From positions 150,433 through 214,432 of the forward strand of contig CAWVIZ010000009.1 of NCBI GenBank assembly GCA_963929535.1: 64,000 nucleotides of DNA. The letters are read 5' to 3'. Of this stretch, positions 1 through 64,000 are shown piece by piece. The stretch comes from an uncultured Lachnospiraceae bacterium (GTDB lineage: Bacteria; Bacillota; Clostridia; Lachnospirales; Lachnospiraceae). The notes below the pieces were generated by a model, which was not told where the DNA came from, made no database searches, and saw nothing but the letters and a program-made list of their open reading frames with translations. The number at the start of each line of letters is the position of its first letter. Positions within the stretch are counted from its first letter, which is position 1. The position numbers and the translations under genes are program-made.

Positions 1-294
1 CTGGCCGCCACTCCAGGAGATCTCAGCCTGATCCTGCCCAAACGGATCCTGGACGGCATCATCGAAATGATCTATGCCCTGGATAAGATCGCCCCGGGTA
101 CCGCCAACGATGACACACTTCTGTATGGGGTAGAAGTAAAATTCTACAATATGGAAGTGGAGATTGATGAGAATCTGGAGAGCAGGTATAAGGGCCTGTA
201 TGTGATCGGTGACGGCAGCGGCGTTACCCACTCCCTGTCCCACGCCTCCGCATCCGGTGTCTATGTTGCCCGGCACATTCTGGAGAATCTGTAG
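1..294 (+). CDS. C-terminal fragment of an FAD-dependent oxidoreductase-like protein (gene starts upstream of the window)
   Basis: The frame is open from nt 1 to the stop at 292-294. The C-terminal motif LYVIGDGSGVTHSLSHASASG resembles the terminal FAD-binding GD motif of flavoproteins. Confidence 0.5.
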   Translation: MAATPGDLSLILPKRILDGIIEMIYALDKIAPGTANDDTLLYGVEVKFYNMEVEIDENLESRYKGLYVIGDGSGVTHSLSHASASGVYVARHILENL

Positions 295-322
295 CAGGAA
301 CCGCAGGATCACAGATCCCATT

Positions 323-862
323 TTATTCCCGCGGACAGCGAACCGGCCGCTCTGAAGCCAGCCTTTCCTGCAGTCCCATGATCTCCCCCGCCACAGCCGA
401 TGCGTCCATTCCGGAGGTGTCCACCGGAATCGTATCCAGCTCCTTATACAGAGGAAGCCTGCTGACACTTCTCCGGATCACATCGGCTGTCCGGATCCCC
501 GCCTCCACATCCTTCTGCAGCCGGCAGACAAGTTCTTCCTCCGTGCAGATCAGGGATATGTTGATCACCTGGCAGTGTGCCGTATCCAGGCGGGAAAGAA
601 TCTCATCAATGATCTCCTGCTGATGCATCACCCAGCAGAAAACAATATTTTCATAAGCAGAACACCTGAGGAAATTGTTCAGGACGGCACAGATATTGTC
701 AAGAACCATTCTTTTTGTCTCACAGGTCACCTGAAAAGGATCCGCATCCCAGCACCAGTCGCCGTCCAGAAATACACTGCGGCACAGTCTTTTTTTCAGA
801 AGCTGGCTCACGGTGGTTTTTCCCACCCCCATGGTTCCTCCGATCAGAAACAACTTTTTCAT
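323..862 (-). CDS. P-loop kinase-like / AAA family ATPase, small (179 aa)
   Basis: N-terminal Walker A motif LIGGTMGVGKTTV. The size is typical of small nucleotide or sugar kinases. Confidence 0.6.
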   Translation of the reverse strand: MKKLFLIGGTMGVGKTTVSQLLKKRLCRSVFLDGDWCWDADPFQVTCETKRMVLDNICAVLNNFLRCSAYENIVFCWVMHQQEIIDEILSRLDTAHCQVINISLICTEEELVCRLQKDVEAGIRTADVIRRSVSRLPLYKELDTIPVDTSGMDASAVAGEIMGLQERLASERPVRCPRE

Positions 863-907
863 ATTGTCACCTCCCTGCTCTGCCCGCGCATTTCGGAGCA
901 GGATATC

Positions 908-1798
908 TTATTCCTTTTCCCTGAGCCATTTTTGGGTAAAGGCAATGAATTTTTCCGTGGCTGCTCCGAAGGGCTGCTGACGCTTCCAGGCCAACACACA
1001 GGTAGAAGTCAGCTCCGGCTCCAGGGGCCTGCAGACGATCTTTTTCTCATCCCAGAGATTTCTGGAGCCGCAGATCAAAAGCGCATAGGCCAGGCCGTGA
1101 TTTACCATAAGCGAACTGTTGGCGGGAAGGTTGCTGGTAAACGCCACCTGCAGATGTTCAAAATATCTTCCGAACCAGTGGGCCACCTCGCTGCGGACCC
1201 CCATCCTTGCCGGAAGGACCAGTGGAACATTGGCCAGATCCTCCGGTGTGACAGTTGTCTTTTGGGCCAGGGGCGCATCCGGGTGCATGGCGCATACCCA
1301 CGATTCTTTTTCCTCCAGCCGGATAAAATCGTATCTGCCCATATCCACCGGTTCCAGGAGAAGCCCCACATCGGTCAGTCCCCGGTCCATCCGGTCCTTT
1401 ACATGATCCGCCGTGGCTGTATACAGTTCAAATGCCACCCGGGGATATCTGCTCCGGAAAGAACGGATCAGTTCCGCAAGCACCTGATCCACCGCCCCCA
1501 GATCCCCGCAGCCGATGGATACCGTCCCTTCTATCTCTTCATTCTGCCAGGCCAGTTCCCGTTCTGTCTTGTCCACCAGCTCCAGGATCTCCTCTGCCCG
1601 GCGCCTCAGAAGTACTCCTTCATTGGTCAGCGTCAGCCTGCGGCTTCCCCGGATAAACAACTTCACTCCCATCCTCTCTTCCAGCTGGGCCAACTGGCGG
1701 CTCAGCGTTGGCTGGGTAATATGAAGTACCTCTGCCGCCTTGGTAATGCTCTCTTCTCTCACCACAGTGAGAAAATAGCGAAGTACACGTATCTCCAT
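908..1798 (-). CDS. LysR family transcriptional regulator
   Basis: N-terminal wHTH MEIRVLRYFLTVVREESITKAAEVLHITQPTLSRQLAQLEERMGVKLF, followed by a LysR substrate-binding-sized C-terminus (296 aa). Confidence 0.9.
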   Translation of the reverse strand: MEIRVLRYFLTVVREESITKAAEVLHITQPTLSRQLAQLEERMGVKLFIRGSRRLTLTNEGVLLRRRAEEILELVDKTERELAWQNEEIEGTVSIGCGDLGAVDQVLAELIRSFRSRYPRVAFELYTATADHVKDRMDRGLTDVGLLLEPVDMGRYDFIRLEEKESWVCAMHPDAPLAQKTTVTPEDLANVPLVLPARMGVRSEVAHWFGRYFEHLQVAFTSNLPANSSLMVNHGLAYALLICGSRNLWDEKKIVCRPLEPELTSTCVLAWKRQQPFGAATEKFIAFTQKWLREKE

Positions 1799-1898
1799 AC
1801 GCCACTCTCCTCTTCTCGTTCTTTATGGATATCTCTGCTTTTGAAAAGAGGCCGCCGCACTTCCGCGTGCAGCAGCCGCCAGGAGGGATATGTACCGG

Positions 1899-3149
1899 TT
1901 ATCCCTTCCCCTGTGATACCGGAATCCGGTCTGCCTTCAGGAAAAGCAGGAATCCGGCCAGGAACATGAAGGCCAGCGCTCCCACACCCAGGTTCGTGCT
2001 TCCGGTAACCTGGCTCACCACAGATACCAGCATAGTTCCCATAAAGGAAGCTCCCTTCCCGCAGATATCATAAATTCCGAAATATTCTCCCGACTTTTCC
2101 GCCGGAATGATCTTTGCAAAATAGGATCTGGACATGGACTGGATGGCCCCCTGGAAAAGCCCCACGCAGACTGCCAGGATCCAGAACTGGTACTGCTCCT
2201 TCAGCCCCAGACCATACAGGGCAATGCAGAAATATGCTCCGATGCAGACCAGCATCAGCCGGGATACCGCCACCTTTCCGGAAAGGCGGCCGAACAGCAG
2301 CGCAGCCGGGAAGGCCACCACCTGCGTAAGAAGAAGCGCCAGCAAAAGACCGGTGGTATCCAGTCCCAGGGCCGTTCCGTATGCGGTGGCCATATCAATG
2401 ATGGTATATACGCCGTCAATATAAAAGAAAAACGCCAGTAAAAAGAACAGGATCTTCTTCTCCTTCCCCAGTTCCGAAAAGACATTTGCCAGTCTTCTGG
2501 CGCAGGAGCGCACCGGATGCTGACTGGCCTCCTGATAATATTTCTGATGGTAGGAGGTGAGAAGGGGCACTGCCAGCAGCAGCCACCACACTGCCACCAG
2601 AAGGAAAGCGATCCCCATGGCCAGCTCCATGGTGATCCCGAGGCTTTCATAGAACAGTACCAGCAGAAGGCTCAGGATAAATGGAATACAGCTTCCGATA
2701 TATCCCCAGGCAAAACCCCTGGCCGATACCTCATCCATCCGTTCTTCCGGCGCGATATCCGTCAGCATGGAATCGTAGACCACCAGGCTCAGGGAATATG
2801 CCGACTTGGCGATCACAAACAGGATCAGGAACCAGATCCAGGACTGCATAAAGCCCAGGGCCACACAGCCGATGGCTCCCACCAGCAGCGCTCCCAGAAA
2901 CACCTTCTTTTTCCAGCCCTTCAGGTCGGAGGCTGTTCCCAGAGTGGGACCCAGAATGGCCACCAGGATCGTGGATATGGATACCGCATATCCCCAGTAG
3001 GCCAGATAATCCACATCTGAGATTCCCGCGTTCCCCGCAAGATAATTGAAATAAATGGGCATGATGGTGGATACCAGCAGGGTAAAGGCGGAATTTCCCA
3101 CGTCATACAGCACCCATTTTTTCTCCAAAGAGTTTAATTTGAATTTCAT
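1899..3149 (-). CDS. MFS transporter (UMF1/Atg22-like)
   Basis: 416 aa, about 12 hydrophobic segments, and an N-terminus typical of this MFS subfamily (KWVLYDVGNSAF). Confidence 0.8.
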   Translation of the reverse strand: MKFKLNSLEKKWVLYDVGNSAFTLLVSTIMPIYFNYLAGNAGISDVDYLAYWGYAVSISTILVAILGPTLGTASDLKGWKKKVFLGALLVGAIGCVALGFMQSWIWFLILFVIAKSAYSLSLVVYDSMLTDIAPEERMDEVSARGFAWGYIGSCIPFILSLLLVLFYESLGITMELAMGIAFLLVAVWWLLLAVPLLTSYHQKYYQEASQHPVRSCARRLANVFSELGKEKKILFFLLAFFFYIDGVYTIIDMATAYGTALGLDTTGLLLALLLTQVVAFPAALLFGRLSGKVAVSRLMLVCIGAYFCIALYGLGLKEQYQFWILAVCVGLFQGAIQSMSRSYFAKIIPAEKSGEYFGIYDICGKGASFMGTMLVSVVSQVTGSTNLGVGALAFMFLAGFLLFLKADRIPVSQGKG

Positions 3150-3167
3150 ATTGTTTCCTTCCTCCCG

Positions 3168-3830
3168 TCAGCACAGCTTGCTTCCATTGGCGTGCAGCTT
3201 GAACTTACAGCCCAGCTTTTCCGCCGCCCTCCGGCACATCAGCATCCGCTCCAGAAAAATCTCAAAATAATCCATCACGCTGCAGATGGTATCATCCAGC
3301 TCCAAATTCATGGTAATCGTCTTTTTCTCCCTGTCGATCACCAGTTCTGAAGACAGAGCCGCGTAATTTACCCTGTCATGGATATCGAAGCCGGCCGGAT
3401 TGGGATTCTGCACCCGGTTGCGCCGTACATCCGTCTTGTCCGCCAGGATCAGAGCCGCGGACACCTCGTCCACTGCCGTTCCCGTGCTTTCATCGTGATG
3501 GCCGATAGCCGTAGTCACCGTAAGGATCCGGTTCAGTTCCATCCCTCTGTTCTGAAGGATCTGGTACGCCAGGATCGCGCCGCTCTGGGCGTGATCATGA
3601 CGGTTGATACTGTTCCCGATATCATGCATATATCCGGCGATCCGGGCCAGCTCCGTTTTCTGCTGCTTATATCCCAGCTCCTTCAGGATCCTTCCCGCCT
3701 CACTGGCCACCTTGGCCGCGTGCTTCCTGGAATGTTCCGTATATCCCAGTTCTTTTAATATCTCATTTCCTCGTTCGATCAGCAGATTGATCTCCTCATC
3801 TGCCTTGATCTGCTTAAAATCCGGTTTCAT
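3168..3830 (-). CDS. HD-domain phosphohydrolase
   Basis: H...HD signature (HSRKHAAKVA ... YMHDIGNSINRHDHAQSG). 220 aa. Confidence 0.8.
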   Translation of the reverse strand: MKPDFKQIKADEEINLLIERGNEILKELGYTEHSRKHAAKVASEAGRILKELGYKQQKTELARIAGYMHDIGNSINRHDHAQSGAILAYQILQNRGMELNRILTVTTAIGHHDESTGTAVDEVSAALILADKTDVRRNRVQNPNPAGFDIHDRVNYAALSSELVIDREKKTITMNLELDDTICSVMDYFEIFLERMLMCRRAAEKLGCKFKLHANGSKLC

Positions 3831-3939
3831 GCTGCCGTATTCCTGCTTTCCTGTATTATTTTCGGACAGCGGCTTTCCGCAGTCCGGAGCCAGTCTTTAC
3901 AACCGCTTTGTATGACTGCTTTGCAGCGGCCTGGCTCAT

Positions 3940-5310
3940 TCACAATCTCTGTACCGCGTCCATGGCCAGCAGCGACCGTTCACATTCCCCTGCCTCCATG
4001 GTAATCTGCCAGCACAGAGGGCTTCCCTTCATATGCTCTGACGCATAACAGAGACCATTGGTCCTCTCGTCCAGGAAAGGCCTGTCGATCTGGTTGGGAT
4101 CTCCCAGCAGAATGATCTTGGTATCCTTCCCTGCACGGGTTATAATGCCCTTGATCTGATTGGGCGTGGTATTCTGAGCTTCATCTATGATCAGATACGT
4201 TTTGATGATGGAACGTCCCCGGATATAGTTCAGCGCTTCCGTCTGGATCAGTCCCCGGGCAAAGATTTCATCCACCTTTCCTTTCAGCTCCTGCTCGTTC
4301 TCAAACCTCTCCTCCTCACTGGAGTCGATAAGCTGCTCCAGATTGTCGATCACGGGACGCATCAGAGGAGAAATTTTTTCCTGTTCATCACCGGGCAAAA
4401 AACCGATATCGGAATCAAACTGGGCATTGGGCCGGCAGATCAGGATCCTGCGGTACTCCCCGGTGGGATGGTTCAGCAGTTTCTCCAGCCCCACTGCCAG
4501 AGAATAAAAGGTCTTGCTGGTTCCGGCCATTCCCTTTACGATCACCAGAGGCGCCTTTTCCGCCGGCTGCATCAGCGCCTCCTGAAGAAAATACTGTCCC
4601 GCATTCCTGGGGGAGATCCCGTATGGCTGGCACTTTCGGTATTCCAGCTTCCGGATGATCCCTTTCTCCATCCGTCCCAGGTGAGTTTTCTTTCGGGACT
4701 GATCTGCCTGCAGGATCACAAACTGATTTTCTGTAAGCTGGGGAATATACCGTTCTCCCTTATCATTCAGATCGTACACGCAGTCTGCCGGGACGCCCTT
4801 TTTCTTAAAATCCTTAAAAATATCTTCCGGTACGTACACCATTCTGCGCCCGGTATACTGTTTCTCCTGCTCCAGCACCTGTTCCGCCATAAAATCCTGA
4901 GCCAGGATCCCCAGAAGCTGAGCCTTCAGACGCAGAAGGATATCTTTCGTCACCAGAATTACCTGGCTCTCTTTTTCTGCAAGTCCCAGACACACCTTCA
5001 ATATACGGTTATCCATGGAGCTGTCCGGCAGATCCTCCGGCAGCGCAACATCCACAAAATTCTTCTCCACCCGGAGCTGACCTCCTGTGGAAAGCTTTAC
5101 TCCCTCCAGCAGATTTCCCTTCTGCCGGAGCTGTTCCAGATACCGGATCACTCTGCGGGCACTGGCCCCCCGTTCTCCCTCCGCTTTTTTCAAACCGTCC
5201 AGCTCCTCCAGAACCGCCAATGGCAGCACGATCTGGTTTTCCTCAAAGCATTCCGGCGCATAAGGGGCCTGAATCAGTACATTGGTGTCAAGAACGTAAA
5301 CTTTGCTCAT
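3940..5310 (-). CDS. PhoH-like ATPase with N-terminal PIN domain (YlaK-type)
   Basis: PIN start MSKVYVLDTNVLI, Walker A GMAGTSKTF, Walker B IIDEAQN. The ATG at 5310 is preceded by GGGAGG. The 89-codon upstream extension in the ORF track has no support. Confidence 0.85.
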   Translation of the reverse strand: MSKVYVLDTNVLIQAPYAPECFEENQIVLPLAVLEELDGLKKAEGERGASARRVIRYLEQLRQKGNLLEGVKLSTGGQLRVEKNFVDVALPEDLPDSSMDNRILKVCLGLAEKESQVILVTKDILLRLKAQLLGILAQDFMAEQVLEQEKQYTGRRMVYVPEDIFKDFKKKGVPADCVYDLNDKGERYIPQLTENQFVILQADQSRKKTHLGRMEKGIIRKLEYRKCQPYGISPRNAGQYFLQEALMQPAEKAPLVIVKGMAGTSKTFYSLAVGLEKLLNHPTGEYRRILICRPNAQFDSDIGFLPGDEQEKISPLMRPVIDNLEQLIDSSEEERFENEQELKGKVDEIFARGLIQTEALNYIRGRSIIKTYLIIDEAQNTTPNQIKGIITRAGKDTKIILLGDPNQIDRPFLDERTNGLCYASEHMKGSPLCWQITMEAGECERSLLAMDAVQRL

Positions 5311-5608
5311 GGTAATTCCTCCCGGTACTCTCCCGCTTTCAGCCGCCGCAGGGCAGCCTGATAACGGAGAATTCTTACTTTCCGACAGCAGGCCAACCGG
5401 CTGTCGTTTCCAAGCATTGTACATGGAAAATGTGAATTCCAGAGAATACCCGGATAAAATCCAGGTTAAATCGGCCTTGCAGACCGCTGTTGACCGGCGG
5501 CATACGCCAGGAGCAGCCAGATATCCGGCTGAACCTAAGCCCCTCAGCCCCAGTCCCCTGTTTGCCTGAATTCCCATCCCGGCACCAGTCCGTCCTTACA
5601 TCCGACTT

Positions 5609-6442
5609 TCACGGATCCTGTACTCTGTGTTTATACATATTCTTGACATTCTGGACTTTGATCATTCTCTCCGCAGACAGCGGCTGCATCCGTTCCGTCA
5701 GAGCCAGAACCAGTCCGTCCGCCAGAGCTGCGGATACCGCGGAAGAATGGAATTCCTCTTCCTCTCCCCGGTATACATACAGATTCACATCCGCCCGGGT
5801 ATTCCCTTCCGGCCTGCTGGTAAACAGAAGCGTCCTGTAACCGGCAGTCCCGGCGTAATCCAGGATGATCTTCCCCTCTTCTGATATCTTGGAGTACCCG
5901 AAAAGGATCACCAGATCTCCCGGTCCCGCATGGACGATCCCTTCCACCACCTCTGTTCCTCCGGAAGGGATCATCGTGATATCAAATCCCAGCCTCCTGA
6001 GCCTGAAAAACAGCAGCTGGCCCACTGATGCGGAAGCATTCTTGGCATGGATATAGATCCTTTCTGCGGTGCGGATGCTTTCCACTGCCTGCCAAAACTG
6101 GTCAGGATCCATTCCCTCCAGGGTTTTCTCCATGCATTCCCGTTGGTGGGCGAACCACTTTTCCAGATCAAAGCCCTGGTTTTTCATCAGAGTCCCCGCC
6201 ATCTTTCTGGCGGCGCCCATACGGGTCTTCTGCTTCATTACCCCGTTCTTCAGCTCTTTAAAATCCTGATATCCCATATGCCTGACAAAACGGGAGATGG
6301 TCGCCTCGGAAACCTCCAGCCGGGCAGCCAGCTGTCCGATACTGAGAAACAGAAACTCGTCCGTATTGTTCTCAATAAATTCCCGGATCCTCCAGTCAGA
6401 TTTTGTAAACTTTGTGCCGCTGTTTTTTACTGTCAGTACCAT
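5609..6442 (-). CDS. RpiR/MurR family transcriptional regulator (HTH + SIS domain)
   Basis: HTH_6-like N-terminus (FLSIGQLAARLEVSEATISRFVRHMGYQDFKELK) and a SIS-like C-terminus. The start was chosen at the internal M (MVLTVKN) behind GGGAGGAG. Confidence 0.85.
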   Translation of the reverse strand: MVLTVKNSGTKFTKSDWRIREFIENNTDEFLFLSIGQLAARLEVSEATISRFVRHMGYQDFKELKNGVMKQKTRMGAARKMAGTLMKNQGFDLEKWFAHQRECMEKTLEGMDPDQFWQAVESIRTAERIYIHAKNASASVGQLLFFRLRRLGFDITMIPSGGTEVVEGIVHAGPGDLVILFGYSKISEEGKIILDYAGTAGYRTLLFTSRPEGNTRADVNLYVYRGEEEEFHSSAVSAALADGLVLALTERMQPLSAERMIKVQNVKNMYKHRVQDP

Positions 6443-6635
6443 GTATCTCCTCCCAGGCAGATCTGCCATTCCGAACAATTCTATTATAACGTAAAAAGGC
6501 CGGGTGTACTACACAGAATTTCAGAAAATCTCCGCCATTTCTCATGGATGATTTTCTTCCCCCTCCGCATGTAAAGCGGCCGGGGACGTCTTCTGCATAT
6601 ACGCCCGGCTGACTGCCCTGCCTGCTCTTATCCGT

Positions 6636-7427
6636 TTATCCCTCTTCCACCAGAACAGACACGTAGTTTCCTCCGTCCGCATGGATCTCCTTCAGCGCCC
6701 TTTTCAGAAGACCCGCGGTTTTTACCTGGAAGGCCGCGTTGTCCGATATCTGAACAGAATAACGGCCTTCCTCCATTTCTCTGTAAAGATCCTTCACGGT
6801 CTTTACCTCTCTCTCCAGACAGGTACGGACACAGCCGTACTGTACAGCCTGATGAGTATCGCTTCCGCTGACCACCGGGATCTTCAGGCTGCGGCCCAGC
6901 TCATAAGTCAGCTGTTCTGTCCGTTTTCTGTTCTCTGCCACATCCTTGCCGTTAAGATCGATAAAATCAAATCTCTCAAGCTGACGGCGGGGAAGCTCAG
7001 GGATATGCCCGCCCTCCCGGAAAGGATGGCCGGCCCCTACGATCACCTGATATTCATCAAACAGATCCCTCAGCTTTTCAAAAGGAAGAAATGCTTCCTT
7101 CTCTTTGTATGGCTCCAGACGGCAGTTAAGCTCCAGAATCTCCTCCGGAGTTCCGATGGAAAGAATATGACCTCCCTCCGCAATGTCTGTCTCCATTCCC
7201 GCAAAGATCCTGAGCCCTTCTCCGGTTACCAGAGTATCCCCCTCCCGGCTGCAGGTTTCCATCAGATAGCTGTACAGCTCATCAAACTGCAGCGTATTAA
7301 AATGTTCCGTCAGACATAGCGCGTCCAGCCCGGCCTTTTTTGCCTCGCCAAACAGCCAGTCTGTATACACAGTGGAAAAAGGCAGTTTTTTCGCCAGTTT
7401 TCCGTGTGTATGAAAATCAATGTACAC
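6636..7427 (-). CDS. PHP-domain metal-dependent phosphoesterase
   Basis: N-terminal MYIDFHTHG PHP motif, with further H/D motifs (TEHFN, GAGHPF, SGSDTH). It lies directly downstream of ecfT on the same strand. Confidence 0.75.
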   Translation of the reverse strand: MYIDFHTHGKLAKKLPFSTVYTDWLFGEAKKAGLDALCLTEHFNTLQFDELYSYLMETCSREGDTLVTGEGLRIFAGMETDIAEGGHILSIGTPEEILELNCRLEPYKEKEAFLPFEKLRDLFDEYQVIVGAGHPFREGGHIPELPRRQLERFDFIDLNGKDVAENRKRTEQLTYELGRSLKIPVVSGSDTHQAVQYGCVRTCLEREVKTVKDLYREMEEGRYSVQISDNAAFQVKTAGLLKRALKEIHADGGNYVSVLVEEG

Positions 7428-7449
7428 GATAGTTTCTCCTTTCCTGCTG

Positions 7450-8286
7450 TTAGATCAATGTTCCCGCCAGAGCAGCCGCTGCCGCTGCCAAAACCGATAC
7501 AGCCACAAAAAGAACGTCATCATACGTAACCTTCAGGGCAGACAGCTTCATCTTCTTTACCTCCCGGTTTACCGCCGCGTACCGGTATCCTTTGATCTCC
7601 AGAGCCTCCACTGTGGTCCTGGAACGCTTGGCCGTATTCAGCATCAGCGGATAGAAAGAATGCATGATCACCTTGACCTGATAGATCAGGCAGCGTACCT
7701 TACCTGCAAATGTCCGGTTATCCGGCGCATTTCCCCGCAGCCGGTAGGAAAGAAGCACATTCTGAAATTCCTCCATCAGCATGGGCAGCATCCGGTAAGC
7801 GTAGGAGATGGAAAAGGACAGCCGCTCCGGACATCCGAACCACATCAGTCCGTTGGAAAGTCTGTCGGGATCCAGTCCGGAAAATACTGTAATGGAAGCC
7901 AGGGAAACCGTAGCCACCTTCAGCGTAAGCACCAGGAGCGGAATCACGGTCTCCCCGTTTCCGCCGAACAACAGGGAAGCCAGAAAAAGATATCCCGTCT
8001 GAGAAAATACTCCGATCACAAACAAAAGCAGCACCAGCCCTGCCACCCGTGCCATCAGAGTTGTAACTGTCACGATCAGAAAGCATCCCAGAAGGAAAGG
8101 CACGCTGTCTGCAAACCAGGGTACCAGCGCGAAAAACGCATACCAGACCAGAAGGATCCTGGGATCCCGGGCGGCAATAAATGTGTCGTCATTGCCATAA
8201 GCATTTTTCAGAACCTGATTTCTCAGAAAATCCATGGACAGCTTATCCAGTACGCTGTCCGACAGTTTTCTCATCATCTTTTCCAT
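7450..8286 (-). CDS. ecfT: Energy-coupling factor transporter transmembrane component (EcfT/CbiQ family)
   Basis: Polytopic membrane protein with an EcfT-like coupling motif (AYRMLPMLMEEFQNVLLSYRLRG). The ATG at 8286 sits behind GGAGGAG, 1 nt after the stop of the ATPase gene. Confidence 0.8.
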   Translation of the reverse strand: MEKMMRKLSDSVLDKLSMDFLRNQVLKNAYGNDDTFIAARDPRILLVWYAFFALVPWFADSVPFLLGCFLIVTVTTLMARVAGLVLLLFVIGVFSQTGYLFLASLLFGGNGETVIPLLVLTLKVATVSLASITVFSGLDPDRLSNGLMWFGCPERLSFSISYAYRMLPMLMEEFQNVLLSYRLRGNAPDNRTFAGKVRCLIYQVKVIMHSFYPLMLNTAKRSRTTVEALEIKGYRYAAVNREVKKMKLSALKVTYDDVLFVAVSVLAAAAAALAGTLI

Positions 8287-8287
8287 T

Positions 8288-9982
8288 TTAAACCACTCCT
8301 CCAAATCCTTTGATAAAATCATCCACTGTGTAGCAGAACGCCTTCGGATCCAGCGCCTTCCCCATGGAGAAAATCTCCGGCGGACGGATCCCTGTCTTCT
8401 CCACCACTTCCCGGTTTCCGAAAATCTCATCCCGGCCGCCGTCCGCGATCACCTGTCCCTGCCATAAAACAATGATCCTCTGAGCCCACTCACAGACAAG
8501 CTGCATATCATGGGTGGCGATCATCACGGTTTCCGTGATGTTCTTCATATCGTTCAGAGTCCGCATGATCTCTTTCCTGGTGGCAATATCCAGGTTGGCT
8601 GTAGGTTCATCCAGCAGCAGGATCTCCGGATTCAGAGCAATGCCGATCGCCAGGCTGGCCCGCCGCATCTGTCCCCCGGAAAGAAGTCTTCCATCCCGCC
8701 ATCCAAGCTCGGTAAGCCGGAATCTCTCCAGGAGCTTTTCCGTCCTCTCCTCCCAGTCCTCCAGTTCCCGTGCTTTCATGGCAAATGCGATGTCGTTTTT
8801 TATGGAATCCTTGATAAACATATCCTCCGGATTCTGATAAACCAGGGACACATACCGGGACAGATCCTCCGGCCGGGTATCCCGGATATTTTTCCCTTTC
8901 AGCGTCACTGTTCCATCGGAAGGCTTCAGAAGTCCGGTCATCATTTTCATCAATGTGGACTTGCCGGCGCCGTTGGATCCGATCAGCGCGATTTTTTCTC
9001 CCCGATACAGGGTGAGATCCAGATTTCGGAACACCTCCCGGGGTTCTCCCTTTACACTGCGGTAGGATACGGATACGTTGTCAAAGCGGACCGCAGCCTC
9101 GCCCCTGGCGGCCTCCTTTTTCCCCTCCAGAGGTTTGTGATATGCAAGCCCTCCAAAGACTTCTTTTCCCTCTTCCACGGTGGAGGGGAGGAATTCCTTT
9201 GCGCGGATCCTTCCCGCCTTTTTCAGACCGTAGGCGGCCAGCGTCACCTGGGGAGGGAAAATATTGCATTCCTGCAGCTCTTCTACCCTCTGCAGGGCAT
9301 CCTGGGCAGTCAGCTTCCACTGTACGGCTCCGTTCTTCATCAGCACCACATGACGGCAGAAGTCCGCGATGTACTCTGTATGGTGCTCGATCACGATAAT
9401 GGTTTTCCCGTGCTTTTCATTGAGCTCCTTCAGGATCTGGTAGATCTGATCCGCATGATAAGGATCCAGCTGAGCAATGGGCTCATCCAGAATGATCACC
9501 TCCGGCCGGAGAGAAACAGCTCCCGCCAATGCCAGAAGATGGGTCTGTCCTCCGGAAAGCTGCCAGATATAATCCTGCTCCCGTCCCTCCAGGCCGCACA
9601 TCTTCAGAGCCTCCTGCCCCCGTCTGAGATAATCTTTCATGGCATAGTTCATGCAGGCATAGGATGCGTCATCCAGAACCGTAGGCCGGACGATCTGATT
9701 TTCAAAATCCTGGTAGACGTAGCCCACCTTCTGGGCCAGACTGCCGATATCTGTCTCCAGAGTATTCAGCCCTCCTGCGAAGACCTCTCCCTGAAACTCC
9801 CCGGTGATAAAGTGGGGGATCAACCCGTTCATCACTTTACAGAGCGTGGACTTTCCGCATCCGTTATTTCCCACGATGGCCAGAAAATCTCCCTCCTCTA
9901 TTTCCAGGTTTACCCCCGAAAGCGTCGGAGAAGACGCCCCGGGGTAGGTAAATGTCAGATTTCTGATCTCAATACTGTTCAT
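8288..9982 (-). CDS. Fused double ABC ATPase (EcfA1-EcfA2-like)
   Basis: Two Walker A motifs (GNNGCGKST, GSNGAGKST), two LSGGQ signatures, and two Walker B motifs (ILDEP, LLDEP). 564 aa. Confidence 0.9.
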   Translation of the reverse strand: MNSIEIRNLTFTYPGASSPTLSGVNLEIEEGDFLAIVGNNGCGKSTLCKVMNGLIPHFITGEFQGEVFAGGLNTLETDIGSLAQKVGYVYQDFENQIVRPTVLDDASYACMNYAMKDYLRRGQEALKMCGLEGREQDYIWQLSGGQTHLLALAGAVSLRPEVIILDEPIAQLDPYHADQIYQILKELNEKHGKTIIVIEHHTEYIADFCRHVVLMKNGAVQWKLTAQDALQRVEELQECNIFPPQVTLAAYGLKKAGRIRAKEFLPSTVEEGKEVFGGLAYHKPLEGKKEAARGEAAVRFDNVSVSYRSVKGEPREVFRNLDLTLYRGEKIALIGSNGAGKSTLMKMMTGLLKPSDGTVTLKGKNIRDTRPEDLSRYVSLVYQNPEDMFIKDSIKNDIAFAMKARELEDWEERTEKLLERFRLTELGWRDGRLLSGGQMRRASLAIGIALNPEILLLDEPTANLDIATRKEIMRTLNDMKNITETVMIATHDMQLVCEWAQRIIVLWQGQVIADGGRDEIFGNREVVEKTGIRPPEIFSMGKALDPKAFCYTVDDFIKGFGGVV

Positions 9983-9995
9983 CCTTTTACTCCTG

Positions 9996-10832
9996 TCAGC
10001 TCCTCTTGGATACAGCAGCCTTCTTTCTCATGATCACCAGTATGATCACCGCCAGAAGCGCTGCCACCACGATCCCGGCAAGCAAAGCCGTACTGCTTTC
10101 TGCCCATCCTGCCTCCCATTCGATCAGGGGCATTCCGCTGGTAGCCAGAAGCTCCGCAGCTGCGGCTGCCGCAAAAGCCGCCAGGCATCCGATGATCACT
10201 TTCAGGTTGATGGATCCCAGAGCGGTGATTTCCGTTCTGGGCTGCATACCCAGAAGCGGTTCGATCTTCCCGTAAAGCTTGGGTACCAGATACAGAGTAG
10301 GCAGCAGGCAAAAGAGGATTCCTGAAAACAGCGCGTCATTCAGGAACGCGAATCCCTCCGTAGCGAATACACTTTCCGGAAGCCCCGGAACGGCCTCAAA
10401 ATCTTCTACGGCAAACTGTACCTTCATGATATCCACAATCGTTCCCAGAAGCAGCTGAACTACGGTTCCGGTCATTGCCGCGATCCCCACCATTTTTCTG
10501 TTCCTGGGATCTCTTACCATTCTCCCCGCGATATAAACACCAATGGTCACGGTAATAAACTTCTCCAGTTCCCCAAGTCCTCCGAACTGTCCCAGCATGA
10601 TCTCACTGAATACCAGCTCTCCGGTAGACGCTCCCAAAGCGGCGGAGATGGGATCAAAAAGCATCGCCAGCACCAATGGGATAAACAGAAAATACTCAAC
10701 AGAGAATTCCACCACTCCCACCTGAAATTTGGGTATCAGCTCCGTAAACAAAGTAGCCAGTCCATACAGCGACATGGTCAGTACAAAGATCATCAATTTC
10801 TGCGGCTGTGCAGCCGTCTGTTTTGCAACCAT
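9996..10832 (-). CDS. Polytopic membrane protein, putative atypical ECF substrate-capture (S) component
   Basis: First gene of the S-AA-T operon. It has about 6 TM segments plus a C-terminal extension with two further hydrophobic segments. The start was chosen at MVAKQ behind GAGGAGGAAG. Confidence 0.5.
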   Translation of the reverse strand: MVAKQTAAQPQKLMIFVLTMSLYGLATLFTELIPKFQVGVVEFSVEYFLFIPLVLAMLFDPISAALGASTGELVFSEIMLGQFGGLGELEKFITVTIGVYIAGRMVRDPRNRKMVGIAAMTGTVVQLLLGTIVDIMKVQFAVEDFEAVPGLPESVFATEGFAFLNDALFSGILFCLLPTLYLVPKLYGKIEPLLGMQPRTEITALGSINLKVIIGCLAAFAAAAAAELLATSGMPLIEWEAGWAESSTALLAGIVVAALLAVIILVIMRKKAAVSKRS

Positions 10833-11063
10833 TTTTTCTTCCTCCTCATAAATCATCGGGTTTCGCCGGAGCATGCGGAAAACGTCCCTGAAGAATGGGC
10901 TCTGCTTCCTGCTCCATGGCGTTTACACCAACTGTTTACGGTTAAGATTATAAAAAGGGTTCGTTAAATCAAGAATCACGATAGCGTTAAATGAAAGTTA
11001 ATTTTCTTTTTTATGAAAATATGAAAATTATTTTTCATTTATCTTTCTTTCCCGGCTGACTTC

Positions 11064-11091
11064 TTGCCAATTTCCAGATTTCCTGTATAAT
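11064..11091 (+). promoter_or_regulatory. Sigma-A-type promoter for the ABC-F gene
   Basis: TTGCCA - 16 nt - TATAAT, inside a very AT-rich divergent intergenic region. Confidence 0.55.
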
Positions 11092-11185
11092 GGTCGATAG
11101 GTGTCCTGCGAACCGCATCCTTAACGGTTCCGGTGTCCGGACCGGTAAGGATGATCCATGCGGCAGAGGCAACAGGAGGAAACGT

Positions 11186-13096
11186 ATGATTTTAGCATGT
11201 CAGAATATCAATAAATCTTTTGGAACCACAGAAATCTTAAAGGATGTCTCTTTTCATCTGGAGGAACGGGAAAAAGCGGCTCTGATCGGCCCCAACGGTG
11301 CCGGAAAGACCACCCTTCTGCGGATCATCATGCAGGAAATGCCTGCTGATTCCGGGGAAGTGATCATTTCCCGGGGAAAGACCATCGGTTATCTGGCCCA
11401 GCACCAGGATCTTTCGGCAGGGCGGAGCATTTATGAGGAGCTGCTGTCCGTAAAGCAGTACCTGCTGGACATGGAGGAGAAGATCCGCGCGCTGGAGCAT
11501 CAGATGAAAACCCTGACGGGAAGAGAACTGGATCAGGTGCTGGCCGATTACTCCCGTCTCACCCATCAGTTTGAACTGGAGAACGGATATGCCTGCCGCA
11601 GCGAGGTGGCCGGTGTGCTGAAGGGACTGGGATTTACAGAGGATGAGTTCTCCAAGGAGGTCTCCACTCTCTCAGGCGGCCAGAAGACCAGAGTTGCTCT
11701 GGGACGGCTGCTGCTTTCCGGACCGGATATCATCCTGCTGGACGAGCCCACCAACCACCTGGATATGGATTCCATCGCCTGGCTGGAGACGTATCTGATG
11801 AACTATAAGGGAGCGGTATTTATCGTCTCCCACGACCGGTATTTTCTGGACAAGGTGGTGACCAAGGTAGTGGAGATCGACCACGGAGATGTCCGGACTT
11901 TCCAGGGGAATTATACCGCCTATGCTCAGAAAAAGGAGCAGATCCGGGAAGCCCAGCTTAAGGCGTATCTGAATCAGCAGCAGGAGATCCGGCATCAGGA
12001 GGAGGTGATCGCCAAGCTGAGGTCCTTCAACCGGGAAAAGTCCATCAAACGGGCGGAGAGTCGGGAAAAAATGCTGGAAAAGATGGATGTGCTGGAAAAA
12101 CCCGCCGGAGAGGATCCGCAGATGCACTTTACGCTGACTCCCAGGGTTATCAGCGGCAACGATGTACTGACTGTACAGGATCTGTCCAAGGCATTTCCCG
12201 GACAGCAGCTTTTTACCGATATCAGCTTTGAGATCCAGCGCGGAGAGCGGGTAGCCATCATCGGAGCCAATGGCACCGGAAAGACCACCATCCTGAAGAT
12301 CCTGAATGGCCTGATCCCTCCGGATACCGGAGATGTGGAGCTGGGGACCAAGGTGCAGATCGGCTACTATGACCAGGAACACCATGTTCTTCATATGGAC
12401 AAGACGATCTTTGAAGAGATTTCCGATGCCTATCCTTATCTTACCAACACGGAGATCCGGAATGTACTGGCCGCCTTTCTTTTCACAGGAGACGATGTAT
12501 TCCAGCCCATCAGCACTCTGAGCGGAGGTGAACGGGGCCGGGTATCCCTGGCAAAGCTGATGCTTTCAGAGGCCAACTTTCTGATCCTGGACGAGCCCAC
12601 CAACCACCTGGATATCGTATCCAAGGAGATTCTGGAGAATGCTCTGAACCGTTATGAGGGAACCGTTCTCTATGTGTCCCATGACCGTTATTTTATCAAC
12701 CAGACGGCCACCCGGATCCTGGAGCTGACCAATCAGTCCATGGTAAATTATATCGGAAACTATGATTACTATCTGGAGAAAAAGGAAGAACTCACCCAGA
12801 TTTATGCGCCGGCAGCGGAAACTGCCCGCCAGGCATCCGGCGATTCCTCTGTGAAGCTGGACTGGAAGGCTCAGAAAGAAGAACAGGCCCGTCAGAGAAA
12901 ACGGGAAAATGATCTGAAAAAAACAGAAAAGCAGATCGAAGAGCTGGAGGCCAGAGACCGGGAAATCGATGAAGAGATGAATCGCCCGGAGATTGCCACT
13001 GATGTGGCGGAATGCGTCCGGCTTTCCAATGAGAAGGCAAAGATCGCGTCAAAGCTGGAGGAGCTTTATCAGGTCTGGGAAGAGCTGGCGGAATAA
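11186..13096 (+). CDS. ABC-F family ATPase (translation-factor type, with C-terminal coiled coil)
   Basis: Two nucleotide-binding domains (GPNGAGKTT/LSGGQKTR and GANGTGKTT/LSGGERGR), no TM domain, and a K/E-rich C-terminus. The ATG at 11186 is behind AGGAGGA. Confidence 0.9.
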   Translation: MILACQNINKSFGTTEILKDVSFHLEEREKAALIGPNGAGKTTLLRIIMQEMPADSGEVIISRGKTIGYLAQHQDLSAGRSIYEELLSVKQYLLDMEEKIRALEHQMKTLTGRELDQVLADYSRLTHQFELENGYACRSEVAGVLKGLGFTEDEFSKEVSTLSGGQKTRVALGRLLLSGPDIILLDEPTNHLDMDSIAWLETYLMNYKGAVFIVSHDRYFLDKVVTKVVEIDHGDVRTFQGNYTAYAQKKEQIREAQLKAYLNQQQEIRHQEEVIAKLRSFNREKSIKRAESREKMLEKMDVLEKPAGEDPQMHFTLTPRVISGNDVLTVQDLSKAFPGQQLFTDISFEIQRGERVAIIGANGTGKTTILKILNGLIPPDTGDVELGTKVQIGYYDQEHHVLHMDKTIFEEISDAYPYLTNTEIRNVLAAFLFTGDDVFQPISTLSGGERGRVSLAKLMLSEANFLILDEPTNHLDIVSKEILENALNRYEGTVLYVSHDRYFINQTATRILELTNQSMVNYIGNYDYYLEKKEELTQIYAPAAETARQASGDSSVKLDWKAQKEEQARQRKRENDLKKTEKQIEELEARDREIDEEMNRPEIATDVAECVRLSNEKAKIASKLEELYQVWEELAE

Positions 13097-13110
13097 AACG
13101 GAGGTTTTCT

Positions 13111-13632
13111 ATGCAGTACATCAGTCACTACTCTTCTCCGCTGGGAGATATTCTTCTGGCGGCGGATACCATCGGCTTAACGGGTCTGTGGTTTGAGGGG
13201 CAGAAATACTTTGCTCTCCATCTGGATAAAGAACATCAGGAAAAGGAGCTTCCTCTGTTTAAAACGGCCCGGCGCTGGCTGGACGTCTATTTTTCCGGAA
13301 AGGAACCGGATTTTTCTGTGCCGCTCCATTTTACGGGGACAGCTTTTCAGAATAAGGTATGGGAGATCCTCTGCGCCATCCCATACGGTCAGACCACCAC
13401 ATACGGAGAAATCGCAAAAAAAATAGCCGTCTGGAAGGGGATTCCCCATATGTCTGCCCAGGCAGTCGGCGGCGCAGTGGGGCACAATAGGATCTCCATC
13501 ATTGTCCCCTGTCATCGGGTACTGGGAACAACAGGAAGTCTGACAGGCTATGCAGGGGGAATTGAAAAAAAAGCCGCGCTGCTTCGGCTGGAAAAGGCTG
13601 ATATATCCAGAGCTTTCATCCGCAAGGTATAG
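13111..13632 (+). CDS. ogt: Methylated-DNA--protein-cysteine methyltransferase
   Basis: Active-site motif IIVPCHRV and the TTYGEIA helix. GGAGG ribosome-binding site. Confidence 0.9.
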   Translation: MQYISHYSSPLGDILLAADTIGLTGLWFEGQKYFALHLDKEHQEKELPLFKTARRWLDVYFSGKEPDFSVPLHFTGTAFQNKVWEILCAIPYGQTTTYGEIAKKIAVWKGIPHMSAQAVGGAVGHNRISIIVPCHRVLGTTGSLTGYAGGIEKKAALLRLEKADISRAFIRKV

Positions 13633-13640
13633 AAATACAG

Positions 13641-13685
13641 GGGGAGCGGGGGAATCCTGATATTCCGGATTCCTCCGCTCCCCCT
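13641..13685. terminator. Bidirectional stem-loop between the convergent ogt and icd genes
   Basis: GGGGAGCGGGGGAATCC ... GGATTCCTCCGCTCCCCC, an imperfect ~17-bp stem. Confidence 0.6.
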
Positions 13686-13737
13686 CAAACCGTGTCCTGT
13701 ACATCTTCGGCGGCCAATACCATCCGCCTTCCCATCA

Positions 13738-14934
13738 TTACAGTCTTTCCGCGATTGCCTTGATGAATCCCTGGCTGTCCAGCACTCTGGGATTCTTCAG
13801 CGTGGTGATCGCCGCCAGGTCTTTGGTCATCTGACCGCTCTCAATGGTATCCACTGTAGCTTTTTCCAGCCTGTCCGCAAACTCCATCAGCTCTTTGTTC
13901 CCATCCAGTTCACCGCGTTTTCTCAGGGCGCCGCTCCAGGCAAAGATCGTTGCCACAGAGTTGGTGGAAGTGGTCTCGCCCTTCAGATATTTATAGTAAT
14001 GCCGCTGCACCGTTCCGTGAGCCGCCTCATACTCGTAATAGCCGTTGGGGGATACCAGCACGGAGGTCATCATGGCAAGAGATCCAAAGGCCGAGGAAAC
14101 CATATCGCTCATCACATCCCCGTCGTAGTTCTTGCACGCCCAGATAAATCCGCCCTCCGCTTTCATCACGCGGGCCACGGCATCATCGATCAGAGTATAG
14201 AAATAGGTAATTCCCGCCTTCTCAAATTTCTCCTTGTACTCCGCGTCATAAATCTCCTGGAAAATATCCTTGAAGGTATGATCGTACTTCTTGGAAATGG
14301 TATCCTTGGTGGCAAACCAGAGATCCTGTTTCGTATCCAGCGCAAAGTTAAAGCAGCTTCTGGCAAAGCTCTCAATGGAGCTGTTCAGGTTATGCATTCC
14401 CTGGGCGATGCCCGGGCCGTCAAACTGATGTACCAGTTCTCTCGTCTCGGTTCCGTCTTCAGCCGTATAGACCAGCTCCACCTTTCCGGGACCGGGAATC
14501 TTCATCTCTGTGTTCTTGTACACATCCCCGTATGCATGACGGGCCAGTGTAATGGGCTTTTTCCAGTTCTTTACACAAGGCTCGATCCCCTTGACCACAA
14601 TAGGCGCCCGGAATACGGTCCCGTCCAGCATGGCGCGGATCGTCCCGTTGGGGCTTTTGTACATCTCCTTTAAGCTGTACTCCTTTACCCTGGCGGCATT
14701 GGGAGTGATGGTGGCGCATTTTACAGCCACCTTATATTTTTTGGTGGCATTGGCAGCGTCTACAGTCACCTGGTCATTGGTCTCATTTCGGTGTTCCAGT
14801 CCCAGGTCGTAGTACTCTGTCTTCAGGTCAATATAGGGAAGCAGAAGCTCCTCTTTGATCATCTTCCACAGAATTCTTGTCATCTCGTCGCCGTCCATCT
14901 CCACCAGGGGAGTCTGCATACTGATTTTCTTCAT
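13738..14934 (-). CDS. icd: NADP-dependent isocitrate dehydrogenase (eukaryotic-like dimeric type)
   Basis: 398 aa. N-terminus [29 protein letters not shown] and [15 protein letters not shown] are typical of IDH1-type enzymes. Confidence 0.9.
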
Positions 14935-15611
14935 TCCTGTTCCTTTCTTTCTTCTTTGAATTCGTCAAATTGTTCCAGATTGTGTATGGTATTCATGATA
15001 TGCCGGGTAGCCAGCTCCTCCGCCCTTCCCGCATCCTGCATCCGGATGGCGTCCAGGATCGCCTGATGCTCCTGATTGCTTTTTTCCGAACGGCTTCGGC
15101 TGGTGATCGACAGCTTCCGTGCCTTCTGCACATACTGATGAAAATCCCCCAGCGTATGCGCCAGGATCTTGCTGTGGGAGGCCTCGTACAGGATCTCATG
15201 AAACCGGCTGTCCAGCTCAAACACCTGCTCATAATGCTCTTTTTCCGCATAGAACTTGGACAGATACACCGTCTCCTCCAGTTTCTCCAGCTCTTCTTCT
15301 GTCCGAAACCTGGCGGCCCATCCGGCGCACAGCCCTTCCAGCCTGGAACGGATACTGTAGATATCATGGATGTCCTTGGAGGAAATCCCATTGACAAAGG
15401 TTCCTCTGTGAGGCACCACCTCCACCAGACCTTCCAGCTCCAGCTGACGGAAAGCTTCCCTTACCGGAGTCCTGCTGACTCCCAGCTCTTTTCCCACAGC
15501 TTCCTCCACCAGTTCCTCACCCCGCTGATACTGCCCGGTGAGAATATCCTTTCTGAGTTTCTGGAATACCTGATCCCTCAGAGAGGATTTTTGCGTTGTC
15601 ATACCTTTCAA
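14931..15611 (-). CDS. GntR family transcriptional regulator (FadR/FCD subfamily)
   Basis: wHTH ([33 protein letters not shown]) plus an all-helical FCD-like C-terminus. It shares 4-nt overlaps with both neighbouring genes. Confidence 0.9.
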
Positions 15612-17014
15612 CCCTCTTTCTTTTCTCCCAGGATGATCCCCAGACGGCTGCAGCTTTCCTCCACTACGCGCATCAGCTCCTCATCTGTCAGCACTGTCAC
15701 CCGGCCGTCTTCATACTGGGCATCCACCCAGCCCTTCACCAGAGATGCCAGTTCACTGTTCTTGTCAATCTGAGCATCCCCCTTCAGTCTGTAGTGGGTG
15801 TTGATCCAATGAGCGATTCCCGCCAGACCGGAGGTATTGGATATTGCCACCTGTACCGGTCTGTTAAGAAATTTCTCTGTATCAAATATATTATAAATCT
15901 CCTCATTTTTCAACAGTCCATCTGCATGAATTCCCGCTCTGGTGACATTAAAATTTCTTCCGACAAAGGGAGTGCGGGAGGGAATGGAATATCCGATCTC
16001 TTTTTCATAATACTCCGCCAGTTCAGTGATCACCGTGGTATCCATCCCGTCCAGCCGTCCCCGAAGCTGGGCATACTCAAATACCATGGCTTCCAGCGGC
16101 GTATTTCCTGTGCGTTCCCCGATGCCGAACAGCGAGCAGTTCACTCCGCAGGCTCCGTACAGCCAGGCTGTGGTGGAATTGCTCACCGCCTTATAGAAAT
16201 CATTATGTCCGTGCCACTCGATCAGTTCACTGGGAACCCCCGCGTGATGCATCAGGCCGTAGATGATCCCCTGCACAGAACGTGGGATCACAGCGCCCGG
16301 ATAATTGACACCGTATCCCATGGTGTCGCAGCAGCGGACCTTGATGGGGATCTGATACCATTCCATCAGCTTCATCAGTTCCATACAGAAAGGTATCACA
16401 TATCCATAGATATCCGCTCTGGTGATATCCTCCAGATGGCATCTGGGGCTGATCCCGATCTCCAGGCATTCCCGGATGATGTTCAGGTAATGTTCCATGG
16501 CCTCCCGGCGGTTCATCTTCATTTTATAAAAAATATGGTAATCCGAACAGCTCACCAGGATCCCCGTTTCCTTCATCCCCAGCTCCTTCACCAGTTCAAA
16601 ATCCTTTTTGCTGGCCCTGATCCAGCTGGTCACCTCCGGAAACCGGTATCCCCTCTCCATACACTTGTACACAGCGTCCCGGTCCTTCTTGCTGTACAGG
16701 AAGAATTCACTCTGCCGGATCTTTCCATGGGGTCCTCCCAGTTTATGGAGATAATCGAAGATCGTCACGATCTGCTCCGTGGTGTACGGCGCCCTGGACT
16801 GCTGTCCGTCCCGGAATGTGGTATCCGTGATCCAGATATCATCCGGCATGTGATGAGGCACGATCCTGTCATTAAAAGCGATCTTGGGTACTTCACTGTA
16901 AGGGAACAGATTACGAAAGACATTGGGCGTTTTCACGTCCACCAGCGGATACATATGCTCTTCCAGCTCCAGCAGATTCGTTCCCTCATTCATTCTGACT
17001 TTTCTGTTTTCCAT
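15608..17014 (-). CDS. Isopropylmalate/homocitrate synthase-family enzyme, likely a Re-face citrate synthase
   Basis: HMGL-like motifs TDTTFRDGQQ and HGHNDFY. 468 aa. The operon context with icd supports a citrate synthase role, as for the clostridial Re-citrate synthase type. Confidence 0.7.
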   Translation of the reverse strand: MENRKVRMNEGTNLLELEEHMYPLVDVKTPNVFRNLFPYSEVPKIAFNDRIVPHHMPDDIWITDTTFRDGQQSRAPYTTEQIVTIFDYLHKLGGPHGKIRQSEFFLYSKKDRDAVYKCMERGYRFPEVTSWIRASKKDFELVKELGMKETGILVSCSDYHIFYKMKMNRREAMEHYLNIIRECLEIGISPRCHLEDITRADIYGYVIPFCMELMKLMEWYQIPIKVRCCDTMGYGVNYPGAVIPRSVQGIIYGLMHHAGVPSELIEWHGHNDFYKAVSNSTTAWLYGACGVNCSLFGIGERTGNTPLEAMVFEYAQLRGRLDGMDTTVITELAEYYEKEIGYSIPSRTPFVGRNFNVTRAGIHADGLLKNEEIYNIFDTEKFLNRPVQVAISNTSGLAGIAHWINTHYRLKGDAQIDKNSELASLVKGWVDAQYEDGRVTVLTDEELMRVVEESCSRLGIILGEKKEG

Positions 17015-17088
17015 GGTATCTCCCTTCCGCAGATCCGGCAGGATCCGCGCCTTTCTGCCGCGGCATCTCGATTTCGCCTGTCAGCCTT

Positions 17089-17132
17089 TTGTATTTTTGT
17101 ATCATTGTATACAATTATACATATCCTGTCAA
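17089..17132 (-). promoter_or_regulatory. Promoter with a candidate GntR operator for the citrate synthase-GntR-icd operon
   Basis: On the minus strand, TTGACA (17132-17127) - 17 nt - TACAAT (17109-17104). The perfect palindrome TTGTATACAA (17105-17114) overlaps the -10. There are three TTGTAT repeats at 17089, 17097 and 17105. Confidence 0.6.
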
Positions 17133-17139
17133 TCTTTTT

Positions 17140-17976
17140 TTACAGACTCAGAAATTTTTCCTTCTGGAACAGTCCCCAGCCCTGCCGGTTCCGTTCGTAG
17201 CCCAGGTCCCTGGCGGACTCTCTCAGCAGCATCTTGATCTCCACGTTGGTAAGCTGAGGCTCTCTCTCCAGCAAAAGAGCGATCGCTCCCGCCACCTGGG
17301 GCGTGGACATGGAGGTTCCGCTTTTGGCCGCATACATCCCTCTCCCTCCCGGAGCGCAGGAAATAATATGGGCGCCCGGAGCCACCAGATCCGGCTTGCA
17401 GACGCACTCCTCCGTGGGACCTGTTCCCGAAATCCCTTCTTTTCCTTCCAGAAGATCACTGGATCCCACGGTGATCACTTTCCGGCTGCTGCCCGGAGCA
17501 GTGATGCTGCCAGGCTCCGGCCCCATATTTCCCGCGGCCGTCACCACCACAAATCCCGCATCCCACACCTCTTCCACTCCCTGGATCAGCATCCGGCTGT
17601 TCCGGTTCCCATTTCCGATGGTTCCCACAGAGATGTTCACCACCCGGATACCATACTGTCTGCCGTGTTCCATGATCCACCGAAGGGCCTTCAGCACATC
17701 CTGCAGTCTCCCGTTTCCTCTCTTATCCAGCACCTTCAGCACTGCCAGATGGCTGCCGCAGGCCGCACCCGTATATTTCCCCTGGCATCCTCTCCCGCTT
17801 CCCGCGATCAGCCCCGCCACATGAGTTCCATGTCCGTTATCATCATAAGGCCGCTTCCTTCCATTGATAAAATCCTGAAAAGCCGCAATTCTGCTGTCAA
17901 AATCTATATGGGGATAAATTCCCGTGTCCAGGACGGCCACGCCGATTCCCTTCCCGGTAAGTACGCGCTCACTCAT
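17140..17976 (-). CDS. S8 (subtilisin) family serine peptidase, short form without an obvious prodomain
   Basis: Catalytic triad motifs VLDTGI, HGTHVAG, SGTSMSTP. GGGAGGAG ribosome-binding site. Confidence 0.9.
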   Translation of the reverse strand: MSERVLTGKGIGVAVLDTGIYPHIDFDSRIAAFQDFINGRKRPYDDNGHGTHVAGLIAGSGRGCQGKYTGAACGSHLAVLKVLDKRGNGRLQDVLKALRWIMEHGRQYGIRVVNISVGTIGNGNRNSRMLIQGVEEVWDAGFVVVTAAGNMGPEPGSITAPGSSRKVITVGSSDLLEGKEGISGTGPTEECVCKPDLVAPGAHIISCAPGGRGMYAAKSGTSMSTPQVAGAIALLLEREPQLTNVEIKMLLRESARDLGYERNRQGWGLFQKEKFLSL

Positions 17977-18119
17977 AAGCTCCTCCCAATTCTGCCTTCC
18001 TTATAAGATATGACAGCAATAAAGAAGCCGACAAACACGCCCTTTCCATATCCGTCCGCCATGGTCCCCGCATATTTCTCCTGCCCGCGGCATACCTATG
18101 CAAAAAACGGAGTGTTTTT

Positions 18120-19820
18120 ATGGACACCCTGCAGGACATTATCTATTCTGATCAATATGCGGATCTGATCATTCCCTACCGAAATCTCACTGCCGAAAGC
18201 TTCCTGGAGCGCTATGCCCAGTTCCATCCCCAGATCATCAATGAGGATTATGCGGTGATCCATGCCCTGCTCCCGGCAGACGGCGGAAGGCCCGATGGAT
18301 TTCTCTACAGCATTGTCCCCAATCTGTTCACCACCCTGGACACCACCAGCCTGGAAGTATCCGGCATTTTAAAAACCCAGACCCAGCCAGCTCTTCAGCT
18401 GGAAGGAAGCGGAGTGCTGATGGGTTTTCTGGATACCGGGATCCTTTATACCCATCCCGCCTTCCAGGCTCCCGGCAATCTCACCAGGATCGTCCGGATC
18501 TGGGACCAGACGATTCCTTCCCCACAGGGAAACGGCCCCTTCGGATACGGAACCGAATACACGGAGGATATGATCAACCAGGCGCTTTCCTCCGACAGTC
18601 CTTTTTCCCAGGTTCCTTCCACCGACACCTCCGGACATGGGAGCTATGTGGCCGGTGTAGCCGCGGGAAGCGGCAATCCCCAGGCGGAATTTACCGGAGC
18701 GGCTCCAAAATCCCGCATTGCGGCAGTGCGTCTCAAAGAGGCCAAACCTCATCTGCGCAGCTTCTACTTTGTTTCCGGGGAAGGCCCCATCTACCAGGAA
18801 AATGACCTGATGACCGCGGTACAATACCTGGTGGATCTGGCACGGACGCTGTCCATGCCTCTGGTGATCTGCATCGCCCTGGGAAGCAATCAGGGAGATC
18901 ATATGGGATTTACCCCTCTGGATCTCAGTCTGGCCCGTCTGGAGGCACTTCCGGGAGTTGCCGTATCCGTGGCTGCCGGAAATGAGGCAGGCAAATCCCA
19001 TCACTATTTTGGGGCTGTTCCTTCTGAAACAGTTTCCCAGAGTGTGGAGATCTTTGTACGGGAAAATACTCCCGGATTTTTTCTGGAACTTTGGGGGCAC
19101 CCCCCGGACCTTTTTTCCATTGGCCTGCGTTCTCCCATAGGGGAGACCGTTCCCCGGATCCCCGCCCGTCTGGGACAGACGGAAACCGTCCGCTTCGTAT
19201 TGGAAGAGGCCACAGCCTTTGTCAATTATGAACTGGTTCAGAACACCTCCGGAAGCCAGCTGATCTTCCTCCGCCTGGAAAAGCCTACGGCAGGGATCTG
19301 GCGTATCGATGTTTACTGCTCCAACCGCCTCCGGGGAGAATTCCATACGTGGCTTCCCATCACAGGCCTTTCCTCTCCGGACGTCACCTTTCTTTCGCCT
19401 GATCCCTATACCACCGTCACGGCCCCCTCCGCGGGAAATCAGGTGATCACCTCCGCGGCTTACAGCGCATATACGGAAAGCCTGTTTCTCAATTCCAGCC
19501 GGGGTTACACCAGGGATCAGCAGATCAAACCGGACATCACCTCTCCCGGCGTTGATGTGTTTGGCCCCAGTCTTTCCGGCGGCTATACCCAGAAAAGCGG
19601 CACCAGCGCCGCGGCCGCGCTGACAGCGGGAAGCGCTGCTCTTCTGATGGAATGGAGCATGCGCAGAGGAAATCATTTCCGGTATTTTACCGGCTACGAG
19701 ATTAAAAATTTTCTGATCAGAGGCGCCGACAGAAACCGGGAAGAGTCCTATCCCAACCGGGAATGGGGATACGGAACGCTGAACCTGTATCAGGCTTTCA
19801 CCTCCGTTACCTCCACCTGA
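18120..19820 (+). CDS. S8 family serine peptidase, Csp-like (germination-protease-like size and layout)
   Basis: Motifs FLDTGI, SGHGSYVAG, SGTSAAAALTAG. At 566 aa with an N-terminal prodomain-like segment (YADLIIPYRN), it resembles clostridial CspA/B/C. Confidence 0.8.
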   Translation: MDTLQDIIYSDQYADLIIPYRNLTAESFLERYAQFHPQIINEDYAVIHALLPADGGRPDGFLYSIVPNLFTTLDTTSLEVSGILKTQTQPALQLEGSGVLMGFLDTGILYTHPAFQAPGNLTRIVRIWDQTIPSPQGNGPFGYGTEYTEDMINQALSSDSPFSQVPSTDTSGHGSYVAGVAAGSGNPQAEFTGAAPKSRIAAVRLKEAKPHLRSFYFVSGEGPIYQENDLMTAVQYLVDLARTLSMPLVICIALGSNQGDHMGFTPLDLSLARLEALPGVAVSVAAGNEAGKSHHYFGAVPSETVSQSVEIFVRENTPGFFLELWGHPPDLFSIGLRSPIGETVPRIPARLGQTETVRFVLEEATAFVNYELVQNTSGSQLIFLRLEKPTAGIWRIDVYCSNRLRGEFHTWLPITGLSSPDVTFLSPDPYTTVTAPSAGNQVITSAAYSAYTESLFLNSSRGYTRDQQIKPDITSPGVDVFGPSLSGGYTQKSGTSAAAALTAGSAALLMEWSMRRGNHFRYFTGYEIKNFLIRGADRNREESYPNREWGYGTLNLYQAFTSVTST

Positions 19821-19922
19821 CTGCCGGCAGTCTGCTTTCCCGGGAAATTTTTCCGATTTGTAACACCTTTCTCCTGTCCGTCATAAGATGAAGTGTAATC
19901 AATATTACTGGAGGAACAAAAC

Positions 19923-20165
19923 ATGAGTGATATTACTGCTACCAACTGCGGATGTGAGCGCGACTGTGGATGCGGCGGCGGATGTGGAAATCCCGCAAAC
20001 TTTTTCGGAGGCAACGGAAGCTGCTGTAACCTGATCTGGATCCTTCTGCTCCTGTCCTGCTGCAGCGGAAATGACGGATGCGGAAGCGGCTTTAGCTTCG
20101 GCGGAGACAGCTTCTGCTGGATCATCCTGCTGCTGCTCTTCTGCGGCGGATGCGGAAACAACTGA
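19923..20165 (+). CDS. Cys/Gly-rich tiny transmembrane peptide, tandem duplicated (YjcZ / tiny_TM_bacill-like)
   Basis: 80 aa with 13 Cys. Two G/C-rich segments are each followed by a hydrophobic run (NLIWILLLLSCCSG and FCWIILLLLFCGGCG). A strong GGAGGA ribosome-binding site sits 8 nt upstream. Confidence 0.7.
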   Translation: MSDITATNCGCERDCGCGGGCGNPANFFGGNGSCCNLIWILLLLSCCSGNDGCGSGFSFGGDSFCWIILLLLFCGGCGNN

Positions 20166-20256
20166 TAAACCTTCTGTAACCCTCCGTTTCAGCGGACGAT
20201 GAGCGTGCGCCGCTGGCGGGGCATCAAACGTCTAAGCTGTTGCAGAGTTTTCAGAG

Positions 20257-20284
20257 AAAAGGCCGGGACTCTCCCGGTCTTTTC
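20257..20284. terminator. Bidirectional intrinsic terminator
   Basis: AAAA-GGCCGGGA-CTC-TCCCGGTC-TTTT. Confidence 0.7.
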
Positions 20285-20334
20285 CAATTGAAATACCGAT
20301 GCGGCCCAGGCCGCACCGGCATCAGAATGCGCTG

Positions 20335-20511
20335 CTATTTTTTCAGCTGTCCCTTCACCCTGCTTTCTTTACTGGGGAATCTCTCCGGAATTTTTCTTTT
20401 TGTCTCCTCTTGGGAACACTGTTTTCCCTCCTGTTTTCTTCTGATACATTCCAGATCTATCTCATAAAACTCATTTCCCCTGATTACCAGTTTTTCCTTT
20501 TTCCTATCCAT
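20335..20511 (-). CDS. Small basic hypothetical protein (58 aa)
   Basis: MDRKKEKLVIRGNEFYEIDLECIRRKQ... The ATG is behind AGGAGAGGAAAG. No family recognised. Confidence 0.4.
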   Translation of the reverse strand: MDRKKEKLVIRGNEFYEIDLECIRRKQEGKQCSQEETKRKIPERFPSKESRVKGQLKK

Positions 20512-20668
20512 GGCAGTCTTTCCTCTCCTGATATTGTGCAACACTTCCGCCTGCCGGCTTCACTGTCACAATTTACTATATGCAGACTGTTCCCCCTGTT
20601 TCTTCCTCCAAACAGTTCTATTTTCCATTTTTTTGTCATAGGATTTACAAAAAACCGGAAGGTCAGCT

Positions 20669-21019
20669 ATGAACGAAGATCATGTTTCGCCTATGACCCC
20701 TCTGGATGCCATGATTTCTCAGGATTCCCTGCAGCTTATCAAAGCCGCTGTTCCTTACATGAACGGAAGAGGCCAGCAGGTACTCTCCATCTATGCCAAG
20801 ATCATGGAGCTTTCCAATACGATTTCTCTTTTTGGCAAGCCTCAGCCAGAGCTTTCCATGATGTCCGCCCAGGCGGAATCCATGCAGCCTGCCGACATGC
20901 TGAACGATATCCGTCAGTATGCCCAGGGACCGGCAAAGGAAGCCATCGACCAGGTTCTTTTTGCCCTGAACACCATTCAGCTCATTCAAATGTATCAGGA
21001 AGATCCCGAGACCACCTAA
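20669..21019 (+). CDS. Hypothetical protein (116 aa)
   Basis: ORF with a GGAAGG ribosome-binding site and codon usage similar to its neighbours. No family recognised. Confidence 0.5.
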   Translation: MNEDHVSPMTPLDAMISQDSLQLIKAAVPYMNGRGQQVLSIYAKIMELSNTISLFGKPQPELSMMSAQAESMQPADMLNDIRQYAQGPAKEAIDQVLFALNTIQLIQMYQEDPETT

Positions 21020-21032
21020 GGAGGTGCAAGAT

Positions 21033-21305
21033 ATGTCACAGGATTGGATGAAGGATCCTTCCCTGTCCGGAATCGATCCCGCCAAAATGGCGCTTCTGCA
21101 GTCCTTTATCAACCAGGGAAGCGGAAAGTCACAGAACGAGATCGTATCGGTCCTGATGGCTGCCGCCAACAGTTCCAGGGCAAAAGGTCTGCAGTTTTCT
21201 CCCCAGGAGATGGAACTGATCATCCGGGTTCTGAAAGTTGGAAAGAGCCCTCAGGAAATCGCCCGGATGGACAAAATGCTTTCACTTATGAAAATGATGC
21301 ACTGA
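21033..21305 (+). CDS. Hypothetical protein (90 aa)
   Basis: The ATG at 21033 is 8 nt after AGGAGG, which overlaps the stop of the preceding ORF, so translational coupling is likely. Confidence 0.5.
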   Translation: MSQDWMKDPSLSGIDPAKMALLQSFINQGSGKSQNEIVSVLMAAANSSRAKGLQFSPQEMELIIRVLKVGKSPQEIARMDKMLSLMKMMH

Positions 21306-21357
21306 AGCTTCTCCGCGACAGCTCAGCCCTCAGGCTTTGCTGTTCCATTTTCCAGAC

Positions 21358-21423
21358 ACAGCGGGGCTGCCGTTTCACCACAGCGCAGATCATGCGCAAT
21401 GATGTTTACGGCAGCCCCGCTGT
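21358..21423. terminator. Large perfect inverted repeat between convergent genes (terminator-like, no U-tract)
   Basis: ACAGCGGGGCTGCCGT (21358-21373) and ACGGCAGCCCCGCTGT (21408-21423) are 16-bp perfect arms with a 34-nt spacer. Confidence 0.45.
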
Positions 21424-21438
21424 CATACATTGTTCTCT

Positions 21439-22701
21439 TTAATCCTGATAATTCTCAAGGATGCAGTCTCTCAGCATCACCAGCGCCCATACCACAGCCT
21501 GCTCCCGGATCTTATTCCGGTTGCCGTTAAAGTGAAATTCTCTCACCGTGGTTTTGTCCCTGTAAGCGCAGGCGATATACACCAGTCCCACAGGTTTTTC
21601 CCTGGTGCCTCCATCCGGTCCCGCAAGTCCGGTAACAGACACGCTGATGTCACAGCCCGTACCCTCAACGGCTCCTCTGGCCATTTCCTTGGCGGTTTTT
21701 GCGCTGACAGCCCCCTGATCCTTCAGCGTTGATTTCTTCACAAAGGTAAACTTTCTTTTCGCCCTGTTGGAGTACGTCACCAGCCCCTGCTTCAGCACCT
21801 CAGACGCCCCGGGAACGTTGATGATCCTGGCGGAAAGCGCGCCGCCGGTACAGGATTCCACGGTGGTCAGAGTCAGTTTCTGATCCCTGAGCAGATCCAC
21901 CACACAGTCCTCCAGTGTCTTGTCCTCCTCTGTGGTGTAAATGTTTTTCCCAAATCTCTCCTTCAGCTGGCGCACCACAGGTTTGATCAGCTTTTTGGCA
22001 GACGCCTCGTCCGCTGCCTTGGCTGTCACCCGCAGATGCACTTCACCGGTTTTGGCATAGGTGGCAATGGTGGGATTGATCTGGGAATCGATCAGATCCC
22101 GTATCTGTTCTTCCAGCATGCTTTCTCCGATGCCGCACACCTTCACCATCCGGGAATAAATAACTTCCGGCTGCTTTTCATGCAGATACGGATAAACCTG
22201 ATCCTGAAACATGGGGATCAGTTCATTGGGCGGCCCGGGAAGAAGGATCATCATCTTGCCGTTCTCCTCCATGATCAGTCCCGGAGCAGTTCCATTGGCA
22301 TTATCCAGCACGATCGCCCCTTCCGGAACCAGCGCCTGTTTCCAGTTGTTGGGTGTCAGGGTCATGGACGGATTATTTTTCAGATAATTATCCATATACT
22401 CCTGAATACAGTGTCTGCTGTGTTCGTCCTCCACCAGCTTTTTTCCCATCACCCGGGCTGCCACTTCCTTGGTCATATCATCCTGCGTAGGTCCCAGCCC
22501 GCCGCAGACGATCACCACATCCGACCGTTCCAGTGCCTGGGATATCACCCCGTACATCCGTTCTTCATTGTCACCTACCACGGTCTGATAATACATGGAC
22601 AGCCCCAGGCGGGCACACATCTCTGCCATATAAGCCGCGTTGGTGTTCACAATATTTCCCAGAAGAAGTTCTGTTCCCACACAAACCAGTTCTGCAATCA
22701 T
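21439..22701 (-). CDS. cinA: Competence/damage-inducible protein CinA (MoCF-like domain + nicotinamide-nucleotide amidase)
   Basis: N-terminus MIAELVCVGTELLLGNIVNTNAAY and a C-terminal PncC-like domain. 420 aa. Confidence 0.9.
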   Translation of the reverse strand: MIAELVCVGTELLLGNIVNTNAAYMAEMCARLGLSMYYQTVVGDNEERMYGVISQALERSDVVIVCGGLGPTQDDMTKEVAARVMGKKLVEDEHSRHCIQEYMDNYLKNNPSMTLTPNNWKQALVPEGAIVLDNANGTAPGLIMEENGKMMILLPGPPNELIPMFQDQVYPYLHEKQPEVIYSRMVKVCGIGESMLEEQIRDLIDSQINPTIATYAKTGEVHLRVTAKAADEASAKKLIKPVVRQLKERFGKNIYTTEEDKTLEDCVVDLLRDQKLTLTTVESCTGGALSARIINVPGASEVLKQGLVTYSNRAKRKFTFVKKSTLKDQGAVSAKTAKEMARGAVEGTGCDISVSVTGLAGPDGGTREKPVGLVYIACAYRDKTTVREFHFNGNRNKIREQAVVWALVMLRDCILENYQD

Positions 22702-22763
22702 TTCTCTCTACTCCTTTGTCTTGCTGTAACAGTGAAACCGGAAAGCCGGACTGCCACGTTTTG

Positions 22764-23309
22764 CTACTCCTGCATGGACAAAACCTTACGGTTCTGCCAC
22801 AGATATGTGATCAGAGAGATCACTGTCAGGATCAGGGATCCATAGATCAGAACCTGCTCCAGTACCCAGAAGCTCTCTCCCAGATCCGCGATCAGCAGAA
22901 TGATCATGATCATCTGGCAGACCGTCTTTGCTTTTCCCCAATAGTTTGCCGCAATGACCACACCATTATCCGAGGCGATCAGACGGAAGCCGCTGATGAT
23001 AAATTCCCTTCCAATGATCACGATGACCACCCAGCTGGGGATCCTTCCCAGATCCACCAGGCAGATCATCGCGGAACAAACCAGCAGCTTATCAGCCAGA
23101 GGATCCATAAATTTTCCAAAATTTGTCACCAGATGGTCCCGCCTTGCCAGATAGCCGTCCAGCCAGTCCGTCATGCTGGCAACCACAAAGATAGCCAGAG
23201 AAACCCACTTGCTCCAGCTTCCCAGATCTGCCAGCATAAATACTACAAAAAACGGGATCATGATCACCCGCAGCAGTGTCAGTTTATTCGGTGTATTCAT
23301 CTGTTTCAT
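22764..23309 (-). CDS. pgsA: CDP-diacylglycerol--glycerol-3-phosphate 3-phosphatidyltransferase
   Basis: CDP-alcohol phosphatidyltransferase motif DWLDGYLARRDHLVTNFGKFMDPLADK. The start is ambiguous (23315, 23309 or 23300); 23309 has the best ribosome-binding-site spacing. Confidence 0.9.
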   Translation of the reverse strand: MKQMNTPNKLTLLRVIMIPFFVVFMLADLGSWSKWVSLAIFVVASMTDWLDGYLARRDHLVTNFGKFMDPLADKLLVCSAMICLVDLGRIPSWVVIVIIGREFIISGFRLIASDNGVVIAANYWGKAKTVCQMIMIILLIADLGESFWVLEQVLIYGSLILTVISLITYLWQNRKVLSMQE

Positions 23310-24630
23310 CCGCAATCTCTCCTATCAAATCATACTCCAGCGCTCCTGTAACCCGTACCTTTACAAAGTCTCCGGACATCAAAAGCTCCCCTGTATTGAT
23401 GAAAATGTACCCGTCCACTCCGGGTGCGTCCCCCCATGTCCGGCCCACATAGGCGTTCTCATCCGCCACCTTGCCTTCCACCATGGCCAGCATCTCTTTC
23501 CCCACACAGGACTCTCCGTGTTCCATGGAGATCTCCTGCTGCAGCTCCATGATCTCAGCCTGTCGTTCTTCCTTTACTTCCTCCGGAATCTGATCCGGCA
23601 TCCTGGCAGCCGGCGTATCTTCCTCCGCCGAGTAGGTAAAAACTCCCAGCCTCTCAAATTCCATCTCATTGACAAATTCCAGAAGCTCCTGATGATCCTC
23701 AGGGGTCTCTCCCGGAAATCCGGTGATCAGTGTCGTTCTCAGCACCAGATCCGGAATTTCTCTCCGGAGCGTGGCAATGATCTCCTTCAGCTGGCTTTTG
23801 GTAGTCCTCCTGCCCATCCTTTTCAGGATCCTGTCACTGGCATGCTGAATGGGAAGGTCCAGGTAATGACAGATCTTTTTCTCCTCCCGGATGGTCTGGA
23901 TCAGTTCCGGATAGATCTCCTCAGGATAACAGTACAGTATCCGTATCCAGACCAGACCTGGAATCCTGCACAGCTCCCGCAAAAGGAGATGCAGGGATTT
24001 TTTCCCGTACAGGTCCACACCGTAAACCGTAGTCTCCTGAGCCACCAGGATCAGCTCTTTTACCCCCTGGCTGGCCATCTCCTTCGCCTGAGCGATCAGA
24101 TGCTCCATGGGGACAGAACGGTAGCCTCCTCTGATCCTTGGAATAATGCAGTAGGTACAGTTCTTCTCACATCCTTCGGCAATCTTCAGATATTCATAAT
24201 ATCCTCCGGTAGTGACAACCCGCTTTCCCGGAAGGCGCGGGATCCCCTCCAGCGGTTTGAACTCCAGACACCGCCCGCCTTCAAGGGCCATCTCAAGAGC
24301 TTTCACGATATCATCATGACTGTTGGTCCCCAGCACCGCATCCACCTCAGGAATCTCCTGTACGATCTCTTCCTGATAGCGCTGAGCCAGACACCCGGTA
24401 ACAAGAAGCGCCCGGCATCTGCCTTCCCTTCGGTACTGAGCCATCTCCAGGATCGTATTGACGCTTTCCTCCTTGGCATCGTGGATAAAACAGCAGGTAT
24501 TGATCACGATGGCGTCAGCCGAAGTCTCATCGTCTGTGATCTCCCAGCCCGCCTGAACCAGGGCGCCCAGCATCTCCTCCGAGTCCACCAGATTCTTATC
24601 GCAGCCCAGTGATACAAAAAATACTTTCAT
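23284..24630 (-). CDS. rimO: Ribosomal protein S12 methylthiotransferase
   Basis: MTTase N-terminus MKVFFVSLGCDKN, radical SAM motif CEKNCTYC, and a TRAM-like C-terminus. The ATG at 24630 is behind AAGGAG. Confidence 0.9.
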   Translation of the reverse strand: MKVFFVSLGCDKNLVDSEEMLGALVQAGWEITDDETSADAIVINTCCFIHDAKEESVNTILEMAQYRREGRCRALLVTGCLAQRYQEEIVQEIPEVDAVLGTNSHDDIVKALEMALEGGRCLEFKPLEGIPRLPGKRVVTTGGYYEYLKIAEGCEKNCTYCIIPRIRGGYRSVPMEHLIAQAKEMASQGVKELILVAQETTVYGVDLYGKKSLHLLLRELCRIPGLVWIRILYCYPEEIYPELIQTIREEKKICHYLDLPIQHASDRILKRMGRRTTKSQLKEIIATLRREIPDLVLRTTLITGFPGETPEDHQELLEFVNEMEFERLGVFTYSAEEDTPAARMPDQIPEEVKEERQAEIMELQQEISMEHGESCVGKEMLAMVEGKVADENAYVGRTWGDAPGVDGYIFINTGELLMSGDFVKVRVTGALEYDLIGEIADETDEYTE

Positions 24631-24728
24631 ACTCCTTCTCCCATAGCAAAAGGGGTAACCAGTCTTCTGCATGGCACCCCTTTCTTTTTCAATTGCCGGT
24701 CCGGACAGCATGGAAGGCCGGCAGCCGT

Positions 24729-25109
24729 TCAGCCTTCTGCTTCCCCGCCCTCTGTCTCAGCCTCTTCTGCAGTCTCAACAGCTTCCTCTGAAGCCTCTTC
24801 CGGGCCTTCCCCGGCAGCTGCTTCCTCTTCCGCAGCGTCTTCCGAAAGCTCTTCCAGAACGATGTCCTCCTCTGTCTCCTCATCTTCAGACAGTATCTGT
24901 ACCTTACCCTTGTACAGCTCCTCCACCGCAACGGACAGCGGCTTGTTGGATGGATAATTTACCATCGGTTCAGCTCCCGCAATGATCTGGCGGGCTCTTT
25001 TGCTGGTAGCCAGCACAATGGAGTACCGGCTGTTGCATACCGGAGTATCTCCTTCCTCAGCGTTCTTGTTTACAACCTGCATCAATTCTGTATAAGACGG
25101 ATGTATCAT
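24729..25109 (-). CDS. rpoZ: DNA-directed RNA polymerase subunit omega with a long acidic C-terminal tail
   Basis: Core motif NSRYSIVLATSKRARQI, in the conserved gmk-rpoZ context. It is followed by an E/A-rich tail of about 50 aa. Confidence 0.85.
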   Translation of the reverse strand: MIHPSYTELMQVVNKNAEEGDTPVCNSRYSIVLATSKRARQIIAGAEPMVNYPSNKPLSVAVEELYKGKVQILSEDEETEEDIVLEELSEDAAEEEAAAGEGPEEASEEAVETAEEAETEGGEAEG

Positions 25110-25228
25110 TTTAAATCTCCTTTCTGTTTATGCTTTTCCATTCCCGCGGGCAACGGACCAGGCGGCTATGCCGACAGATCCATTTGGCAGTGCCGCGGAT
25201 CTGATCCCCGCTGCTTACAGCAGGATCT

Positions 25229-25873
25229 CTACTCCTGCGGGCAGGAACTCTCCTTCATCTCTTCCAGCTCCTGCCGGATCCTGCCCACAAAATCCTGATT
25301 GGCTTCCATACGGAGACGCTCCCGCATCACCAGCCGGTGGATCTCCTCCACACAGGCATCCAGATCATCGTTGATCACCAGATAATCATACTGATCCATC
25401 AGCCCGGCTTCCTCCGCCGCTCTGCCCATCCGTTCCCGGATCACTTCCATGGATTCCGTTCCCCTTTTAACCAGACGGTTTTCCAGCTCCCTGGCTGATG
25501 GGGGTGTCACAAACAGCAGCATTGCCTCCGGATTTTTCTTTTTTACCGTCAGGGCTCCCTGCACCTCAATCTCCAGGATCACATCCTTCCCTGCATCCAG
25601 CTGCTCCTGCACATATGCCTTGGGTGTCCCATAATAATTGGACACATACTGGGCATATTCGTACAGGGCATCCTGCCGGATCAGCTCCTCAAATTCCTGG
25701 CGCGTCTTGAAAAAATATTCCCTTCCATCCACTTCGCCCGGTCTGGGAGATCGGGTCGTAGCGGAAATAGAAAGCGCGTAATTGTCATATTTTTTCATCA
25801 GGGCCTTCACCACAGTCCCCTTCCCCGCTCCGGAAAACCCGGAAATGATCACCAAACTTCCTTTTCTACTCAT
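25229..25873 (-). CDS. gmk: Guanylate kinase
   Basis: P-loop GFSGAGKGT and motifs SATTRSPRPGEVDGREYFF. The start at MSRKGSL is behind AAGGGGA. Confidence 0.92.
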   Translation of the reverse strand: MSRKGSLVIISGFSGAGKGTVVKALMKKYDNYALSISATTRSPRPGEVDGREYFFKTRQEFEELIRQDALYEYAQYVSNYYGTPKAYVQEQLDAGKDVILEIEVQGALTVKKKNPEAMLLFVTPPSARELENRLVKRGTESMEVIRERMGRAAEEAGLMDQYDYLVINDDLDACVEEIHRLVMRERLRMEANQDFVGRIRQELEEMKESSCPQE

Positions 25874-26141
25874 CAAGATCCCCTTTTTCTTCAATAATTT
25901 TCTCGTCCGATTGGAACCTGCGGCCAATGGTATCCGGCTGAAGCGCGGAAAGCACCACAAAAGCCTCCTCCGTGATCAGCACAGCCTTTGTCCTCCGCCC
26001 TTGGGTGGCGTCAATGATCCGCCCATTCTCCTTGGCAGTCTGCACCATGCGTTTGATAGGCGCCGCATCCGGACTCACCACCGCCACGATTTTGTCTCCA
26101 TTAACAATATTCCCAAATCCGATATTGATAAACCTGGCCAT
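25866..26141 (-). CDS. remA: RemA/DUF370 family regulator
   Basis: MARFINIGFGNIVNGDKIVAVVSPDAAPIKR is typical of RemA, in the conserved yicC-remA-gmk context. Confidence 0.85.
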   Translation of the reverse strand: MARFINIGFGNIVNGDKIVAVVSPDAAPIKRMVQTAKENGRIIDATQGRRTKAVLITEEAFVVLSALQPDTIGRRFQSDEKIIEEKGDLDE

Positions 26142-26152
26142 TGTCATCCCTC

Positions 26153-27031
26153 TTATTCAATATTCTGAATCTGCTCCCTGACCTTCTCGATCTCTGTCTT
26201 CAGGTCAATGGCAATATTGGAAATCTCCAGATCATTGGCCTTGGAAAGGATGGTGTTGGCCTCCCGGTTCATCTCCTGGGCAATAAAGTCCAGCTTCCGG
26301 CCAACGCCGTCTCCCTGGGAGAGCACCTGCTTCATACTCCGGATATGACTTTTCAGCCGCACCGTCTCCTCATCGGTACAGATCTTGTCCGCAAAGATCA
26401 CCACCTCGGCGGCAATACGGTTCTCCTCGATCTGGGTATCCGCCAGCAGCTCCTGCATCTTCTGCTCCAGCTTTTCCCGGTACTCCTGAATGATCCGCGG
26501 AGAGCGCTGTTCCACCTGCTCCACCTGCCCGGCCATTCCTTCCAGTTTTCCGTACAGATCCTCCCGAAGGGCCAGCCCTTCCTTCTCTCTGGCCTGGACA
26601 AACTGCGCGCAGGCCATACGAAGGCTTTCCTCCAGAAGTCCCCATATCTCATTCTCGTCCATGGGCTGCTCCTCCATGGTAAACACCTCCGGGCAGCGTC
26701 CCAGCGCAGAGGCCGTCACATCGTATGCCACCCCCAGCTCTTCTGTCATCTGCCGGAAGTATGCCGCATACTGCCCCGCGATCTCCGGATGATACTGCAG
26801 CACCGCCTTCCCCTGAGTAAAATCCTCGTAGGAGATAAACACATCCACCTTGCCCCGCTGCATATACTCCTTCAGCACGCTCCGGATCGCAGCCTCAAAA
26901 AAACTCAGCTTTTTCGGCATCCTGATATTGAAGTCCAAATAGCGGTGGTTTACAGACTTGATCTCTACCGTAAACCGCCGCTCTTCATCCTGTACTTCCC
27001 CTCTGCCGTATCCTGTCATACTCTTTATCAT
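26153..27031 (-). CDS. yicC: YicC/YloC family endoribonuclease
   Basis: N-terminus MIKSMTGYGRGE and C-terminus REANTILSKAN...IEKVREQIQNIE. Confidence 0.9.
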   Translation of the reverse strand: MIKSMTGYGRGEVQDEERRFTVEIKSVNHRYLDFNIRMPKKLSFFEAAIRSVLKEYMQRGKVDVFISYEDFTQGKAVLQYHPEIAGQYAAYFRQMTEELGVAYDVTASALGRCPEVFTMEEQPMDENEIWGLLEESLRMACAQFVQAREKEGLALREDLYGKLEGMAGQVEQVEQRSPRIIQEYREKLEQKMQELLADTQIEENRIAAEVVIFADKICTDEETVRLKSHIRSMKQVLSQGDGVGRKLDFIAQEMNREANTILSKANDLEISNIAIDLKTEIEKVREQIQNIE

Positions 27032-27320
27032 GGTTCGTCATTCTCATTTCTTTTTTGTTCCTGCAAAAGGCACCGGCTGGGGCTGCTCAGATATCTCTCC
27101 GAGCCTCTCTGATCCCAGCCCGCTGACCGTTCCCTTTTGCTGCTTTGGGCATAGTACACCCTTTATGCATATGAATTTATTATAAGTCATTATAAAACCC
27201 TAGTCAAATGCTTTTTTTTTTACTATAATAAAAGGCAATAAAAGGCGCAGCAGTTCACGGGGTTCCCTGTGAGCTGGCGCAGATACACAAGACTTTGCAT
27301 TACAAGGAGACGAATTATTT

Positions 27321-29057
27321 ATGGCATTCGATGGAATCACCATTGCTAATATCGTATCGGAACTGAATCACACCATCGCGGGAGGGAAAATCAATAAAAT
27401 CGCCCAGCCGGAGGCCGACGAGCTGATCCTTACTATCAAAAGCCAGCGCCGGCAGTACCGGCTTTTTCTTTCGGCCAGCGCTTCTCTTCCGCTGATCTAT
27501 CTGACGGAGGCCAACAAGCCCAGTCCGCTTACAGCGCCCAATTTCTGTATGCTGCTGCGCAAGCACATCGGAAGCGCCCGGATCGTATCCGTCACGCAGC
27601 CGGGTCTGGAACGGGTGATCCGGTTCGAGCTGGAACACCTCAATGAACTGGGCGATCTCTGCACCAAATACCTGCTGGTGGAGATCATGGGAAAGCACAG
27701 CAACATTATATTCTGTAATGATACGGATATGATCATTGACAGCATCAAGCACGTACCCGCCAGCATGAGCTCCGTCCGGGAGGTGCTTCCGGGCCGGCAG
27801 TATTTTATTCCGGAGACCCAGCACAAAAAGAATCCCTGGGATCTGACGGAGGACGTCCTTACCCGGGAGATATTTTCCAAACCTCTTCCCGCCGCCAAAG
27901 CGCTCTATACATCCGTTACGGGGATCAGCCCTCTGATGGCTGAGGAGGTCTGTTACCGGGCCGGCATCGACGGCGGCCTTTCCACCGATGGACTGCAGGA
28001 TCTGGAAAAGCTGCATCTGTCCCACACCTTCCTGCGGATGCTTGAGGATGTCCGGGAGGAAAATTTCACTCCCAACATCGTCTATAAAGGTACGGAACCG
28101 GTGGAATTCGCTCCCTTTGCGCTGACCCAGTACCGGGATCTGAAAAGTGTATCCTATCCCTCCATCTCCCAGGCACTGGAAACGTATTATTCCATGAAAA
28201 ATATCGTCACCAGGATCCGTCAGAAATCTTCCGATCTGCGCCGGGTGGTACAGACCGCTCTGGAGAGGAATGTGAAAAAATACCAGCTCCAGCAAAAGCA
28301 GATGAAGGACACGGAAAAGAAAGACAAATACCGGGTATACGGCGAACTGATCAATACATACGGCTACGGTCTTGAGCCCGGCGCCAAAAAGCTGGAGGCT
28401 CTCAACTACTATACCAACGAAATGATGACCGTTCCTCTGGATCCCACGCTGACTGCCCAGGAGAACGCGAAAAAATACTTCGACAAATACGGAAAGCTGA
28501 AACGGACGGCGGAAGCTCTGGAAGAACTGCTGGTGGAAACGAAAAGCGAGATCGAACATCTGGATTCCATCGCGGCGTCTCTGGATATCGCTCTCTCTGA
28601 GGAAGATCTGGTGCAGATCCGGGAAGAGCTGATGGATTACGGCTACATCCGCAGAAAGTACAACGGAGGAAAAAAAGTGAAGATCACCTCCAGGCCTTTC
28701 CACTATCTGTCCAGCGATGGCTACCATATTTATGTGGGAAAAAACAATTTCCAGAACGAAGAGCTTTCCTTCAAGTTTGCTTCAGGGAACGACTGGTGGT
28801 TCCACGCCAAAGGGCAGCCCGGCTCCCACGTGATCGTCAAATCCAATGGGGAAGAGCTTCCCGACCGGACATTTGAGGAGGCAGGACGGCTGGCGGCCTA
28901 TTACTCCAGAGGCCGTCAGGCCCCCAAAGTGGAGGTGGATTATACCCAGAAAAAGAATCTGAGAAAACCCGGCGGCGCCAAGCCCGGATTCGTCATCTAC
29001 CACACCAACTATTCCCTGCTGATCGAGCCTGACATTACCGGACTTACCCAGCTCTGA
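27321..29057 (+). CDS. rqcH: Ribosome quality-control protein RqcH (NFACT / fibronectin-binding protein A family)
   Basis: N-terminus MAFDGITIANIV, a coiled-coil middle, and the C-terminal NFACT-R motif (WWFHAKGQPGSHVIVK). Confidence 0.9.
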   Translation: MAFDGITIANIVSELNHTIAGGKINKIAQPEADELILTIKSQRRQYRLFLSASASLPLIYLTEANKPSPLTAPNFCMLLRKHIGSARIVSVTQPGLERVIRFELEHLNELGDLCTKYLLVEIMGKHSNIIFCNDTDMIIDSIKHVPASMSSVREVLPGRQYFIPETQHKKNPWDLTEDVLTREIFSKPLPAAKALYTSVTGISPLMAEEVCYRAGIDGGLSTDGLQDLEKLHLSHTFLRMLEDVREENFTPNIVYKGTEPVEFAPFALTQYRDLKSVSYPSISQALETYYSMKNIVTRIRQKSSDLRRVVQTALERNVKKYQLQQKQMKDTEKKDKYRVYGELINTYGYGLEPGAKKLEALNYYTNEMMTVPLDPTLTAQENAKKYFDKYGKLKRTAEALEELLVETKSEIEHLDSIAASLDIALSEEDLVQIREELMDYGYIRRKYNGGKKVKITSRPFHYLSSDGYHIYVGKNNFQNEELSFKFASGNDWWFHAKGQPGSHVIVKSNGEELPDRTFEEAGRLAAYYSRGRQAPKVEVDYTQKKNLRKPGGAKPGFVIYHTNYSLLIEPDITGLTQL

Positions 29058-29071
29058 GAAGGAGGCATCAA

Positions 29072-31513
29072 ATGAAAAAAAGTCAGACAGAACAACTGAT
29101 AACCCGTACTCCTGTGGAACGCATTCAGGCATCCCCCCAACAGGGGCTTACCTTTGCCCAGGCCGCTGAACGGATGGCCAGGGGCTGGGGCAATACCCCT
29201 GTGGATCCGCCTTCCAAAACGGTAAAAGAGATCATCACCAGCAATGTATTCACCTACTTCAACCTGATCTTTGCGGCCATCGCAGTGCTGCTGATCTGTG
29301 TGGGAGCCTTCCGGGATCTGACCTTTCTTCCGGTCATCATCTGCAATACCCTTGTGGGTATCGTCCAGGAGATACGGTCCAAGAAAGTGCTGGATAAGCT
29401 GAATATGCTGAACGCGCCCAGAGCCGCTGTGATCCGGGACGAAAAAAAGCAGACGATCCCGGCGGACCAGGTGGTGCTGGACGATGTGGTGGTCTTTGCT
29501 GCGGGAAATCAGATCTGCGCCGATGCCATCGTCATCGACGGAGAAGTTTCTGTCAACGAGTCCCTGCTTACCGGGGAATCCGATGAGATCACCAAGAAAC
29601 CCGGCGATCCTCTGATGTCCGGAAGCTTTATCGTATCCGGCCAGTGTCATGCCCGGCTGGACAAGGTGGGGGCCGACTCCTACATTTCCCGGCTGACTTT
29701 GGAAGCGAAGGCCACCAAGGAAGGGGAACAGTCTGAAATGATACGTTCCCTAAACCGGCTGGTTCAGGTAGTGGGATTTCTGATCATCCCCATCGGCCTG
29801 GTACTTTTCGTACAGCAGTATGTACTGGGGGGCAGCACCATCAGGGAAAGCGTCCAGTCTATGGTAGCCGCTGTGATCGGCATGATACCGGAGGGGCTTT
29901 ATCTGCTGGCCAGCGCGGCCCTGGTGGTCAGCGTACTTCGCCTGGCCACCAAAAAGGTTCTGGTCCACGATATGAAGTGTATCGAGACCCTGGCCCGGGT
30001 TAATGTTCTGTGCGTGGATAAAACGGGAACGATTACAGAAAATACCATGAAAGTGGACCGTCTGGTTCCCCTGGCTCCCTATGAGGAAGGAACCATGCCG
30101 CCTCTGGCTGCCCTGGTGGGAGATTTTGCCCATGCCATGGCCAGAGACAATATAACCATGGCTGCCCTGCAGGAGTATTTTACAGAAAATACGGGAATGG
30201 CTCCCACTGCGGTCACTTCCTTCTCCTCTGCCAGCAAATACAGCAGCGCTACTTTCGGGGACATGGCTTATGTGCTGGGCGCCCCGGAGTTTGTGCTGCG
30301 GGAGGATTACCCGGTCTATCAGGAGGAGATCGAATCCTTCAGCAGTGAAGGTTACCGGGTACTGGTGTTTGGTGTATACTCCGGAATACCGGACGGAAAG
30401 CCGCTGACCGGCAAAGTCACTCCCTATGGCCTGATACTGCTGTCCAATCCCATCCGCCCGGAAGCCTGGGAAACCTTCCAGTATTTTGCGGATCAGGGCG
30501 TGGATATCAAAGTGATCTCCGGCGACAATCCTGTCACGGTATCCCGGGTGGCCTCGCAGGCAGGTATCCGCCGGGCAGAGAATTATATCGATGCTACAGA
30601 GCTGAAAACCCAGAAGGATATTGACCGGGCTGTGCTGGAATATACCGTCTTCGGCCGTGTAACCCCCAACCAGAAACGTCAGTTTGTCCGTTCTCTGAAG
30701 GCGGCCGGAAAGACAGTCGCTATGACCGGAGACGGCGTCAATGATGTGCTGGCCCTGAAGGATGCAGACTGCAGCGTAGCCATGGCTTCCGGAAGCGATG
30801 CCGCAGCCCAGGCTTCTCAGCTTGTGCTTCTGGAGTCCAATTTTGCCTGTATGCCCTCGGTAGTTCTGGAAGGACGGCGGGTTGTCAACAATATCGAACG
30901 GTCAGCCAGTCTGTTCCTGGTAAAGAACATCTTCAGCTTTCTGCTGGCGCTGTTCTCCATGGCCTTTATGATCTCCTATCCGCTGCAGCCATCCCAGGTA
31001 TCCCTGGTGTCCATGTTCACCATCGGCGTACCGGCCTTCTGCCTTGCCATGGAACCCAATAAAAAGATCATAGAAGGACATTTTCTCACCAACGTACTGC
31101 TGAAGGCTTTGCCGGCCGGACTGACGGATGTACTGATCGTGGGATTTCTTACGGTTTTCGGTCATGTGTTCGGTCTTCCCTCCGATGAGATTTCCACCAC
31201 GGCCACCCTTCTGATGGCCATTGTGGGAATGATGATCCTCTACCGGATCAGCCGCCCCATGAACGCCTTCCGGTGGATCATCTGGCTGGGAATGATCGCC
31301 TGTCTTCTGTTCTGTATCGTATTTCTGAATGATCTGTTTGCCATCAGCCCCATCTCTCTGCGGGCAGGAATGGTCCTGGTCATCTTCGCCATAGCCACGG
31401 AGCCCATCCTCCGGTATCTGACCATCCTGGTCCGTTCCCTGGAGCAGGGCGTGAAACGGTATTATGAAAGAAAAGAAGAAAAGAAGGCGGCCAGACGGCT
31501 GCGCAGGAGGTAA
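29072..31513 (+). CDS. Cation-translocating P-type ATPase
   Basis: Motifs LTGESD, phosphorylation site DKTGTITEN, and hinge MTGDGVNDVLALKDAD. 813 aa with about 10 TM segments. Confidence 0.9.
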   Translation: MKKSQTEQLITRTPVERIQASPQQGLTFAQAAERMARGWGNTPVDPPSKTVKEIITSNVFTYFNLIFAAIAVLLICVGAFRDLTFLPVIICNTLVGIVQEIRSKKVLDKLNMLNAPRAAVIRDEKKQTIPADQVVLDDVVVFAAGNQICADAIVIDGEVSVNESLLTGESDEITKKPGDPLMSGSFIVSGQCHARLDKVGADSYISRLTLEAKATKEGEQSEMIRSLNRLVQVVGFLIIPIGLVLFVQQYVLGGSTIRESVQSMVAAVIGMIPEGLYLLASAALVVSVLRLATKKVLVHDMKCIETLARVNVLCVDKTGTITENTMKVDRLVPLAPYEEGTMPPLAALVGDFAHAMARDNITMAALQEYFTENTGMAPTAVTSFSSASKYSSATFGDMAYVLGAPEFVLREDYPVYQEEIESFSSEGYRVLVFGVYSGIPDGKPLTGKVTPYGLILLSNPIRPEAWETFQYFADQGVDIKVISGDNPVTVSRVASQAGIRRAENYIDATELKTQKDIDRAVLEYTVFGRVTPNQKRQFVRSLKAAGKTVAMTGDGVNDVLALKDADCSVAMASGSDAAAQASQLVLLESNFACMPSVVLEGRRVVNNIERSASLFLVKNIFSFLLALFSMAFMISYPLQPSQVSLVSMFTIGVPAFCLAMEPNKKIIEGHFLTNVLLKALPAGLTDVLIVGFLTVFGHVFGLPSDEISTTATLLMAIVGMMILYRISRPMNAFRWIIWLGMIACLLFCIVFLNDLFAISPISLRAGMVLVIFAIATEPILRYLTILVRSLEQGVKRYYERKEEKKAARRLRRR

Positions 31514-31560
31514 AAATACTTCCTGCCGCTTTTCTGTGCGGTGCTGTTTGGACAAATGAT

Positions 31561-32754
31561 ATGGAAAAAGAACCGTATACAATCAGTGTTGCTGAACACG
31601 TTTGGGAGCACATGACATTTGATGATGGCTGTATCGCCGCACAGAACTGTTATGATTTTCTCGCTGACGGAGGATACATAAGGGTGGCTGTCCCTGATGC
31701 CAATTTCAAAAACGAGTGGTATCAAGGTATTGTCAAAGTTGGCGGTAATGGAGACCCCAATCATCCTGCGTACACCCATAAAATCGTTTATGATTACAAA
31801 ACTCTGTGTGTGGCATTTGAAAAAGCTGGCTTTGTCGTTGATCTGCTTGAATACTGCGATGAAAATGGGACTTTCCATTATAAATACTGGAATGAACTTG
31901 ATGGAAAAATCGGACGTTCATTGCGTTTTGATACACGAAATAAGGACGGCAAGCTCGGCATGGTGTCGATTATCATTGATGCCAAGAAGCCGATAGTTAT
32001 AAGAAAAATAATGGCGACTTGGATTACACACTTAATGGTTGCGGATGGCGTTCTTGAACGTATTCCGAACTTAGATAGACATGGTTTCTGCGTTGGTAAT
32101 ATCGCACCGGATTGCAACGTAGAAAATGAAGATTGGACAGCCTTTACGCCGTCCAGAGAGGTAACGCATTGGATGCAGAGTGAACGAAAGAAAGCCTCGG
32201 ATTGTGATGCTTTCTGCGACGAGTACATCTTGAAGCGTAACGACAAAATCAAATCTGCAGAAGAATATGCGTTCCTGCTCGGTTACTACTCCCATCTGAT
32301 TACTGATGCAGCGTTTCAAGCTATGATCCGAGACGAAGATCGTGTAAGAGCTGTTTGGATGCGTATTAAGGCTGATGAAGAATTGAGCGTCTCCGGTGCC
32401 GGTATGGATGAAACATGGGATTCAGTAAAGAGGCTCATTCCTAAGAAAGATCGGATGCGTGAGATCTACGCAATGGAAGCTGAGTATCTGAACGACCACC
32501 CATACTCCGGTTATCTCACAGAGATTCTTCCGTTGAAATCTTTCCCCGATTATATTGATTACCTCCCCCAAGGTTGTATTGTTCGCAAGATCGGCGTGAT
32601 GGGTTACTTGCCTGATCTCGACAAGTCCATAAATAAGTTTATTACTATGTCGAAAGACGAGTACGCAAACTTTGTAGAAGATACGATACAGCTTGTGGTT
32701 AAACAGTTTGCCGAAAAGAATTTATTAGGCGTGTTCGATAACCTTTTGGTATAG
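31561..32754 (+). CDS. Fusion ORF: N-terminally truncated class I SAM-methyltransferase-like segment joined to a zinc-dependent phospholipase C-like domain
   Basis: aa 1-150 resemble only the post-motif-II part of small SAM methyltransferases (VAEHVWEHM, GGYIRVAVPD, LCVAFEKAGF), with no GxGxG motif. From M151 (nt 32011), MATWITHLMVADG...HLITD resembles the phospholipase C/DUF-type zinc hydrolase fold. There is no Shine-Dalgarno sequence before either ATG, and the region is visibly low in GC. Confidence 0.45.
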   Translation: MEKEPYTISVAEHVWEHMTFDDGCIAAQNCYDFLADGGYIRVAVPDANFKNEWYQGIVKVGGNGDPNHPAYTHKIVYDYKTLCVAFEKAGFVVDLLEYCDENGTFHYKYWNELDGKIGRSLRFDTRNKDGKLGMVSIIIDAKKPIVIRKIMATWITHLMVADGVLERIPNLDRHGFCVGNIAPDCNVENEDWTAFTPSREVTHWMQSERKKASDCDAFCDEYILKRNDKIKSAEEYAFLLGYYSHLITDAAFQAMIRDEDRVRAVWMRIKADEELSVSGAGMDETWDSVKRLIPKKDRMREIYAMEAEYLNDHPYSGYLTEILPLKSFPDYIDYLPQGCIVRKIGVMGYLPDLDKSINKFITMSKDEYANFVEDTIQLVVKQFAEKNLLGVFDNLLV

Positions 32755-32935
32755 TCAACAGAAGACCTCTTTTCTACTGTTTTTGATAAGGAAAAAGCAT
32801 AAAATTTGATGTAAAATTGCCTTAGGCTTACCCTTAAAAACAGGTTATCGAACACGTCTATTGAATAATTTGTAACTTTTGCAGAGAACCCCCTTGACAA
32901 ATTCCGTCTTGTTATGGGATATTTTTGCCCTTGTC

Positions 32936-32972
32936 AAAAAACAGCGTAAGCCGTTTCCCATGCTTACGCTGT
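32936..32972 (-). terminator. Intrinsic terminator of leuS
   Basis: ACAGCGTAAGC (32941-32951) and GCTTACGCTGT (32962-32972) form a perfect 11-bp stem, followed on the minus strand by a U6 tract. Confidence 0.8.
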
Positions 32973-33023
32973 TCTCAAATCTTCCGTCCTATGAATTCCG
33001 GGATTTCTTATTGCCGGAGTTTT

Positions 33024-35438
33024 TTATTTCATTACCAGGTTCACTATTTTCTTCGGCACGTAAATTTCCTTCACCACATTCCCCGTCAGTTTGTCAGCCA
33101 CCGCTTCTTTACCTTTAGCGATCGCATCCTCCTTGGAAATATCCACCGGAATACTGATCACCGCGCGGGTCTTACCGTTGATCTGTACCGGGATCTCCAC
33201 CTCATCGTCCTTCATGGCTTCCTCATCGTGCTCCGGCCATTTTGCCGCAAACACAGAGGTGTCATGCCCCAGGATCTGCCACAACTCCTCGGCAATGTGG
33301 GGAGCAAATGGAGCCAGCAGCAGCGTAAATGTGGACAGCGTCTCTTTATCAATTCCGCCGGCGGTCTTGGCAATCTCAATAAACTTGTTATTGTATTCCA
33401 TAAATTTGGAAATTACCGTATTCAGGCTGAAGCTTTCCAGACGCTCGGTGATGTCGTGAACCAGACGGTGACGCTGTTTCACCATCTCCTTGGTCTCCTT
33501 CACATCCTTCTCCACAGAATCCTGCACCAGCTTCCAGAAACGGTTCAGGAAGCGGTACACACCGTCGATTCCTCTGTCATCCCACTCCGCATCCAGTTCC
33601 GGCGGTCCTACAAACAGCTCATAAAGCCGCAGGGAGTCACAGCCGTAGTCTCTCACCAGATCGTCCGGAGATACCACGTTGCCCTTGGACTTGCTCATCT
33701 TGATCCCGTTCTTACCGGTGATCATACCCTGGTTAAACAGCTTCTGGAAAGGCTCGTCAAAATCAATGGCCCCGATATCATACAGGAACTTGGTGTAGAA
33801 TCTGGAGTACAGCAGATGGAGTACCGCATGCTCCACACCGCCAATATACATATCCACCGGGAGGTACTTGTCCGCCTTTTCTTTCGATACCAGCTCCTTA
33901 TCATTCTTGTTGTCCACGTAGCGCAGGAAATACCAGGAAGAGCCTGCCCACTGGGGCATGGTGTTGGTCTCTCTCTTGGCCGGGCCTCCGCAGCAGGGGC
34001 AGGTGGTGTTTACCCACTCGTCGATGGCTGCCAGCGGGGACTCTCCGGTTCCGGTGGGCTCGTAGGACTCCACCTCCGGCAGGCGCAGGGGAAGCTGATC
34101 CTCCGGCACCGGCACATTGCCGCATTTGGGGCAGTGTACGATGGGGATGGGCTCACCCCAGTAACGCTGACGGGAGAATACCCAGTCGCGCAGCTTGAAG
34201 TTGACGGTCTTGCGTCCGATACCCATTTTCTCAATCATGGCCGGCGCTTCTTTTTTCAGCACCGCGGACTCCATGCCGTTCCACTCTCCGGAGTTGATCA
34301 TGGTTCCGGAAGCTTCCGTATAAGCCTCCGTCATATTTTCAATTTCCTTTCCATCCTTGGCGATTACCTGGATGATGGGAATATTGAACTTCCTGGCAAA
34401 TTCAAAGTCTCTGTCATCGTGGGCCGGAACGCACATGATGGCGCCGGTTCCGTAATCTGCCAGAACATAGTCGGACAGCCAGATGGGCACCTTCGCTCCG
34501 TTTAACGGATTGATGGCGTAAGAGCCCGTGAACACACCGGTTTTCTCCTTGTCCTGCAGACGGTCCACGTTGGATTTCATGGAAGAATCGTAGATATATT
34601 TCTCCACGGCCTCGCGGGTCTCATCGGTGGCCAGTTCTTTTGCCAGCGCGTGCTCCGGAGCCAGTACCATGAAGGTGGCGCCGTGCAGGGTATCCGGTCT
34701 GGTGGTGTAGACGGTGATCTTCTCATCTCTTCCCTCCACCGGGAACTCCACCTCTGCTCCGTAGGACTTTCCGATCCAGTCGGACTGCATCTTTTTCACC
34801 TTTTCCGGCCAGTCCAGCTTGTCCAGGTCATTCAGCAGACGATCCGCGTATTTGGTGATCCTCAGCATCCACTGACGCAGGTTCTTTTTGGTAACCTCCG
34901 CGCCGCAGCGCTCGCATTTTCCGTTGACCACCTCTTCGTTGGCCAGTCCGGTCTTACAGGAAGGACACCAGTTGATGGGGAACTCCTTCTCGTAGGCCAG
35001 ACCCTCCTTGAACATCTTCACGAAAATCCACTGGGTCCACTTGTAGAAATCCGGATCCGTGGTGTTTACTTCCCGGTCCCAGTCATACAGAGCCGCGATC
35101 TGATTGATCTGCTCCTTGATGTGCTTCACGTTCTCCGCAGTGGAAATGGCCGGATGCACACCCATCTTGATGGCGTAGTTCTCAGCCGGAAGTCCGAAAG
35201 CATCCCAGCCCATGGGATGAATGATATAGTAGCCGTTCATCAGCTTGTAACGGCTCCACACATCGGAAATCACATAGCCTCTCCAATGTCCCACATGAAG
35301 TCCGTTGCCGGACGGATAGGGGAACATGTCCAGACAATAATATTTCGGTTTCTTTCCATCATCCACATTGACCGGGTGCTCCTCCCAGATATCATGCCAC
35401 TTCTTTTCCACTGCCCTATGATTATAAGGTACTGCCAT
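33024..35438 (-). CDS. leuS: Leucine--tRNA ligase
   Basis: HIGH-type motif PYPSGNGLHVGH and KMSKS. 804 aa. Confidence 0.95.
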   Translation of the reverse strand: MAVPYNHRAVEKKWHDIWEEHPVNVDDGKKPKYYCLDMFPYPSGNGLHVGHWRGYVISDVWSRYKLMNGYYIIHPMGWDAFGLPAENYAIKMGVHPAISTAENVKHIKEQINQIAALYDWDREVNTTDPDFYKWTQWIFVKMFKEGLAYEKEFPINWCPSCKTGLANEEVVNGKCERCGAEVTKKNLRQWMLRITKYADRLLNDLDKLDWPEKVKKMQSDWIGKSYGAEVEFPVEGRDEKITVYTTRPDTLHGATFMVLAPEHALAKELATDETREAVEKYIYDSSMKSNVDRLQDKEKTGVFTGSYAINPLNGAKVPIWLSDYVLADYGTGAIMCVPAHDDRDFEFARKFNIPIIQVIAKDGKEIENMTEAYTEASGTMINSGEWNGMESAVLKKEAPAMIEKMGIGRKTVNFKLRDWVFSRQRYWGEPIPIVHCPKCGNVPVPEDQLPLRLPEVESYEPTGTGESPLAAIDEWVNTTCPCCGGPAKRETNTMPQWAGSSWYFLRYVDNKNDKELVSKEKADKYLPVDMYIGGVEHAVLHLLYSRFYTKFLYDIGAIDFDEPFQKLFNQGMITGKNGIKMSKSKGNVVSPDDLVRDYGCDSLRLYELFVGPPELDAEWDDRGIDGVYRFLNRFWKLVQDSVEKDVKETKEMVKQRHRLVHDITERLESFSLNTVISKFMEYNNKFIEIAKTAGGIDKETLSTFTLLLAPFAPHIAEELWQILGHDTSVFAAKWPEHDEEAMKDDEVEIPVQINGKTRAVISIPVDISKEDAIAKGKEAVADKLTGNVVKEIYVPKKIVNLVMK

Positions 35439-35815
35439 GGTAAAAAATCCTCCTGTCTTTTTCTCTTGTTCCTGCTTTGCACCAACAGCCGTACAATTCT
35501 CTTTTTCCGGTCCGTGGTGCTTTTGCCAACCAAAAAAGCCCTTCGTCTTCTGAATCCTTCTTCAGACAGAGACGAAAGGGCTTTATTCCGTGGTACCACT
35601 CTGCTTCATGGAAAATATCTTCCATGCACTTATCAATTCTGTAACGGGAATACCCGCTTTCTCCTACCGGGAAAGGCTGTCACAGCATCTCCTTTGGGAA
35701 AAAGAGCTCCGAGGCCAGTTCAGAACATCCCCTCACTGCCTTTCACCCTCCGGCAGCTCTCTGGATCGGGGTCCGTACCTACTCTTCCTCATCAAAGCCT
35801 TTTCTGTTTGAAACC
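35439..35815 (-). promoter_or_regulatory. T-box leader (tRNA-sensing riboswitch) of leuS
   Basis: On the minus strand: AGAGA-type stem I region (CCAGAGAGCUGCCGGAGGGUGAAAGGCAG), the conserved T-box core AGAGUGGUACCACGG (35589-35599), then the terminator AAGCCCUUUCGUC...GACGAAGGGCUUUUUU (35532-35583). Confidence 0.85.
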
Positions 35816-35822
35816 TTTTGTT

Positions 35823-35852
35823 ATTCTACCCCACCGAATATGGCTTTGTCAA
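35823..35852 (-). promoter_or_regulatory. Sigma-A-type promoter of the leuS T-box leader
   Basis: On the minus strand, TTGACA (35852-35847) - 18 nt - TAGAAT (35828-35823). Confidence 0.6.
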
Positions 35853-35871
35853 GTATTCTGCCTCAGTTTTT

Positions 35872-35921
35872 CCGTCTTCCGGCAACAGTTCAGCCTTTCG
35901 GCTTCACTGTTACAAAAGCAT
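35872..35921 (-). repeat. Hairpin repeat, copy A (AACAGTGAAGCC-GAAA-GGCTGAACTGTT family)
   Basis: About 50 nt, closely similar to copy B at 37696-37747. The hairpin spans 35884-35911 and ends exactly 31 nt upstream of the leuS -35 box. Confidence 0.7.
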
Positions 35922-35926
35922 ACACA

Positions 35927-35949
35927 CAGGCTGCGATTTTCGCAGCCTG
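35927..35949 (-). terminator. Stem-loop downstream of the 36003-37610 gene
   Basis: CAGGCTGCGA-aaa-TCGCAGCCTG is a perfect 10-bp stem, followed on the minus strand by a U-containing tract. Confidence 0.55.
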
Positions 35950-36002
35950 CATGTCTCGGGATCCCGCCGCATTTGCGGGGGTCTGCACTCTGCTTCTTTT
36001 CA

Positions 36003-37610
36003 TTATTGCTGATTGGCCATCAAACTGGTGACCGTGCACACCGGTTCCCCTTCCATATACTCCAGAGTTACCGGATCACCTTCCTTCAGAGCTACTACCT
36101 GGAGGAAATCCTGCACCGGCACATCGAAGATCAGCTTGCTGCCTTCCAGGACCAGGTAAAAATGGGAATTCCCATCGATCACGCTCTGGGCAATCCGCTC
36201 TATATTTCCTGAAATCTTCTGCACTGCCCCGGTATCCGTTCCTGAAACAATACCGCTGGAATTCAGCAGCTTTTTGTAGGACTCCTCACACTGAGCCACC
36301 GTATCTCCCACTGCTACATTCTGATATTTCTGGATATTTACCATGGCATACTTTTTCACCAGACCAGCATCATCCTTCAATGCCATAAAGTATGTGGGTT
36401 CTCCGGAAATATTCAGCAGAATAGGGAAGGTGGCCTGGTATCCCAGATTCTGTACCTGTCCTTCCGCCGAATCCATGGCAGACTGTTCCTCCGCTCCGTT
36501 TATCTCATAGTAACGGGTTTCCCTGGTTCTCTGATTCATCAGGACAAATCCCACGTTGGACCGGTCACCGCTGACAGAAGTAACGCCGGTATACACCCAT
36601 ACATCGTCCTCCATGGCCATGTAATTGTAGCCGTCTGTTGTCTTCAGACAGCCCTTCTGACCGAAAACGCTGTTGATATAGCCGTTGACCAGTGTTCCAT
36701 GATAATTGTACAGCCTGATCAGCAGATCTGCGGGATTCGCCCGATCCACCCAGGCAGGACAATCCTCCAGCGCGTAATCTGTGGTTTCTCCGGTCTGGGC
36801 ATTGCACAGCACCACTCTCCCGATGGTCTGTCCCCCGAACAGACCGATCTCGAATTTTTTCACCGGGCAGATCCAGTAGGGTGTGCCGTTATCGTCGATC
36901 TCAAAGCTGAGCTGGTCAAAGATGTACGTGGGATACCGGAAACGCAGATGGCGGTAAATATTCCTGTTCAAATACTCGCTCTCCGAATACCGTATGGGCT
37001 GATCCAGCTTTACCAGCTCTGTGTTCTGGGTTGTCATGTCGATCATGATATAAGCCGGGATACCGGAGGACTGATTGGTCAGCCATTTCACCGGACTGGC
37101 ATATACCAGCGGAGTTACCCTCACCGGCTTTTCCTGGTAATTGATCTGGGAATACAGATCGCTGACCTCAAACTGCGACACCATATCCACCATACTTCCC
37201 ATCTTCCGGTTTCCCAGGATGGCTGCGCTGTCCTTGTCCAGCAGCGGGATCTGGCTGTAGTTCACCGGCTGGATATCCTCTGTGAAACTGCGCTCCTCCA
37301 CAGTCAGCAGAGCCTGATACTTTTTGGCGTTCACGATCGGCGAAGATAACAGAGCGCCTGCTCCGTATACCAGCACGATCAGCAGCAGGATTCCCGCGCC
37401 CACTTTCATTACCCTGCTTTCTTTCACCTCGGACACTGTACGGATCTTCTTTTTTGCAGCATATGCAGCCAGAAGGAGCGCCACCAGAACAATAAAAAAT
37501 ATCCAGAAACCGGTGGAATGGATGTTGATGGCCGGAAGCGTCACATAATAATAGACCGCCGCCGCCAGAATCACCGCCAGAGCCAGAAGAATCTTGGCCT
37601 TTCTTTTCAT
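36003..37610 (-). CDS. Conserved membrane-anchored hypothetical protein (two N-terminal TM segments, large extracytoplasmic domain)
   Basis: 535 aa. N-terminus MKRKAKILLALAVILAAAVYYY plus a second TM segment. No catalytic motif recognised. Confidence 0.65.
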   Translation of the reverse strand: MKRKAKILLALAVILAAAVYYYVTLPAINIHSTGFWIFFIVLVALLLAAYAAKKKIRTVSEVKESRVMKVGAGILLLIVLVYGAGALLSSPIVNAKKYQALLTVEERSFTEDIQPVNYSQIPLLDKDSAAILGNRKMGSMVDMVSQFEVSDLYSQINYQEKPVRVTPLVYASPVKWLTNQSSGIPAYIMIDMTTQNTELVKLDQPIRYSESEYLNRNIYRHLRFRYPTYIFDQLSFEIDDNGTPYWICPVKKFEIGLFGGQTIGRVVLCNAQTGETTDYALEDCPAWVDRANPADLLIRLYNYHGTLVNGYINSVFGQKGCLKTTDGYNYMAMEDDVWVYTGVTSVSGDRSNVGFVLMNQRTRETRYYEINGAEEQSAMDSAEGQVQNLGYQATFPILLNISGEPTYFMALKDDAGLVKKYAMVNIQKYQNVAVGDTVAQCEESYKKLLNSSGIVSGTDTGAVQKISGNIERIAQSVIDGNSHFYLVLEGSKLIFDVPVQDFLQVVALKEGDPVTLEYMEGEPVCTVTSLMANQQ

Positions 37611-37649
37611 AAATACCTGTTCCTTTCTTTCAGAATATATATGATAGTC

Positions 37650-37678
37650 ACTATAGGATATCCGTATCTATTCGTCAA
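37650..37678 (-). promoter_or_regulatory. Sigma-A-type promoter of the 36003-37610 gene
   Basis: On the minus strand, TTGACG (37678-37673) - 17 nt - TATAGT (37655-37650). Confidence 0.6.
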
Positions 37679-37695
37679 GACCTTTTTGGCGGATT

Positions 37696-37747
37696 CCGGT
37701 TTCCGGCGTAACAGTTCAGCCCTTCGGCTTCACTGTCATAAAAGTAT
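37696..37747 (-). repeat. Hairpin repeat, copy B
   Basis: Same family as copy A. The hairpin spans 37710-37737 and ends exactly 31 nt upstream of the -35 box at 37678. Confidence 0.7.
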
Positions 37748-37823
37748 TTCCAGTATTTTACATTTTTTTATACTCTTTTTATCTTTCCCGGCATCCCCCT
37801 GCGCGCCAAACCTACAACCCGCG

Positions 37824-37862
37824 AAAAAGGCGGTATAACCCTTCCAACAGGGCTATACCGCC
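37824..37862 (-). terminator. Intrinsic terminator of the EF-G paralog gene
   Basis: On the minus strand, GGCGGTATAGCCCT...AGGGTTATACCGCC followed by UUUUU. Confidence 0.8.
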
Positions 37863-37912
37863 TAATGAGATCATATCATCTCTGTCAGGCCGCAGCTTTG
37901 CAGCCTTTTCCT

Positions 37913-40003
37913 CTATTCCTCGCCATCCTCCAGCTTGTTGGCTCTGGCCTGGATCTCCTTCTCCTGTACATCGGAGGGTGCCTGCTCATACCGGGCAAAG
38001 GTATAGGAGAAATCTCCGGCGCCTCCGGTCATGGAACGCAGTGTGGTGGAATATCCGTAAATCTCCAGCTGAGGCACATCCGCCTCCACCACCGTATAAC
38101 CGTCTCTGTCAGGATTCATTCCCAGCACACGGCCGCGGCGTTTGTTCAGATCTCCCATCACATCTCCGGTAAATTTATCCGGAACACGCACCTTCATGTT
38201 CACAATGGGCTCCAGCAGTACGGGAGAGGCTGCCATAAAGCCTTCTTTGAATGCCATCTTGGTAGCGGTCTTGAATGCCATCTCAGAAGAATCTACCGGA
38301 TGATAGGAACCGTCATACAGAACGGCCTTCACGCCGACTACCGGATAAGCCGCCAGCGGTCCTGCCACCACCGACTCCTGCAGTCCCTTTTCCACAGCCG
38401 GGAAATAATTCTTGGGAACCGCGCCGCCCACCACGATCTGTTCAAACTCATAGGGGGTCTCCAGATCTCCGGAGGGCTCGAAGGTCATCTTCACGTGACC
38501 ATACTGTCCGTGTCCGCCGGACTGCTTCTTATATTTTTTATCCACATCGGATTTCTTGCGGATCGTCTCCCGGAAGGCAACCTTGGGCTTGGAAATCTCC
38601 ACATTCACCTTGTACTCTTCCTGCAGCTTGCTGACGATCACATCAATATGCTGATCACCCATACCGTAGATCAGTGTCTGGCGGTTGGCAGAATCATTGA
38701 CCACACGCATGGTAAGGTCTTCCTGGCACATCTTGGACAACGCCTGGGAGATCTTATCCACATCCGCCTTATTCACCGCTTTATATCTTTTGCAGGTGTA
38801 GGGAACGGAAATATCCGGCTTACCGTAAACTACGGGAGCGTTCTTGGTGGCCAGACTGTCTCCTGTTCTCAGCTCGTTCAGCTTTGCCACAGCGCCGATA
38901 TCTCCCGCATGAAGCTCCGGCACCTCCACCGGCCTGGATCCCTCCAGCACATACAGCTTGCCCAGCTTCACCTCTGCATCCTGATCCACATCATACATGG
39001 TATCGCCGGACTTGATCACGCCGGAGCAAACCTTCAGCATGGAATATTTTCCCAGGAAAGGATCCACGATTGTCTTGAAGACAGTGGCGGACTTGGTGGT
39101 GGTAAAGTCATAGTTAGCTTCAAAGATTTCGCTGGTATTCTTCAGGATACCGGCCTTCTCTCTCTGGCTGGGATCCGGGAAGTATCCGCAGATATCATCC
39201 AGAAGGTTCCTCACTCCCTGAAGGTTCACAGGAGATCCCATGCAGACAGGAACCAGGCTTCCGTCTCCCACGCAAAGAGCCAGCGCCGCTGAAATCTCGG
39301 AGATGGAAAACTCATCCCCCTCAAAATACCGGTCCATAAACTCTTCACTGGTCTCTGCCACTGCCTCCAGCAGGATCTCACGATATTTTTCCAGATATTC
39401 CCTGGAATACTCCGGAACAGGGCACTCCGTCTTTCCGCCCTTCTCTATATAACGGCGTCCCTTATTCTTTACGATATTAATATATCCCACGAACTTTTCA
39501 TTCTCACGGATAGGCATATGCAGAGGAGCGATCCGCTTTCCATACAGCTCTGTCAGATCCTCCACCACCTGGCGGTAGCTGACATTGTCGATATCCATCT
39601 CTGTCACGAAGATCATGCGGGGCAGCTTATACTTCTCGCACAATTCCCATGCCTTCTGGGTTCCCACCTGTACGCCGGACTTTCCGGAAACCACGATCAC
39701 CGCTGCGTCGGCCGCAGCAGCAGCCTCCTCCGCCTCTCCTACAAAATCGAAAAATCCCGGGGTATCCATGATGTTCACTTTCACTTTATCCCATACGATG
39801 GGAACCGTGGTCGTGCTGATTGAAAATTTGCGTTTGATTTCCTCTTTATCATAATCACTGATGGTATTTCCATCTGCAACCTTGCCCAGCCGGTTTGTAA
39901 TGCCGGAAAGATAGGCCATAGCTTCTGTCAGTGTGGTCTTTCCCGCACCGCCATGACCAAGCAGCACCACATTTCTGATTCTGTCAGTTCTGAAAACGTC
40001 CAT
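37913..40003 (-). CDS. Elongation factor G family GTPase (EF-G paralog)
   Basis: G1 GHGGAGKTT, G3 DTPGFFDF, five-domain length (696 aa). It is not in the str operon context, so it is probably a second EF-G. Confidence 0.85.
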   Translation of the reverse strand: MDVFRTDRIRNVVLLGHGGAGKTTLTEAMAYLSGITNRLGKVADGNTISDYDKEEIKRKFSISTTTVPIVWDKVKVNIMDTPGFFDFVGEAEEAAAAADAAVIVVSGKSGVQVGTQKAWELCEKYKLPRMIFVTEMDIDNVSYRQVVEDLTELYGKRIAPLHMPIRENEKFVGYINIVKNKGRRYIEKGGKTECPVPEYSREYLEKYREILLEAVAETSEEFMDRYFEGDEFSISEISAALALCVGDGSLVPVCMGSPVNLQGVRNLLDDICGYFPDPSQREKAGILKNTSEIFEANYDFTTTKSATVFKTIVDPFLGKYSMLKVCSGVIKSGDTMYDVDQDAEVKLGKLYVLEGSRPVEVPELHAGDIGAVAKLNELRTGDSLATKNAPVVYGKPDISVPYTCKRYKAVNKADVDKISQALSKMCQEDLTMRVVNDSANRQTLIYGMGDQHIDVIVSKLQEEYKVNVEISKPKVAFRETIRKKSDVDKKYKKQSGGHGQYGHVKMTFEPSGDLETPYEFEQIVVGGAVPKNYFPAVEKGLQESVVAGPLAAYPVVGVKAVLYDGSYHPVDSSEMAFKTATKMAFKEGFMAASPVLLEPIVNMKVRVPDKFTGDVMGDLNKRRGRVLGMNPDRDGYTVVEADVPQLEIYGYSTTLRSMTGGAGDFSYTFARYEQAPSDVQEKEIQARANKLEDGEE

Positions 40004-40311
40004 ATGTAATACCTCCCAAGTTTTAGTATGGCTATATTTTACTAAAACTTCATGAATATTTCAAGTAATTTATGGAATATTGACAATTATTTTCCCCAAC
40101 TTTTCCTTCTCATCTGGATAGATTGTGTATACTTTTCGTGAATATTAGATTTTTTTATTCAATTTCCCGGGATTTCTCTCTGTAATTCCCAAGACCGCCC
40201 ATCCCAGGACACCAGGTCTGCGCCCACAGTTTGCGGGCTCCCTCTGAACATGCGGCAGGACAGCGGAAGGAGGAACCGGCGGCTGCATTTTCACTTTAAA
40301 GTGTTAAATTA

Positions 40312-40340
40312 TTGACTTTTTTCCGGCGGTGCCTTACAAT
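40312..40340 (+). promoter_or_regulatory. Sigma-A-type promoter of the aromatic amino acid operon
   Basis: TTGACT (40312-40317) - 17 nt - TACAAT (40335-40340). Confidence 0.6.
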
Positions 40341-40388
40341 GAAAAAGCCAAAACAGTTATATCACCCAAAAGAATAGAGGAAAAGCAA

Positions 40389-41408
40389 ATGATTATTGTA
40401 ATGAAACCGGGCGCGCCTCAAAGCGCCGTCCATTCCATAACAGAGGTTATCGCATCCAAAGGACTTCAGACTCATCTTTCTCAGGGAGAGCAGGTAACCA
40501 TCATCGGAGTAGTGGGCGACAAATCCAGACTGAACAGCCAGAATCTGGAGGTTATGCCCTATGTGGACAGGATCGTTCCCATCACCGAGAGCTACAAACT
40601 GACCAACCGGAAGTTCCATCCCCAGCCCACCAGAGTAAAAGTCGGCAATCATGAGATCGGCCCGGATACCCTGACCATCATGGCAGGGCCATGTGCAGTG
40701 GAAACAGAAGAACAGCTGATGACCATTGCCAGAGAGGTAAAGAAGGCCGGAGCGCAGATCGTCCGGGGAGGCGCTTATAAGCCCCGGACTTCTCCTTATT
40801 CCTTCCAGGGTCTGGAAGAGGAGGGGCTCCGCTACATGGCCAATGCCCGGCAGGAAACAGGGCTGGCCACCATCTGTGAGGTGATCAGCGAGGAAGCCAT
40901 TGAGGCCGCCGTCAAATACGTGGATATGATTCAGATCGGTGCCAGAAACATGCAGAATTTCCAGCTTCTCCGGGAGGCAGGGCGCTCCGGACTTCCTGTT
41001 CTTCTGAAGCGTGGACTGGCTGCCACCATCGATGAATGGCTGAATGCCGCCGAGTATATCATCGCGGAAGGAAATCCCAATGTGGTACTGTGTGAACGCG
41101 GGATCCGCACCTATGAGACCGCCACCAGGAACACTCTGGACTTAAGCGCTGTCCCTGTGATCCGGGCAAAATCCCACCTTCCAATCATCGTGGATCCCAG
41201 TCATGCCACCGGAGTAGCCGCCTATGTGCCTCCACTGGCCAAGGCCGCAGTGGCCTGCGGGGCCGACGGACTGATGATCGAAGTCCACAACGATCCGGCT
41301 CACGCCCTTTCCGATGGACCTCAGTCCCTCACCTTTGACCAGTTTGATGCCCTGATGGCTGATATGGCCGCCTATATCCGGCTTGCAGAAAGGAAATTGG
41401 TATTATGA
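40389..41408 (+). CDS. aroF: 3-deoxy-7-phosphoheptulonate (DAHP) synthase, type I-beta with an N-terminal regulatory domain
   Basis: The N-terminal ferredoxin-like domain starts MIIVMKPGA. The catalytic core matches the KDO8P/DAHP synthase family (IAGPCAVE, GAYKPRTSPYSFQG, DPSHATG). Confidence 0.88.
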   Translation: MIIVMKPGAPQSAVHSITEVIASKGLQTHLSQGEQVTIIGVVGDKSRLNSQNLEVMPYVDRIVPITESYKLTNRKFHPQPTRVKVGNHEIGPDTLTIMAGPCAVETEEQLMTIAREVKKAGAQIVRGGAYKPRTSPYSFQGLEEEGLRYMANARQETGLATICEVISEEAIEAAVKYVDMIQIGARNMQNFQLLREAGRSGLPVLLKRGLAATIDEWLNAAEYIIAEGNPNVVLCERGIRTYETATRNTLDLSAVPVIRAKSHLPIIVDPSHATGVAAYVPPLAKAAVACGADGLMIEVHNDPAHALSDGPQSLTFDQFDALMADMAAYIRLAERKLVL

Positions 41409-42508
41409 CAGAAGGTCTTCATATTGGGTTTATCGGGTTCGGCCTGATCGGAGGGTCCATTGCCAAGTCCATCCGCCGGACGCGTCCGGACAGTGTCCTG
41501 TATGCCTACACCAGAACGGAGGCAACCCTGGATGCCGCAGTGGAAGAAGGCGTGATCGACATCCGCTGCACCCGGGAGGATACCCGGTTTGGAAATTGTG
41601 ATTACATCTTCCTCTGTGCTCCTGTTACGGAAAATATCTCTTATCTGTCGTGGCTTCGCCGGATCATCTCTCCCGGATGCATCATCACCGATGTGGGAAG
41701 TGTAAAAGGGGAAATCCATCAGGCGGCACACCGGCTGGAACTTGACGCTAATTTTATCGGAGGCCATCCCATGGCCGGGTCTGAGAAAACAGGCTATTCC
41801 AATTCCACGGATTTTCTCCTGGAAAATACCTACTATATCCTGACTCCCGGAGAACAGGTGGAGGTATCTCGGCTTTCGGACTTTATGGAGCTGGTGACGG
41901 CTCTTGGGGCGATCCCTCTGGTGCTCACCCATCAGGAGCATGACTATATCACTGCTGCTGTCAGTCATCTGCCTCATATCATTGCCTCCACCCTGGTGAA
42001 TGCCATTCATAAGATGGATACCCCCAAGGAACATATGAAGCTGATCGCGGCGGGCGGATTTAAGGATATCACCCGCATTGCGTCCTCTTCTCCTGTGATG
42101 TGGCAGCAGATCTGCCTGGAAAACAGAGAGATGATCTCCCGGGTGCTGGATGAATATATCCGCCTGATCGTTCAGGCCAAATGCTGGGTGGATAACGGGG
42201 ATGCCGGGGACCTGTACCGGATGTTCGACAGCTCCCGGGAATACCGGGATTCCCTTCCCGATTCCTCCAAAGGAATGCTGGAAAAGATGTATGCCCTCTA
42301 CTGCGACATCTACGATGAGGCCGGCGGCATTGCCACAATTGCCACCCTGCTGGCCATGAACAATATCAATATCAAGAATATCGGCATCGTCCATAACCGG
42401 GAATTCGAAGAAGGTGTCCTGCGTATCGAATTTTACGAGGAAGAAGCCCTGAAAAAATCAGAAAAAGTATTAAGTGAGCGGAATTACCGTATCCATGTCC
42501 GCTCCTGA
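41405..42508 (+). CDS. tyrA: Prephenate dehydrogenase with C-terminal ACT domain
   Basis: Rossmann motif IGFIGFGLIGGS and GGHPMAGSE. The ATGA overlaps the aroF stop. Confidence 0.88.
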   Translation: MTEGLHIGFIGFGLIGGSIAKSIRRTRPDSVLYAYTRTEATLDAAVEEGVIDIRCTREDTRFGNCDYIFLCAPVTENISYLSWLRRIISPGCIITDVGSVKGEIHQAAHRLELDANFIGGHPMAGSEKTGYSNSTDFLLENTYYILTPGEQVEVSRLSDFMELVTALGAIPLVLTHQEHDYITAAVSHLPHIIASTLVNAIHKMDTPKEHMKLIAAGGFKDITRIASSSPVMWQQICLENREMISRVLDEYIRLIVQAKCWVDNGDAGDLYRMFDSSREYRDSLPDSSKGMLEKMYALYCDIYDEAGGIATIATLLAMNNINIKNIGIVHNREFEEGVLRIEFYEEEALKKSEKVLSERNYRIHVRS

Positions 42509-42519
42509 GGAGGTACAAA

Positions 42520-43815
42520 TTGAAGGAACATACCATGGAAATCCAAAAACCTTCGGCTCCCCTCCGGGGGATCGTGGACATTCCCGGAGACAAATCCATC
42601 AGCCACCGGGCTGTGATGTTCGGCGCTTTAGCCAGGGGGACTACCCGCATCACCAATTTTCTCCAGGGGGCCGACTGCCTTTCCACAATTTCCTGTTTCC
42701 GCAAGCTGGGCATTCCAGTGGATCTCTCCGAAAATGAGGTGCTGGTACATGGAAAGGGCCTTCACGGACTGGCGGCCCCCGATCAGGTGCTGGATGTGGG
42801 GAACAGCGGAACCACCATGCGGCTTCTTTCCGGGATCCTGGCCGGCCAGCCGTTCTCCAGCTGCCTTACGGGTGATTCCTCTATCCGGAAACGTCCCATG
42901 GGGCGGATCATCACTCCTTTGTCCCGGATGGGGGCTTCTATTGACAGTCAGGAGCAGAATGGCTGTGCTCCTCTGGAGATCCGGGGCGGGCGGCTGAAGG
43001 GAATCCACTACCAGTCTCCGGTGGCCTCCGCTCAGGTAAAATCTGCTGTTCTTCTGGCCGGAATGTACGCCGACGCTCCTACTTCAGTCACAGAGCCCTG
43101 GCTTTCCCGGAATCACACAGAACGGATGCTTTCCCGCTTTGGAGCCGCGGTCACCACCCGTGATACCACAGCCACGATCCTGCCGGATCCTGATCTGTGC
43201 GCGGCGGATATTCAGGTTCCCGGCGATATTTCCTCCGCTGCTTACTTCATTGCCGCAGCTCTTCTGGTACCGGGTTCAGAACTTCTGATCCGCAATGTGG
43301 GGATCAATCCCACCAGAGACGGCATCCTGCAGGTATGCAGGGCCATGGGAGCCGACATTGCCCTGGAGAATATCCGGGACCAGAGCGGAGAGCCCTCCGC
43401 CGACCTTCTGGTCCGCGCTTCCCATCTGTCCGGAACCACCATTGAGGGATCTCTGATCCCCACCCTCATTGACGAGCTTCCCGTCATAGCTGTTCTGGCC
43501 GCTTGCGCCCAGGGCACCACAGTGATCCGGGACGCCCAGGAGCTGAAGGTAAAGGAATCCAACCGGCTGGATATCCTGGTAACGGAGCTGGGGGCTATGG
43601 GCTGCCATGTGGAGGGTACCCAGGACGGTATGGTGATCCGCGGAGGTCAGCCGCTTACCGGCACATTCATTGACAGCCGTCTGGACCACCGGATCGCCAT
43701 GTCTTTTGCCGTAGCCGGACTCGCCGCCGAAGGCGTCACTTCCATCGGCCGGGCAGAGTGCGTAGATATCTCCTATCCCGGATTCTTTGCTGATCTGAAA
43801 AGACTGGCCGGATAA
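42520..43815 (+). CDS. aroA: 3-phosphoshikimate 1-carboxyvinyltransferase (EPSP synthase)
   Basis: Motifs PGDKSISHR and LGNSGTTMRLL. The TTG start at 42520 lies 6 nt after GAGGAGG; an alternative ATG is at 42535. Confidence 0.92.
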   Translation: MKEHTMEIQKPSAPLRGIVDIPGDKSISHRAVMFGALARGTTRITNFLQGADCLSTISCFRKLGIPVDLSENEVLVHGKGLHGLAAPDQVLDVGNSGTTMRLLSGILAGQPFSSCLTGDSSIRKRPMGRIITPLSRMGASIDSQEQNGCAPLEIRGGRLKGIHYQSPVASAQVKSAVLLAGMYADAPTSVTEPWLSRNHTERMLSRFGAAVTTRDTTATILPDPDLCAADIQVPGDISSAAYFIAAALLVPGSELLIRNVGINPTRDGILQVCRAMGADIALENIRDQSGEPSADLLVRASHLSGTTIEGSLIPTLIDELPVIAVLAACAQGTTVIRDAQELKVKESNRLDILVTELGAMGCHVEGTQDGMVIRGGQPLTGTFIDSRLDHRIAMSFAVAGLAAEGVTSIGRAECVDISYPGFFADLKRLAG

Positions 43816-43941
43816 AGGCCGGTCCTTTCCGGCAGTCAAAAATCCCGCAACATACCGGATCAATCTCTGGTATGCCGTGGGATTTTCTTATTTCATGGGG
43901 AAGGGCGTTTCCGCAGGAATCCCATCAGACGGACTTCCGTC

Positions 43942-44592
43942 TCATTTCTCCCCGCTTCCGTAAAAGTCCACCACGTCCTTCTCATCATAATAAATCTTGT
44001 CTACGTCTTCCACGCAGACTTTTCCATCCTGTACACTCACAATGGTCACACTGCAGTTGGGGGGAACGTGATCTCCCCACAGGCTGCCCGTTCTGTTTCG
44101 GATATTATACAGAAGAGCCCGGCTGGAGCAGCCGTGAGCAGCCACCAGAATGGTTTTGTCCTGGTATTGCGGCGTGTCAAGAAGCTCCTGCCAGAACGCG
44201 CCCGTCCGCTCCACCACCTGTTCCACCAGCTCTCCGCCCCTGGGCGGCTGATAATGGAAAGGATCGGAAAAAAACAGGGAAAATTCGCTGGAGGGAATCT
44301 CATAATTGTCCTTCCGGCAGCAGAGCCCCTCCCATTCTCCAAAGGTGATCTCCTGGATTCTGGCGTCCTCGATCACAGGCACCTGACGGCCTTCCAGAAC
44401 CAGCCGTGCAGTTTCCCTGGCCCGGATCAGGGGACTGGTAAATGCCAGATCAAAGGGCACATCCCGCAGTCCCTCTCCGGTGATTTTCGCCAGCCGGATA
44501 CCATTTTCATTCAGCGCAATATCTTCTCTGCCCTGCAGCCGTCCCTCCGTGTTCCATACAGTTTCTCCATGCCGGATAATATAAAGCTTCAT
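43942..44592 (-). CDS. Histidine phosphatase family protein (phosphoglycerate mutase-like)
   Basis: The RHGET motif near the N-terminus (LYIIRHGETVWN) and a later H (AAHG). Confidence 0.85.
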   Translation of the reverse strand: MKLYIIRHGETVWNTEGRLQGREDIALNENGIRLAKITGEGLRDVPFDLAFTSPLIRARETARLVLEGRQVPVIEDARIQEITFGEWEGLCCRKDNYEIPSSEFSLFFSDPFHYQPPRGGELVEQVVERTGAFWQELLDTPQYQDKTILVAAHGCSSRALLYNIRNRTGSLWGDHVPPNCSVTIVSVQDGKVCVEDVDKIYYDEKDVVDFYGSGEK

Positions 44593-44607
44593 AACATCCC
44601 TCTTTCT

Positions 44608-47025
44608 TTACTGCCTAAGCTGAATTCCCAGTCCTTCCAGGCCGTTGAGGATCTTCTTCATGGCAGCCGTCACTTCTGCCTCCTCCAGCGTTTTCTCTTT
44701 GGAACGGAAGGTGATGGAATAAGCCACGGACTTATAACCCTTCTGGATCTGATCTCCCTCATAGATGTCGAACAGCTCATAATTCTCCAGGATTTTTCCG
44801 CCTCTCTGGGCAATGATCTGCTCGATCTGTCCCACCATGATCTCTTTGGGAACCACCATGGAGATGTCTCTGTTCACTGCCGGGAACCGGGCGATCCCTT
44901 CATACTTCCGGTCAAATGTAGCATGTTTTACCACCTGGAGAATATCGATCACCGCCACGTAAGCTCTTGTTCCGATACCGTAGTTGTCCGCCGTCTGCGG
45001 ATGTACTTCTCCCAGATAACCGATCTCATCTCCTTCATAGCGGATCAGCGCCTGACGGCCGGGATGCAGGAAATTCTTTCCGGCTTTCGGATCATACTCC
45101 ACCTTGCTGTGCATACCCACCTTGTCAAAGAATTCCTCTACAACTCCCTTCATATCGAAGAAATCTCCATCGCCGTACATTCCCAGGGTAAACATCATCC
45201 GCTCCTGGGGAAGCTCTGTAAGGGGAAGCGCTTTGGGAAGGTAGATATTTCCCAGTTCATACAGCCGCACATTCTTGTTTCTCCGGTTATAATTTGTAGC
45301 CAGAGAGGTCAGCATCCCATTCAGGGAGATCGTCCTCATAATGCTGAAATCTTCTCCCAGAGGATTCATGATAGTGACAGCCTCCCTCTGGGGGTCGTTC
45401 TCATCCAGAAGCAGCTTGTCAAACACCTTGGGGCTTTCAAAGGAATAGCAGTATCCCTGGGAGAATCCGCAGTATTCCGCCACATCCCTGGCCGCCTCCT
45501 CGATCCGCAGCTTAAAGGGCAGCTTTCCTGTGGTAGCTTCACCGCTGGGTAAAGTGGTGGGGATATTATCATATCCGAAAAATCTTGCAACCTCCTCAGC
45601 GATATCCGCCGTCCGGTGAATATCCTGGCGGAAGGTGGGCGCCACGATCTCATTGGCAGACGCATCATAGGCCAGCTCCACCCTGGACAGATATTCCAGC
45701 ATCTGCTCCCTGGACAGATCCGTCCCCAGCAGGCTGTTGATCTTCTCCGGCTCAAAAGGCACCCGCACCGGCTCTCTGGTCTGGCTGCACGCATCCACCA
45801 TGCCCCCTACCACTTCACCGGCTCCCAGCTCTTCCATCAGCTGGCAGGCCCGGTCTATGGCTGCCTGGGCATTGTTGGGATCCAGCCCTTTCTCAAATTT
45901 TCCGGAAGCATCGGTCCGCAGGCCGATCCGTTTGGAAGAATGGCGGATATTGGTACCATCAAAGCAGGCTGCCTCAAACAGCACATTCTGTACACTGTCA
46001 GTGATCATGGAGTTTTCTCCGCCCATGATTCCGGCAATACCCACTGCTTTCTCACCATCACAGATCATCAGCACATTTTCGTCCATGACCCTTTCCTGAC
46101 CATCCAGGGTGACGAACTTCTCTCCGTTGGCCGCCCGGCGGACAATGATCTCGCGGCCTGCAATGGTATCCAGGTCATAGGCGTGCATGGGCTGTCCGTA
46201 CTCTTCCATCACATAGTTGGTGATATCCACCAGATTGTTGATGGGACGGATACCGTTGGAGGCCAGGCACCGCTGCATCCACTGGGGAGAGGGACCGATC
46301 TTCACATTCTTCACCACTCTGGCACAATAACGGGGACAAAGTGTTTCATCCTCCACCGTCACCTTCACGTAGTCATGAACATCCTCCTGATTTCCTGTGG
46401 CTTTCACCACCGGAGGATAAAAAGGCTTGCGGAAAGTGGCCGCCGCTTCCCTGGCGATTCCCAGCACACTGTAGCAGTCCACCCGGTTGGAAGTGATCTC
46501 ATATTCAAAGATCACATCGTCCAGTCCCAGAGCTTTCACCGCGCTTTCTCCCACCACGGCATCCTCCGGGAAAATATAAATGCCGTTTTCCGGAGCCTCC
46601 GGATACATCTCTCTGGAAGAGCCCAGCTCCTCAATGGAGCACATCATTCCGCAGGATTCCACCCCACGGAGTTTCCCCGCCTTGATCGGAATTCCTCCCG
46701 GCGTCATTTTTCCGTCATGGCCTCCCGCCACACGGCCGCCTGCCAGAACCACAGGCACCTTATCCCCTTCCTTCACATTGGGCGCTCCCGTAACGATCTG
46801 GATCGTCTCATTTCCCACATTCACCTGGCAGACGATCAGCTTGTCCGCATCCGGATGCTTTTCGATCTTCTCGATCTGACCGATGACGATCTTGTCCAGA
46901 TCCGCATCCAGCCGTTCATAGCCTTCCACCTTTGTCCCCGACAATGTCATGGCATCCGTATATTCCTGGGCCGTCACATCCAGATCCGGCACATACATTT
47001 TAATCCAAGATAACGATGTATTCAT
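44608..47025 (-). CDS. pheT: Phenylalanine--tRNA ligase beta subunit
   Basis: 805 aa with an N-terminal tRNA-binding domain, B3/4, B5 and FDX-ACB layout. It lies directly downstream of pheS. Confidence 0.95.
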   Translation of the reverse strand: MNTSLSWIKMYVPDLDVTAQEYTDAMTLSGTKVEGYERLDADLDKIVIGQIEKIEKHPDADKLIVCQVNVGNETIQIVTGAPNVKEGDKVPVVLAGGRVAGGHDGKMTPGGIPIKAGKLRGVESCGMMCSIEELGSSREMYPEAPENGIYIFPEDAVVGESAVKALGLDDVIFEYEITSNRVDCYSVLGIAREAAATFRKPFYPPVVKATGNQEDVHDYVKVTVEDETLCPRYCARVVKNVKIGPSPQWMQRCLASNGIRPINNLVDITNYVMEEYGQPMHAYDLDTIAGREIIVRRAANGEKFVTLDGQERVMDENVLMICDGEKAVGIAGIMGGENSMITDSVQNVLFEAACFDGTNIRHSSKRIGLRTDASGKFEKGLDPNNAQAAIDRACQLMEELGAGEVVGGMVDACSQTREPVRVPFEPEKINSLLGTDLSREQMLEYLSRVELAYDASANEIVAPTFRQDIHRTADIAEEVARFFGYDNIPTTLPSGEATTGKLPFKLRIEEAARDVAEYCGFSQGYCYSFESPKVFDKLLLDENDPQREAVTIMNPLGEDFSIMRTISLNGMLTSLATNYNRRNKNVRLYELGNIYLPKALPLTELPQERMMFTLGMYGDGDFFDMKGVVEEFFDKVGMHSKVEYDPKAGKNFLHPGRQALIRYEGDEIGYLGEVHPQTADNYGIGTRAYVAVIDILQVVKHATFDRKYEGIARFPAVNRDISMVVPKEIMVGQIEQIIAQRGGKILENYELFDIYEGDQIQKGYKSVAYSITFRSKEKTLEEAEVTAAMKKILNGLEGLGIQLRQ

Positions 47026-47040
47026 AATATCTGTTTCCTC

Positions 47041-48072
47041 CTAGAACTGTTTTAAGAACCGGTAATCATTCTCATACAAAAGCCGCATATCATCAATCTC
47101 ATATTTCAGCAGCGCAATACGCTCCAGGCCCACACCGAAGGCAAAGCCCGTATACTGTTCCGGATCAATGCCGCACATCTCCAGCACATGGGGATGCACC
47201 ATTCCGCAGCCCAGGATTTCGATCCAGCCGCTGCCCTTACAGAAACGGCAGCCCTTGCCTCCGCACTTAAAGCAGGATACATCCATCTCCGCGCTGGGCT
47301 CTGTGAACGGGAAATGATGAGGACGGAACTTGGTCTTCGTCTCCGGCCCGAACAGCTCCTTGGCAAATACCTCCAGGGTTCCCTTCAGATCCGCAAATGT
47401 GATATGCTTGTCGACCACCAGTCCCTCAATCTGATGGAAGGAGGGAGAATGGGTAGCGTCCACCTCATCGGAACGGAACACCCGCCCAGGGGCGATCATG
47501 CGGATAGGCAGTTTGCCCTGCTCCATCACACGGGCCTGCACCGGGGATGTCTGGGTTCTCAGCACGATCTCTTTGTTGATGTAGAAGGTATCCTGCTCAT
47601 CCTTAGCCGGATGGTCCGCCGGAATGTTCAGCTTCTCAAAATTATACAGATCATACTCCACCTCCGGACCTTCCACCACTTCATAACCCATGCCGATGAA
47701 GATCCGCTCTACTTCCTCCAGGGCTATGGTATTGGGATGCCGGTGTCCCACATTGGCCTTTCTGGCCGGCAGAGTCACATCGATCACCTCGGAAGCCAGC
47801 TGTGCTTCCCTCAGTTCCTTTTCCAGACGGCTCCTGGTCTCCTCCAGCATAGACTCGATCCTGGCTCTGGTTTCATTCACCATCTGTCCTACCCTGGGAC
47901 GCTCCTCGGCAGCCACATTTTTCATTCCTTTCAGAACTGCGGTAAGCTGTCCCTTCTTTCCCAGGAAGTTCACTCTCACATCATTCAGCTTATCCAGAGC
48001 GTCTGATTTTTCAATTTTGTCCGACGCATCCGCAAGAATCGCCTGCAGCGTCTCTTTCATACTATTGCTCAT
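47041..48072 (-). CDS. pheS: Phenylalanine--tRNA ligase alpha subunit
   Basis: Class II motifs ([31 protein letters not shown]). The start at MSNSMKE (48072) is behind AAGGAG; the upstream extension is unsupported. Confidence 0.95.
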
Positions 48073-48210
48073 GACCAATCTCCTTTTCTTTTCTGTATGC
48101 TGTAAGCCCGCGGTCCGATCTTGGTTTCCCTTCGGTCGGCGCATAACAGACATCCGCCGGACATCCTGCGCCCCTGCAAAGCGTTTTTATTTCATGGGAA
48201 CGCATTTCCT

Positions 48211-48278
48211 GTCAAATACCCCGCAGCAAGCTACGGGGTATCATACTTGCAGCGCAGCAGAGCTGCGGGGTATTTGAC
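48211..48278 (-). repeat. 17-bp perfect inverted repeat with a third 12-mer copy, inside the pheS leader
   Basis: GTCAAATACCCCGCAGC (48211-48227) and GCTGCGGGGTATTTGAC (48262-48278) are separated by a 34-nt spacer. An extra GCTACGGGGTAT at 48230-48241 allows alternative pairings. Confidence 0.8.
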
Positions 48279-48339
48279 CCTCGCGGCAGTCGCCAAATGG
48301 ACATGCAAGCATGTCCGCTTGGCTCGTTGCCCGCGGGAA

Positions 48340-48585
48340 TAAAAAAATCCCGCCCCCAAAGGGACGAGATAAACTCGCGGTACCACCCTGATTCCCGGAA
48401 CCTATGTCCCGGACACTCCGGCAGACTTAACGCGTCCTCACGTCTTTCCCTACTTCCATTCAGGAAAGAAGCTCCGGTGGGAACCTCAAGATATGCCTGA
48501 ACTTAAAAGGGCTTTCAGCCGGTGACCCCTTCTCTCTGAAAGAAAACATATCTCTACTGACACCTTCACAGCATTTTTCTGTCTT
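48340..48585 (-). promoter_or_regulatory. T-box leader of pheST
   Basis: On the minus strand: stem I region CAGAGAGAAGGGGUCACCGGCUGAAAGCCC, a UUC-containing candidate specifier region, T-box core GGGUGGUACCGCG (48376-48388), and a terminator stem 48348-48367 followed by U7 (48340-48347). Confidence 0.85.
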
Positions 48586-48590
48586 TTCTT

Positions 48591-48619
48591 ATTCTAGCCA
48601 TAATCGTCTGCGCTGTCAA
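48591..48619 (-). promoter_or_regulatory. Sigma-A-type promoter of the pheST leader
   Basis: On the minus strand, TTGACA (48619-48614) - 17 nt - TAGAAT (48596-48591). Confidence 0.65.
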
Positions 48620-48655
48620 GCTCTTTTTTCGCCGTACAGGCGTCCGCATAATGGT

Positions 48656-49570
48656 TCAGCCGTCCTTTTCGTCTTCCCGCCCTTCCCGGAGTCCCTCCAC
48701 AAATTCCCGGTATTCCATCCGGAGCCTTTCACTGGCCATCTGCTGCAGCCTCCGGAACCGTTCCTCAAAGTAGGCATTGATCTCCGCGCCGATGAGTACG
48801 ATATACATGCAGAAATACATCCAAAGCAGTACCATCACCATAGCCGTCAGGCTTCCGTACATACTGGACAGTCCGTGAAACACATCCAGATAAATGGAAA
48901 ATCCCAGCGAAAATAAAGACCAAGCCACCGCCGATATCACCGCCCCCGGAAGCTGGCTGCGCAGACTGGCTTTCCGGTTTGGCAGGAACTTATAGATCAG
49001 AAGGAACACAATGCACAGCAATCCCAAAGAAACTGCAGTCCTCATCCCGATGATGTAAGCCGCGATCCGTCCCAGCATGGGGATATACCTTTCCAGAAGC
49101 TTCTGGATACTGTTTCCAAATACCAGAAACAGCAGACTTCCCGCCACTGCCACCAGAAAGATCAGCGTATAAAAGGCAGAGCGTATCCGCATTACCAGGT
49201 AATTCCTGGTCTCCTCCACATGATAGATGGCATTCACCCCGTTGGTCAGCGCCTGGATCCCCTTCCCCGCACTCCACAGAGCAAAAATTGCGGAAACAGG
49301 CACCACAGCCGCAGATTTTGTAAATACCTCCCGGATGATCTGCAGTACAAAGCGTTGAAAATCTCCGCTGTCCGGCACCAGCCGGAGAAACAGTTCCGTT
49401 ACATTCTCCTGAGTCACCCACGGGATATGCTGCACCAGCGTTGTCAGAAGAATAATGAACGGGACAAAGGAGAGCAAAATAAAATAAGAGGCCTGAGCGG
49501 CAAACGCTCCCACATGGTCCGTCTTCAGCCTGGTCAGGAACCCTCTGATGATCTTAATATATCCTGTCAT
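48656..49570 (-). CDS. YihY/BrkB family membrane protein
   Basis: 304 aa, about 6 TM segments, and a YihY-like N-terminus (DHVGAFAAQASYFILLSFVPF). Confidence 0.8.
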   Translation of the reverse strand: MTGYIKIIRGFLTRLKTDHVGAFAAQASYFILLSFVPFIILLTTLVQHIPWVTQENVTELFLRLVPDSGDFQRFVLQIIREVFTKSAAVVPVSAIFALWSAGKGIQALTNGVNAIYHVEETRNYLVMRIRSAFYTLIFLVAVAGSLLFLVFGNSIQKLLERYIPMLGRIAAYIIGMRTAVSLGLLCIVFLLIYKFLPNRKASLRSQLPGAVISAVAWSLFSLGFSIYLDVFHGLSSMYGSLTAMVMVLLWMYFCMYIVLIGAEINAYFEERFRRLQQMASERLRMEYREFVEGLREGREDEKDG

Positions 49571-49723
49571 TCCATTTTCCTTCCCGTCATCCTTTCGTTA
49601 GATGCATCATATCAATTTTTTCCGGATCTTGCAAGAAGGAATCCCCGGACCGCATCCCCAGGGCGGGCATCCCCGCAATGCCGGCGCTAAGCGTGCGCCG
49701 CCGGCCCACGGTGTTCTTCCAGG

Positions 49724-49737
49724 GTAACAGTTCAGCC
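49724..49737 (-). repeat. Partial (half) copy of the hairpin repeat family
   Basis: GTAACAGTTCAGCC is identical to the corresponding 14 nt of copy B. The second hairpin arm is missing. Confidence 0.5.
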
Positions 49738-49760
49738 TTATGGATTGCTCCTCTTCCGGC

Positions 49761-51320
49761 TCAATCACAGGAAAACTGGATATTCTGATAGAAGACCTCC
49801 AGGATCTCCTCCCAGCTTTTTCCCGCCTGTGCCAGAGCTTTGGCTCCGTTCTGGCTCATACCCACCCCATGGCCATAGCCCCCGCCCTGAAAGGAATATC
49901 CCGTAAGCGTTTCTCCCTCATAAACCGGATCACAGAAAAAATAAGCGCTGGGAAGGATTTCCATAGACGTACTCTCCGACCCGTCATTGCACCGGACCGG
50001 AATATCCCCGGGAGATAAAAACTCCCGGATGGCATATTCATCATCCAAAATATGGCTTCCCGCATTCCCCGTGATCTCCAGCTTTGTTACTGCGCCTCCG
50101 CCGGAACGCTCCAGCACGGAAAGGGCTGTCAGCCCACCGATCTCCGGGCACGTCCTGTCCGCTGCCTCCTGCAGCCAGGAAAGAGGAAGCGTCACCTGCC
50201 ACCGGTACCATACATCTTCCTTTTCAAAGTCCTCCTCCTGGATCTGCGAGATAAAATCCCGAAAATCCTTCTCCTGTGACAGACCGCCTCCCACAGCGGC
50301 AGTCTCCAGCGCCTCTGGCTCCACAGCCTGCCGGGCCACCTCCACACTCCTCAGATACGGCGAAGCGCTTTCCGCTCCCCATACCTCATCGGTGCTTGTA
50401 TGGCCGCAGGAGGTGGAAAAAAAATAGGCCTGGATCGGCTGTCCCTGGTATGTCATGATAACACCCCTGGTACTGTCCACCGCCTCATCCGCCGCTTCCT
50501 GCCGTCCAATATTGTTATATACCTGAAAAGACACGCTGTCATCCACATCCGCCCCATACCCGGTGAGTCTCCTTTCCTGCATCTGCCTGACCGCATACGT
50601 TCTGGCACAGACTGCCTGGGCCCTCAGCGCTTCCTGAGGGTATTCCGCCGGCATCTCGCTGGGGACCACATATTTCAGATAGGTCTCCAGGTCCACCTGA
50701 TTCCGGATCAGAAAGCTTCCTCCCCGGTTGATCACCGTCAGCGTCCCCTGATAGGCAGGTATCCCCTGACTGCGCTCCAGAGACAAAAGGGAAATCCTTC
50801 CCTCTTCCTGCTCCACAGTAATCCTGGCGCTCTGCCCTTCGTCCAGCAGAGCAGATATTTCCAGGGGTTCACCGGCAGGGACTTCCATCTGCACATCTCC
50901 CGTCACCTGCAGCGGAACATTTCCCTGCACCTTCACTGATCTATGCTCATATGACTGAAAACCTTCGTCCATCAGCAGAACCTTCACCTGACCGGGAACC
51001 TGATATCCGCCGCTGACTTCCGCTGCGCGCTCCGAACCGCCTCCGGTTTCTGCTGTCTTCTCTTCCTGTTCTCCCTCTTTCCCGGTCCTGCCATCTTCCC
51101 GGCCGCCGTCCGCAGCATCCGACACTCCCATGCTGTCTCCTGCTTCACCAGTGTTTTCTCCCGCTGCAGCCTGTTCCCGGACAAGCTCCCGGTAAAACCG
51201 TTCCCTCAGCGAGCTTTCTTTCTCCCCGTAGAACACCATCAGCCCGGTCACTGCCAGAAACGCAGCGGTCATACACCAGCCAAACCATTTTCCGCTTTTG
51301 AAAAAATCCTTCATATCCAT
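49761..51320 (-). CDS. spoIID: SpoIID/LytB domain protein (stage II sporulation protein D-like lytic transglycosylase)
   Basis: C-terminal motifs CDPVYEGETLTGYSFQGGGYGHGVGMSQNGAKALA, an N-terminal TM anchor, and an acidic/Gly-rich linker. Confidence 0.8.
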   Translation of the reverse strand: MDMKDFFKSGKWFGWCMTAAFLAVTGLMVFYGEKESSLRERFYRELVREQAAAGENTGEAGDSMGVSDAADGGREDGRTGKEGEQEEKTAETGGGSERAAEVSGGYQVPGQVKVLLMDEGFQSYEHRSVKVQGNVPLQVTGDVQMEVPAGEPLEISALLDEGQSARITVEQEEGRISLLSLERSQGIPAYQGTLTVINRGGSFLIRNQVDLETYLKYVVPSEMPAEYPQEALRAQAVCARTYAVRQMQERRLTGYGADVDDSVSFQVYNNIGRQEAADEAVDSTRGVIMTYQGQPIQAYFFSTSCGHTSTDEVWGAESASPYLRSVEVARQAVEPEALETAAVGGGLSQEKDFRDFISQIQEEDFEKEDVWYRWQVTLPLSWLQEAADRTCPEIGGLTALSVLERSGGGAVTKLEITGNAGSHILDDEYAIREFLSPGDIPVRCNDGSESTSMEILPSAYFFCDPVYEGETLTGYSFQGGGYGHGVGMSQNGAKALAQAGKSWEEILEVFYQNIQFSCD

Positions 51321-51415
51321 AGTCTAGTATATGGATTTTCCCAAAAAACATACCCGCTTTCCCCCTGCAGTGAAAACGGGTATGCCAAATCCCAGATCAG
51401 TCCTTTTCCGATATC

Positions 51416-52465
51416 CTACTTAACGGAAAATCTGTAAACAGTTTTTGTATCGTACTTTTCCTGGGCTTTTAAAAACGGATGCTCAAAGTTGGGATCGTTC
51501 ACCGAATTGGGGAAAAACTGAGATTCCAGGCAGAAGCCCTGGCGTTTCTCATAGATCACGCCCTCCTTGCCCTTTAGTCCGTCGATAAAATTTCCGGTAT
51601 AGAACTGAACACCCGGACAGTCTGTAAGCGCTTCCAGACAGATCCCGCTCTCCCGGCTGTAAGCCCGGGCCATCCACTCCACACCATTTCCGGAACGATC
51701 CAGCACAAAATTGTGATCGTATCCTCCAGTCATCTGCAGCTGCGCGAAATCCCCGTCAATCTCTTCTCCGATCACCTTGGGTTCTCTGAAATCCATGGGA
51801 GTTCCCGCCACATCCGCCAGCTCTCCGGTAGGAATGGACTTGGAATCGATCACAGGTGTATAGCGTGACGCATTCAGCTGCATCAGCTGGCCGCAGACGC
51901 TGCCGGAAGCATGTCCCGACAGATTAAAGTAACTGTGGTTTGTCATATTGGCAACTGTATCCTGGTCGCAGCTCCCCTGGTAATGGATCTCAACAGCGTT
52001 CTCATCCGTCAGAGTATATGTAACCGTCACATCAAACGTTCCCGGGAATCCCTGCTCTCCATCCGGGCTTATCCGGTGAAATGCCACGCTGTTTTCCCCC
52101 GGACAGGCCTCCCACATCATATTATCGTATCCCATCGGACCGCTGTGAAGATTATTCTCGTTTTCATTCGGTGTCAGCTGAACCTTCTTTCCATTCAGCA
52201 TAAAGGACGCCTGATCGATCCGATTGCCGTTCCGTCCAATGGTCGCGCCGAAATGAGGGGTGTTCCTGGTCTCATAATCCTCACCGCTGTCAAATCCCAG
52301 CACCACATCTGTCAGTTTCCCTGCCCGGTCCGGCACCAGCACACTCACCAGAATCGCGCCAAAATCCGTCACCTTCATCACAGCGCCCTTTTCATTGGTC
52401 ACCGTATACAGAGAAATTTCCTGTCCCTCTTTTGTCTTTCCAAAGTTCTGTCTCGCTACACTCAT
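51416..52465 (-). CDS. galM: Aldose 1-epimerase (galactose mutarotase)
   Basis: Motifs NLHSG, NMTNHSYFNL, FCLESQ. The start at MSVARQ is behind GGAGAA. Confidence 0.9.
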   Translation of the reverse strand: MSVARQNFGKTKEGQEISLYTVTNEKGAVMKVTDFGAILVSVLVPDRAGKLTDVVLGFDSGEDYETRNTPHFGATIGRNGNRIDQASFMLNGKKVQLTPNENENNLHSGPMGYDNMMWEACPGENSVAFHRISPDGEQGFPGTFDVTVTYTLTDENAVEIHYQGSCDQDTVANMTNHSYFNLSGHASGSVCGQLMQLNASRYTPVIDSKSIPTGELADVAGTPMDFREPKVIGEEIDGDFAQLQMTGGYDHNFVLDRSGNGVEWMARAYSRESGICLEALTDCPGVQFYTGNFIDGLKGKEGVIYEKRQGFCLESQFFPNSVNDPNFEHPFLKAQEKYDTKTVYRFSVK

Positions 52466-52832
52466 CCTGTTCTCCTTCTGCCATCTGTTTCCTGGCCGGA
52501 ATCCCCCTCCCGCTTTCTGCGGCACACTTCTTACGGGAAATCCCTCTGCAGCCGTTCAGTTTTCTGCTTTGCTCTATAAACCTGAGCCGCCGCACTCCCA
52601 CATAGTTTTAAAGAGAGCCATTTGCATGACTCTCTCCTTATCCTTCGTAAAACCCGGAGTGCCGTTTCCCTTATTTTGACGCCTAGCCGAAGCCAGGTGG
52701 GCGACCGCAGTATCTCTTCTGTCTTCCGCTGCGTAATGGCGGCCTGACATCCAATCAACAATATAGGAATCCCATAAACGTAAATGTAGGTTCAAAATTA
52801 AGAGAGGGTCGCACACCCCAGGCATTACTTAC
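52466..52832 (-). ncRNA. Long structured 5' leader of galM or an independent ncRNA (class not recognised)
   Basis: It lies downstream of a near-consensus promoter. Domain 1 is closed by GCCUGGGGUGUGCGACC (52823-52807) pairing with GGUCGCCCACCUGGC (52706-52692). Domain 2 (52662-52592) has three nested helices: GCACUCC/GGGAGUGC, GUUUUA/UAAAAC, AGAGAGUC/GGCUCUCU. Confidence 0.45.
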
Positions 52833-52839
52833 TGTGTAT

Positions 52840-52868
52840 ATTATACATGAATCCTATTCGCTTTTCAA
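52840..52868 (-). promoter_or_regulatory. Near-consensus sigma-A promoter
   Basis: On the minus strand, TTGAAA (52868-52863) - 17 nt - TATAAT (52845-52840). Confidence 0.65.
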
Positions 52869-52980
52869 GCCAAAAAGGAATCCTGCGGATTCCTTTTTCT
52901 GACACCGGCAGCAAACTTCTGACAAATCCGCCAAATCCCGTCTGGTCTTTTCCAAAAGCAGCCGGGAAGCATACAGAAAT

Positions 52981-54474
52981 TTACCGGATCCCTAGAATCT
53001 GTCTCACGATCGCAGACATCTGGGATACCTCCACAGTGGTGTTATGAAGGACCGGGGCTGTGCGGATCTCCCTGACAGCCTTTGGTGTCCTGACGCCGGA
53101 AACCTGCTCCAGCTCATCCACAAGCTGAAAATCGTCCAGCCCTTCACAGGTTCTTTCGCCGATAGCCTCCATCACGCTTCTGGCAAACTTATAAGGGCTT
53201 GCCGTGGAAGCGATCACCGTTTTCGTCTCATCTCCGGTATCTCTCCGATATTTTTCATATACCGCAGCGGCCACAGACGTATGGGTATCGATCACATAAC
53301 CGCAGTTCCGGTAAATCCTCCGGATCATCTGCGCCGTCTCTTCCTCCGATGCGTAATTCCCATAGAAATCCTTCAGATTCTCCCGCATCTCATCCGTGAT
53401 CTCATATACACCGCCAGATGCCAGCGCTTCCATCATCCTGCGGTTCTTGTCCGCATCTTCCCCGCAGATCCGGTAAATCAGCCTCTCCAGATTGCTGGAG
53501 ATCAAAATATCCATCGACGGCGATGTGGTAAGGATAAACTCCCGGTTCCTGTCGTATCTTCCCGTGGAAAAGAAATCATAAAGCACCTTATTCTCATTGG
53601 AAGCACAGATCAGCCTGTTGATGGGAAGCCCCATGTTCTTGGCGTAATAGGCCGCCAGAATATTTCCAAAATTTCCGGTGGGAACCACCACATTGATCTT
53701 CTCGCCTTCGTCCAGCTCGCCCTTTTCAAACATCCTGGCATAGGCATACACATAATATACGATCTGGGGAACCAGCCGGCCAATATTGATGGAATTCGCA
53801 GAGGAGAACTGATAACCCGCCTTATCAAGCTCCGCTTTCATCTCCTCATCACCAAAAATTCTCTTTACGCCGGTCTGCGCATCGTCAAAATTCCCCCGGA
53901 TAGACACCACATACGTATTCTTTCCCTGCTGGGTTACCATCTGCCGCTCCTGAATGGCGCTGACACCATCTTTGGGATAAAAGACAATGATCTTTGTCCC
54001 CGGCACATCAGCAAAACCAGCCATGGCCGCCTTCCCCGTATCACCGGAGGTGGCTGTCAGAATCACGATCTCATTCTTTACCTGGTTTTTCTTTGCTGCT
54101 GTGGTAAGCAGATAAGGAAGGACAGACAGCGCCATATCCTTAAAAGCAATGGTGCTTCCATGGAACAGTTCCAGGTACCAGGCGCCCTCTGCCTTTTTCA
54201 GCGGCGCGATCTCCTCCGTATCGAACTTGGAATCATATGCCCGTTCAATACAGTCTCTCAGCTCTTCCTCTGTAAAATCCGAAAGGAAACGGCTCATAAC
54301 CTGGTAAGCCACCTCCTGATATGACATTCCTGCCAGCTTCTCCACCGGAATGTCAAGCCTCGGGATCTGCGTGGGAACAAACAATCCTCCGTCTTCCGAC
54401 AACCCCTTCAGGATCGCCTGGGATGCAGTTACCGTATCGTTGTTTCCTCTGGTACTTCTGTATAATACTTCCAT
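52981..54474 (-). CDS. thrC: Threonine synthase
   Basis: N-terminus YRSTRGN and the PLP lysine region FHGSTIAFKDMAL. The start at MEVLYRS is behind AGGAGAGG. Confidence 0.92.
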   Translation of the reverse strand: MEVLYRSTRGNNDTVTASQAILKGLSEDGGLFVPTQIPRLDIPVEKLAGMSYQEVAYQVMSRFLSDFTEEELRDCIERAYDSKFDTEEIAPLKKAEGAWYLELFHGSTIAFKDMALSVLPYLLTTAAKKNQVKNEIVILTATSGDTGKAAMAGFADVPGTKIIVFYPKDGVSAIQERQMVTQQGKNTYVVSIRGNFDDAQTGVKRIFGDEEMKAELDKAGYQFSSANSINIGRLVPQIVYYVYAYARMFEKGELDEGEKINVVVPTGNFGNILAAYYAKNMGLPINRLICASNENKVLYDFFSTGRYDRNREFILTTSPSMDILISSNLERLIYRICGEDADKNRRMMEALASGGVYEITDEMRENLKDFYGNYASEEETAQMIRRIYRNCGYVIDTHTSVAAAVYEKYRRDTGDETKTVIASTASPYKFARSVMEAIGERTCEGLDDFQLVDELEQVSGVRTPKAVREIRTAPVLHNTTVEVSQMSAIVRQILGIR

Positions 54475-54586
54475 GGATCTTAACCTCTCCTGCATTTTTC
54501 ACTTTTGCGTTGTAAATCGCTGTAGTTTCTGATTATAGCACAGCTCCGATCCACTGACAAGGGCAGGTTTGGGATGACTTTCCCGT

Positions 54587-55423
54587 TCATCCGTAAAAAC
54601 TGTGACCGCCATGGTCGAACAGATGCGTCAGCGTTTTGTCGAACCACTCGATATTTTCTGCATCAGCCTGGTCTTTGGCGATAAAATACAGGGCTCCCTG
54701 GGAAAGATCCTCCCCGTCAATGGCCCGGTTCACCGCTTCTCTTGTGGTATTGGAGATCGTCACAGAATGAATCCTTCCGTCCTCTGTAGGAGAAAACTGC
54801 GCCGATCCCCCTACTTTCTGCCAGATCACAGAAGTCACATCCCCGGGGAACTCTTCATCCGCCACCCGGTTCAGTATCACATTCGCCACCATGATCCGCC
54901 CTTCCACATCCTCGCCTCCTGCTTCCGCCTCCACGATCGCCAGCAGATTCTCATAATCCTTATCCGTCATGCTGGTGGTGGAAGCCAGGCTCCAGGACTG
55001 ATTGTCCAGTTCGTTCACCGTCTGTAGCAGTTCCGATCCCACATCCAGGCGGGATACCACTTCTCTCGTAATTTTTCTTTGCCCTACCAGCACCACTTCA
55101 CAGCTGGTTCCCATGGCCCGGTAATCCGTTGTCAGCCCCTTGGTGGACAGCACGCCTTCAATCAGGCCTGCATACCCAAGGGGCACCTGTTCATCAGGAT
55201 CTCCCTCTTCCTCTCCGGTATCCTCCTGGCCGCTTCCGCCTCCGGCGTCCGCTTCCCGGGCATCCGGAGCTGTCCGGATACGAGTGCTGCAGACTACCGC
55301 TGCGCTTCCAGCCAGGACCACCACTGCGGCTCCCGCCGCTGCAGCACAGGCTTTTTTCTTATGTCTGGTTACCCGGGTCACGAGAGCCTGGACAAACTTC
55401 CATATGATATTCAGCTTCTCCAT
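54587..55423 (-). CDS. Cell wall hydrolase, SleB-like (Hydrolase_2 domain) with N-terminal membrane anchor
   Basis: The C-terminal domain LLAIVEAEAGGEDVEGRIMVANVILNRV...AQFSP is typical of SleB/CwlJ-type spore cortex lytic enzymes. Confidence 0.8.
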   Translation of the reverse strand: MEKLNIIWKFVQALVTRVTRHKKKACAAAAGAAVVVLAGSAAVVCSTRIRTAPDAREADAGGGSGQEDTGEEEGDPDEQVPLGYAGLIEGVLSTKGLTTDYRAMGTSCEVVLVGQRKITREVVSRLDVGSELLQTVNELDNQSWSLASTTSMTDKDYENLLAIVEAEAGGEDVEGRIMVANVILNRVADEEFPGDVTSVIWQKVGGSAQFSPTEDGRIHSVTISNTTREAVNRAIDGEDLSQGALYFIAKDQADAENIEWFDKTLTHLFDHGGHSFYG

Positions 55424-55644
55424 CTCGCTTCCTTTGCTTTCCCTAATATCCTTTTTCTCTAAAAATCCACTTGTAATGAATTATAGGTACTTCAAAAGGC
55501 AAAGTCAATAGATGGGCCCCATTTTGGGCTAATTTCACGAATTATCCTCCACTTTTTCATGAAAAATGCCCCCTTTTCGGGGTAAGCTTCACCACTTTTT
55601 TACTTTTTTCTTTCCTGAATTTTATGAAACAGTGCTATTGCCTT

Positions 55645-55806
55645 TTATCTTCCGGATGTGAGATCCGCGGCTTCCCGAGGCATTCCAACGCTGGAAAACA
55701 GAATATCCAGCGGAACATCCGCGCCCGCCGTTTCACCGGGCCGGAACCTGCAGCCGCACAGCAGCAGACATCCGCACAACCCCGCTGCTTTTTCCCAATA
55801 CTTCAT
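55645..55806 (-). CDS. Possible small lipoprotein (53 aa)
   Basis: MKYWEKAAGLCGCLLLCGC has a lipobox-like L-C-G-C, with GAGGGGTGG upstream. It is very short and has no family assignment. Confidence 0.3.
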   Translation of the reverse strand: MKYWEKAAGLCGCLLLCGCRFRPGETAGADVPLDILFSSVGMPREAADLTSGR

Positions 55807-55828
55807 TTTACCACCCCTCGTCCTTCTT

Positions 55829-56092
55829 CTACATCCCGATGAAATAGTATCCAACAGCAGCTCCCAGCGCCACAAATACAGCGATCATCAGACAGGCCGG
55901 CCAAAAAAATTTCCCCATTTGTTCTTTTAAAGATTTTTTGCCGCTCAGCCGGTCCATGGCAAATTTGGCCATCAACACTTCATTATGGTCAAGCCCGGTG
56001 GTACTGTCCCCATCCATATCCGGAACCCACATGGAAGCATTCTTATTTTCCTTCACGCCGCTCACCTCTCTTTCCTTCTCCATTTTTGCCAT
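55829..56092 (-). CDS. Possible small C-terminally anchored membrane protein
   Basis: Hydrophobic C-terminus FFWPACLMIAVFVALGAAVGYYFIGM. The start is uncertain (56092 or 56083). The longer 141-aa ORF in the track is unsupported. Confidence 0.3.
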   Translation of the reverse strand: MAKMEKEREVSGVKENKNASMWVPDMDGDSTTGLDHNEVLMAKFAMDRLSGKKSLKEQMGKFFWPACLMIAVFVALGAAVGYYFIGM

Positions 56093-56487
56093 TCCCCTTA
56101 CTTTCCGCTGTAAACATACGGGGCCGTCTATCAGACAGCCCCAAAACATTCCAGCAAATATATTGTTCTCTTTTTCTGCTATAACATGTATCATCATTTC
56201 TGCGCAATTTCGTTCTGTTATCTGTATATTATGATATACCCTTCTATTTGTCAATGAATATCCTCTTTTTTGGAATGGTATATGTTGTTGATTTCTTAAA
56301 ATAGCATATTTATGATCTACTTGCCTGTCAGCGGATTGCTCTGTATACTGTCATAAGACTACAGAAAGAAAAAGTCTCAGAGCACCCTCCCTGGAAAGTC
56401 GTGTACTCTGAGACCCGGTTATAAAAACCATGGTTATTATATCAGAATACACACTGACCTACAAGGCGGACTCCGGTGTTTTTTGTT

Positions 56488-56976
56488 ATGAGCAGTGATG
56501 ACACCCCTGTCTGCCCCGTCTGTGGCGGTACTTTGAAGTATCGCGATACCAGACTACGTATCCGGAAGAAGGAAGGCGGCGTGAAAGAGTATCTTATGAT
56601 CCGCAGGCTCCGCTGTACGGAATGCCACCGACATCACAACGAGCTTCCTGATTGCCTTGTACCCCACAAGCATTATGAAGCCGAGGTGATCTCCGGCGTG
56701 CTCGACGGGATCGTAACATCGGAGGATGCTGATTCGGAAGACTCTCCTTCCCTGCTGACCATGTTACGATGGCTCCAGTGGTTTCGGATGAACCTCGCAA
56801 ATATTGAAGGATTCCTGCGCAATGCCGGATACCGGATACTTGGATTGGGAGAAGAACTTCTTTTCTCCCATGCGTCACTGCTCGATACCATACGCCAAAC
56901 ACATCAGGACTGGCTGGAGCGTATCCTCCGTATCATCTACAACAGCGGCGGCTTTTTACCTGCTGTACCATGGTGA
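56488..56976 (+). CDS. Zinc-ribbon protein resembling the DUF6431 family (transposon-associated)
   Basis: Motifs CPVCGG...RRLRCTECHRHHNELPDCLVPHKHY. From memory, this family commonly precedes rve/Mu-type transposases in Clostridia. Confidence 0.6.
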   Translation: MSSDDTPVCPVCGGTLKYRDTRLRIRKKEGGVKEYLMIRRLRCTECHRHHNELPDCLVPHKHYEAEVISGVLDGIVTSEDADSEDSPSLLTMLRWLQWFRMNLANIEGFLRNAGYRILGLGEELLFSHASLLDTIRQTHQDWLERILRIIYNSGGFLPAVPW

Positions 56977-57050
56977 TGCTATTGCACCTGTTTTGATTCG
57001 TCTGTCACCGGATCAGCAGGTATAGTGGTCTCAGAAGGAGGTCACTATAT

Positions 57051-57872
57051 ATGAATACCAATACAAACAGAATCAAACAATGGCAGGAACAGGAAGCCCT
57101 TTCCCGATTCCAGCTGATTGCGCCGCTGCTTCAGGAAGATCTGGACGATGCAAAGAGGCTGCAGCTCCGGAAACAGATTGCTCAGGACAATGATATTTCC
57201 GTCCGGTCCATCTACCGCTATGAAAAGGCCTACCGTGAAGGACAGTTTGCCGGCTTAAAACCAGCCGCACGCGAAAAACGCCGTTCACAGAAGCTTCCGG
57301 AAAACTTTGATCTTCTGCTTGAGCAGGCGGTCCAGCTCCGTAAAGAAGTCCCGGAGCGGTCTGTCGCACAGATCATCTGCATCCTGGAACTGGAAGGCTA
57401 TGCTGCACCGGGAGTCCTGAAACGCTCCACTCTGGAACGGCACCTATACCGGGCTGGTTACGGAAGGGAACAGATGCAGATGTACCGCGATGCACGGGGA
57501 AGTTCTTCCAAACGTTTCTGCAAACCGCACCGTATGATGCTGGTACAGGGGGATATCAAGTACGGCCCGAAACTTCCGATTGGGAAAAATGGTGCCAGAG
57601 TACAGACGTATCTTTCCTCCGCAATCGATGACCATTCCCGCCTACTGTTGGCTTCCCGTTTCTATGACAGCCAGGAGGAAGCCATTGTTGAGGATACGTT
57701 CCGCCAGGCGATCCTCCGATACGGAAAGTTTGATGCCTGCTACTTTGATAACGGTTCCCAGTATATCGCCAGACAGATCAGGCTCTCTCTTTCAAGACTG
57801 GGGATCCGGGTCCTCCATGCAAAACCGCGGAGCGGCAAAAGCAAAGGTTATGTAAAGACTTCATTTATGTAA
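57051..57872 (+). pseudogene. DDE (rve) transposase with Mu-transposase C-terminal domain, 5' fragment interrupted by the trio-recombinase element
   Basis: N-terminal HTH, with DDE residues in MLVQGDIKYG and YFDNGSQY. The native sequence ends at ...RSGKSKG (57847). The frame then runs 24 nt into the inverted repeat and stops. Confidence 0.85.
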
Positions 57873-57931
57873 AGAAATGTGGGCTCAGCCCAGTGCTTAC
57901 ACGGAACTGAGCTTAAATTTCTTTACATAAA
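57848..57931. repeat. Left 84-bp terminal inverted repeat of the trio-recombinase element
   Basis: 83/84 identical to the reverse complement of 61227-61310; the single mismatch is 57896 versus 61262. It contains TTATGTAAAG at 57848 and 57865 and CTTTACATAA at 57921. Confidence 0.95.
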
Positions 57932-57932
57932 T

Positions 57933-58958
57933 TTACCGCTTATTAAAGCTTTTGAGCCATTCTTTCAGATTGGTATCAGATTCCCATTTTGCTTCTTCTT
58001 TTGGAAGGATTTCTTTGCTTGCAGCTTCGATTGCTTTTCTTTTCAGTTTCGCATCCGTTCTTGCGTAGATTTCGGTAGTCATAACGCTGGAATGTCCGAG
58101 CAGATCCCTTATATACATCAGATCAACTCCTGATGTAATGAGCTCCATCGCAGCAGTATGCCGCATTTTGTGTGCTGTGAGGTCATCTGGTATCAGTGTT
58201 GGCTCTTTCTGTCTGGCTTTCATCCCATATTTCTTCAGCACATAATTGACACCTTGTCTTGTAAACTGTGAATTCATATGACTTTTGAAAAGATATTCCT
58301 CAAAGCGTGCCTCGGTATCATATTTCATACAGGAGATATATTTCTGTATGTGTGGAACAGCCGTTTTCATCAGTGGGACATACCTGCCTTTATTCCCTTT
58401 GCCGTGGATCCTTATAGTGTACGGCTCAGTCAGTGAAATGTCCTTTACTTTTATATTTATCAGTTCTGACACACGTACGCCGGTTGTATAAAGGAGCAGT
58501 AACATTACATAATCTCTCAAGCCATTCGTGGCATTCATGTCTATCTGACCGACTAAAAGTTCAACGCCTTCCGTCTTCATGTAGGAAATCTCTTTTTGTT
58601 CTGTTTTTTTTAACGGGATCCCGAGTATCCGCTGGTATTCCTCCATGTAATCCGGCAGTTCATATTTTAGGTAATGAACAAATCCCTTCATTGCGGCAAG
58701 TCTGTAATTACGTGTGGCCGGGCTGTTTTTTCTGCATTCCTCAAGCCATTTCAGAAAGCCAAGTATGGATTCCCTTGTATAATCCATGACAGATATCTTT
58801 TCAGGCTTTATTCCGCATATGGATTCCATGTATTCGAGGTAAAGAACAAAAGCATTCCTATAAGTATCTATGGTTTGGGGAGAACTGCCATTTTCATTCG
58901 GAAGATAACGGGTAAAATATCTGCTAAGATGTACTGCAAAATCAGTTGTTTTCATCAT
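57933..58958 (-). CDS. Tyrosine recombinase (third of trio, XerD-like)
   Basis: Catalytic signatures TTGVRVSE, HKMRHTAAME, LGHSSVMTTEIYAR. The start is ambiguous (58964 GTG, 58958 or 58955 ATG). It overlaps the upstream ORF. Confidence 0.88.
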   Translation of the reverse strand: MMKTTDFAVHLSRYFTRYLPNENGSSPQTIDTYRNAFVLYLEYMESICGIKPEKISVMDYTRESILGFLKWLEECRKNSPATRNYRLAAMKGFVHYLKYELPDYMEEYQRILGIPLKKTEQKEISYMKTEGVELLVGQIDMNATNGLRDYVMLLLLYTTGVRVSELINIKVKDISLTEPYTIRIHGKGNKGRYVPLMKTAVPHIQKYISCMKYDTEARFEEYLFKSHMNSQFTRQGVNYVLKKYGMKARQKEPTLIPDDLTAHKMRHTAAMELITSGVDLMYIRDLLGHSSVMTTEIYARTDAKLKRKAIEAASKEILPKEEAKWESDTNLKEWLKSFNKR

Positions 58959-59928
58959 CAGCACCTTCTTTCGTTATCTTACCAAATATCCTGTCAACCG
59001 TGGAATGAAATTTTTCCTCGATGTAAGGGAAAAGCTGCAAGGTCAGCCTTACATACTTTTCCGTGGCAAAAATTGTTTTGTGACCTAAATAAGTTGACAG
59101 TATAGGCAGCGCAACATACATATCCAGCCCGGAATCCGTCATCTGCTTAAAGGAATATACAGCCATATGGTGTCTCCAGTCATGGATTCTTGGCCCATTG
59201 CCATCCCCTATGTAGGGAATACCGGCTCGGAACAGAAAGTCCCGATGCTTTTCGTAAATGCTTTTCTGATCAAGTCTGCCTCCATTTGCATTCGTAAAAA
59301 TGTAATCGGTATCATTCAGAAGGTAAAAGCATTTGTCTGCGTATTCATTTAAAAGAGCCTTGAGATCATCCCCCACAACAACATAGCGCTGTTTATCGTT
59401 TTTTGTCTCATTCAGAAGGAGGATACCTTTATCAAGATCCACATCCTTCTTACGGATTCCGAGAGTTTCATTAATTCTGGTTCCACAGCAGTAAAGGATT
59501 CGGAACAGTACAGGGTATTGGATGGCGTCTTTACGGTTCATTCCGCTTGTATAACTGTCAACTGCCATGAAATATCGTTCAGATTCGGCATCTGTATAAA
59601 TATGTGGCTCAAAATCTGTCCCTTTGTATTTTATATCGCGTACTACAAAAACATCATAACCTTTTATGCTCAGGTATTTCAGAAACTGTTTGCTGGAATT
59701 TATCCTTAAATAATGCGTTGTGTGGGACTCGTTCTTTCGCTGCTCAAGCCATCTGGATGCATGGAAGGTGCTAAATACTGGCTCCATTATCCTCTGTTCT
59801 ACGCAGAAACGGTCAAATCCTATGAGGTTGCGTCTGAAGTTGTCACCATCAAAGCCAGCTTCTGTTTTATCATTTATATAGTTTTTGATTTCATCTGCGA
59901 AAACAGATCTAAACTCATATCTTGCCAT
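58942..59928 (-). CDS. Tyrosine recombinase (second of trio)
   Basis: Signatures CCGTRINE, HDWRHHMAV, LGHKTIFATEKYVR. The ATG at 59928 is behind AAGGAGGG and overlaps the upstream ORF by 14 nt. Confidence 0.88.
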   Translation of the reverse strand: MARYEFRSVFADEIKNYINDKTEAGFDGDNFRRNLIGFDRFCVEQRIMEPVFSTFHASRWLEQRKNESHTTHYLRINSSKQFLKYLSIKGYDVFVVRDIKYKGTDFEPHIYTDAESERYFMAVDSYTSGMNRKDAIQYPVLFRILYCCGTRINETLGIRKKDVDLDKGILLLNETKNDKQRYVVVGDDLKALLNEYADKCFYLLNDTDYIFTNANGGRLDQKSIYEKHRDFLFRAGIPYIGDGNGPRIHDWRHHMAVYSFKQMTDSGLDMYVALPILSTYLGHKTIFATEKYVRLTLQLFPYIEEKFHSTVDRIFGKITKEGADDENN

Positions 59929-61171
59929 ATCTGCCCTCCTTGCTGTAGAATGGAGAGCGAAGCACAGGCATTGGAAGGGCACACTGTTTCAGCTTATCAT
60001 AGTCTACGGATATATAATAACCCGTGGTCGCTGTCCGTTGATGCCCCATAACAGTGCTTATGACCGGCATGGCGACATTCTTTTTCAGGAGGTTTGTCGC
60101 CAGGCTGTGTCGCATGGCATGGGGCCCATGCTTCTTATTCTGCCAGTTTTTTATTCCGGCGCGCTTCATATACTTGGTAACAACGGAATGGATTGTCGGG
60201 GAAGACAAGGGCTTTCCTTTATTGACATTCTCCATGGATACAATGATCTCCGGAGCATCTGTGGCAGGTCTTGCATGTTTCAGATAATCTATGATCGCAT
60301 TCCCTACTGTAGCCAAAAGAGGGAACTCTACCGATACATCCGTTTTATGTTGGACGAAATGTATGACATTCTTATCCCAGTCAATGTCATCAAAAGAAAA
60401 ACGGGTGATATCTTTTGCACGCCATCCGTATTCTGTAGCGAGAAGCAGGATCAGATAGTCTCTTTTCCCGATAGGTGATGCTCTTTCTACAGAAGCGATC
60501 AATTCCCTGATTTCATCTTCTTCATATGTTGTTGGCAGTTTGCAATCCTTCTTATAGTTATCAGGAAGGATAAAAACAGAGCAATCTTTTGATGATGTTC
60601 CTTCATCATAAACGAATTGAAGGAAAAGTTTTATGGTGCGCGCGGCATTATGTCTTGAGGCAAGGGAATAATTCATGGATGAAAAGAAACATTCTGTTTT
60701 TTCAATCGAAAGATCTTCATATTTCATCCCTTTCCCGTTCATGAACCTGCAGAAGTTATACAGATATACCCTTTTATTTTCAATTGTTTTCTCTGCAAGC
60801 ATAAGTTCATCCCTACAATAATCCAGATATCTTAATGCTGCCAAACCAATCTCTCCATGAAAAGTATATTCAACACTTGGGCAGCGAAATTCAAAATCGC
60901 CATTCCGCTGGTAAGAGATCAACATGCGGACAGCACGCAGTTTTTCCCTAAAATGAGCAGGCGCGCGTTTTGGCATGAGATGCGTGCCAAATATCTCATC
61001 GCAGTATTGCTTGCCGATGGCTTCACTGAATTCAGAAATCTCTTTGCTTTTCAGCCATTCCCGTAAGGCATTCCACTGTGCGGTTATCCTTACATAATAA
61101 TTCGACTCGTATTCCCTATGCTGCAATTCTTCATCACATAAGGCAACCAGTTCTTCAAAATTTGTTACCAT
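59915..61171 (-). CDS. Tyrosine recombinase (first and largest of trio, 418 aa)
   Basis: Signatures YGWRAKD, HAMRHSLAT, MGHQRTATTGYYI, with a long N-terminal SAM-like/arm-type extension. AAGGAGG ribosome-binding site. Confidence 0.88.
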   Translation of the reverse strand: MVTNFEELVALCDEELQHREYESNYYVRITAQWNALREWLKSKEISEFSEAIGKQYCDEIFGTHLMPKRAPAHFREKLRAVRMLISYQRNGDFEFRCPSVEYTFHGEIGLAALRYLDYCRDELMLAEKTIENKRVYLYNFCRFMNGKGMKYEDLSIEKTECFFSSMNYSLASRHNAARTIKLFLQFVYDEGTSSKDCSVFILPDNYKKDCKLPTTYEEDEIRELIASVERASPIGKRDYLILLLATEYGWRAKDITRFSFDDIDWDKNVIHFVQHKTDVSVEFPLLATVGNAIIDYLKHARPATDAPEIIVSMENVNKGKPLSSPTIHSVVTKYMKRAGIKNWQNKKHGPHAMRHSLATNLLKKNVAMPVISTVMGHQRTATTGYYISVDYDKLKQCALPMPVLRSPFYSKEGRYGKI

Positions 61172-61226
61172 ATTTATCGGTACCTCCTTGAAATAGTTTG
61201 GATAAATATGGTCTCATATTTGTTTT

Positions 61227-61310
61227 TTTATGTAAAGAAATTTAAGCTCAGTTCCGTGTAAACACTGGGCTGAGCCCACATTTCTTTACATAAATGAAGT
61301 CTTTACATAA
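61227..61310. repeat. Right 84-bp terminal inverted repeat of the trio-recombinase element
   Basis: Reverse complement of 57848-57931 with one mismatch. Confidence 0.95.
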
Positions 61311-61342
61311 CCTTTATTATGTAAAGATTTACATAATAAAGG
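61311..61342. repeat. Orphan palindrome carrying two more TTATGTAAA sites, flanked by CCTTT/AAAGG
   Basis: CCTTTATTATGTAAA-GA-TTTACATAATAAAGG has 15-nt perfect arms. It sits between IR-R and the resumption of the transposase frame. Confidence 0.9.
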
Positions 61343-61961
61343 GAAGATTGAAAAGTTCCATCAGGTAGTGGATATGTTTAACCGGGAGGCAAAACTAAAA
61401 AACATCAAAACTCTGGAAGAGCTGAACCGGCTGTGGGCCGTGTTCCTTGATGCGTACTATCATCAAAAGCCCCATGAAGGGATCAGCGAATACTACGAAA
61501 GCCTTGGTGCGGCAGTCCCGGAATCAGGGATCACTCCCCTTCAGGAATGGAACCGTGACAGCCGTCCCCTGACCTATCTGGATGTCTCTGTTGTATCCGA
61601 AGCATTTCTGCACCATGAGACACGTAAAGTGGACAAGGGCGCCTGTATCAGTTTCAGGGGCAGAAAGTATGAAACGAAACCGGCTCTGATCGGATATAAG
61701 GTTGAGATCTCCTATGATCCTGCAGCTCCCGAAACCATTACGGTAAGTTATCCGGGATACGAGCCGTTTCCCACACAGCCGGTCAGGATTGGCGAGTTCT
61801 GTGATAAGAACCCAACACTTCCTGCTGCGATGCAGGAACAGACTCCGACAACCTCGCGCTTCCTTGATGCGCTGGAAAAGAAACATTCGGAATCGACCCG
61901 CCAGATGGCCGATGCAATCTCCTTTGCTTCCTATCGGAAGGAGGTGGATGATCATGTATGA
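61341..61961 (+). pseudogene. DDE transposase, 3' fragment (catalytic E region and Mu-transposase C-terminal domain)
   Basis: The frame resumes GKIEKFHQVVDMFNRE..., later RKVDKGACISFRGRKYE. Deleting 57848-61342 (3495 bp) rejoins it in frame with 57051-57847. Confidence 0.85.
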
Positions 61962-62772
61962 ATCCTTCTTTGGAATGGAGCATACACCCTTTGTCCGTGA
62001 TATCCCAGCTGAGAAACTCTATGAGTCTGATGCATTCCGGGAAACGCTCGGCAGGCTCTGCTATGTAGCAGACCGGCAGATGTTTGCGGTCGTAACAGCA
62101 GATCCCGGCTGTGGAAAATCCACGCTGATCCGCAGGTTTTATTCGGAACTTCCGAGGGAAGAATATATCATCCTGTATCTTTCCGATTCCAAGCTGACTC
62201 CGCGGTGGTTTTATAAGGGGATGCTGGACCAGCTGGGGCTGGAAGCACGGTTCTACCGCGGCGATTCCAAACGTCAGCTCCAACAGCAGATCGAGATCAT
62301 CCATGGTGTCCAGCATAAAAAAGTGGTATGCGTTTTGGATGAGGCACACCTGCTGGAGAAAGAAACACTGGAAGAATTCCGTTTCCTTCTAAACTACAGG
62401 TTCGATTCTGTAAGTCCCATGGCTGTCGTGCTCGTAGGGCAGACAGAACTGTGGGACAACAAGCTGAAACTTCAACGGTACGCGGCGATCCGCCAGCGGA
62501 TCGATATGTACTGTACACTCCCGCATCTGGACCGGGCAGAGACAGAACAGTATGTCAAAAGCCATATGGATTATGCGGAATGCAGCCAGGAGATCTTTAC
62601 AACCAAAGCAATGGACGAGATCCATAAAGCTTCGGCCGGGATTCCGAGAATGGTCAACCGGGTGTGCGAAAAATCGCTTATGTATGCGTTCCAACAGCAA
62701 AAACGGCTGATCGATGATTACATGATCAAGTATGTAGTGGAACACGAAATGCTTGGAACCGTAACCGGATAG
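61954..62772 (+). CDS. AAA ATPase, transposition helper (ExeA/TniB/MuB-like)
   Basis: Walker A ADPGCGKST and Walker B VCVLDEAHLL. The ATG at 61954 overlaps the transposase stop, which is the typical coupling. Confidence 0.85.
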   Translation: MYESFFGMEHTPFVRDIPAEKLYESDAFRETLGRLCYVADRQMFAVVTADPGCGKSTLIRRFYSELPREEYIILYLSDSKLTPRWFYKGMLDQLGLEARFYRGDSKRQLQQQIEIIHGVQHKKVVCVLDEAHLLEKETLEEFRFLLNYRFDSVSPMAVVLVGQTELWDNKLKLQRYAAIRQRIDMYCTLPHLDRAETEQYVKSHMDYAECSQEIFTTKAMDEIHKASAGIPRMVNRVCEKSLMYAFQQQKRLIDDYMIKYVVEHEMLGTVTG

Positions 62773-62779
62773 AGAAGGT

Positions 62780-62800
62780 GCCGTCCGGAATCCGGACGGC
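62780..62800 (+). terminator. Perfect stem-loop after the ATPase gene
   Basis: GCCGTCCGGA-A-TCCGGACGGC. There is no U-tract. Confidence 0.45.
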
Positions 62801-63060
62801 CCATACATCAACCATCACGGTGACAGTAAACTTAGCAGTTTAAAGACAACTCATGAAAGCAGTCTGGTGACAGCTCATGAAATCAGCAACAGGTATATAG
62901 CAGTTCAGCTGTCCAGATCTCCACGCAGCAGAACCTATTCCTCCTTATCCTTGTGCATTCCGGGTTGAATTATGAGAATGAAGTACACAAAAGCAGTATT
63001 TTACCTGGCATCACAAGAAATGTTGCTGTAAATTTCAAAGCACCCTATAATAATGCAGAT

Positions 63061-64000
63061 TGTCGGGCTAAACGGACACCTGTGCCATATTCGGCGGACA
63101 GTCTGAGACATAATTAGCGGACAAGTAGGGACACATTAACCGGACAATAGATCTTCAGATATAATAAGTGCATCTCCTTAAAATGGAGAAATATTATATC
63201 TGGAGGTCCTACTATGGATTACAAAAAAGTACTAAGGCTTCACTTTGTGAACCATCTCAGCTGCCGTGAAATCGCCGAAAGCTGCGGCGACTGCAGCAAA
63301 ACAACTGTCAATGAGTTTCTGAAACGCTTCAGAGAGAATCCGGAGCTTTCATACCCTTTACCGGCAGATGTCACGAATGAATACATCGGAAACATGCTTT
63401 ATAAAAAGCCTGGTGTATCGGTAGATCAGCTCCTCTACCGGAATTTTAACAAGGAAGCTGTCTACAAGGCTCTGGCCCGCAAAGGAGAGACCCTGAAGCA
63501 TCTGTGGCAGAAATACAATGCTATAGGTGTCGTAGACGGGAAGAAGCCAATGAGCTATCGCCAGTACTGCAGGCGTTACAGCGAATGGGCTGATTCCAAA
63601 CAGCTGACCTTCCACATCCAGCGTTATCCCGGTGTCAATCTCGAACTGGACTACGCAGGGAAGCAGCTCTATCTGCATAACCGCCGGAACCCGGATGAGA
63701 CCACAAAGGTCACGATCTTTATCGCTGCCCTCACCTACAGTGATTACTTTTACGCTGAAGGAATGACCGAATGCGATATCCGGAACTGGATCCGGGTCAA
63801 TAATAATGCTCTGACCTATTTTGGCGGCGTGACACCAACGATCACCCCGGATAATTGCAAAGTAGCAGTTGCCCGGAACAAGGACTGGATCAGCCCTGTC
63901 CTGAATAAAGATTTCCAGGCATGGGCAGAACATAACAATACGGTTTTAACCCCTGCCAAAGTGAAATCCCCCCGCTGGAAACCAGTCGTGGAAGGCCACG
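63061..64000 (+). mobile_element. IS21-family insertion sequence, left end and start of istA (continues beyond the window)
   Basis: Candidate terminus TGTCGGGC at about 63061. Four direct CGGACA repeats at about 63073, 63095, 63118 and 63141, with 22-23 bp spacing, are typical of the multiple terminal repeats of IS21 elements. The istA-like ORF follows. Confidence 0.6.
63214..64000 (+). CDS. istA: IS21-family transposase IstA, N-terminal 262 codons (open at the window edge; absent from the ORF track because it has no stop)
   Basis: My own translation: MDYKKVLRLHFVNHLSCREIAESCG (HTH) ... LELDYAGKQLYL ... VTIFIAALTYSDYFYAEGM ... WIRVNNNALTYFGGVTPTITPDNCKVAV ... matches the IstA DDE-region layout. 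GGAGG lies 7 nt upstream. Confidence 0.8.
   Translation, partial: MDYKKVLRLHFVNHLSCREIAESCGDCSKTTVNEFLKRFRENPELSYPLPADVTNEYIGNMLYKKPGVSVDQLLYRNFNKEAVYKALARKGETLKHLWQKYNAIGVVDGKKPMSYRQYCRRYSEWADSKQLTFHIQRYPGVNLELDYAGKQLYLHNRRNPDETTKVTIFIAALTYSDYFYAEGMTECDIRNWIRVNNNALTYFGGVTPTITPDNCKVAVARNKDWISPVLNKDFQAWAEHNNTVLTPAKVKSPRWKPVVEGH

What the first reader, a model, noticed from the sequence alone, without database searches (positions are those of the whole stretch)
57843..61342. Three-tyrosine-recombinase (RIT-type) element caught inside a DDE transposase gene with a reconstructable empty site
**What is there.** Three overlapping same-strand ORFs (418, 328 and about 341 aa) each keep the full R..HxxR..H..Y tyrosine-recombinase signature. 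They fill a visibly AT-rich segment bounded by 84-bp inverted repeats (83/84 identical).

**How it sits in the host gene.** The segment splits an rve/Mu-type transposase between ...RSGKSKG and KIEKFHQ..., just before the predicted catalytic glutamate. Deleting 57848-61342 (3495 bp) restores one continuous in-frame ORF.

**Why it matters.** The architecture matches the recombinase-in-trio elements described in the literature, whose movement mechanism and target rules are poorly understood. This copy has near-identical ends, three apparently intact genes and a defined target. That makes it unusually informative and suggests recent activity.
Basis: partly seen in the sequence, partly recalled or inferred. 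Interest (0 to 1): 0.7.

Follow-up and report, generated by a model that had tools for sequence, protein, structure and literature searches.

The report
Recombinase-trio transposon homing into transposase genes
A small mobile element carrying three Xer-like tyrosine recombinases sits inside another transposon's transposase gene, and comparison with 25 related insertions shows this is its regular, sequence-specific target, which makes the unknown movement mechanism of these elements testable.

Summary
Window 57848-61342 (3495 bp, 40.6% GC against 51.5%) holds three intact, overlapping minus-strand tyrosine-recombinase genes between 84-bp inverted repeats. It interrupts an rve/Mu-type transposase. 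Uninterrupted copies of that gene (99% identical protein) exist, and their DNA matches the predicted empty site exactly.

The trio matches the recombinase-in-trio (RIT) genes of Cupriavidus pHG1 gene for gene, so this is a RIT element.

Three things are new:
- **The ends are not symmetric.** The right end carries a 32-bp palindromic module (61311-61342). With the adjacent repeat end it forms a dif-like core of two XerD-type arms around 6 bp.
- **The target is regular.** In 25 distinct insertions of this clade the site is the same 16-bp sequence (NAARGS NAARRTNGAR, about 20 bits). It encodes K-[G/A/S]-K-[I/V]-E, the catalytic-glutamate motif of rve transposases. The module always lies on the same side.
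- **The element moved recently.** Copies 99.8-99.9% identical occupy at least three other sites.

More distant RITs carry the same module. They cut IS21 transposase, group II intron reverse transcriptase and a recombinase-like gene at conserved motifs.

The circular intermediate and the role of each protein are inferred, not observed.

The parts
56283..62895 (+). Host mobile element, about 3.1 kb without the insertion. It encodes a DUF6431 protein, an rve/Mu-C transposase and an AAA_22 ATPase, and has terminal repeats TGTTGYTGATTTC.
   Evidence: Homology to the uninterrupted copies L010-L013 (98-99%) starts and stops at these coordinates.
57051..57847 (+). 5' part of the interrupted transposase (tL). 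It ends ...AKPRSGKSKG, just after the end of the Pfam rve model.
Evidence: PF00665 rve covers residues 164-261 and profile positions 7-101 of 102.
57842..57847 (+). Left 6-bp junction sequence CAAAGG. This is the target's own version of the crossover hexamer.
   Evidence: The empty sites L010-L013 read GCAAAGGGAAG, with one copy of CAAAGG.
57848..57931 (+). Left inverted repeat (ritC side). It carries motifs a1 at 57848-57857 and a2 at 57865-57874 (both TTATGTAAAG) and the inverted a3' at 57921-57930 (CTTTACATAA). The stretch from a2 to a3' is an imperfect palindrome of about 66 nt.
   Evidence: Motif conservation is seen across 37 ends. Compensatory changes occur in the palindrome.
57933..58958 (-). 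ritC-like tyrosine recombinase (340-341 aa), the most XerD-like of the three. It has a C-terminal W..L.EWL helix motif.
   Evidence: PF00589 E=1e-35 and PF02899. TIGR02225 XerD E=9e-53, below the curated cutoff. Best match to pHG1 gene 3, E=4e-80. PDB Xer hits.
58942..59928 (-). ritB-like tyrosine recombinase (328 aa). It overlaps each neighbour by 14 nt.
   Evidence: PF00589 E=2e-19. Best match to pHG1 gene 2, E=3e-58.
59915..61171 (-). ritA-like tyrosine recombinase (418 aa). It has an extra N-terminal four-helix bundle of about 110 aa ahead of a Xer-like core-binding plus catalytic body.
   Evidence: PF00589 E=4e-27. Best match to pHG1 gene 1, E=1e-47. XerD 1a0p aligns only with residues 115-396. 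AF2 model. Foldseek best hits are Xer recombinases.
61227..61310 (+). Right inverted repeat (ritA side). It carries motifs a3 at 61228-61237, a2' at 61284-61293 and a1' at 61301-61310.
61301..61325 (+). Intact dif-like core: CTTTACATAA - CCTTTA - TTATGTAAA. It consists of two XerD-type arms around a 6-bp central region. It is formed by the end of the right repeat, the inner hexamer (61311-61316) and the first arm of the mini-unit.
   Evidence: The sequence is. The arm equals the first 9 nt of the right-hand arm of B. subtilis dif, TTATGTAAACT (PMC3025954). The same arrangement occurs in 11 loci with perfect arms.
61317..61336 (+). 20-bp mini-unit TTATGTAAA-GA-TTTACATAA: two arms back to back. 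It is inherited with the element.
   Evidence: It is present in all 25 insertions, always on the K-[I/V]-E side of the target. Related copies share the same variant arm.
61337..61342 (+). Right 6-bp junction sequence TAAAGG. It is the exact complement of the inner hexamer and differs from the target's CAAAGG, so it came in with the element.
61343..61961 (+). 3' part of the interrupted transposase (tR). It starts at the K-I-E codons of the catalytic-glutamate motif and contains Mu-transpos_C.

Best explanation
This is an intact, recently active recombinase-in-trio (RIT) element: a 3.5-kb transposon whose only genes are three Xer-like tyrosine recombinases.

**Shown: site anatomy.**
- The recognition motif, TTATGTAAA(G), is the same as the XerD-type arm of a Firmicute dif site.
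- Each end has three copies of it: two direct copies 17 bp apart, and one inverted copy about 46 bp further in.
- One end carries an extra 20-bp pair of arms.
- That pair, the neighbouring repeat end and a 6-bp spacer together form a complete dif-like core (arm, 6 bp, arm).
- The two junctions with the host DNA are half-cores.

**Shown: target.** The element always sits at the 16-bp sequence NAARGS|NAARRTNGAR, which encodes K-[G/A/S]-K-[I/V]-E of rve-type DDE transposases. The hexamer NAARGS is present at both junctions, and the extra arms always abut the K-[I/V]-E side.

**Inferred: movement.**
1. The recombinases recombine the two junction half-cores across the 6-bp region. This releases a circle and restores the transposase gene.
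2. In the circle the joined ends form a palindrome of about 210 bp with two mirror-image cores.
3. Either core can recombine with a new target. This would explain why the gene body is found in both orientations while the leftover core always ends up on the same side.
4. Non-identical hexamers are tolerated. The new left junction keeps the target's hexamer, and the right junction keeps the donor's.

**Consequence.** The host transposase is split just before its catalytic glutamate. The element thereby lands in abundant, horizontally mobile DNA that is harmless to the cell.
For: **Identity.**
- All three proteins score as PF00589.
- Each is the positional counterpart of a gene in the pHG1 and Bacteroides trios.
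- The closest solved structures are Xer recombinases.

**Precise insertion.** The empty-site DNA is known from four contigs.

**Target.**
- There are 25 distinct insertion junctions from genome and metagenome contigs.
- 23 of them lie in rve-type transposase genes of several families: IS21 IstA-like, TniA/Mu-C-like and a 'PYTPTQKAKIERW' type. About half are confirmed by Pfam hits. The rest are assigned from the conserved junction peptide alone.
- Two lie in unrelated genes that share the DNA motif: an fn3 surface protein and a CdiA-CT RNase domain.
- The consensus carries about 20 bits. The only perfect match in the 64-kb window is the occupied site.
- The mini-unit abuts the tR side in 25 of 25.

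**dif-like core.** The arm TTATGTAAA is the start of the right-hand arm of B. subtilis dif.

**Mobility.**
- Copies with 2-6 mismatches over about 3.5 kb sit at other sites (L001, L014/L028, L016).
- About 1000 RitA homologues were found, mostly on repeat-length contigs of 3.3-3.5 kb.

**Selection.** All three genes are intact in 9 of 10 diverged copies examined; L006 has a stop in ritB. dN is about 0.1 with dS saturated, and dN/dS is below 0.07 where computable.

**Donor and target hexamers.**
- Window: CAAAGG on the left, which equals the empty site; TAAAGG on the right, which is the complement of the inner hexamer.
- L060: its right and inner hexamers equal those of the parent-like copy L061, which encodes the identical RitA.

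**Generality.**
- The 32-34-bp palindrome next to one repeat is also found in RITs of pHG1, Bacteroides, Ruminococcus albus and Rhodococcus.
- Removing the element by the same rule restores continuous ORFs in three of them.
Against: - **No circular junction or excision product was seen.** It was absent from all fetched loci and from one scan of viral contigs.
- **The symmetric-junction model is only partly borne out.** It predicts a fixed orientation of the mini-unit relative to the genes. Only 18 of 25 fit (Fisher p=0.049, uncorrected for relatedness). A further inversion step has to be assumed.
- **Seven short-read contigs have hybrid flanks** (L015, L026, L027, L030, L062, L063, L065). De Bruijn assemblers can mis-thread an 84-bp inverted repeat, so the orientation of the gene body in metagenome contigs is less secure than the junction sequences.
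- **The donor/target hexamer rule rests on two solid cases.** Both differ only at position 1 of the hexamer, which might lie outside the exchanged region.
- **Part of the 16-bp conservation reflects the codon constraint of the protein motif,** not recognition by the element.
- **The division of labour is unknown.** Which Rit protein binds which site has not been determined.
Confidence: 0.7

Rival explanations
1. The element and target are the same, but movement goes through single-stranded DNA. One strand of the element folds, and the terminal palindromes form hairpins that present a duplex core. Only one pair of strands is exchanged with the target, and replication completes the insertion. 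This is how CTX phage uses Xer/dif and how integron attC sites work.
For: - The roughly 66-nt module in each end stays palindromic through compensatory changes. 10 of 24 pairs change on both sides. 85.5% of cells are paired, against 31-51% when the partners are slid. 0 of 500 shuffles reach the observed covariation.
- The inner and right hexamers are exact complements in 8 of the 19 insertions of the first batch (the six added later were not tallied), as a hairpin stem would require.
- In both solid cases the target hexamer is on the left and the donor hexamer on the right. One-strand exchange predicts this; full exchange with a heteroduplex predicts 50:50.
- A mobilome study proposed hairpin intermediates for RITs because no circles could be mapped (PMC5737581).
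Against: - The arms of the mini-unit are often mismatched (2 of 9 in L005, L006, L007 and L018), so a perfect stem is not maintained there.
- Half-sites for a dimeric protein can also co-vary.
- Two cases cannot establish strand bias.
- No replication or nicking function is encoded.
Confidence: 0.25
2. The host's own XerC/XerD (or XerS) does the strand exchange at the dif-like cores, as for IMEX elements. The Rit proteins serve as targeting or architectural factors.
For: - The arms are near-identical to a Firmicute XerD arm, with the canonical 6-bp spacing.
- The target itself has no good arm, so some targeting factor is needed.
Against: - All three Rit proteins keep the complete catalytic residue set and are under strong purifying selection.
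- The cores contain no XerC-type arm.
- Distant RITs use quite different arm sequences (pHG1 AAATGTGCT, Rhodococcus TTTATGTTCA), which track the element rather than the host dif.
Confidence: 0.07
3. There is no real target specificity. The element inserts widely, and only insertions in dispensable transposase genes survive selection.
For: Insertions in selfish DNA are expected to be neutral, and the conserved protein motif inflates the apparent DNA consensus.
Against: - All 25 junctions fall at the same nucleotide within the motif, with the same polarity, in several unrelated transposase families.
- Survivorship would scatter insertions along the genes.
- The two non-transposase sites carry the same DNA motif.
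Confidence: 0.03
4. The trio is a domesticated switch that reversibly turns the host transposon's transposase off and on. It is not an autonomous transposon.
For: - Excision would restore the ORF exactly.
- The body may invert between the left junction and the inner core.
Against: - Near-identical copies sit in different, unrelated transposase genes and in two non-transposase genes.
- The uninterrupted host element is common without the trio.
Confidence: 0.03

Closest known systems
Recombinase-in-trio (RIT) elements of Cupriavidus metallidurans CH34 and C. necator pHG1 (Van Houdt 2009/2012; Ricker 2013)
   Same: - Three overlapping same-strand tyrosine-recombinase genes in the order A (about 410-420 aa), B, C, with gene-for-gene matches.
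- A unit of about 3.5 kb with terminal inverted repeats.
- A 32-bp palindrome beside one repeat.
- Insertion inside genes of other mobile elements. The literature reports radC, IS66 tnpA and a Tn6049-like tnpA.
   Different: - Only 27-38% protein identity.
- Inverted repeats of 84 bp rather than about 28-35 bp.
- Different arm sequence.
- The target here is defined as one 16-bp sequence across 25 insertions. In the papers I could read, target specificity of RITs is listed as not tested and no transposition has been reproduced (PMC10214605).
- I could not read Ricker 2013.
Tn554 family (Staphylococcus, Enterococcus)
   Same: - A tyrosine-recombinase transposon with a specific target.
- It makes no ordinary target duplication.
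- About 6 bp from the previous site is carried to one junction of the new insertion (as summarised in PMC10214605).
   Different: - Tn554 has two recombinases plus a non-recombinase TnpC.
- Its terminal inverted repeats are only imperfect, it has no palindromic module, and it carries cargo genes.
- Here the third gene is a full recombinase.
[quoted passage not shown]
   Same: - Several tyrosine-recombinase genes act together.
- The target's 6 bp stays at attL and the donor's 6 bp goes to attR.
- They are not self-transmissible.
   Different: - SEs and GInts have four core genes. One lacks the catalytic residues, and another is Srap/GinD.
- They are large cargo islands, mostly in Gammaproteobacteria.
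- BLAST shows no relation between those families.
Xer/dif recombination and the elements that exploit it (IMEX, e.g. CTX phage)
   Same: - A core of two arms around a 6-bp central region.
- The arm sequence is TTATGTAAA.
- The Rit proteins are closest to Xer recombinases in both sequence and fold.
- The ends are palindromic, like the folded attP of CTX.
   Different: - The element encodes its own three recombinases.
- Both arms are XerD-type.
- The target is not dif and has no recognisable arms.
Tn916/Tn1549 conjugative transposons
   Same: Excision and integration take place across a 6-bp region that need not match between donor and target (coupling sequences).
   Different: - One integrase plus Xis.
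- AT-rich, loosely specific targets.
- Large conjugative cargo.
Homing endonuclease genes, inteins and group II introns
   Same: The strategy is the same: home to DNA that encodes the most conserved motif of a widespread enzyme, so that targets exist in many hosts.
   Different: - The chemistry is entirely different.
- Those elements splice out and leave the host gene functional. This one inactivates it.

Membership tests
RIT (recombinase-in-trio) elements | Three adjacent, same-strand, overlapping tyrosine-recombinase genes | tested here: met
   The ORFs are at 59915-61171, 58942-59928 and 57933-58958, all on the minus strand, with 14-nt overlaps. All three score as PF00589.
RIT (recombinase-in-trio) elements | The three proteins belong to three distinct subfamilies in the fixed order RitA, RitB, RitC | tested here: met
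   A 3x3 blastp against the trios of pHG1 (NC_005241 51476-54721) and Bacteroides finegoldii was run. Same-position pairs score E 1e-43 to 1e-94 over full length; cross-position pairs score 1e-6 to 1e-13. Caveat: the reference trio was chosen by position on pHG1, a plasmid the literature describes as rich in RITs. It was not taken from a labelled RitA/B/C set.
RIT (recombinase-in-trio) elements | All three keep the catalytic R-H-R-Y residues | tested here: met
   Read directly from the translations: GWRAKD...HAMRH...GHQ...Y for A, GTRINE...HDWRH...GHK...Y for B, and GVRVSE...HKMRH...GHS...Y for C.
RIT (recombinase-in-trio) elements | A unit of about 3.5 kb bounded by inverted repeats, with a palindrome overlapping one end | tested here: met
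   The unit is 3495 bp with 84-bp repeats and a 32-bp palindrome at 61311-61342. pHG1 has a 35-nt repeat and a 32-nt palindrome. Van Houdt 2012 reports about 3,500 bp, a 28-9 bp inverted repeat and an overlapping palindrome.
RIT (recombinase-in-trio) elements | RitA has two sequential core-binding domains (Smyshlyaev 2021) | tested here: inconclusive
   The AF2 model (mean pLDDT 70) shows two successive four-helix bundles, at 5-90 and 106-189, with matching helix lengths ahead of the catalytic domain. XerD aligns only from residue 115. No sequence similarity was found between the two bundles. Foldseek aligned only about 290 of 418 columns, so the first bundle is not shown to have the core-binding fold.
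RIT (recombinase-in-trio) elements | RitC has an extra conserved C-terminal helix | tested here: met
   About 35 residues follow the catalytic Tyr and end in KWESDTNLKEWLKSF. The corresponding pHG1 and Bacteroides proteins end in SWQQNKALLEWLHSL and SWEKNNSLREWLKGL. This is a sequence-level comparison only.
RIT (recombinase-in-trio) elements | Multiple near-identical copies, indicating mobility as a unit | tested here: met
   Copies 99.8-99.9% identical sit at other sites in other assemblies.
Tn554 family | Two tyrosine recombinases (TnpA, TnpB) plus a non-recombinase TnpC; only imperfect terminal repeats | tested here: not met
   The third gene is a full tyrosine recombinase, and 84-bp inverted repeats are present.
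SE / GInt elements | Four core genes, including a recombinase-like protein without catalytic residues (Tfp/GinC) and Srap/GinD | tested here: not met
   There are only three genes, all with catalytic residues and no fourth ORF. NCBIfam GmtY/GmtZ hits are far below their cutoffs.
IMEX (elements integrated by host Xer at dif) | No recombinase of their own; integration at the chromosomal dif site | tested here: not met
   The element encodes three recombinases, and its target is a transposase coding sequence, not dif.

The most novel reading that the evidence does not exclude
RIT elements as a class may be homing transposons.

**Proposed rule.** Each clade recognises the DNA that encodes a catalytic or most-conserved motif of an enzyme belonging to another mobile element.

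**Cases seen here.**
- K-G-K-[I/V]-E, the catalytic glutamate of rve transposases (this clade, 25 sites).
- P-D|N-L-K, the second catalytic aspartate of IS21 IstA (Ruminococcus albus plasmid).
- P|Q-G-G-V-I-S-P, RT motif 4 of group II intron reverse transcriptases (Rhodococcus and Bacillus plasmids).
- T-E-R|Y, the apparent catalytic tyrosine of a recombinase-like gene (pHG1).

**Shared architecture.** All use a dif-like core with a 6-bp crossover region and a palindromic junction module carried at one end. Integration appears strand-biased, leaving the target's hexamer on one side and the donor's on the other.

**Status in the literature.** I did not find this in the papers I could search. 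I could not read Ricker 2013.
Probability: 0.5. Interest if true: 0.8.

Novelty: new member of a known kind. Interest (0 to 1): 0.7.

Why it matters
RIT elements were named in 2009 and occur in many phyla. [quoted passage not shown]

**What this element and its relatives supply:**
- exact left and right junctions
- a verified empty site
- a 16-bp target consensus
- a candidate crossover hexamer
- a complete dif-like core
- a parent-like and offspring-like pair of copies

**What becomes possible.** These are the parts needed for a two-plasmid transposition assay, and for asking why three recombinases are required.

**Biological point.** The element is a parasite of other mobile elements. It disables their transposases at the catalytic residue, and it finds targets in many hosts because the targeted codons cannot drift.

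**Practical point.** Assemblies break or mis-join at these elements, which matters when reading metagenome contigs around transposons.

Tried and rejected
- **DNA similarity searches.** Megablast of the element against the plasmid and phage collections gave no match.
- **Joined-end junction.** I searched for the predicted pattern (repeat end, 6 bp, mini-unit, 6 bp, repeat end) in all fetched loci and in viral contigs. Nothing was found.
- **Mini-unit orientation.** A purely symmetric joined-end model predicts a fixed orientation relative to the genes. After 19 sites the association was not significant (p=0.17). After 25 sites it was marginal (p=0.049). I therefore keep the model only with an added inversion step. 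The alternative, in which the body alone inverts, predicts a fixed orientation relative to the target. That fails too, with 15 against 10.
- **De novo origin of the mini-unit.** I rejected the idea that it is made afresh at each insertion by hairpin fill-in. Its arms are often imperfect, and related copies share the same variant arm.
- **End structure.** RNAalifold on the ends returned only the invariant stem. The extended stem had to be specified by hand.
- **RitA N-terminal bundles.** hhalign of one bundle against the other showed no similarity.
- **Incomplete copies.** The Bacteroides finegoldii trio has the palindromic module, but I could not find its far end. The Acetivibrio cellulolyticus copy lacks the mini-unit and the 3' half of the target. 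For the Mesorhizobium trio (L046) the palindrome scan found no module and its ends were not examined further. The Bacillus copy (L044) has no module on either side.
- **Hexamer rule.** L001 and L027 were dropped as evidence once hybrid flanks became apparent.
- **pHG1 target.** The pHG1 target gene gave no Pfam hit. Calling it a recombinase rests on the RefSeq annotation and its HDLR...TTERY motifs.

Full report
**1.

The minus strand carries three overlapping ORFs:
- 59915-61171, 418 aa.
- 58942-59982, 328 aa from the ATG at 59928.
- 57933-58964, 340-341 aa from the ATG.

All three score as Pfam Phage_integrase, with E-values of 4e-27, 2e-19 and 1e-35. The translations show the Arg, His-x-x-Arg and His...Tyr catalytic residues in each. 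NCBIfam places them nearest XerD, XerC and XerA, but far below the equivalog cutoffs.

The inverted repeat is 57843-57931 against 61227-61315, 89 nt with one mismatch. Five of those bases (AAAGG) are shared flank, so the element proper contributes 84 bp. GC is 40.6% inside the element and 51.5% for the window.

**2. The empty site is real**

- Removing 57848-61342 (3495 bp) gives a 471-aa ORF with rve and Mu-transpos_C domains.
- A 471-aa protein that is 99% identical and uninterrupted is on record from 57 contigs. More than 100 further full-length homologues read ...KPRSGKSKGKIEKFHQ... without a break.
- Four contigs carrying that protein have exactly the predicted DNA, GGCAAAAGCAAAGG|GAAGATTGAAAAG.
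- Their homology to the window starts at 56283 and stops at 62895. The interrupted gene therefore belongs to a 3.1-kb mobile element (DUF6431 protein, transposase, AAA_22 ATPase) that itself sits at different places.

**3. It is a RIT element**

- tblastn of the 418-aa protein against plasmids found 572 records, including Cupriavidus necator pHG1. The literature singles out pHG1 as rich in RITs.
- The pHG1 locus and a Bacteroides finegoldii locus each hold three overlapping genes of 410-420, 327-336 and 336-348 aa.
- In a 3x3 comparison each window protein matches the gene at the same position over its full length (E 1e-43 to 1e-94). Cross-position pairs reach only 1e-6 to 1e-13.
- The third protein shares the C-terminal W..L.EWL helix motif.
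- The first has about 110 extra N-terminal residues ahead of a Xer-like body. An AlphaFold model (mean pLDDT 70) shows them as a second four-helix bundle. I could not show that this bundle has the core-binding fold.

**4. The ends are not symmetric**

Read along the transposase strand, the insertion has this order:

| Part | Sequence or position |
|---|---|
| Left junction hexamer | CAAAGG |
| Left repeat | 57848-57931 |
| Genes | ritC, ritB, ritA (minus strand) |
| Right repeat | 61227-61310 |
| Inner hexamer | CCTTTA |
| Mini-unit | TTATGTAAA-GA-TTTACATAA |
| Right junction hexamer | TAAAGG |

- After the right hexamer the transposase resumes at GAAGATTGAA.
- The motif TTATGTAAAG or its complement occurs eight times in the element and nowhere else in the window.
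- Each repeat holds two direct copies 17 bp apart and one inverted copy about 46 bp further in. This layout is conserved in all 37 ends examined, while the sequence between the inner copies varies.
- TTATGTAAA is the start of the right-hand arm of the Bacillus subtilis dif site, ACTTCCTAGAA-TATATA-TTATGTAAACT (PMC3025954). By established knowledge of dif, this is the XerD arm.
- So CTTTACATAA-CCTTTA-TTATGTAAA at 61301-61325 is a dif-like core: two XerD-type arms around a 6-bp central region. The two junctions with host DNA are half-cores.

**5. The target is regular**

Sources: a genome scan gave 9 loci, a metagenome scan gave 25, and contig look-ups for four RitA homologues (P0174, P0227, P0236, P0202) gave more insertions. 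A fifth, P0180, gave only a rearranged copy. Many contigs are just the element (3.3-3.6 kb), as expected for a multicopy repeat.

What the 25 distinct junction sets show:
- Every one has the same arrangement as the window.
- The bare repeat end always abuts the upstream half of the target.
- The mini-unit always abuts the downstream half (25 of 25).
- The target is N-A-A-R-G-S followed by N-A-A-R-R-T-N-G-A-R, about 20 bits. It encodes K-[G/A/S]-K-[I/V]-E.
- 23 sites are rve-type transposase genes of clearly different families. The junction falls just past the end of the Pfam rve model, at the catalytic-glutamate motif. About half of these are confirmed by Pfam hits; the others are assigned from the junction peptide alone.
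- Two sites are unrelated genes with the same DNA motif: an fn3 surface protein and a CdiA-CT RNase domain whose Pfam match runs across the reconstructed junction.
- In the window, the only perfect match to the consensus is the occupied site.

Part of the conservation must come from the protein motif itself. Even so, the fixed position, the fixed polarity and the two off-target sites argue for recognition at the DNA level.

**6. Activity and selection**

- Copies differing from the window element by 2-6 bases over about 3.5 kb sit in a second and a third transposase gene (L001, L014/L028) and in the fn3 gene (L016). Others occur with different flanks in L015 and L019.
- Against ten copies at 51-86% protein identity, all three genes are intact, apart from a stop in ritB of L006. 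dN is 0.09-0.41, dS is saturated, and dN/dS is below 0.07 where it can be computed.
- About 1000 homologues of the first protein were found.

**7. The hexamers**

- The first 19 sites were tallied by pattern; 17 of them have all three hexamers known. All three agree in five; the two outer ones agree in five; the other combinations also occur.
- In the window the left hexamer equals the empty site. The right hexamer differs from it by one base and is the exact complement of the inner one, so it came with the element.
- L060 and L061 encode the same RitA. L061 has AAAAGG three times. L060 sits in a different transposase and has the native CAAAGG on the left but AAAAGG on the right and inside.
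- This resembles the 6-bp carry-over described for Tn554 and SE elements.
- It rests on two cases that differ only at position 1, so it is no more than suggestive.

**8. Orientation**

- The gene body lies in either orientation relative to the target: the ritA side is next to the mini-unit in 14 cases, the ritC side in 11.
- The mini-unit is itself an oriented unit (a variant arm, TC, a consensus arm) and also occurs both ways.
- A joined-end intermediate would carry a palindrome of about 210 bp with two mirror-image cores. Using either core explains both body orientations and the constant side of the mini-unit.
- That model also predicts a fixed orientation of the mini-unit relative to the genes. 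18 of 25 fit (p=0.049, uncorrected). Inversion between the two cores or between the repeats must be added.
- Caveat: an 84-bp inverted repeat can be mis-threaded by short-read assemblers.
- Seven contigs have hybrid flanks:
  - L015, L026 and L062 have upstream halves on both sides and no mini-unit.
  - L063 has downstream halves on both sides and two mini-units.
  - L027, L030 and L065 combine halves from different families.
- L062 and L063 look like the reciprocal products of an inversion between two copies. They could equally be alternative paths through an assembly graph.

**9. End palindromes**

The stretch from the second motif to the inverted third motif pairs as a 24-bp stem:
- 10 pairs have changes on both sides.
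- 85.5% of cells are paired, against 31-51% when the partners are slid.
- 0 of 500 shuffles reach the observed covariation.

This fits hairpins in single-stranded DNA, as proposed for RITs from mobilome data (PMC5737581). It also fits a dyad-symmetric protein site.

**10. Other RIT clades**

The same 32-34-bp palindrome (6 + 9-10 + 2 + 9-10 + 6) lies beside one repeat in four other elements:
- pHG1
- B. finegoldii
- Ruminococcus albus pRUMAL02
- a Rhodococcus plasmid

Removing the element by the same rule restores continuous ORFs:

| Element | Target gene | Cut site |
|---|---|---|
| R. albus pRUMAL02 | IS21 IstA-type transposase | ...RVLVPD\|NLKTGV... (second catalytic Asp) |
| Rhodococcus plasmid | group II intron reverse transcriptase | ...VTGTP\|QGGVISPL... 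(RT motif 4) |
| pHG1 | gene annotated as site-specific integrase (no Pfam hit) | ...PSTTER\|YLGY..., after an HDLR motif |

In a finished Bacillus plasmid, a trio lies between the downstream halves of two different intron reverse-transcriptase genes in inverted orientation. This is a real example of a hybrid-flank arrangement.

Earlier papers mention single RITs inside radC, an IS66 tnpA and a Tn6049-like tnpA. They state no rule.

**11. Verdict**

- The element is a new member of a known kind.
- The added value is the anatomy of its sites, a clade-wide target and evidence of recent movement.
- Together these turn the open question of how RITs move into a set of direct experiments.
- The circular intermediate, the strand bias and the roles of the three proteins remain inferences.

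Noticed in passing
window 56283-62895: The interrupted gene belongs to a 3.1-kb IS-like element encoding a DUF6431 protein, an rve/Mu-C transposase and an AAA_22 ATPase. Its ends are TGTTGYTGATTTC. Uninterrupted copies (98-99% identical) sit at different places in L010-L013.
   Followed up: partly
L044 (Bacillus sp. S3 plasmid NZ_CP039728.1), about 3230-6800: A RIT trio is flanked by the downstream halves of two different group II intron reverse-transcriptase genes (GGIISPLLAN... and GGVISPVLAN...) in inverted orientation, with no palindromic module. It looks like the product of an inversion between two copies, and it is in a finished plasmid.
   Followed up: partly
L062 and L063 (assemblies GCA_016648415.1 and GCA_016295205.1): These are reciprocal-looking arrangements of one element. 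L062 has upstream halves of two transposases on both sides and no mini-unit. L063 has their downstream halves on both sides and a mini-unit at each end. They may be a real inversion or an assembly path through the collapsed inverted repeat.
   Followed up: partly
L027, L030, L065: In these contigs the upstream flank comes from one transposase family and the downstream flank from another; L030, for example, has an IS21-type N-terminal half and a Mu-C-type C-terminal half. This could reflect deletions between copies in direct orientation, or assembly chimeras.
   Followed up: no
L001, L002, L009 (record titles): Contigs carrying this element or a close relative are binned to Blautia, Paraprevotella and Succinivibrionaceae genomes. 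For a multicopy 3.5-kb repeat this more likely reflects binning error than cross-phylum spread.
   Followed up: no
L040 (pHG1) 1-3685 and 7267-8688: The gene interrupted by the pHG1 RIT is the first of a minus-strand set annotated integrase, hypothetical protein, integrase. The reconstructed 494-aa product has HDLR...TTERY motifs but no Pfam hit. It may be a divergent recombinase of yet another mobile element.
   Followed up: partly
L012, about 3130-5137: Downstream of an uninterrupted copy of the host transposase, part of the ATPase gene is missing. Beyond the element's end lie other tyrosine-recombinase genes.
   Followed up: no
L051 (Acetivibrio cellulolyticus CD2, JH556651.1): A cultured isolate carries a copy with 72% RitA identity, next to the upstream half of a DUF6431-associated transposase. 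The other side has neither the mini-unit nor the downstream half, so this copy appears rearranged.
   Followed up: partly

Follow-up and report, generated by a model that had tools for sequence, protein, structure and literature searches.

RIT (recombinase-in-trio) elements are defined by the fixed gene order RitA-RitB-RitC (PMC3414803, PMC8138268). The ritABC trio is known from Cupriavidus metallidurans CH34, from pHG1, and from sphingomonad and rhizobial plasmids (Van Houdt 2009/2012, PMC3414803, PMC2864759). The papers covered here (PMC10214605, PMC5737581, PMC3414803, PMC2864759) describe terminal repeats as the only sites on these elements, with published lengths of 34 bp or 47–51 bp (PMC10214605, PMC5737581, PMC3414803). 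Movement, mechanism and target choice are called untested in the same literature (PMC10214605, PMC5737581, PMC3414803), and the reason for using three recombinases to cut four strands has been called unclear (PMC3414803). RitA is known to comprise two successive core-binding domains (PMC8138268).

The window analyzed here is a 64-kb stretch of DNA taken from a 230-kb contig of a 98.8%-complete assembly. Its bases 57848–61342 (3495 bp) are one copy of a RIT element. The mobile unit consists of a 3463-bp body with 84-bp inverted repeats, a 6-bp spacer, a 20-bp palindrome termed here the orphan, and a second 6-bp spacer. As in the described RIT elements, three adjacent tyrosine recombinase genes lie on one strand between terminal inverted repeats, the size is about 3.5 kb without cargo, and the insertion splits a gene; the CH34 copies split radC and an IS66 tnpA (PMC2864759). 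The copy in the window differs by belonging to a gut lineage of the Bacillota and by a RitA that is 25–30% identical to proteobacterial RitA. The RIT literature covered (PMC10214605, PMC5737581, PMC3414803) makes no mention of an additional back-to-back 9-mer pair, of three hexamers or of a rule as to the side on which the pair is carried. The orphan and the second core site that it appears to help form are apparently an undescribed yet general part of a known type of element. The features of the locus are as follows.

57051–57847, plus strand: TL, the 5' part of the transposase gene (Pfam rve), ending ...AGC AAA GG
57842–57847, plus strand: left junction hexamer oL, CAAAGG, the same as the empty-site hexamer
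57848–57931, plus strand: ritC-side terminal inverted repeat, with A1 at 57848–57858 (TTATGTAAAGA), A2 at 57865–57878 and inverted A3 at 57917–57930
57933–58964, minus strand: ritC-type tyrosine recombinase, 343 aa (Pfam Phage_integrase 1.4e-35; matched best by the third gene in each of four other trios)
58942–59982, minus strand: ritB-type tyrosine recombinase, 346-aa ORF from GTG (Pfam 1.6e-19; best matches are second trio genes)
59915–61171, minus strand: ritA-type tyrosine recombinase, 418 aa (Pfam 3.7e-27; best matches are first trio genes)
61227–61310, plus strand: ritA-side terminal inverted repeat, with A3 at 61228–61236, inverted A2 at 61285–61293 and inverted A1 at 61300–61310 (TCTTTACATAA)
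61300–61327, no strand: putative internal core-type site TCTTTACATAA-CCTTTA-TTATGTAAAGA, 11-6-11 (arms 61297–61310 and 61317–61330)
61311–61316, plus strand: internal hexamer oI', CCTTTA (reverse complement TAAAGG), which varies among 99.9%-identical copies
61317–61336, no strand: orphan 9-mer pair TTATGTAAA-GA-TTTACATAA, part of the mobile unit
61337–61342, plus strand: right junction hexamer oR, TAAAGG, the first base T being foreign to the target
61343–61961, plus strand: TR, the 3' part of the transposase gene, starting G AAG ATT GAA; the GAA at 61350–61352 would encode the catalytic Glu

The body encodes RitA, RitB and RitC between the 84-bp inverted repeats. The three ORFs overlap, all lie on the minus strand and all match Pfam Phage_integrase, the matches to the catalytic domain being near full-length. 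The catalytic HxxR...H...Y is present in all three C-terminal stretches (HAMRH..GHQ..Y, HDWRH..GHK..Y and HKMRH..GHS..Y). The true start of ritB may lie downstream of the GTG. The RitA catalytic domain occupies residues 217–391 of 418, and the N-terminal part of about 210 residues leaves room for two core-binding domains. By blastp, the best match of each protein is its positional counterpart in four other trios, namely those of Novosphingobium pLA4, a Sagittula plasmid, a Ralstonia replicon and a Bacteroides finegoldii plasmid. The presence of three different recombinases, proposed in an initial annotation made from the letters of the window, is borne out by Pfam and blastp as distinct RitA, RitB and RitC subfamilies. 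The Rit proteins score highest against Xer models, yet under the cut-offs of these models. The element is present in a single copy in its own genome (blastn), and no DNA match to it was found in 60 relatives or in the plasmid collection. In other assemblies, RIT bodies that are 99.88–99.94% identical stand at no fewer than five distinct sites; the recurrence of identical copies at more than one site was reportedly read by Ricker in 2013 as a sign of mobility.

The element splits a transposase gene with rve and Mu-transpos_C domains, which is followed by an AAA_22 ATPase gene (Pfam). When 57051–57847 is joined to 61343–61961, a 471-aa open frame is restored that is 99% identical to an intact protein (P0001); the cluster of this intact 471-aa transposase has 1493 members. 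In four contigs coding the intact transposase, the empty site reads ...GCGGCAAAAGCAAAGG/GAAGATTGAAAAG..., where the slash marks the junction (GCAAAGG/GAAGATT), and contains no palindrome. Since the empty sites lack the palindrome, the insert extends over the whole of 57848–61342 and the orphan is not target DNA. The initial annotation had asked whether the orphan and AAAGG belong to the element or to the target; with no counterpart in four uninterrupted target genes, the orphan falls to the element. The target sequence around the insertion point is AGCAAAGG/GAAGATTGAA. The insertion lies within the Gly codon of S-K-G^K-I-E, three codons upstream of a Glu that sits 36 residues past the D of DNG. 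By this spacing, and by what is generally known of rve transposases, this Glu would be the catalytic one in the DDE triad. The target transposon has no further copy in its own genome by blastn. The host transposon (window 56325–62891; L057–L060) consists of a DUF6431 gene, the rve/Mu-C transposase gene and the AAA_22 ATPase gene. It is very common in gut metagenomes, where the members with an intact transposase are mostly found on contigs of about 3 kb, as is typical of a multicopy repeat.

The 64-kb window contains exactly eight copies of the 9-mer TTATGTAAA, where shuffled sequences give an expectation of 0.18 and a maximum of 1. All eight copies are confined to 57848–57930 and 61228–61336, the two ends of the 3.5-kb element, with four forward starts (57848, 57865, 61228 and 61317) and four reverse starts (57922, 61285, 61302 and 61328). 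The initial annotation had given the same tally, three of its reverse starts (57921, 61284 and 61301) each being one base low. The 10-mer TTATGTAAAG has 14 copies in the 3.49-Mb genome, half of them in the RIT element, and a scan with 10-mers found no second orphan palindrome in this whole genome. The terminal inverted repeat measures 89 nt with 99% identity (57843–57931 and 61227–61315) when AAAGG/CCTTT is included, and each copy encloses an imperfect inner palindrome with 33-nt arms (82%). AAAGG is found at 57843–57847 and 61338–61342, and CCTTT at 61311–61315. The running of the repeat into these pentamers, its internal palindromy and the places of the pentamers had all been reported in the initial annotation and were found again. 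The orphan palindrome, with the hexamers on its two sides, consists of 15+2+15 nt (61311–61325 and 61328–61342) and is 100% complementary. The sole mismatch between the two 89-nt repeats opposes 57893 to 61265, at the center of the inner palindrome (GTGCTTACAC versus GTGTTTACAC); sister copies, L005 among them, have T at this position at both ends.

Related copies were collected by RitA scans, which yielded 9 genome loci and 25 metagenome loci, and their layout was read in the orientation of the target gene where the junctions were readable. About 20 copies, with RitA 51–100% identical, have the uniform layout TL – 6 bp – inverted repeat, body, inverted repeat – 6 bp – orphan – 6 bp – TR. Metagenome contigs make up most of the relatives, so that a left and a right junction with a 3.5-kb repeat between them can have been joined chimerically; over the roughly 60 bp from the internal hexamer through the orphan and the right hexamer to TR, the linkage is safe from chimerism. 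Each of the 17 tabulated copies has its orphan on the side of TR, and partial contigs (L006, L013, L014/L028, L025, L041, L052) bring the number to about 20. If the two sides were equally likely, the chance of finding the same side 17 times would be about 2 × 0.5^17. The orphan is a conserved part of the mobile unit and travels with the element. The right end is asymmetric, as suspected in the initial annotation. Its att-like reading of AAAGG was near the mark. The orphan, however, is not the remnant of an earlier event at this locus, being present beside TR in every related copy and also in RIT elements of Proteobacteria and Bacteroides.

The orientation of the body is free. The rit genes are in the sense of the target gene in nine copies and antisense in eight, the central dinucleotide of the orphan is GA in 11 and TC in six, and all four combinations of body and orphan orientation are found. 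Even among 99.9%-identical copies, the body varies in its orientation relative to the target and the orphan.

Excision of the body, hexamer, orphan and hexamer restores open rve + Mu-transpos_C genes at six of seven other loci, and in the six restored transposases the junction reads K-[GAS]^K-x-E. Two copies sit elsewhere, one in a CdiA-CT RNase A domain gene (L022, 7849–7900) and one in a large surface-protein gene (L016, 3469–3520), where the local DNA mimics the K-x-K-x-E word. As these other genes offer look-alike DNA, the address of the element is a DNA word and not a gene. The consensus of 15 sites is NAARGS^NAARRTWGAR, the 3' half being better conserved; the right side of the target bears a weak likeness to the 9-mer, at most at about 6 of 10 positions.

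An alignment of related copies had been proposed in the initial annotation, which saw in the 9-mers a multi-site array of a trio element. In 28 ends from 14 elements, A1 (1–11), A2 (18–31) and the inverted A3 (~71–83) are fixed in place, in support of such an array, and they are nearly constant in sequence too, down to a RitA identity of 51%. From A2 to A3, a stretch of about 40 bp varies by lineage and, in some elements, between the two ends. RNAalifold pairs only invariant A2/A3 columns of the end repeats, with no compensatory change, and is silent on a hairpin either way.

The orphan, the 6-bp spacers and the 17-bp spacing from A1 to A2 recur in the trios of Novosphingobium, Sagittula, Ralstonia and Bacteroides. 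The Novosphingobium orphan is TTATGAGCAG/CTGCGCATAA, 6 bp beyond one repeat, and that of Sagittula is TTATGCGCAG/CTGCGCATAA. In Ralstonia it reads TTATGCCGT-CA-ACGGCATAA with hexamers TCGTGC/GCACGA/TCGTGC, and in Bacteroides TTATCAAAA-TC-TTTCGATAA with hexamers TATGGG/CCCATA. A second RIT family of the Lachnospiraceae, with RitA 31% identical, has a perfectly palindromic orphan, TTATGTAAAGCTTTACATAA; its insertions fall in P-loop ATPase genes, at the codons for the Walker-A motif GxGK[ST]. Copies of this second family (L051, L053 in G393, and L079 at G349:C59:14500–19760 with the orphan at ~2822–2841) lie after GG and before NAAGA. A perfect TTATGTAAAGCTTTACATAA palindrome at G304:C139:1775–1794 (L044/L055) has no recognizable end repeat beside it, and no RitA match was found in the genome at E ≤ 1e-10. 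This palindrome may have arisen by chance or may represent a solo orphan.

In the window, the right and internal hexamers are both TAAAGG, and the left hexamer is CAAAGG; the empty site has C at the sixth base from the junction. Of 16 copies, nine have the same hexamer on the left as on the right, and seven have two different ones. In L005, the left hexamer GAAGGC differs at three of six positions from CAAAGG, found on the right and internally; GAAGGC is the target's own, by homology with L009, and CAAAGG is the hexamer of the window's target. Bodies with 2–4 mismatches in 3463 bp stand at five sites or more (the window, L005, L006, L014/L028, L015, L016, L019), and the internal hexamers of such near-identical bodies are TAAAGG, CAAAGG, TATCGG and CAAAGC, a change far beyond the 0.1% divergence of the bodies. 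All hexamers resemble the K-G/A codons of targets. Because they differ between copies that are otherwise 99.9% identical, the hexamers are taken as exchanged segments; the sequences fit crossover segments that would be swapped by strand exchange, and not a duplication made by repair.

Tn916, CTnDOT and Tn554 move by conservative strand exchange over a 6-bp overlap that tolerates mismatches. As established for Tn916/Tn1545 and CTnDOT, and as cited for Tn554 (PMC10214605, PMC3414803), flanks of about 6 bp may mismatch and accompany the element from its old site to the next, with no true duplication, which is the likeness to the RIT hexamers. These elements differ in using one integrase (with Xis) or TnpA/TnpB/TnpC, and in having neither long inverted repeats nor a second internal core. 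The TnpC of Tn554 is not a recombinase, whereas all three RIT proteins are; membership of the Tn554 family was ruled out by the three recombinases and the long inverted repeats. SE elements and GInts (PMC10214605, PMC5385486) also use several tyrosine recombinases, are site-specific and have a joined form that holds 6 bp of flank. They differ by three integrase-like genes of other families plus a fourth gene, by large cargo, by the lack of terminal inverted repeats and by their restriction to Gammaproteobacteria and Proteobacteria.

At 61300–61327, perfect 11-bp inverted arms surround 6 bp, which is a dif-type geometry, with the spacer inverted relative to the junction hexamers. The 11-6-11 arrangement is present in all related copies, at the junctions too. 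Judged by this geometry, the A1 11-mer, the spacer and one half of the orphan appear to form a second complete dif-like crossover site that would be kept in the integrated copy. XerC/XerD at dif, and the IMEX elements that integrate there, use a core of like geometry, with 6 bp separating two 11-bp arms in inverted orientation. The putative internal core of the RIT element is inverted relative to both junction sites, each of which is half element and half target. The RIT arms differ in being identical, not XerC- and XerD-specific, and in that two cores stand back to back; the target is a coding word instead of dif, and three enzymes are encoded by the element. The reading judged likelier than its rivals taken together, with considerable room left for doubt, is that of a RIT copy in which the 9–11-mers are recombinase arms, the three hexamers are crossover segments and an internal core is present.

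Under this reading a cycle can be proposed, in which protein binding, cleavage positions, a joined-end intermediate and inversion are deduced from the arrangement of the sites. The Rit proteins would bind the 9–11-mers and cut at the hexamer edges. Recombination of the left junction with the right junction would join the ends, and the orphan would then lie between two mirror-image cores. Either core could cross over with the target word NAARGS^NAARRTWGAR; in the window's clade, this word would mostly be the part of rve-type transposase genes that encodes K-[GAS]-K-x-E and leads up to the catalytic Glu. An end-repeat arm would always join the 5' side of the target and an orphan arm the 3' side, so that both body orientations would arise with the orphan on a constant side. 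As 6-bp homology is proposed not to be required, the hexamers of the old target would be carried along. Recombination of the left junction with the internal core would flip the body in place, giving the remaining orientation classes and spreading the hexamers over the three positions. The three kinds of half-site (element arm, target left and target right) might explain the need for three enzymes, which is offered as a lead only. Since the two cores are 2 bp apart, their simultaneous occupancy may be blocked, a possible steric problem. The joined-end form (inverted repeat, 6 bp, orphan, 6 bp, inverted repeat) was found neither in about 80 loci, nor among the orphan matches of 400 family genomes, nor in viral contigs.

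Two unusual structures look as if the left junction of one copy had recombined with the internal core of a second copy. In L015 (106–3568, a metagenome contig), a body 99.88% identical to that of the window lies between the TL of the window's target and the inverted TL of the L005 target, with no orphan. It could be the product of recombination between copies, or an assembly chimera. In G349:C13 (a 116-kb contig; L054 covers 38000–56000, with the feature at 6047–14636), the order is TR' – orphan – IS91-like insertion – body – orphan – TR: the body has an orphan on each side and is flanked by the outward-pointing 3' halves of two transposase genes. At 7358–9900 of L054, an IS91-like Y2 transposase gene and a tyrosine recombinase gene lie between one orphan and its hexamer. 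The candidate solo orphan in G349:C13 was rejected, as this IS91-like element with its recombinase gene is what separates the orphan from a full RIT body.

A linear intermediate with hairpin or telomere-like ends is a live rival, as RIT DNA protected from exonuclease, without a circle junction, was reported in a study of the RIT mobilome that proposed hairpins (PMC5737581). The orphan would then be the opened or replicated tip of a hairpin, comparable to P-nucleotides or telomeres. This would account for a perfect palindrome with a 2-nt center. In the window and about half of the copies the palindromy is indeed perfect, hexamers included, and some lineages have a full palindrome in the central 6 bp (AAGCTT, CAGCTG). 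The hexamers flanking the orphan are nevertheless not mirror images in 10 of 17 copies, and in the window's clade the orphan center is GA/TC, which is not palindromic. The orphan 9-mers TTACGT[AT]AA also differ consistently from the end 9-mer in L021–L023, L030 and L032. As several lineages keep orphan 9-mers unlike their end 9-mers, the orphan is inherited and not remade at each move; remaking from the end 9-mer was ruled out by these lineages. The end hairpin is without covariation support. Searches of Pfam and NCBIfam found no telomere-resolvase domain in the Rit proteins, and this, with the non-mirror hexamers, speaks against a telomere-resolvase system. The hairpin intermediate is considered unlikely, though it deserves to be kept in mind.

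The orphan might instead serve solely as an inversion partner, flipping the rit operon relative to the promoter of the split gene as an on/off switch, without any role in insertion. The RIT body is seen either way round with respect to the target and the orphan, even at 99.9% identity, and the internal site is inverted relative to the left junction. The fim switch and the shufflons are likewise bounded by inverted sites of tyrosine recombinases; RIT elements differ from them in that target DNA makes up half of one site, and in that the unit as a whole can transpose. Inversion by itself leaves unexplained why the orphan is constantly carried to new sites on the TR side and why its outer hexamer joins the target, and the target-like internal hexamers require that the internal site act as a junction or exchange partner. 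A purely inverting role is therefore rated a little lower still, as rather improbable; it is largely compatible with the preferred reading of arms, crossover hexamers and an internal core, in which inversion would be one of the steps.

Tyrosine recombinases rejoin DNA without repair synthesis. They are the sole enzymes encoded by the element, which weighs against an ordinary target-site duplication, in which a staggered cut of 5–6 bp would be filled by repair, copying AAAGG, and the orphan would be a fixed extension of the right end. AAAGG does flank the insert in the window, and the left hexamer equals the right one in nine of 16 copies, as a true 6-bp duplication would give. The sixth base is however C on the left and in the empty site and T on the right, the hexamers are unequal in the other seven copies, by up to three of six positions, and a third, inverted hexamer inside the element changes between 99.9%-identical copies. 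The 5-bp duplication put forward in the initial annotation does not hold in this light, AAAGG being part of a 6-bp segment. The mismatch of CAAAGG with TAAAGG and the seven unequal pairs speak against a duplicating transposon of the repair type, and duplication is regarded as very improbable. That the palindrome is target DNA, pre-existing or a scar in the transposase gene, which attracted the element, has its position at the junction as sole support and is hardly credible at all, being already refuted by the four empty sites without palindrome: the palindrome is built of the 9-mers that also form the ends of the element and, across phyla, changes with the lineage of the element; the targets are different genes; and 400 family genomes gave no confirmed solo orphan, the L044 palindrome aside.

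To our knowledge, RIT elements occur in many phyla and their movement has never been reproduced in the laboratory. The window and its relatives now supply exact boundaries, an empty site and a fixed geometry (a 9-2-9 orphan, 6-bp spacers and 17 bp from A1 to A2). The sequences show directly where the element ends, what its empty site looks like, that the layout is conserved, that the orphan keeps to one side of the target and that the hexamers turn over; this side rule and the turnover, with the fixed geometry, make the preferred reading directly testable with designed substrates. A broader proposal is tentative and has somewhat less than even standing: all RIT elements would carry two dif-like cores around a 20-bp palindrome, one of them kept intact, the three enzymes would share out the half-sites, each lineage would home on a motif word, and the spacers would keep a record. 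If this is true, each lineage could home on a word of 10–16 bp that encodes, in an enzyme of some other mobile element, a motif that is conserved and often catalytic. Such words would be K-G-K-x-E of DDE transposases in the window's clade, the Walker-A GxGK[ST] in its sister clade and I-I-H of strawberry-notch helicases in Alphaproteobacteria. The 6-bp spacers, rewritten at each move, would form a readable record of past targets. The window's clade, which inserts just before the putative catalytic Glu codon of the transposases of other transposons, is on that account a parasite of mobile elements, and uses a conserved protein motif as a dependable DNA address.

Two alphaproteobacterial RIT elements, that of Novosphingobium pLA4 (L061, 4019–7846) and that of Sagittula (L066, 3513–7363), split a strawberry-notch helicase gene, whose two pieces carry separate annotations in L061. 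Almost the same word, GTGGATGATG(C/G)C, flanks both elements, which suggests that alphaproteobacterial RIT elements may use a target motif specific to their lineage.
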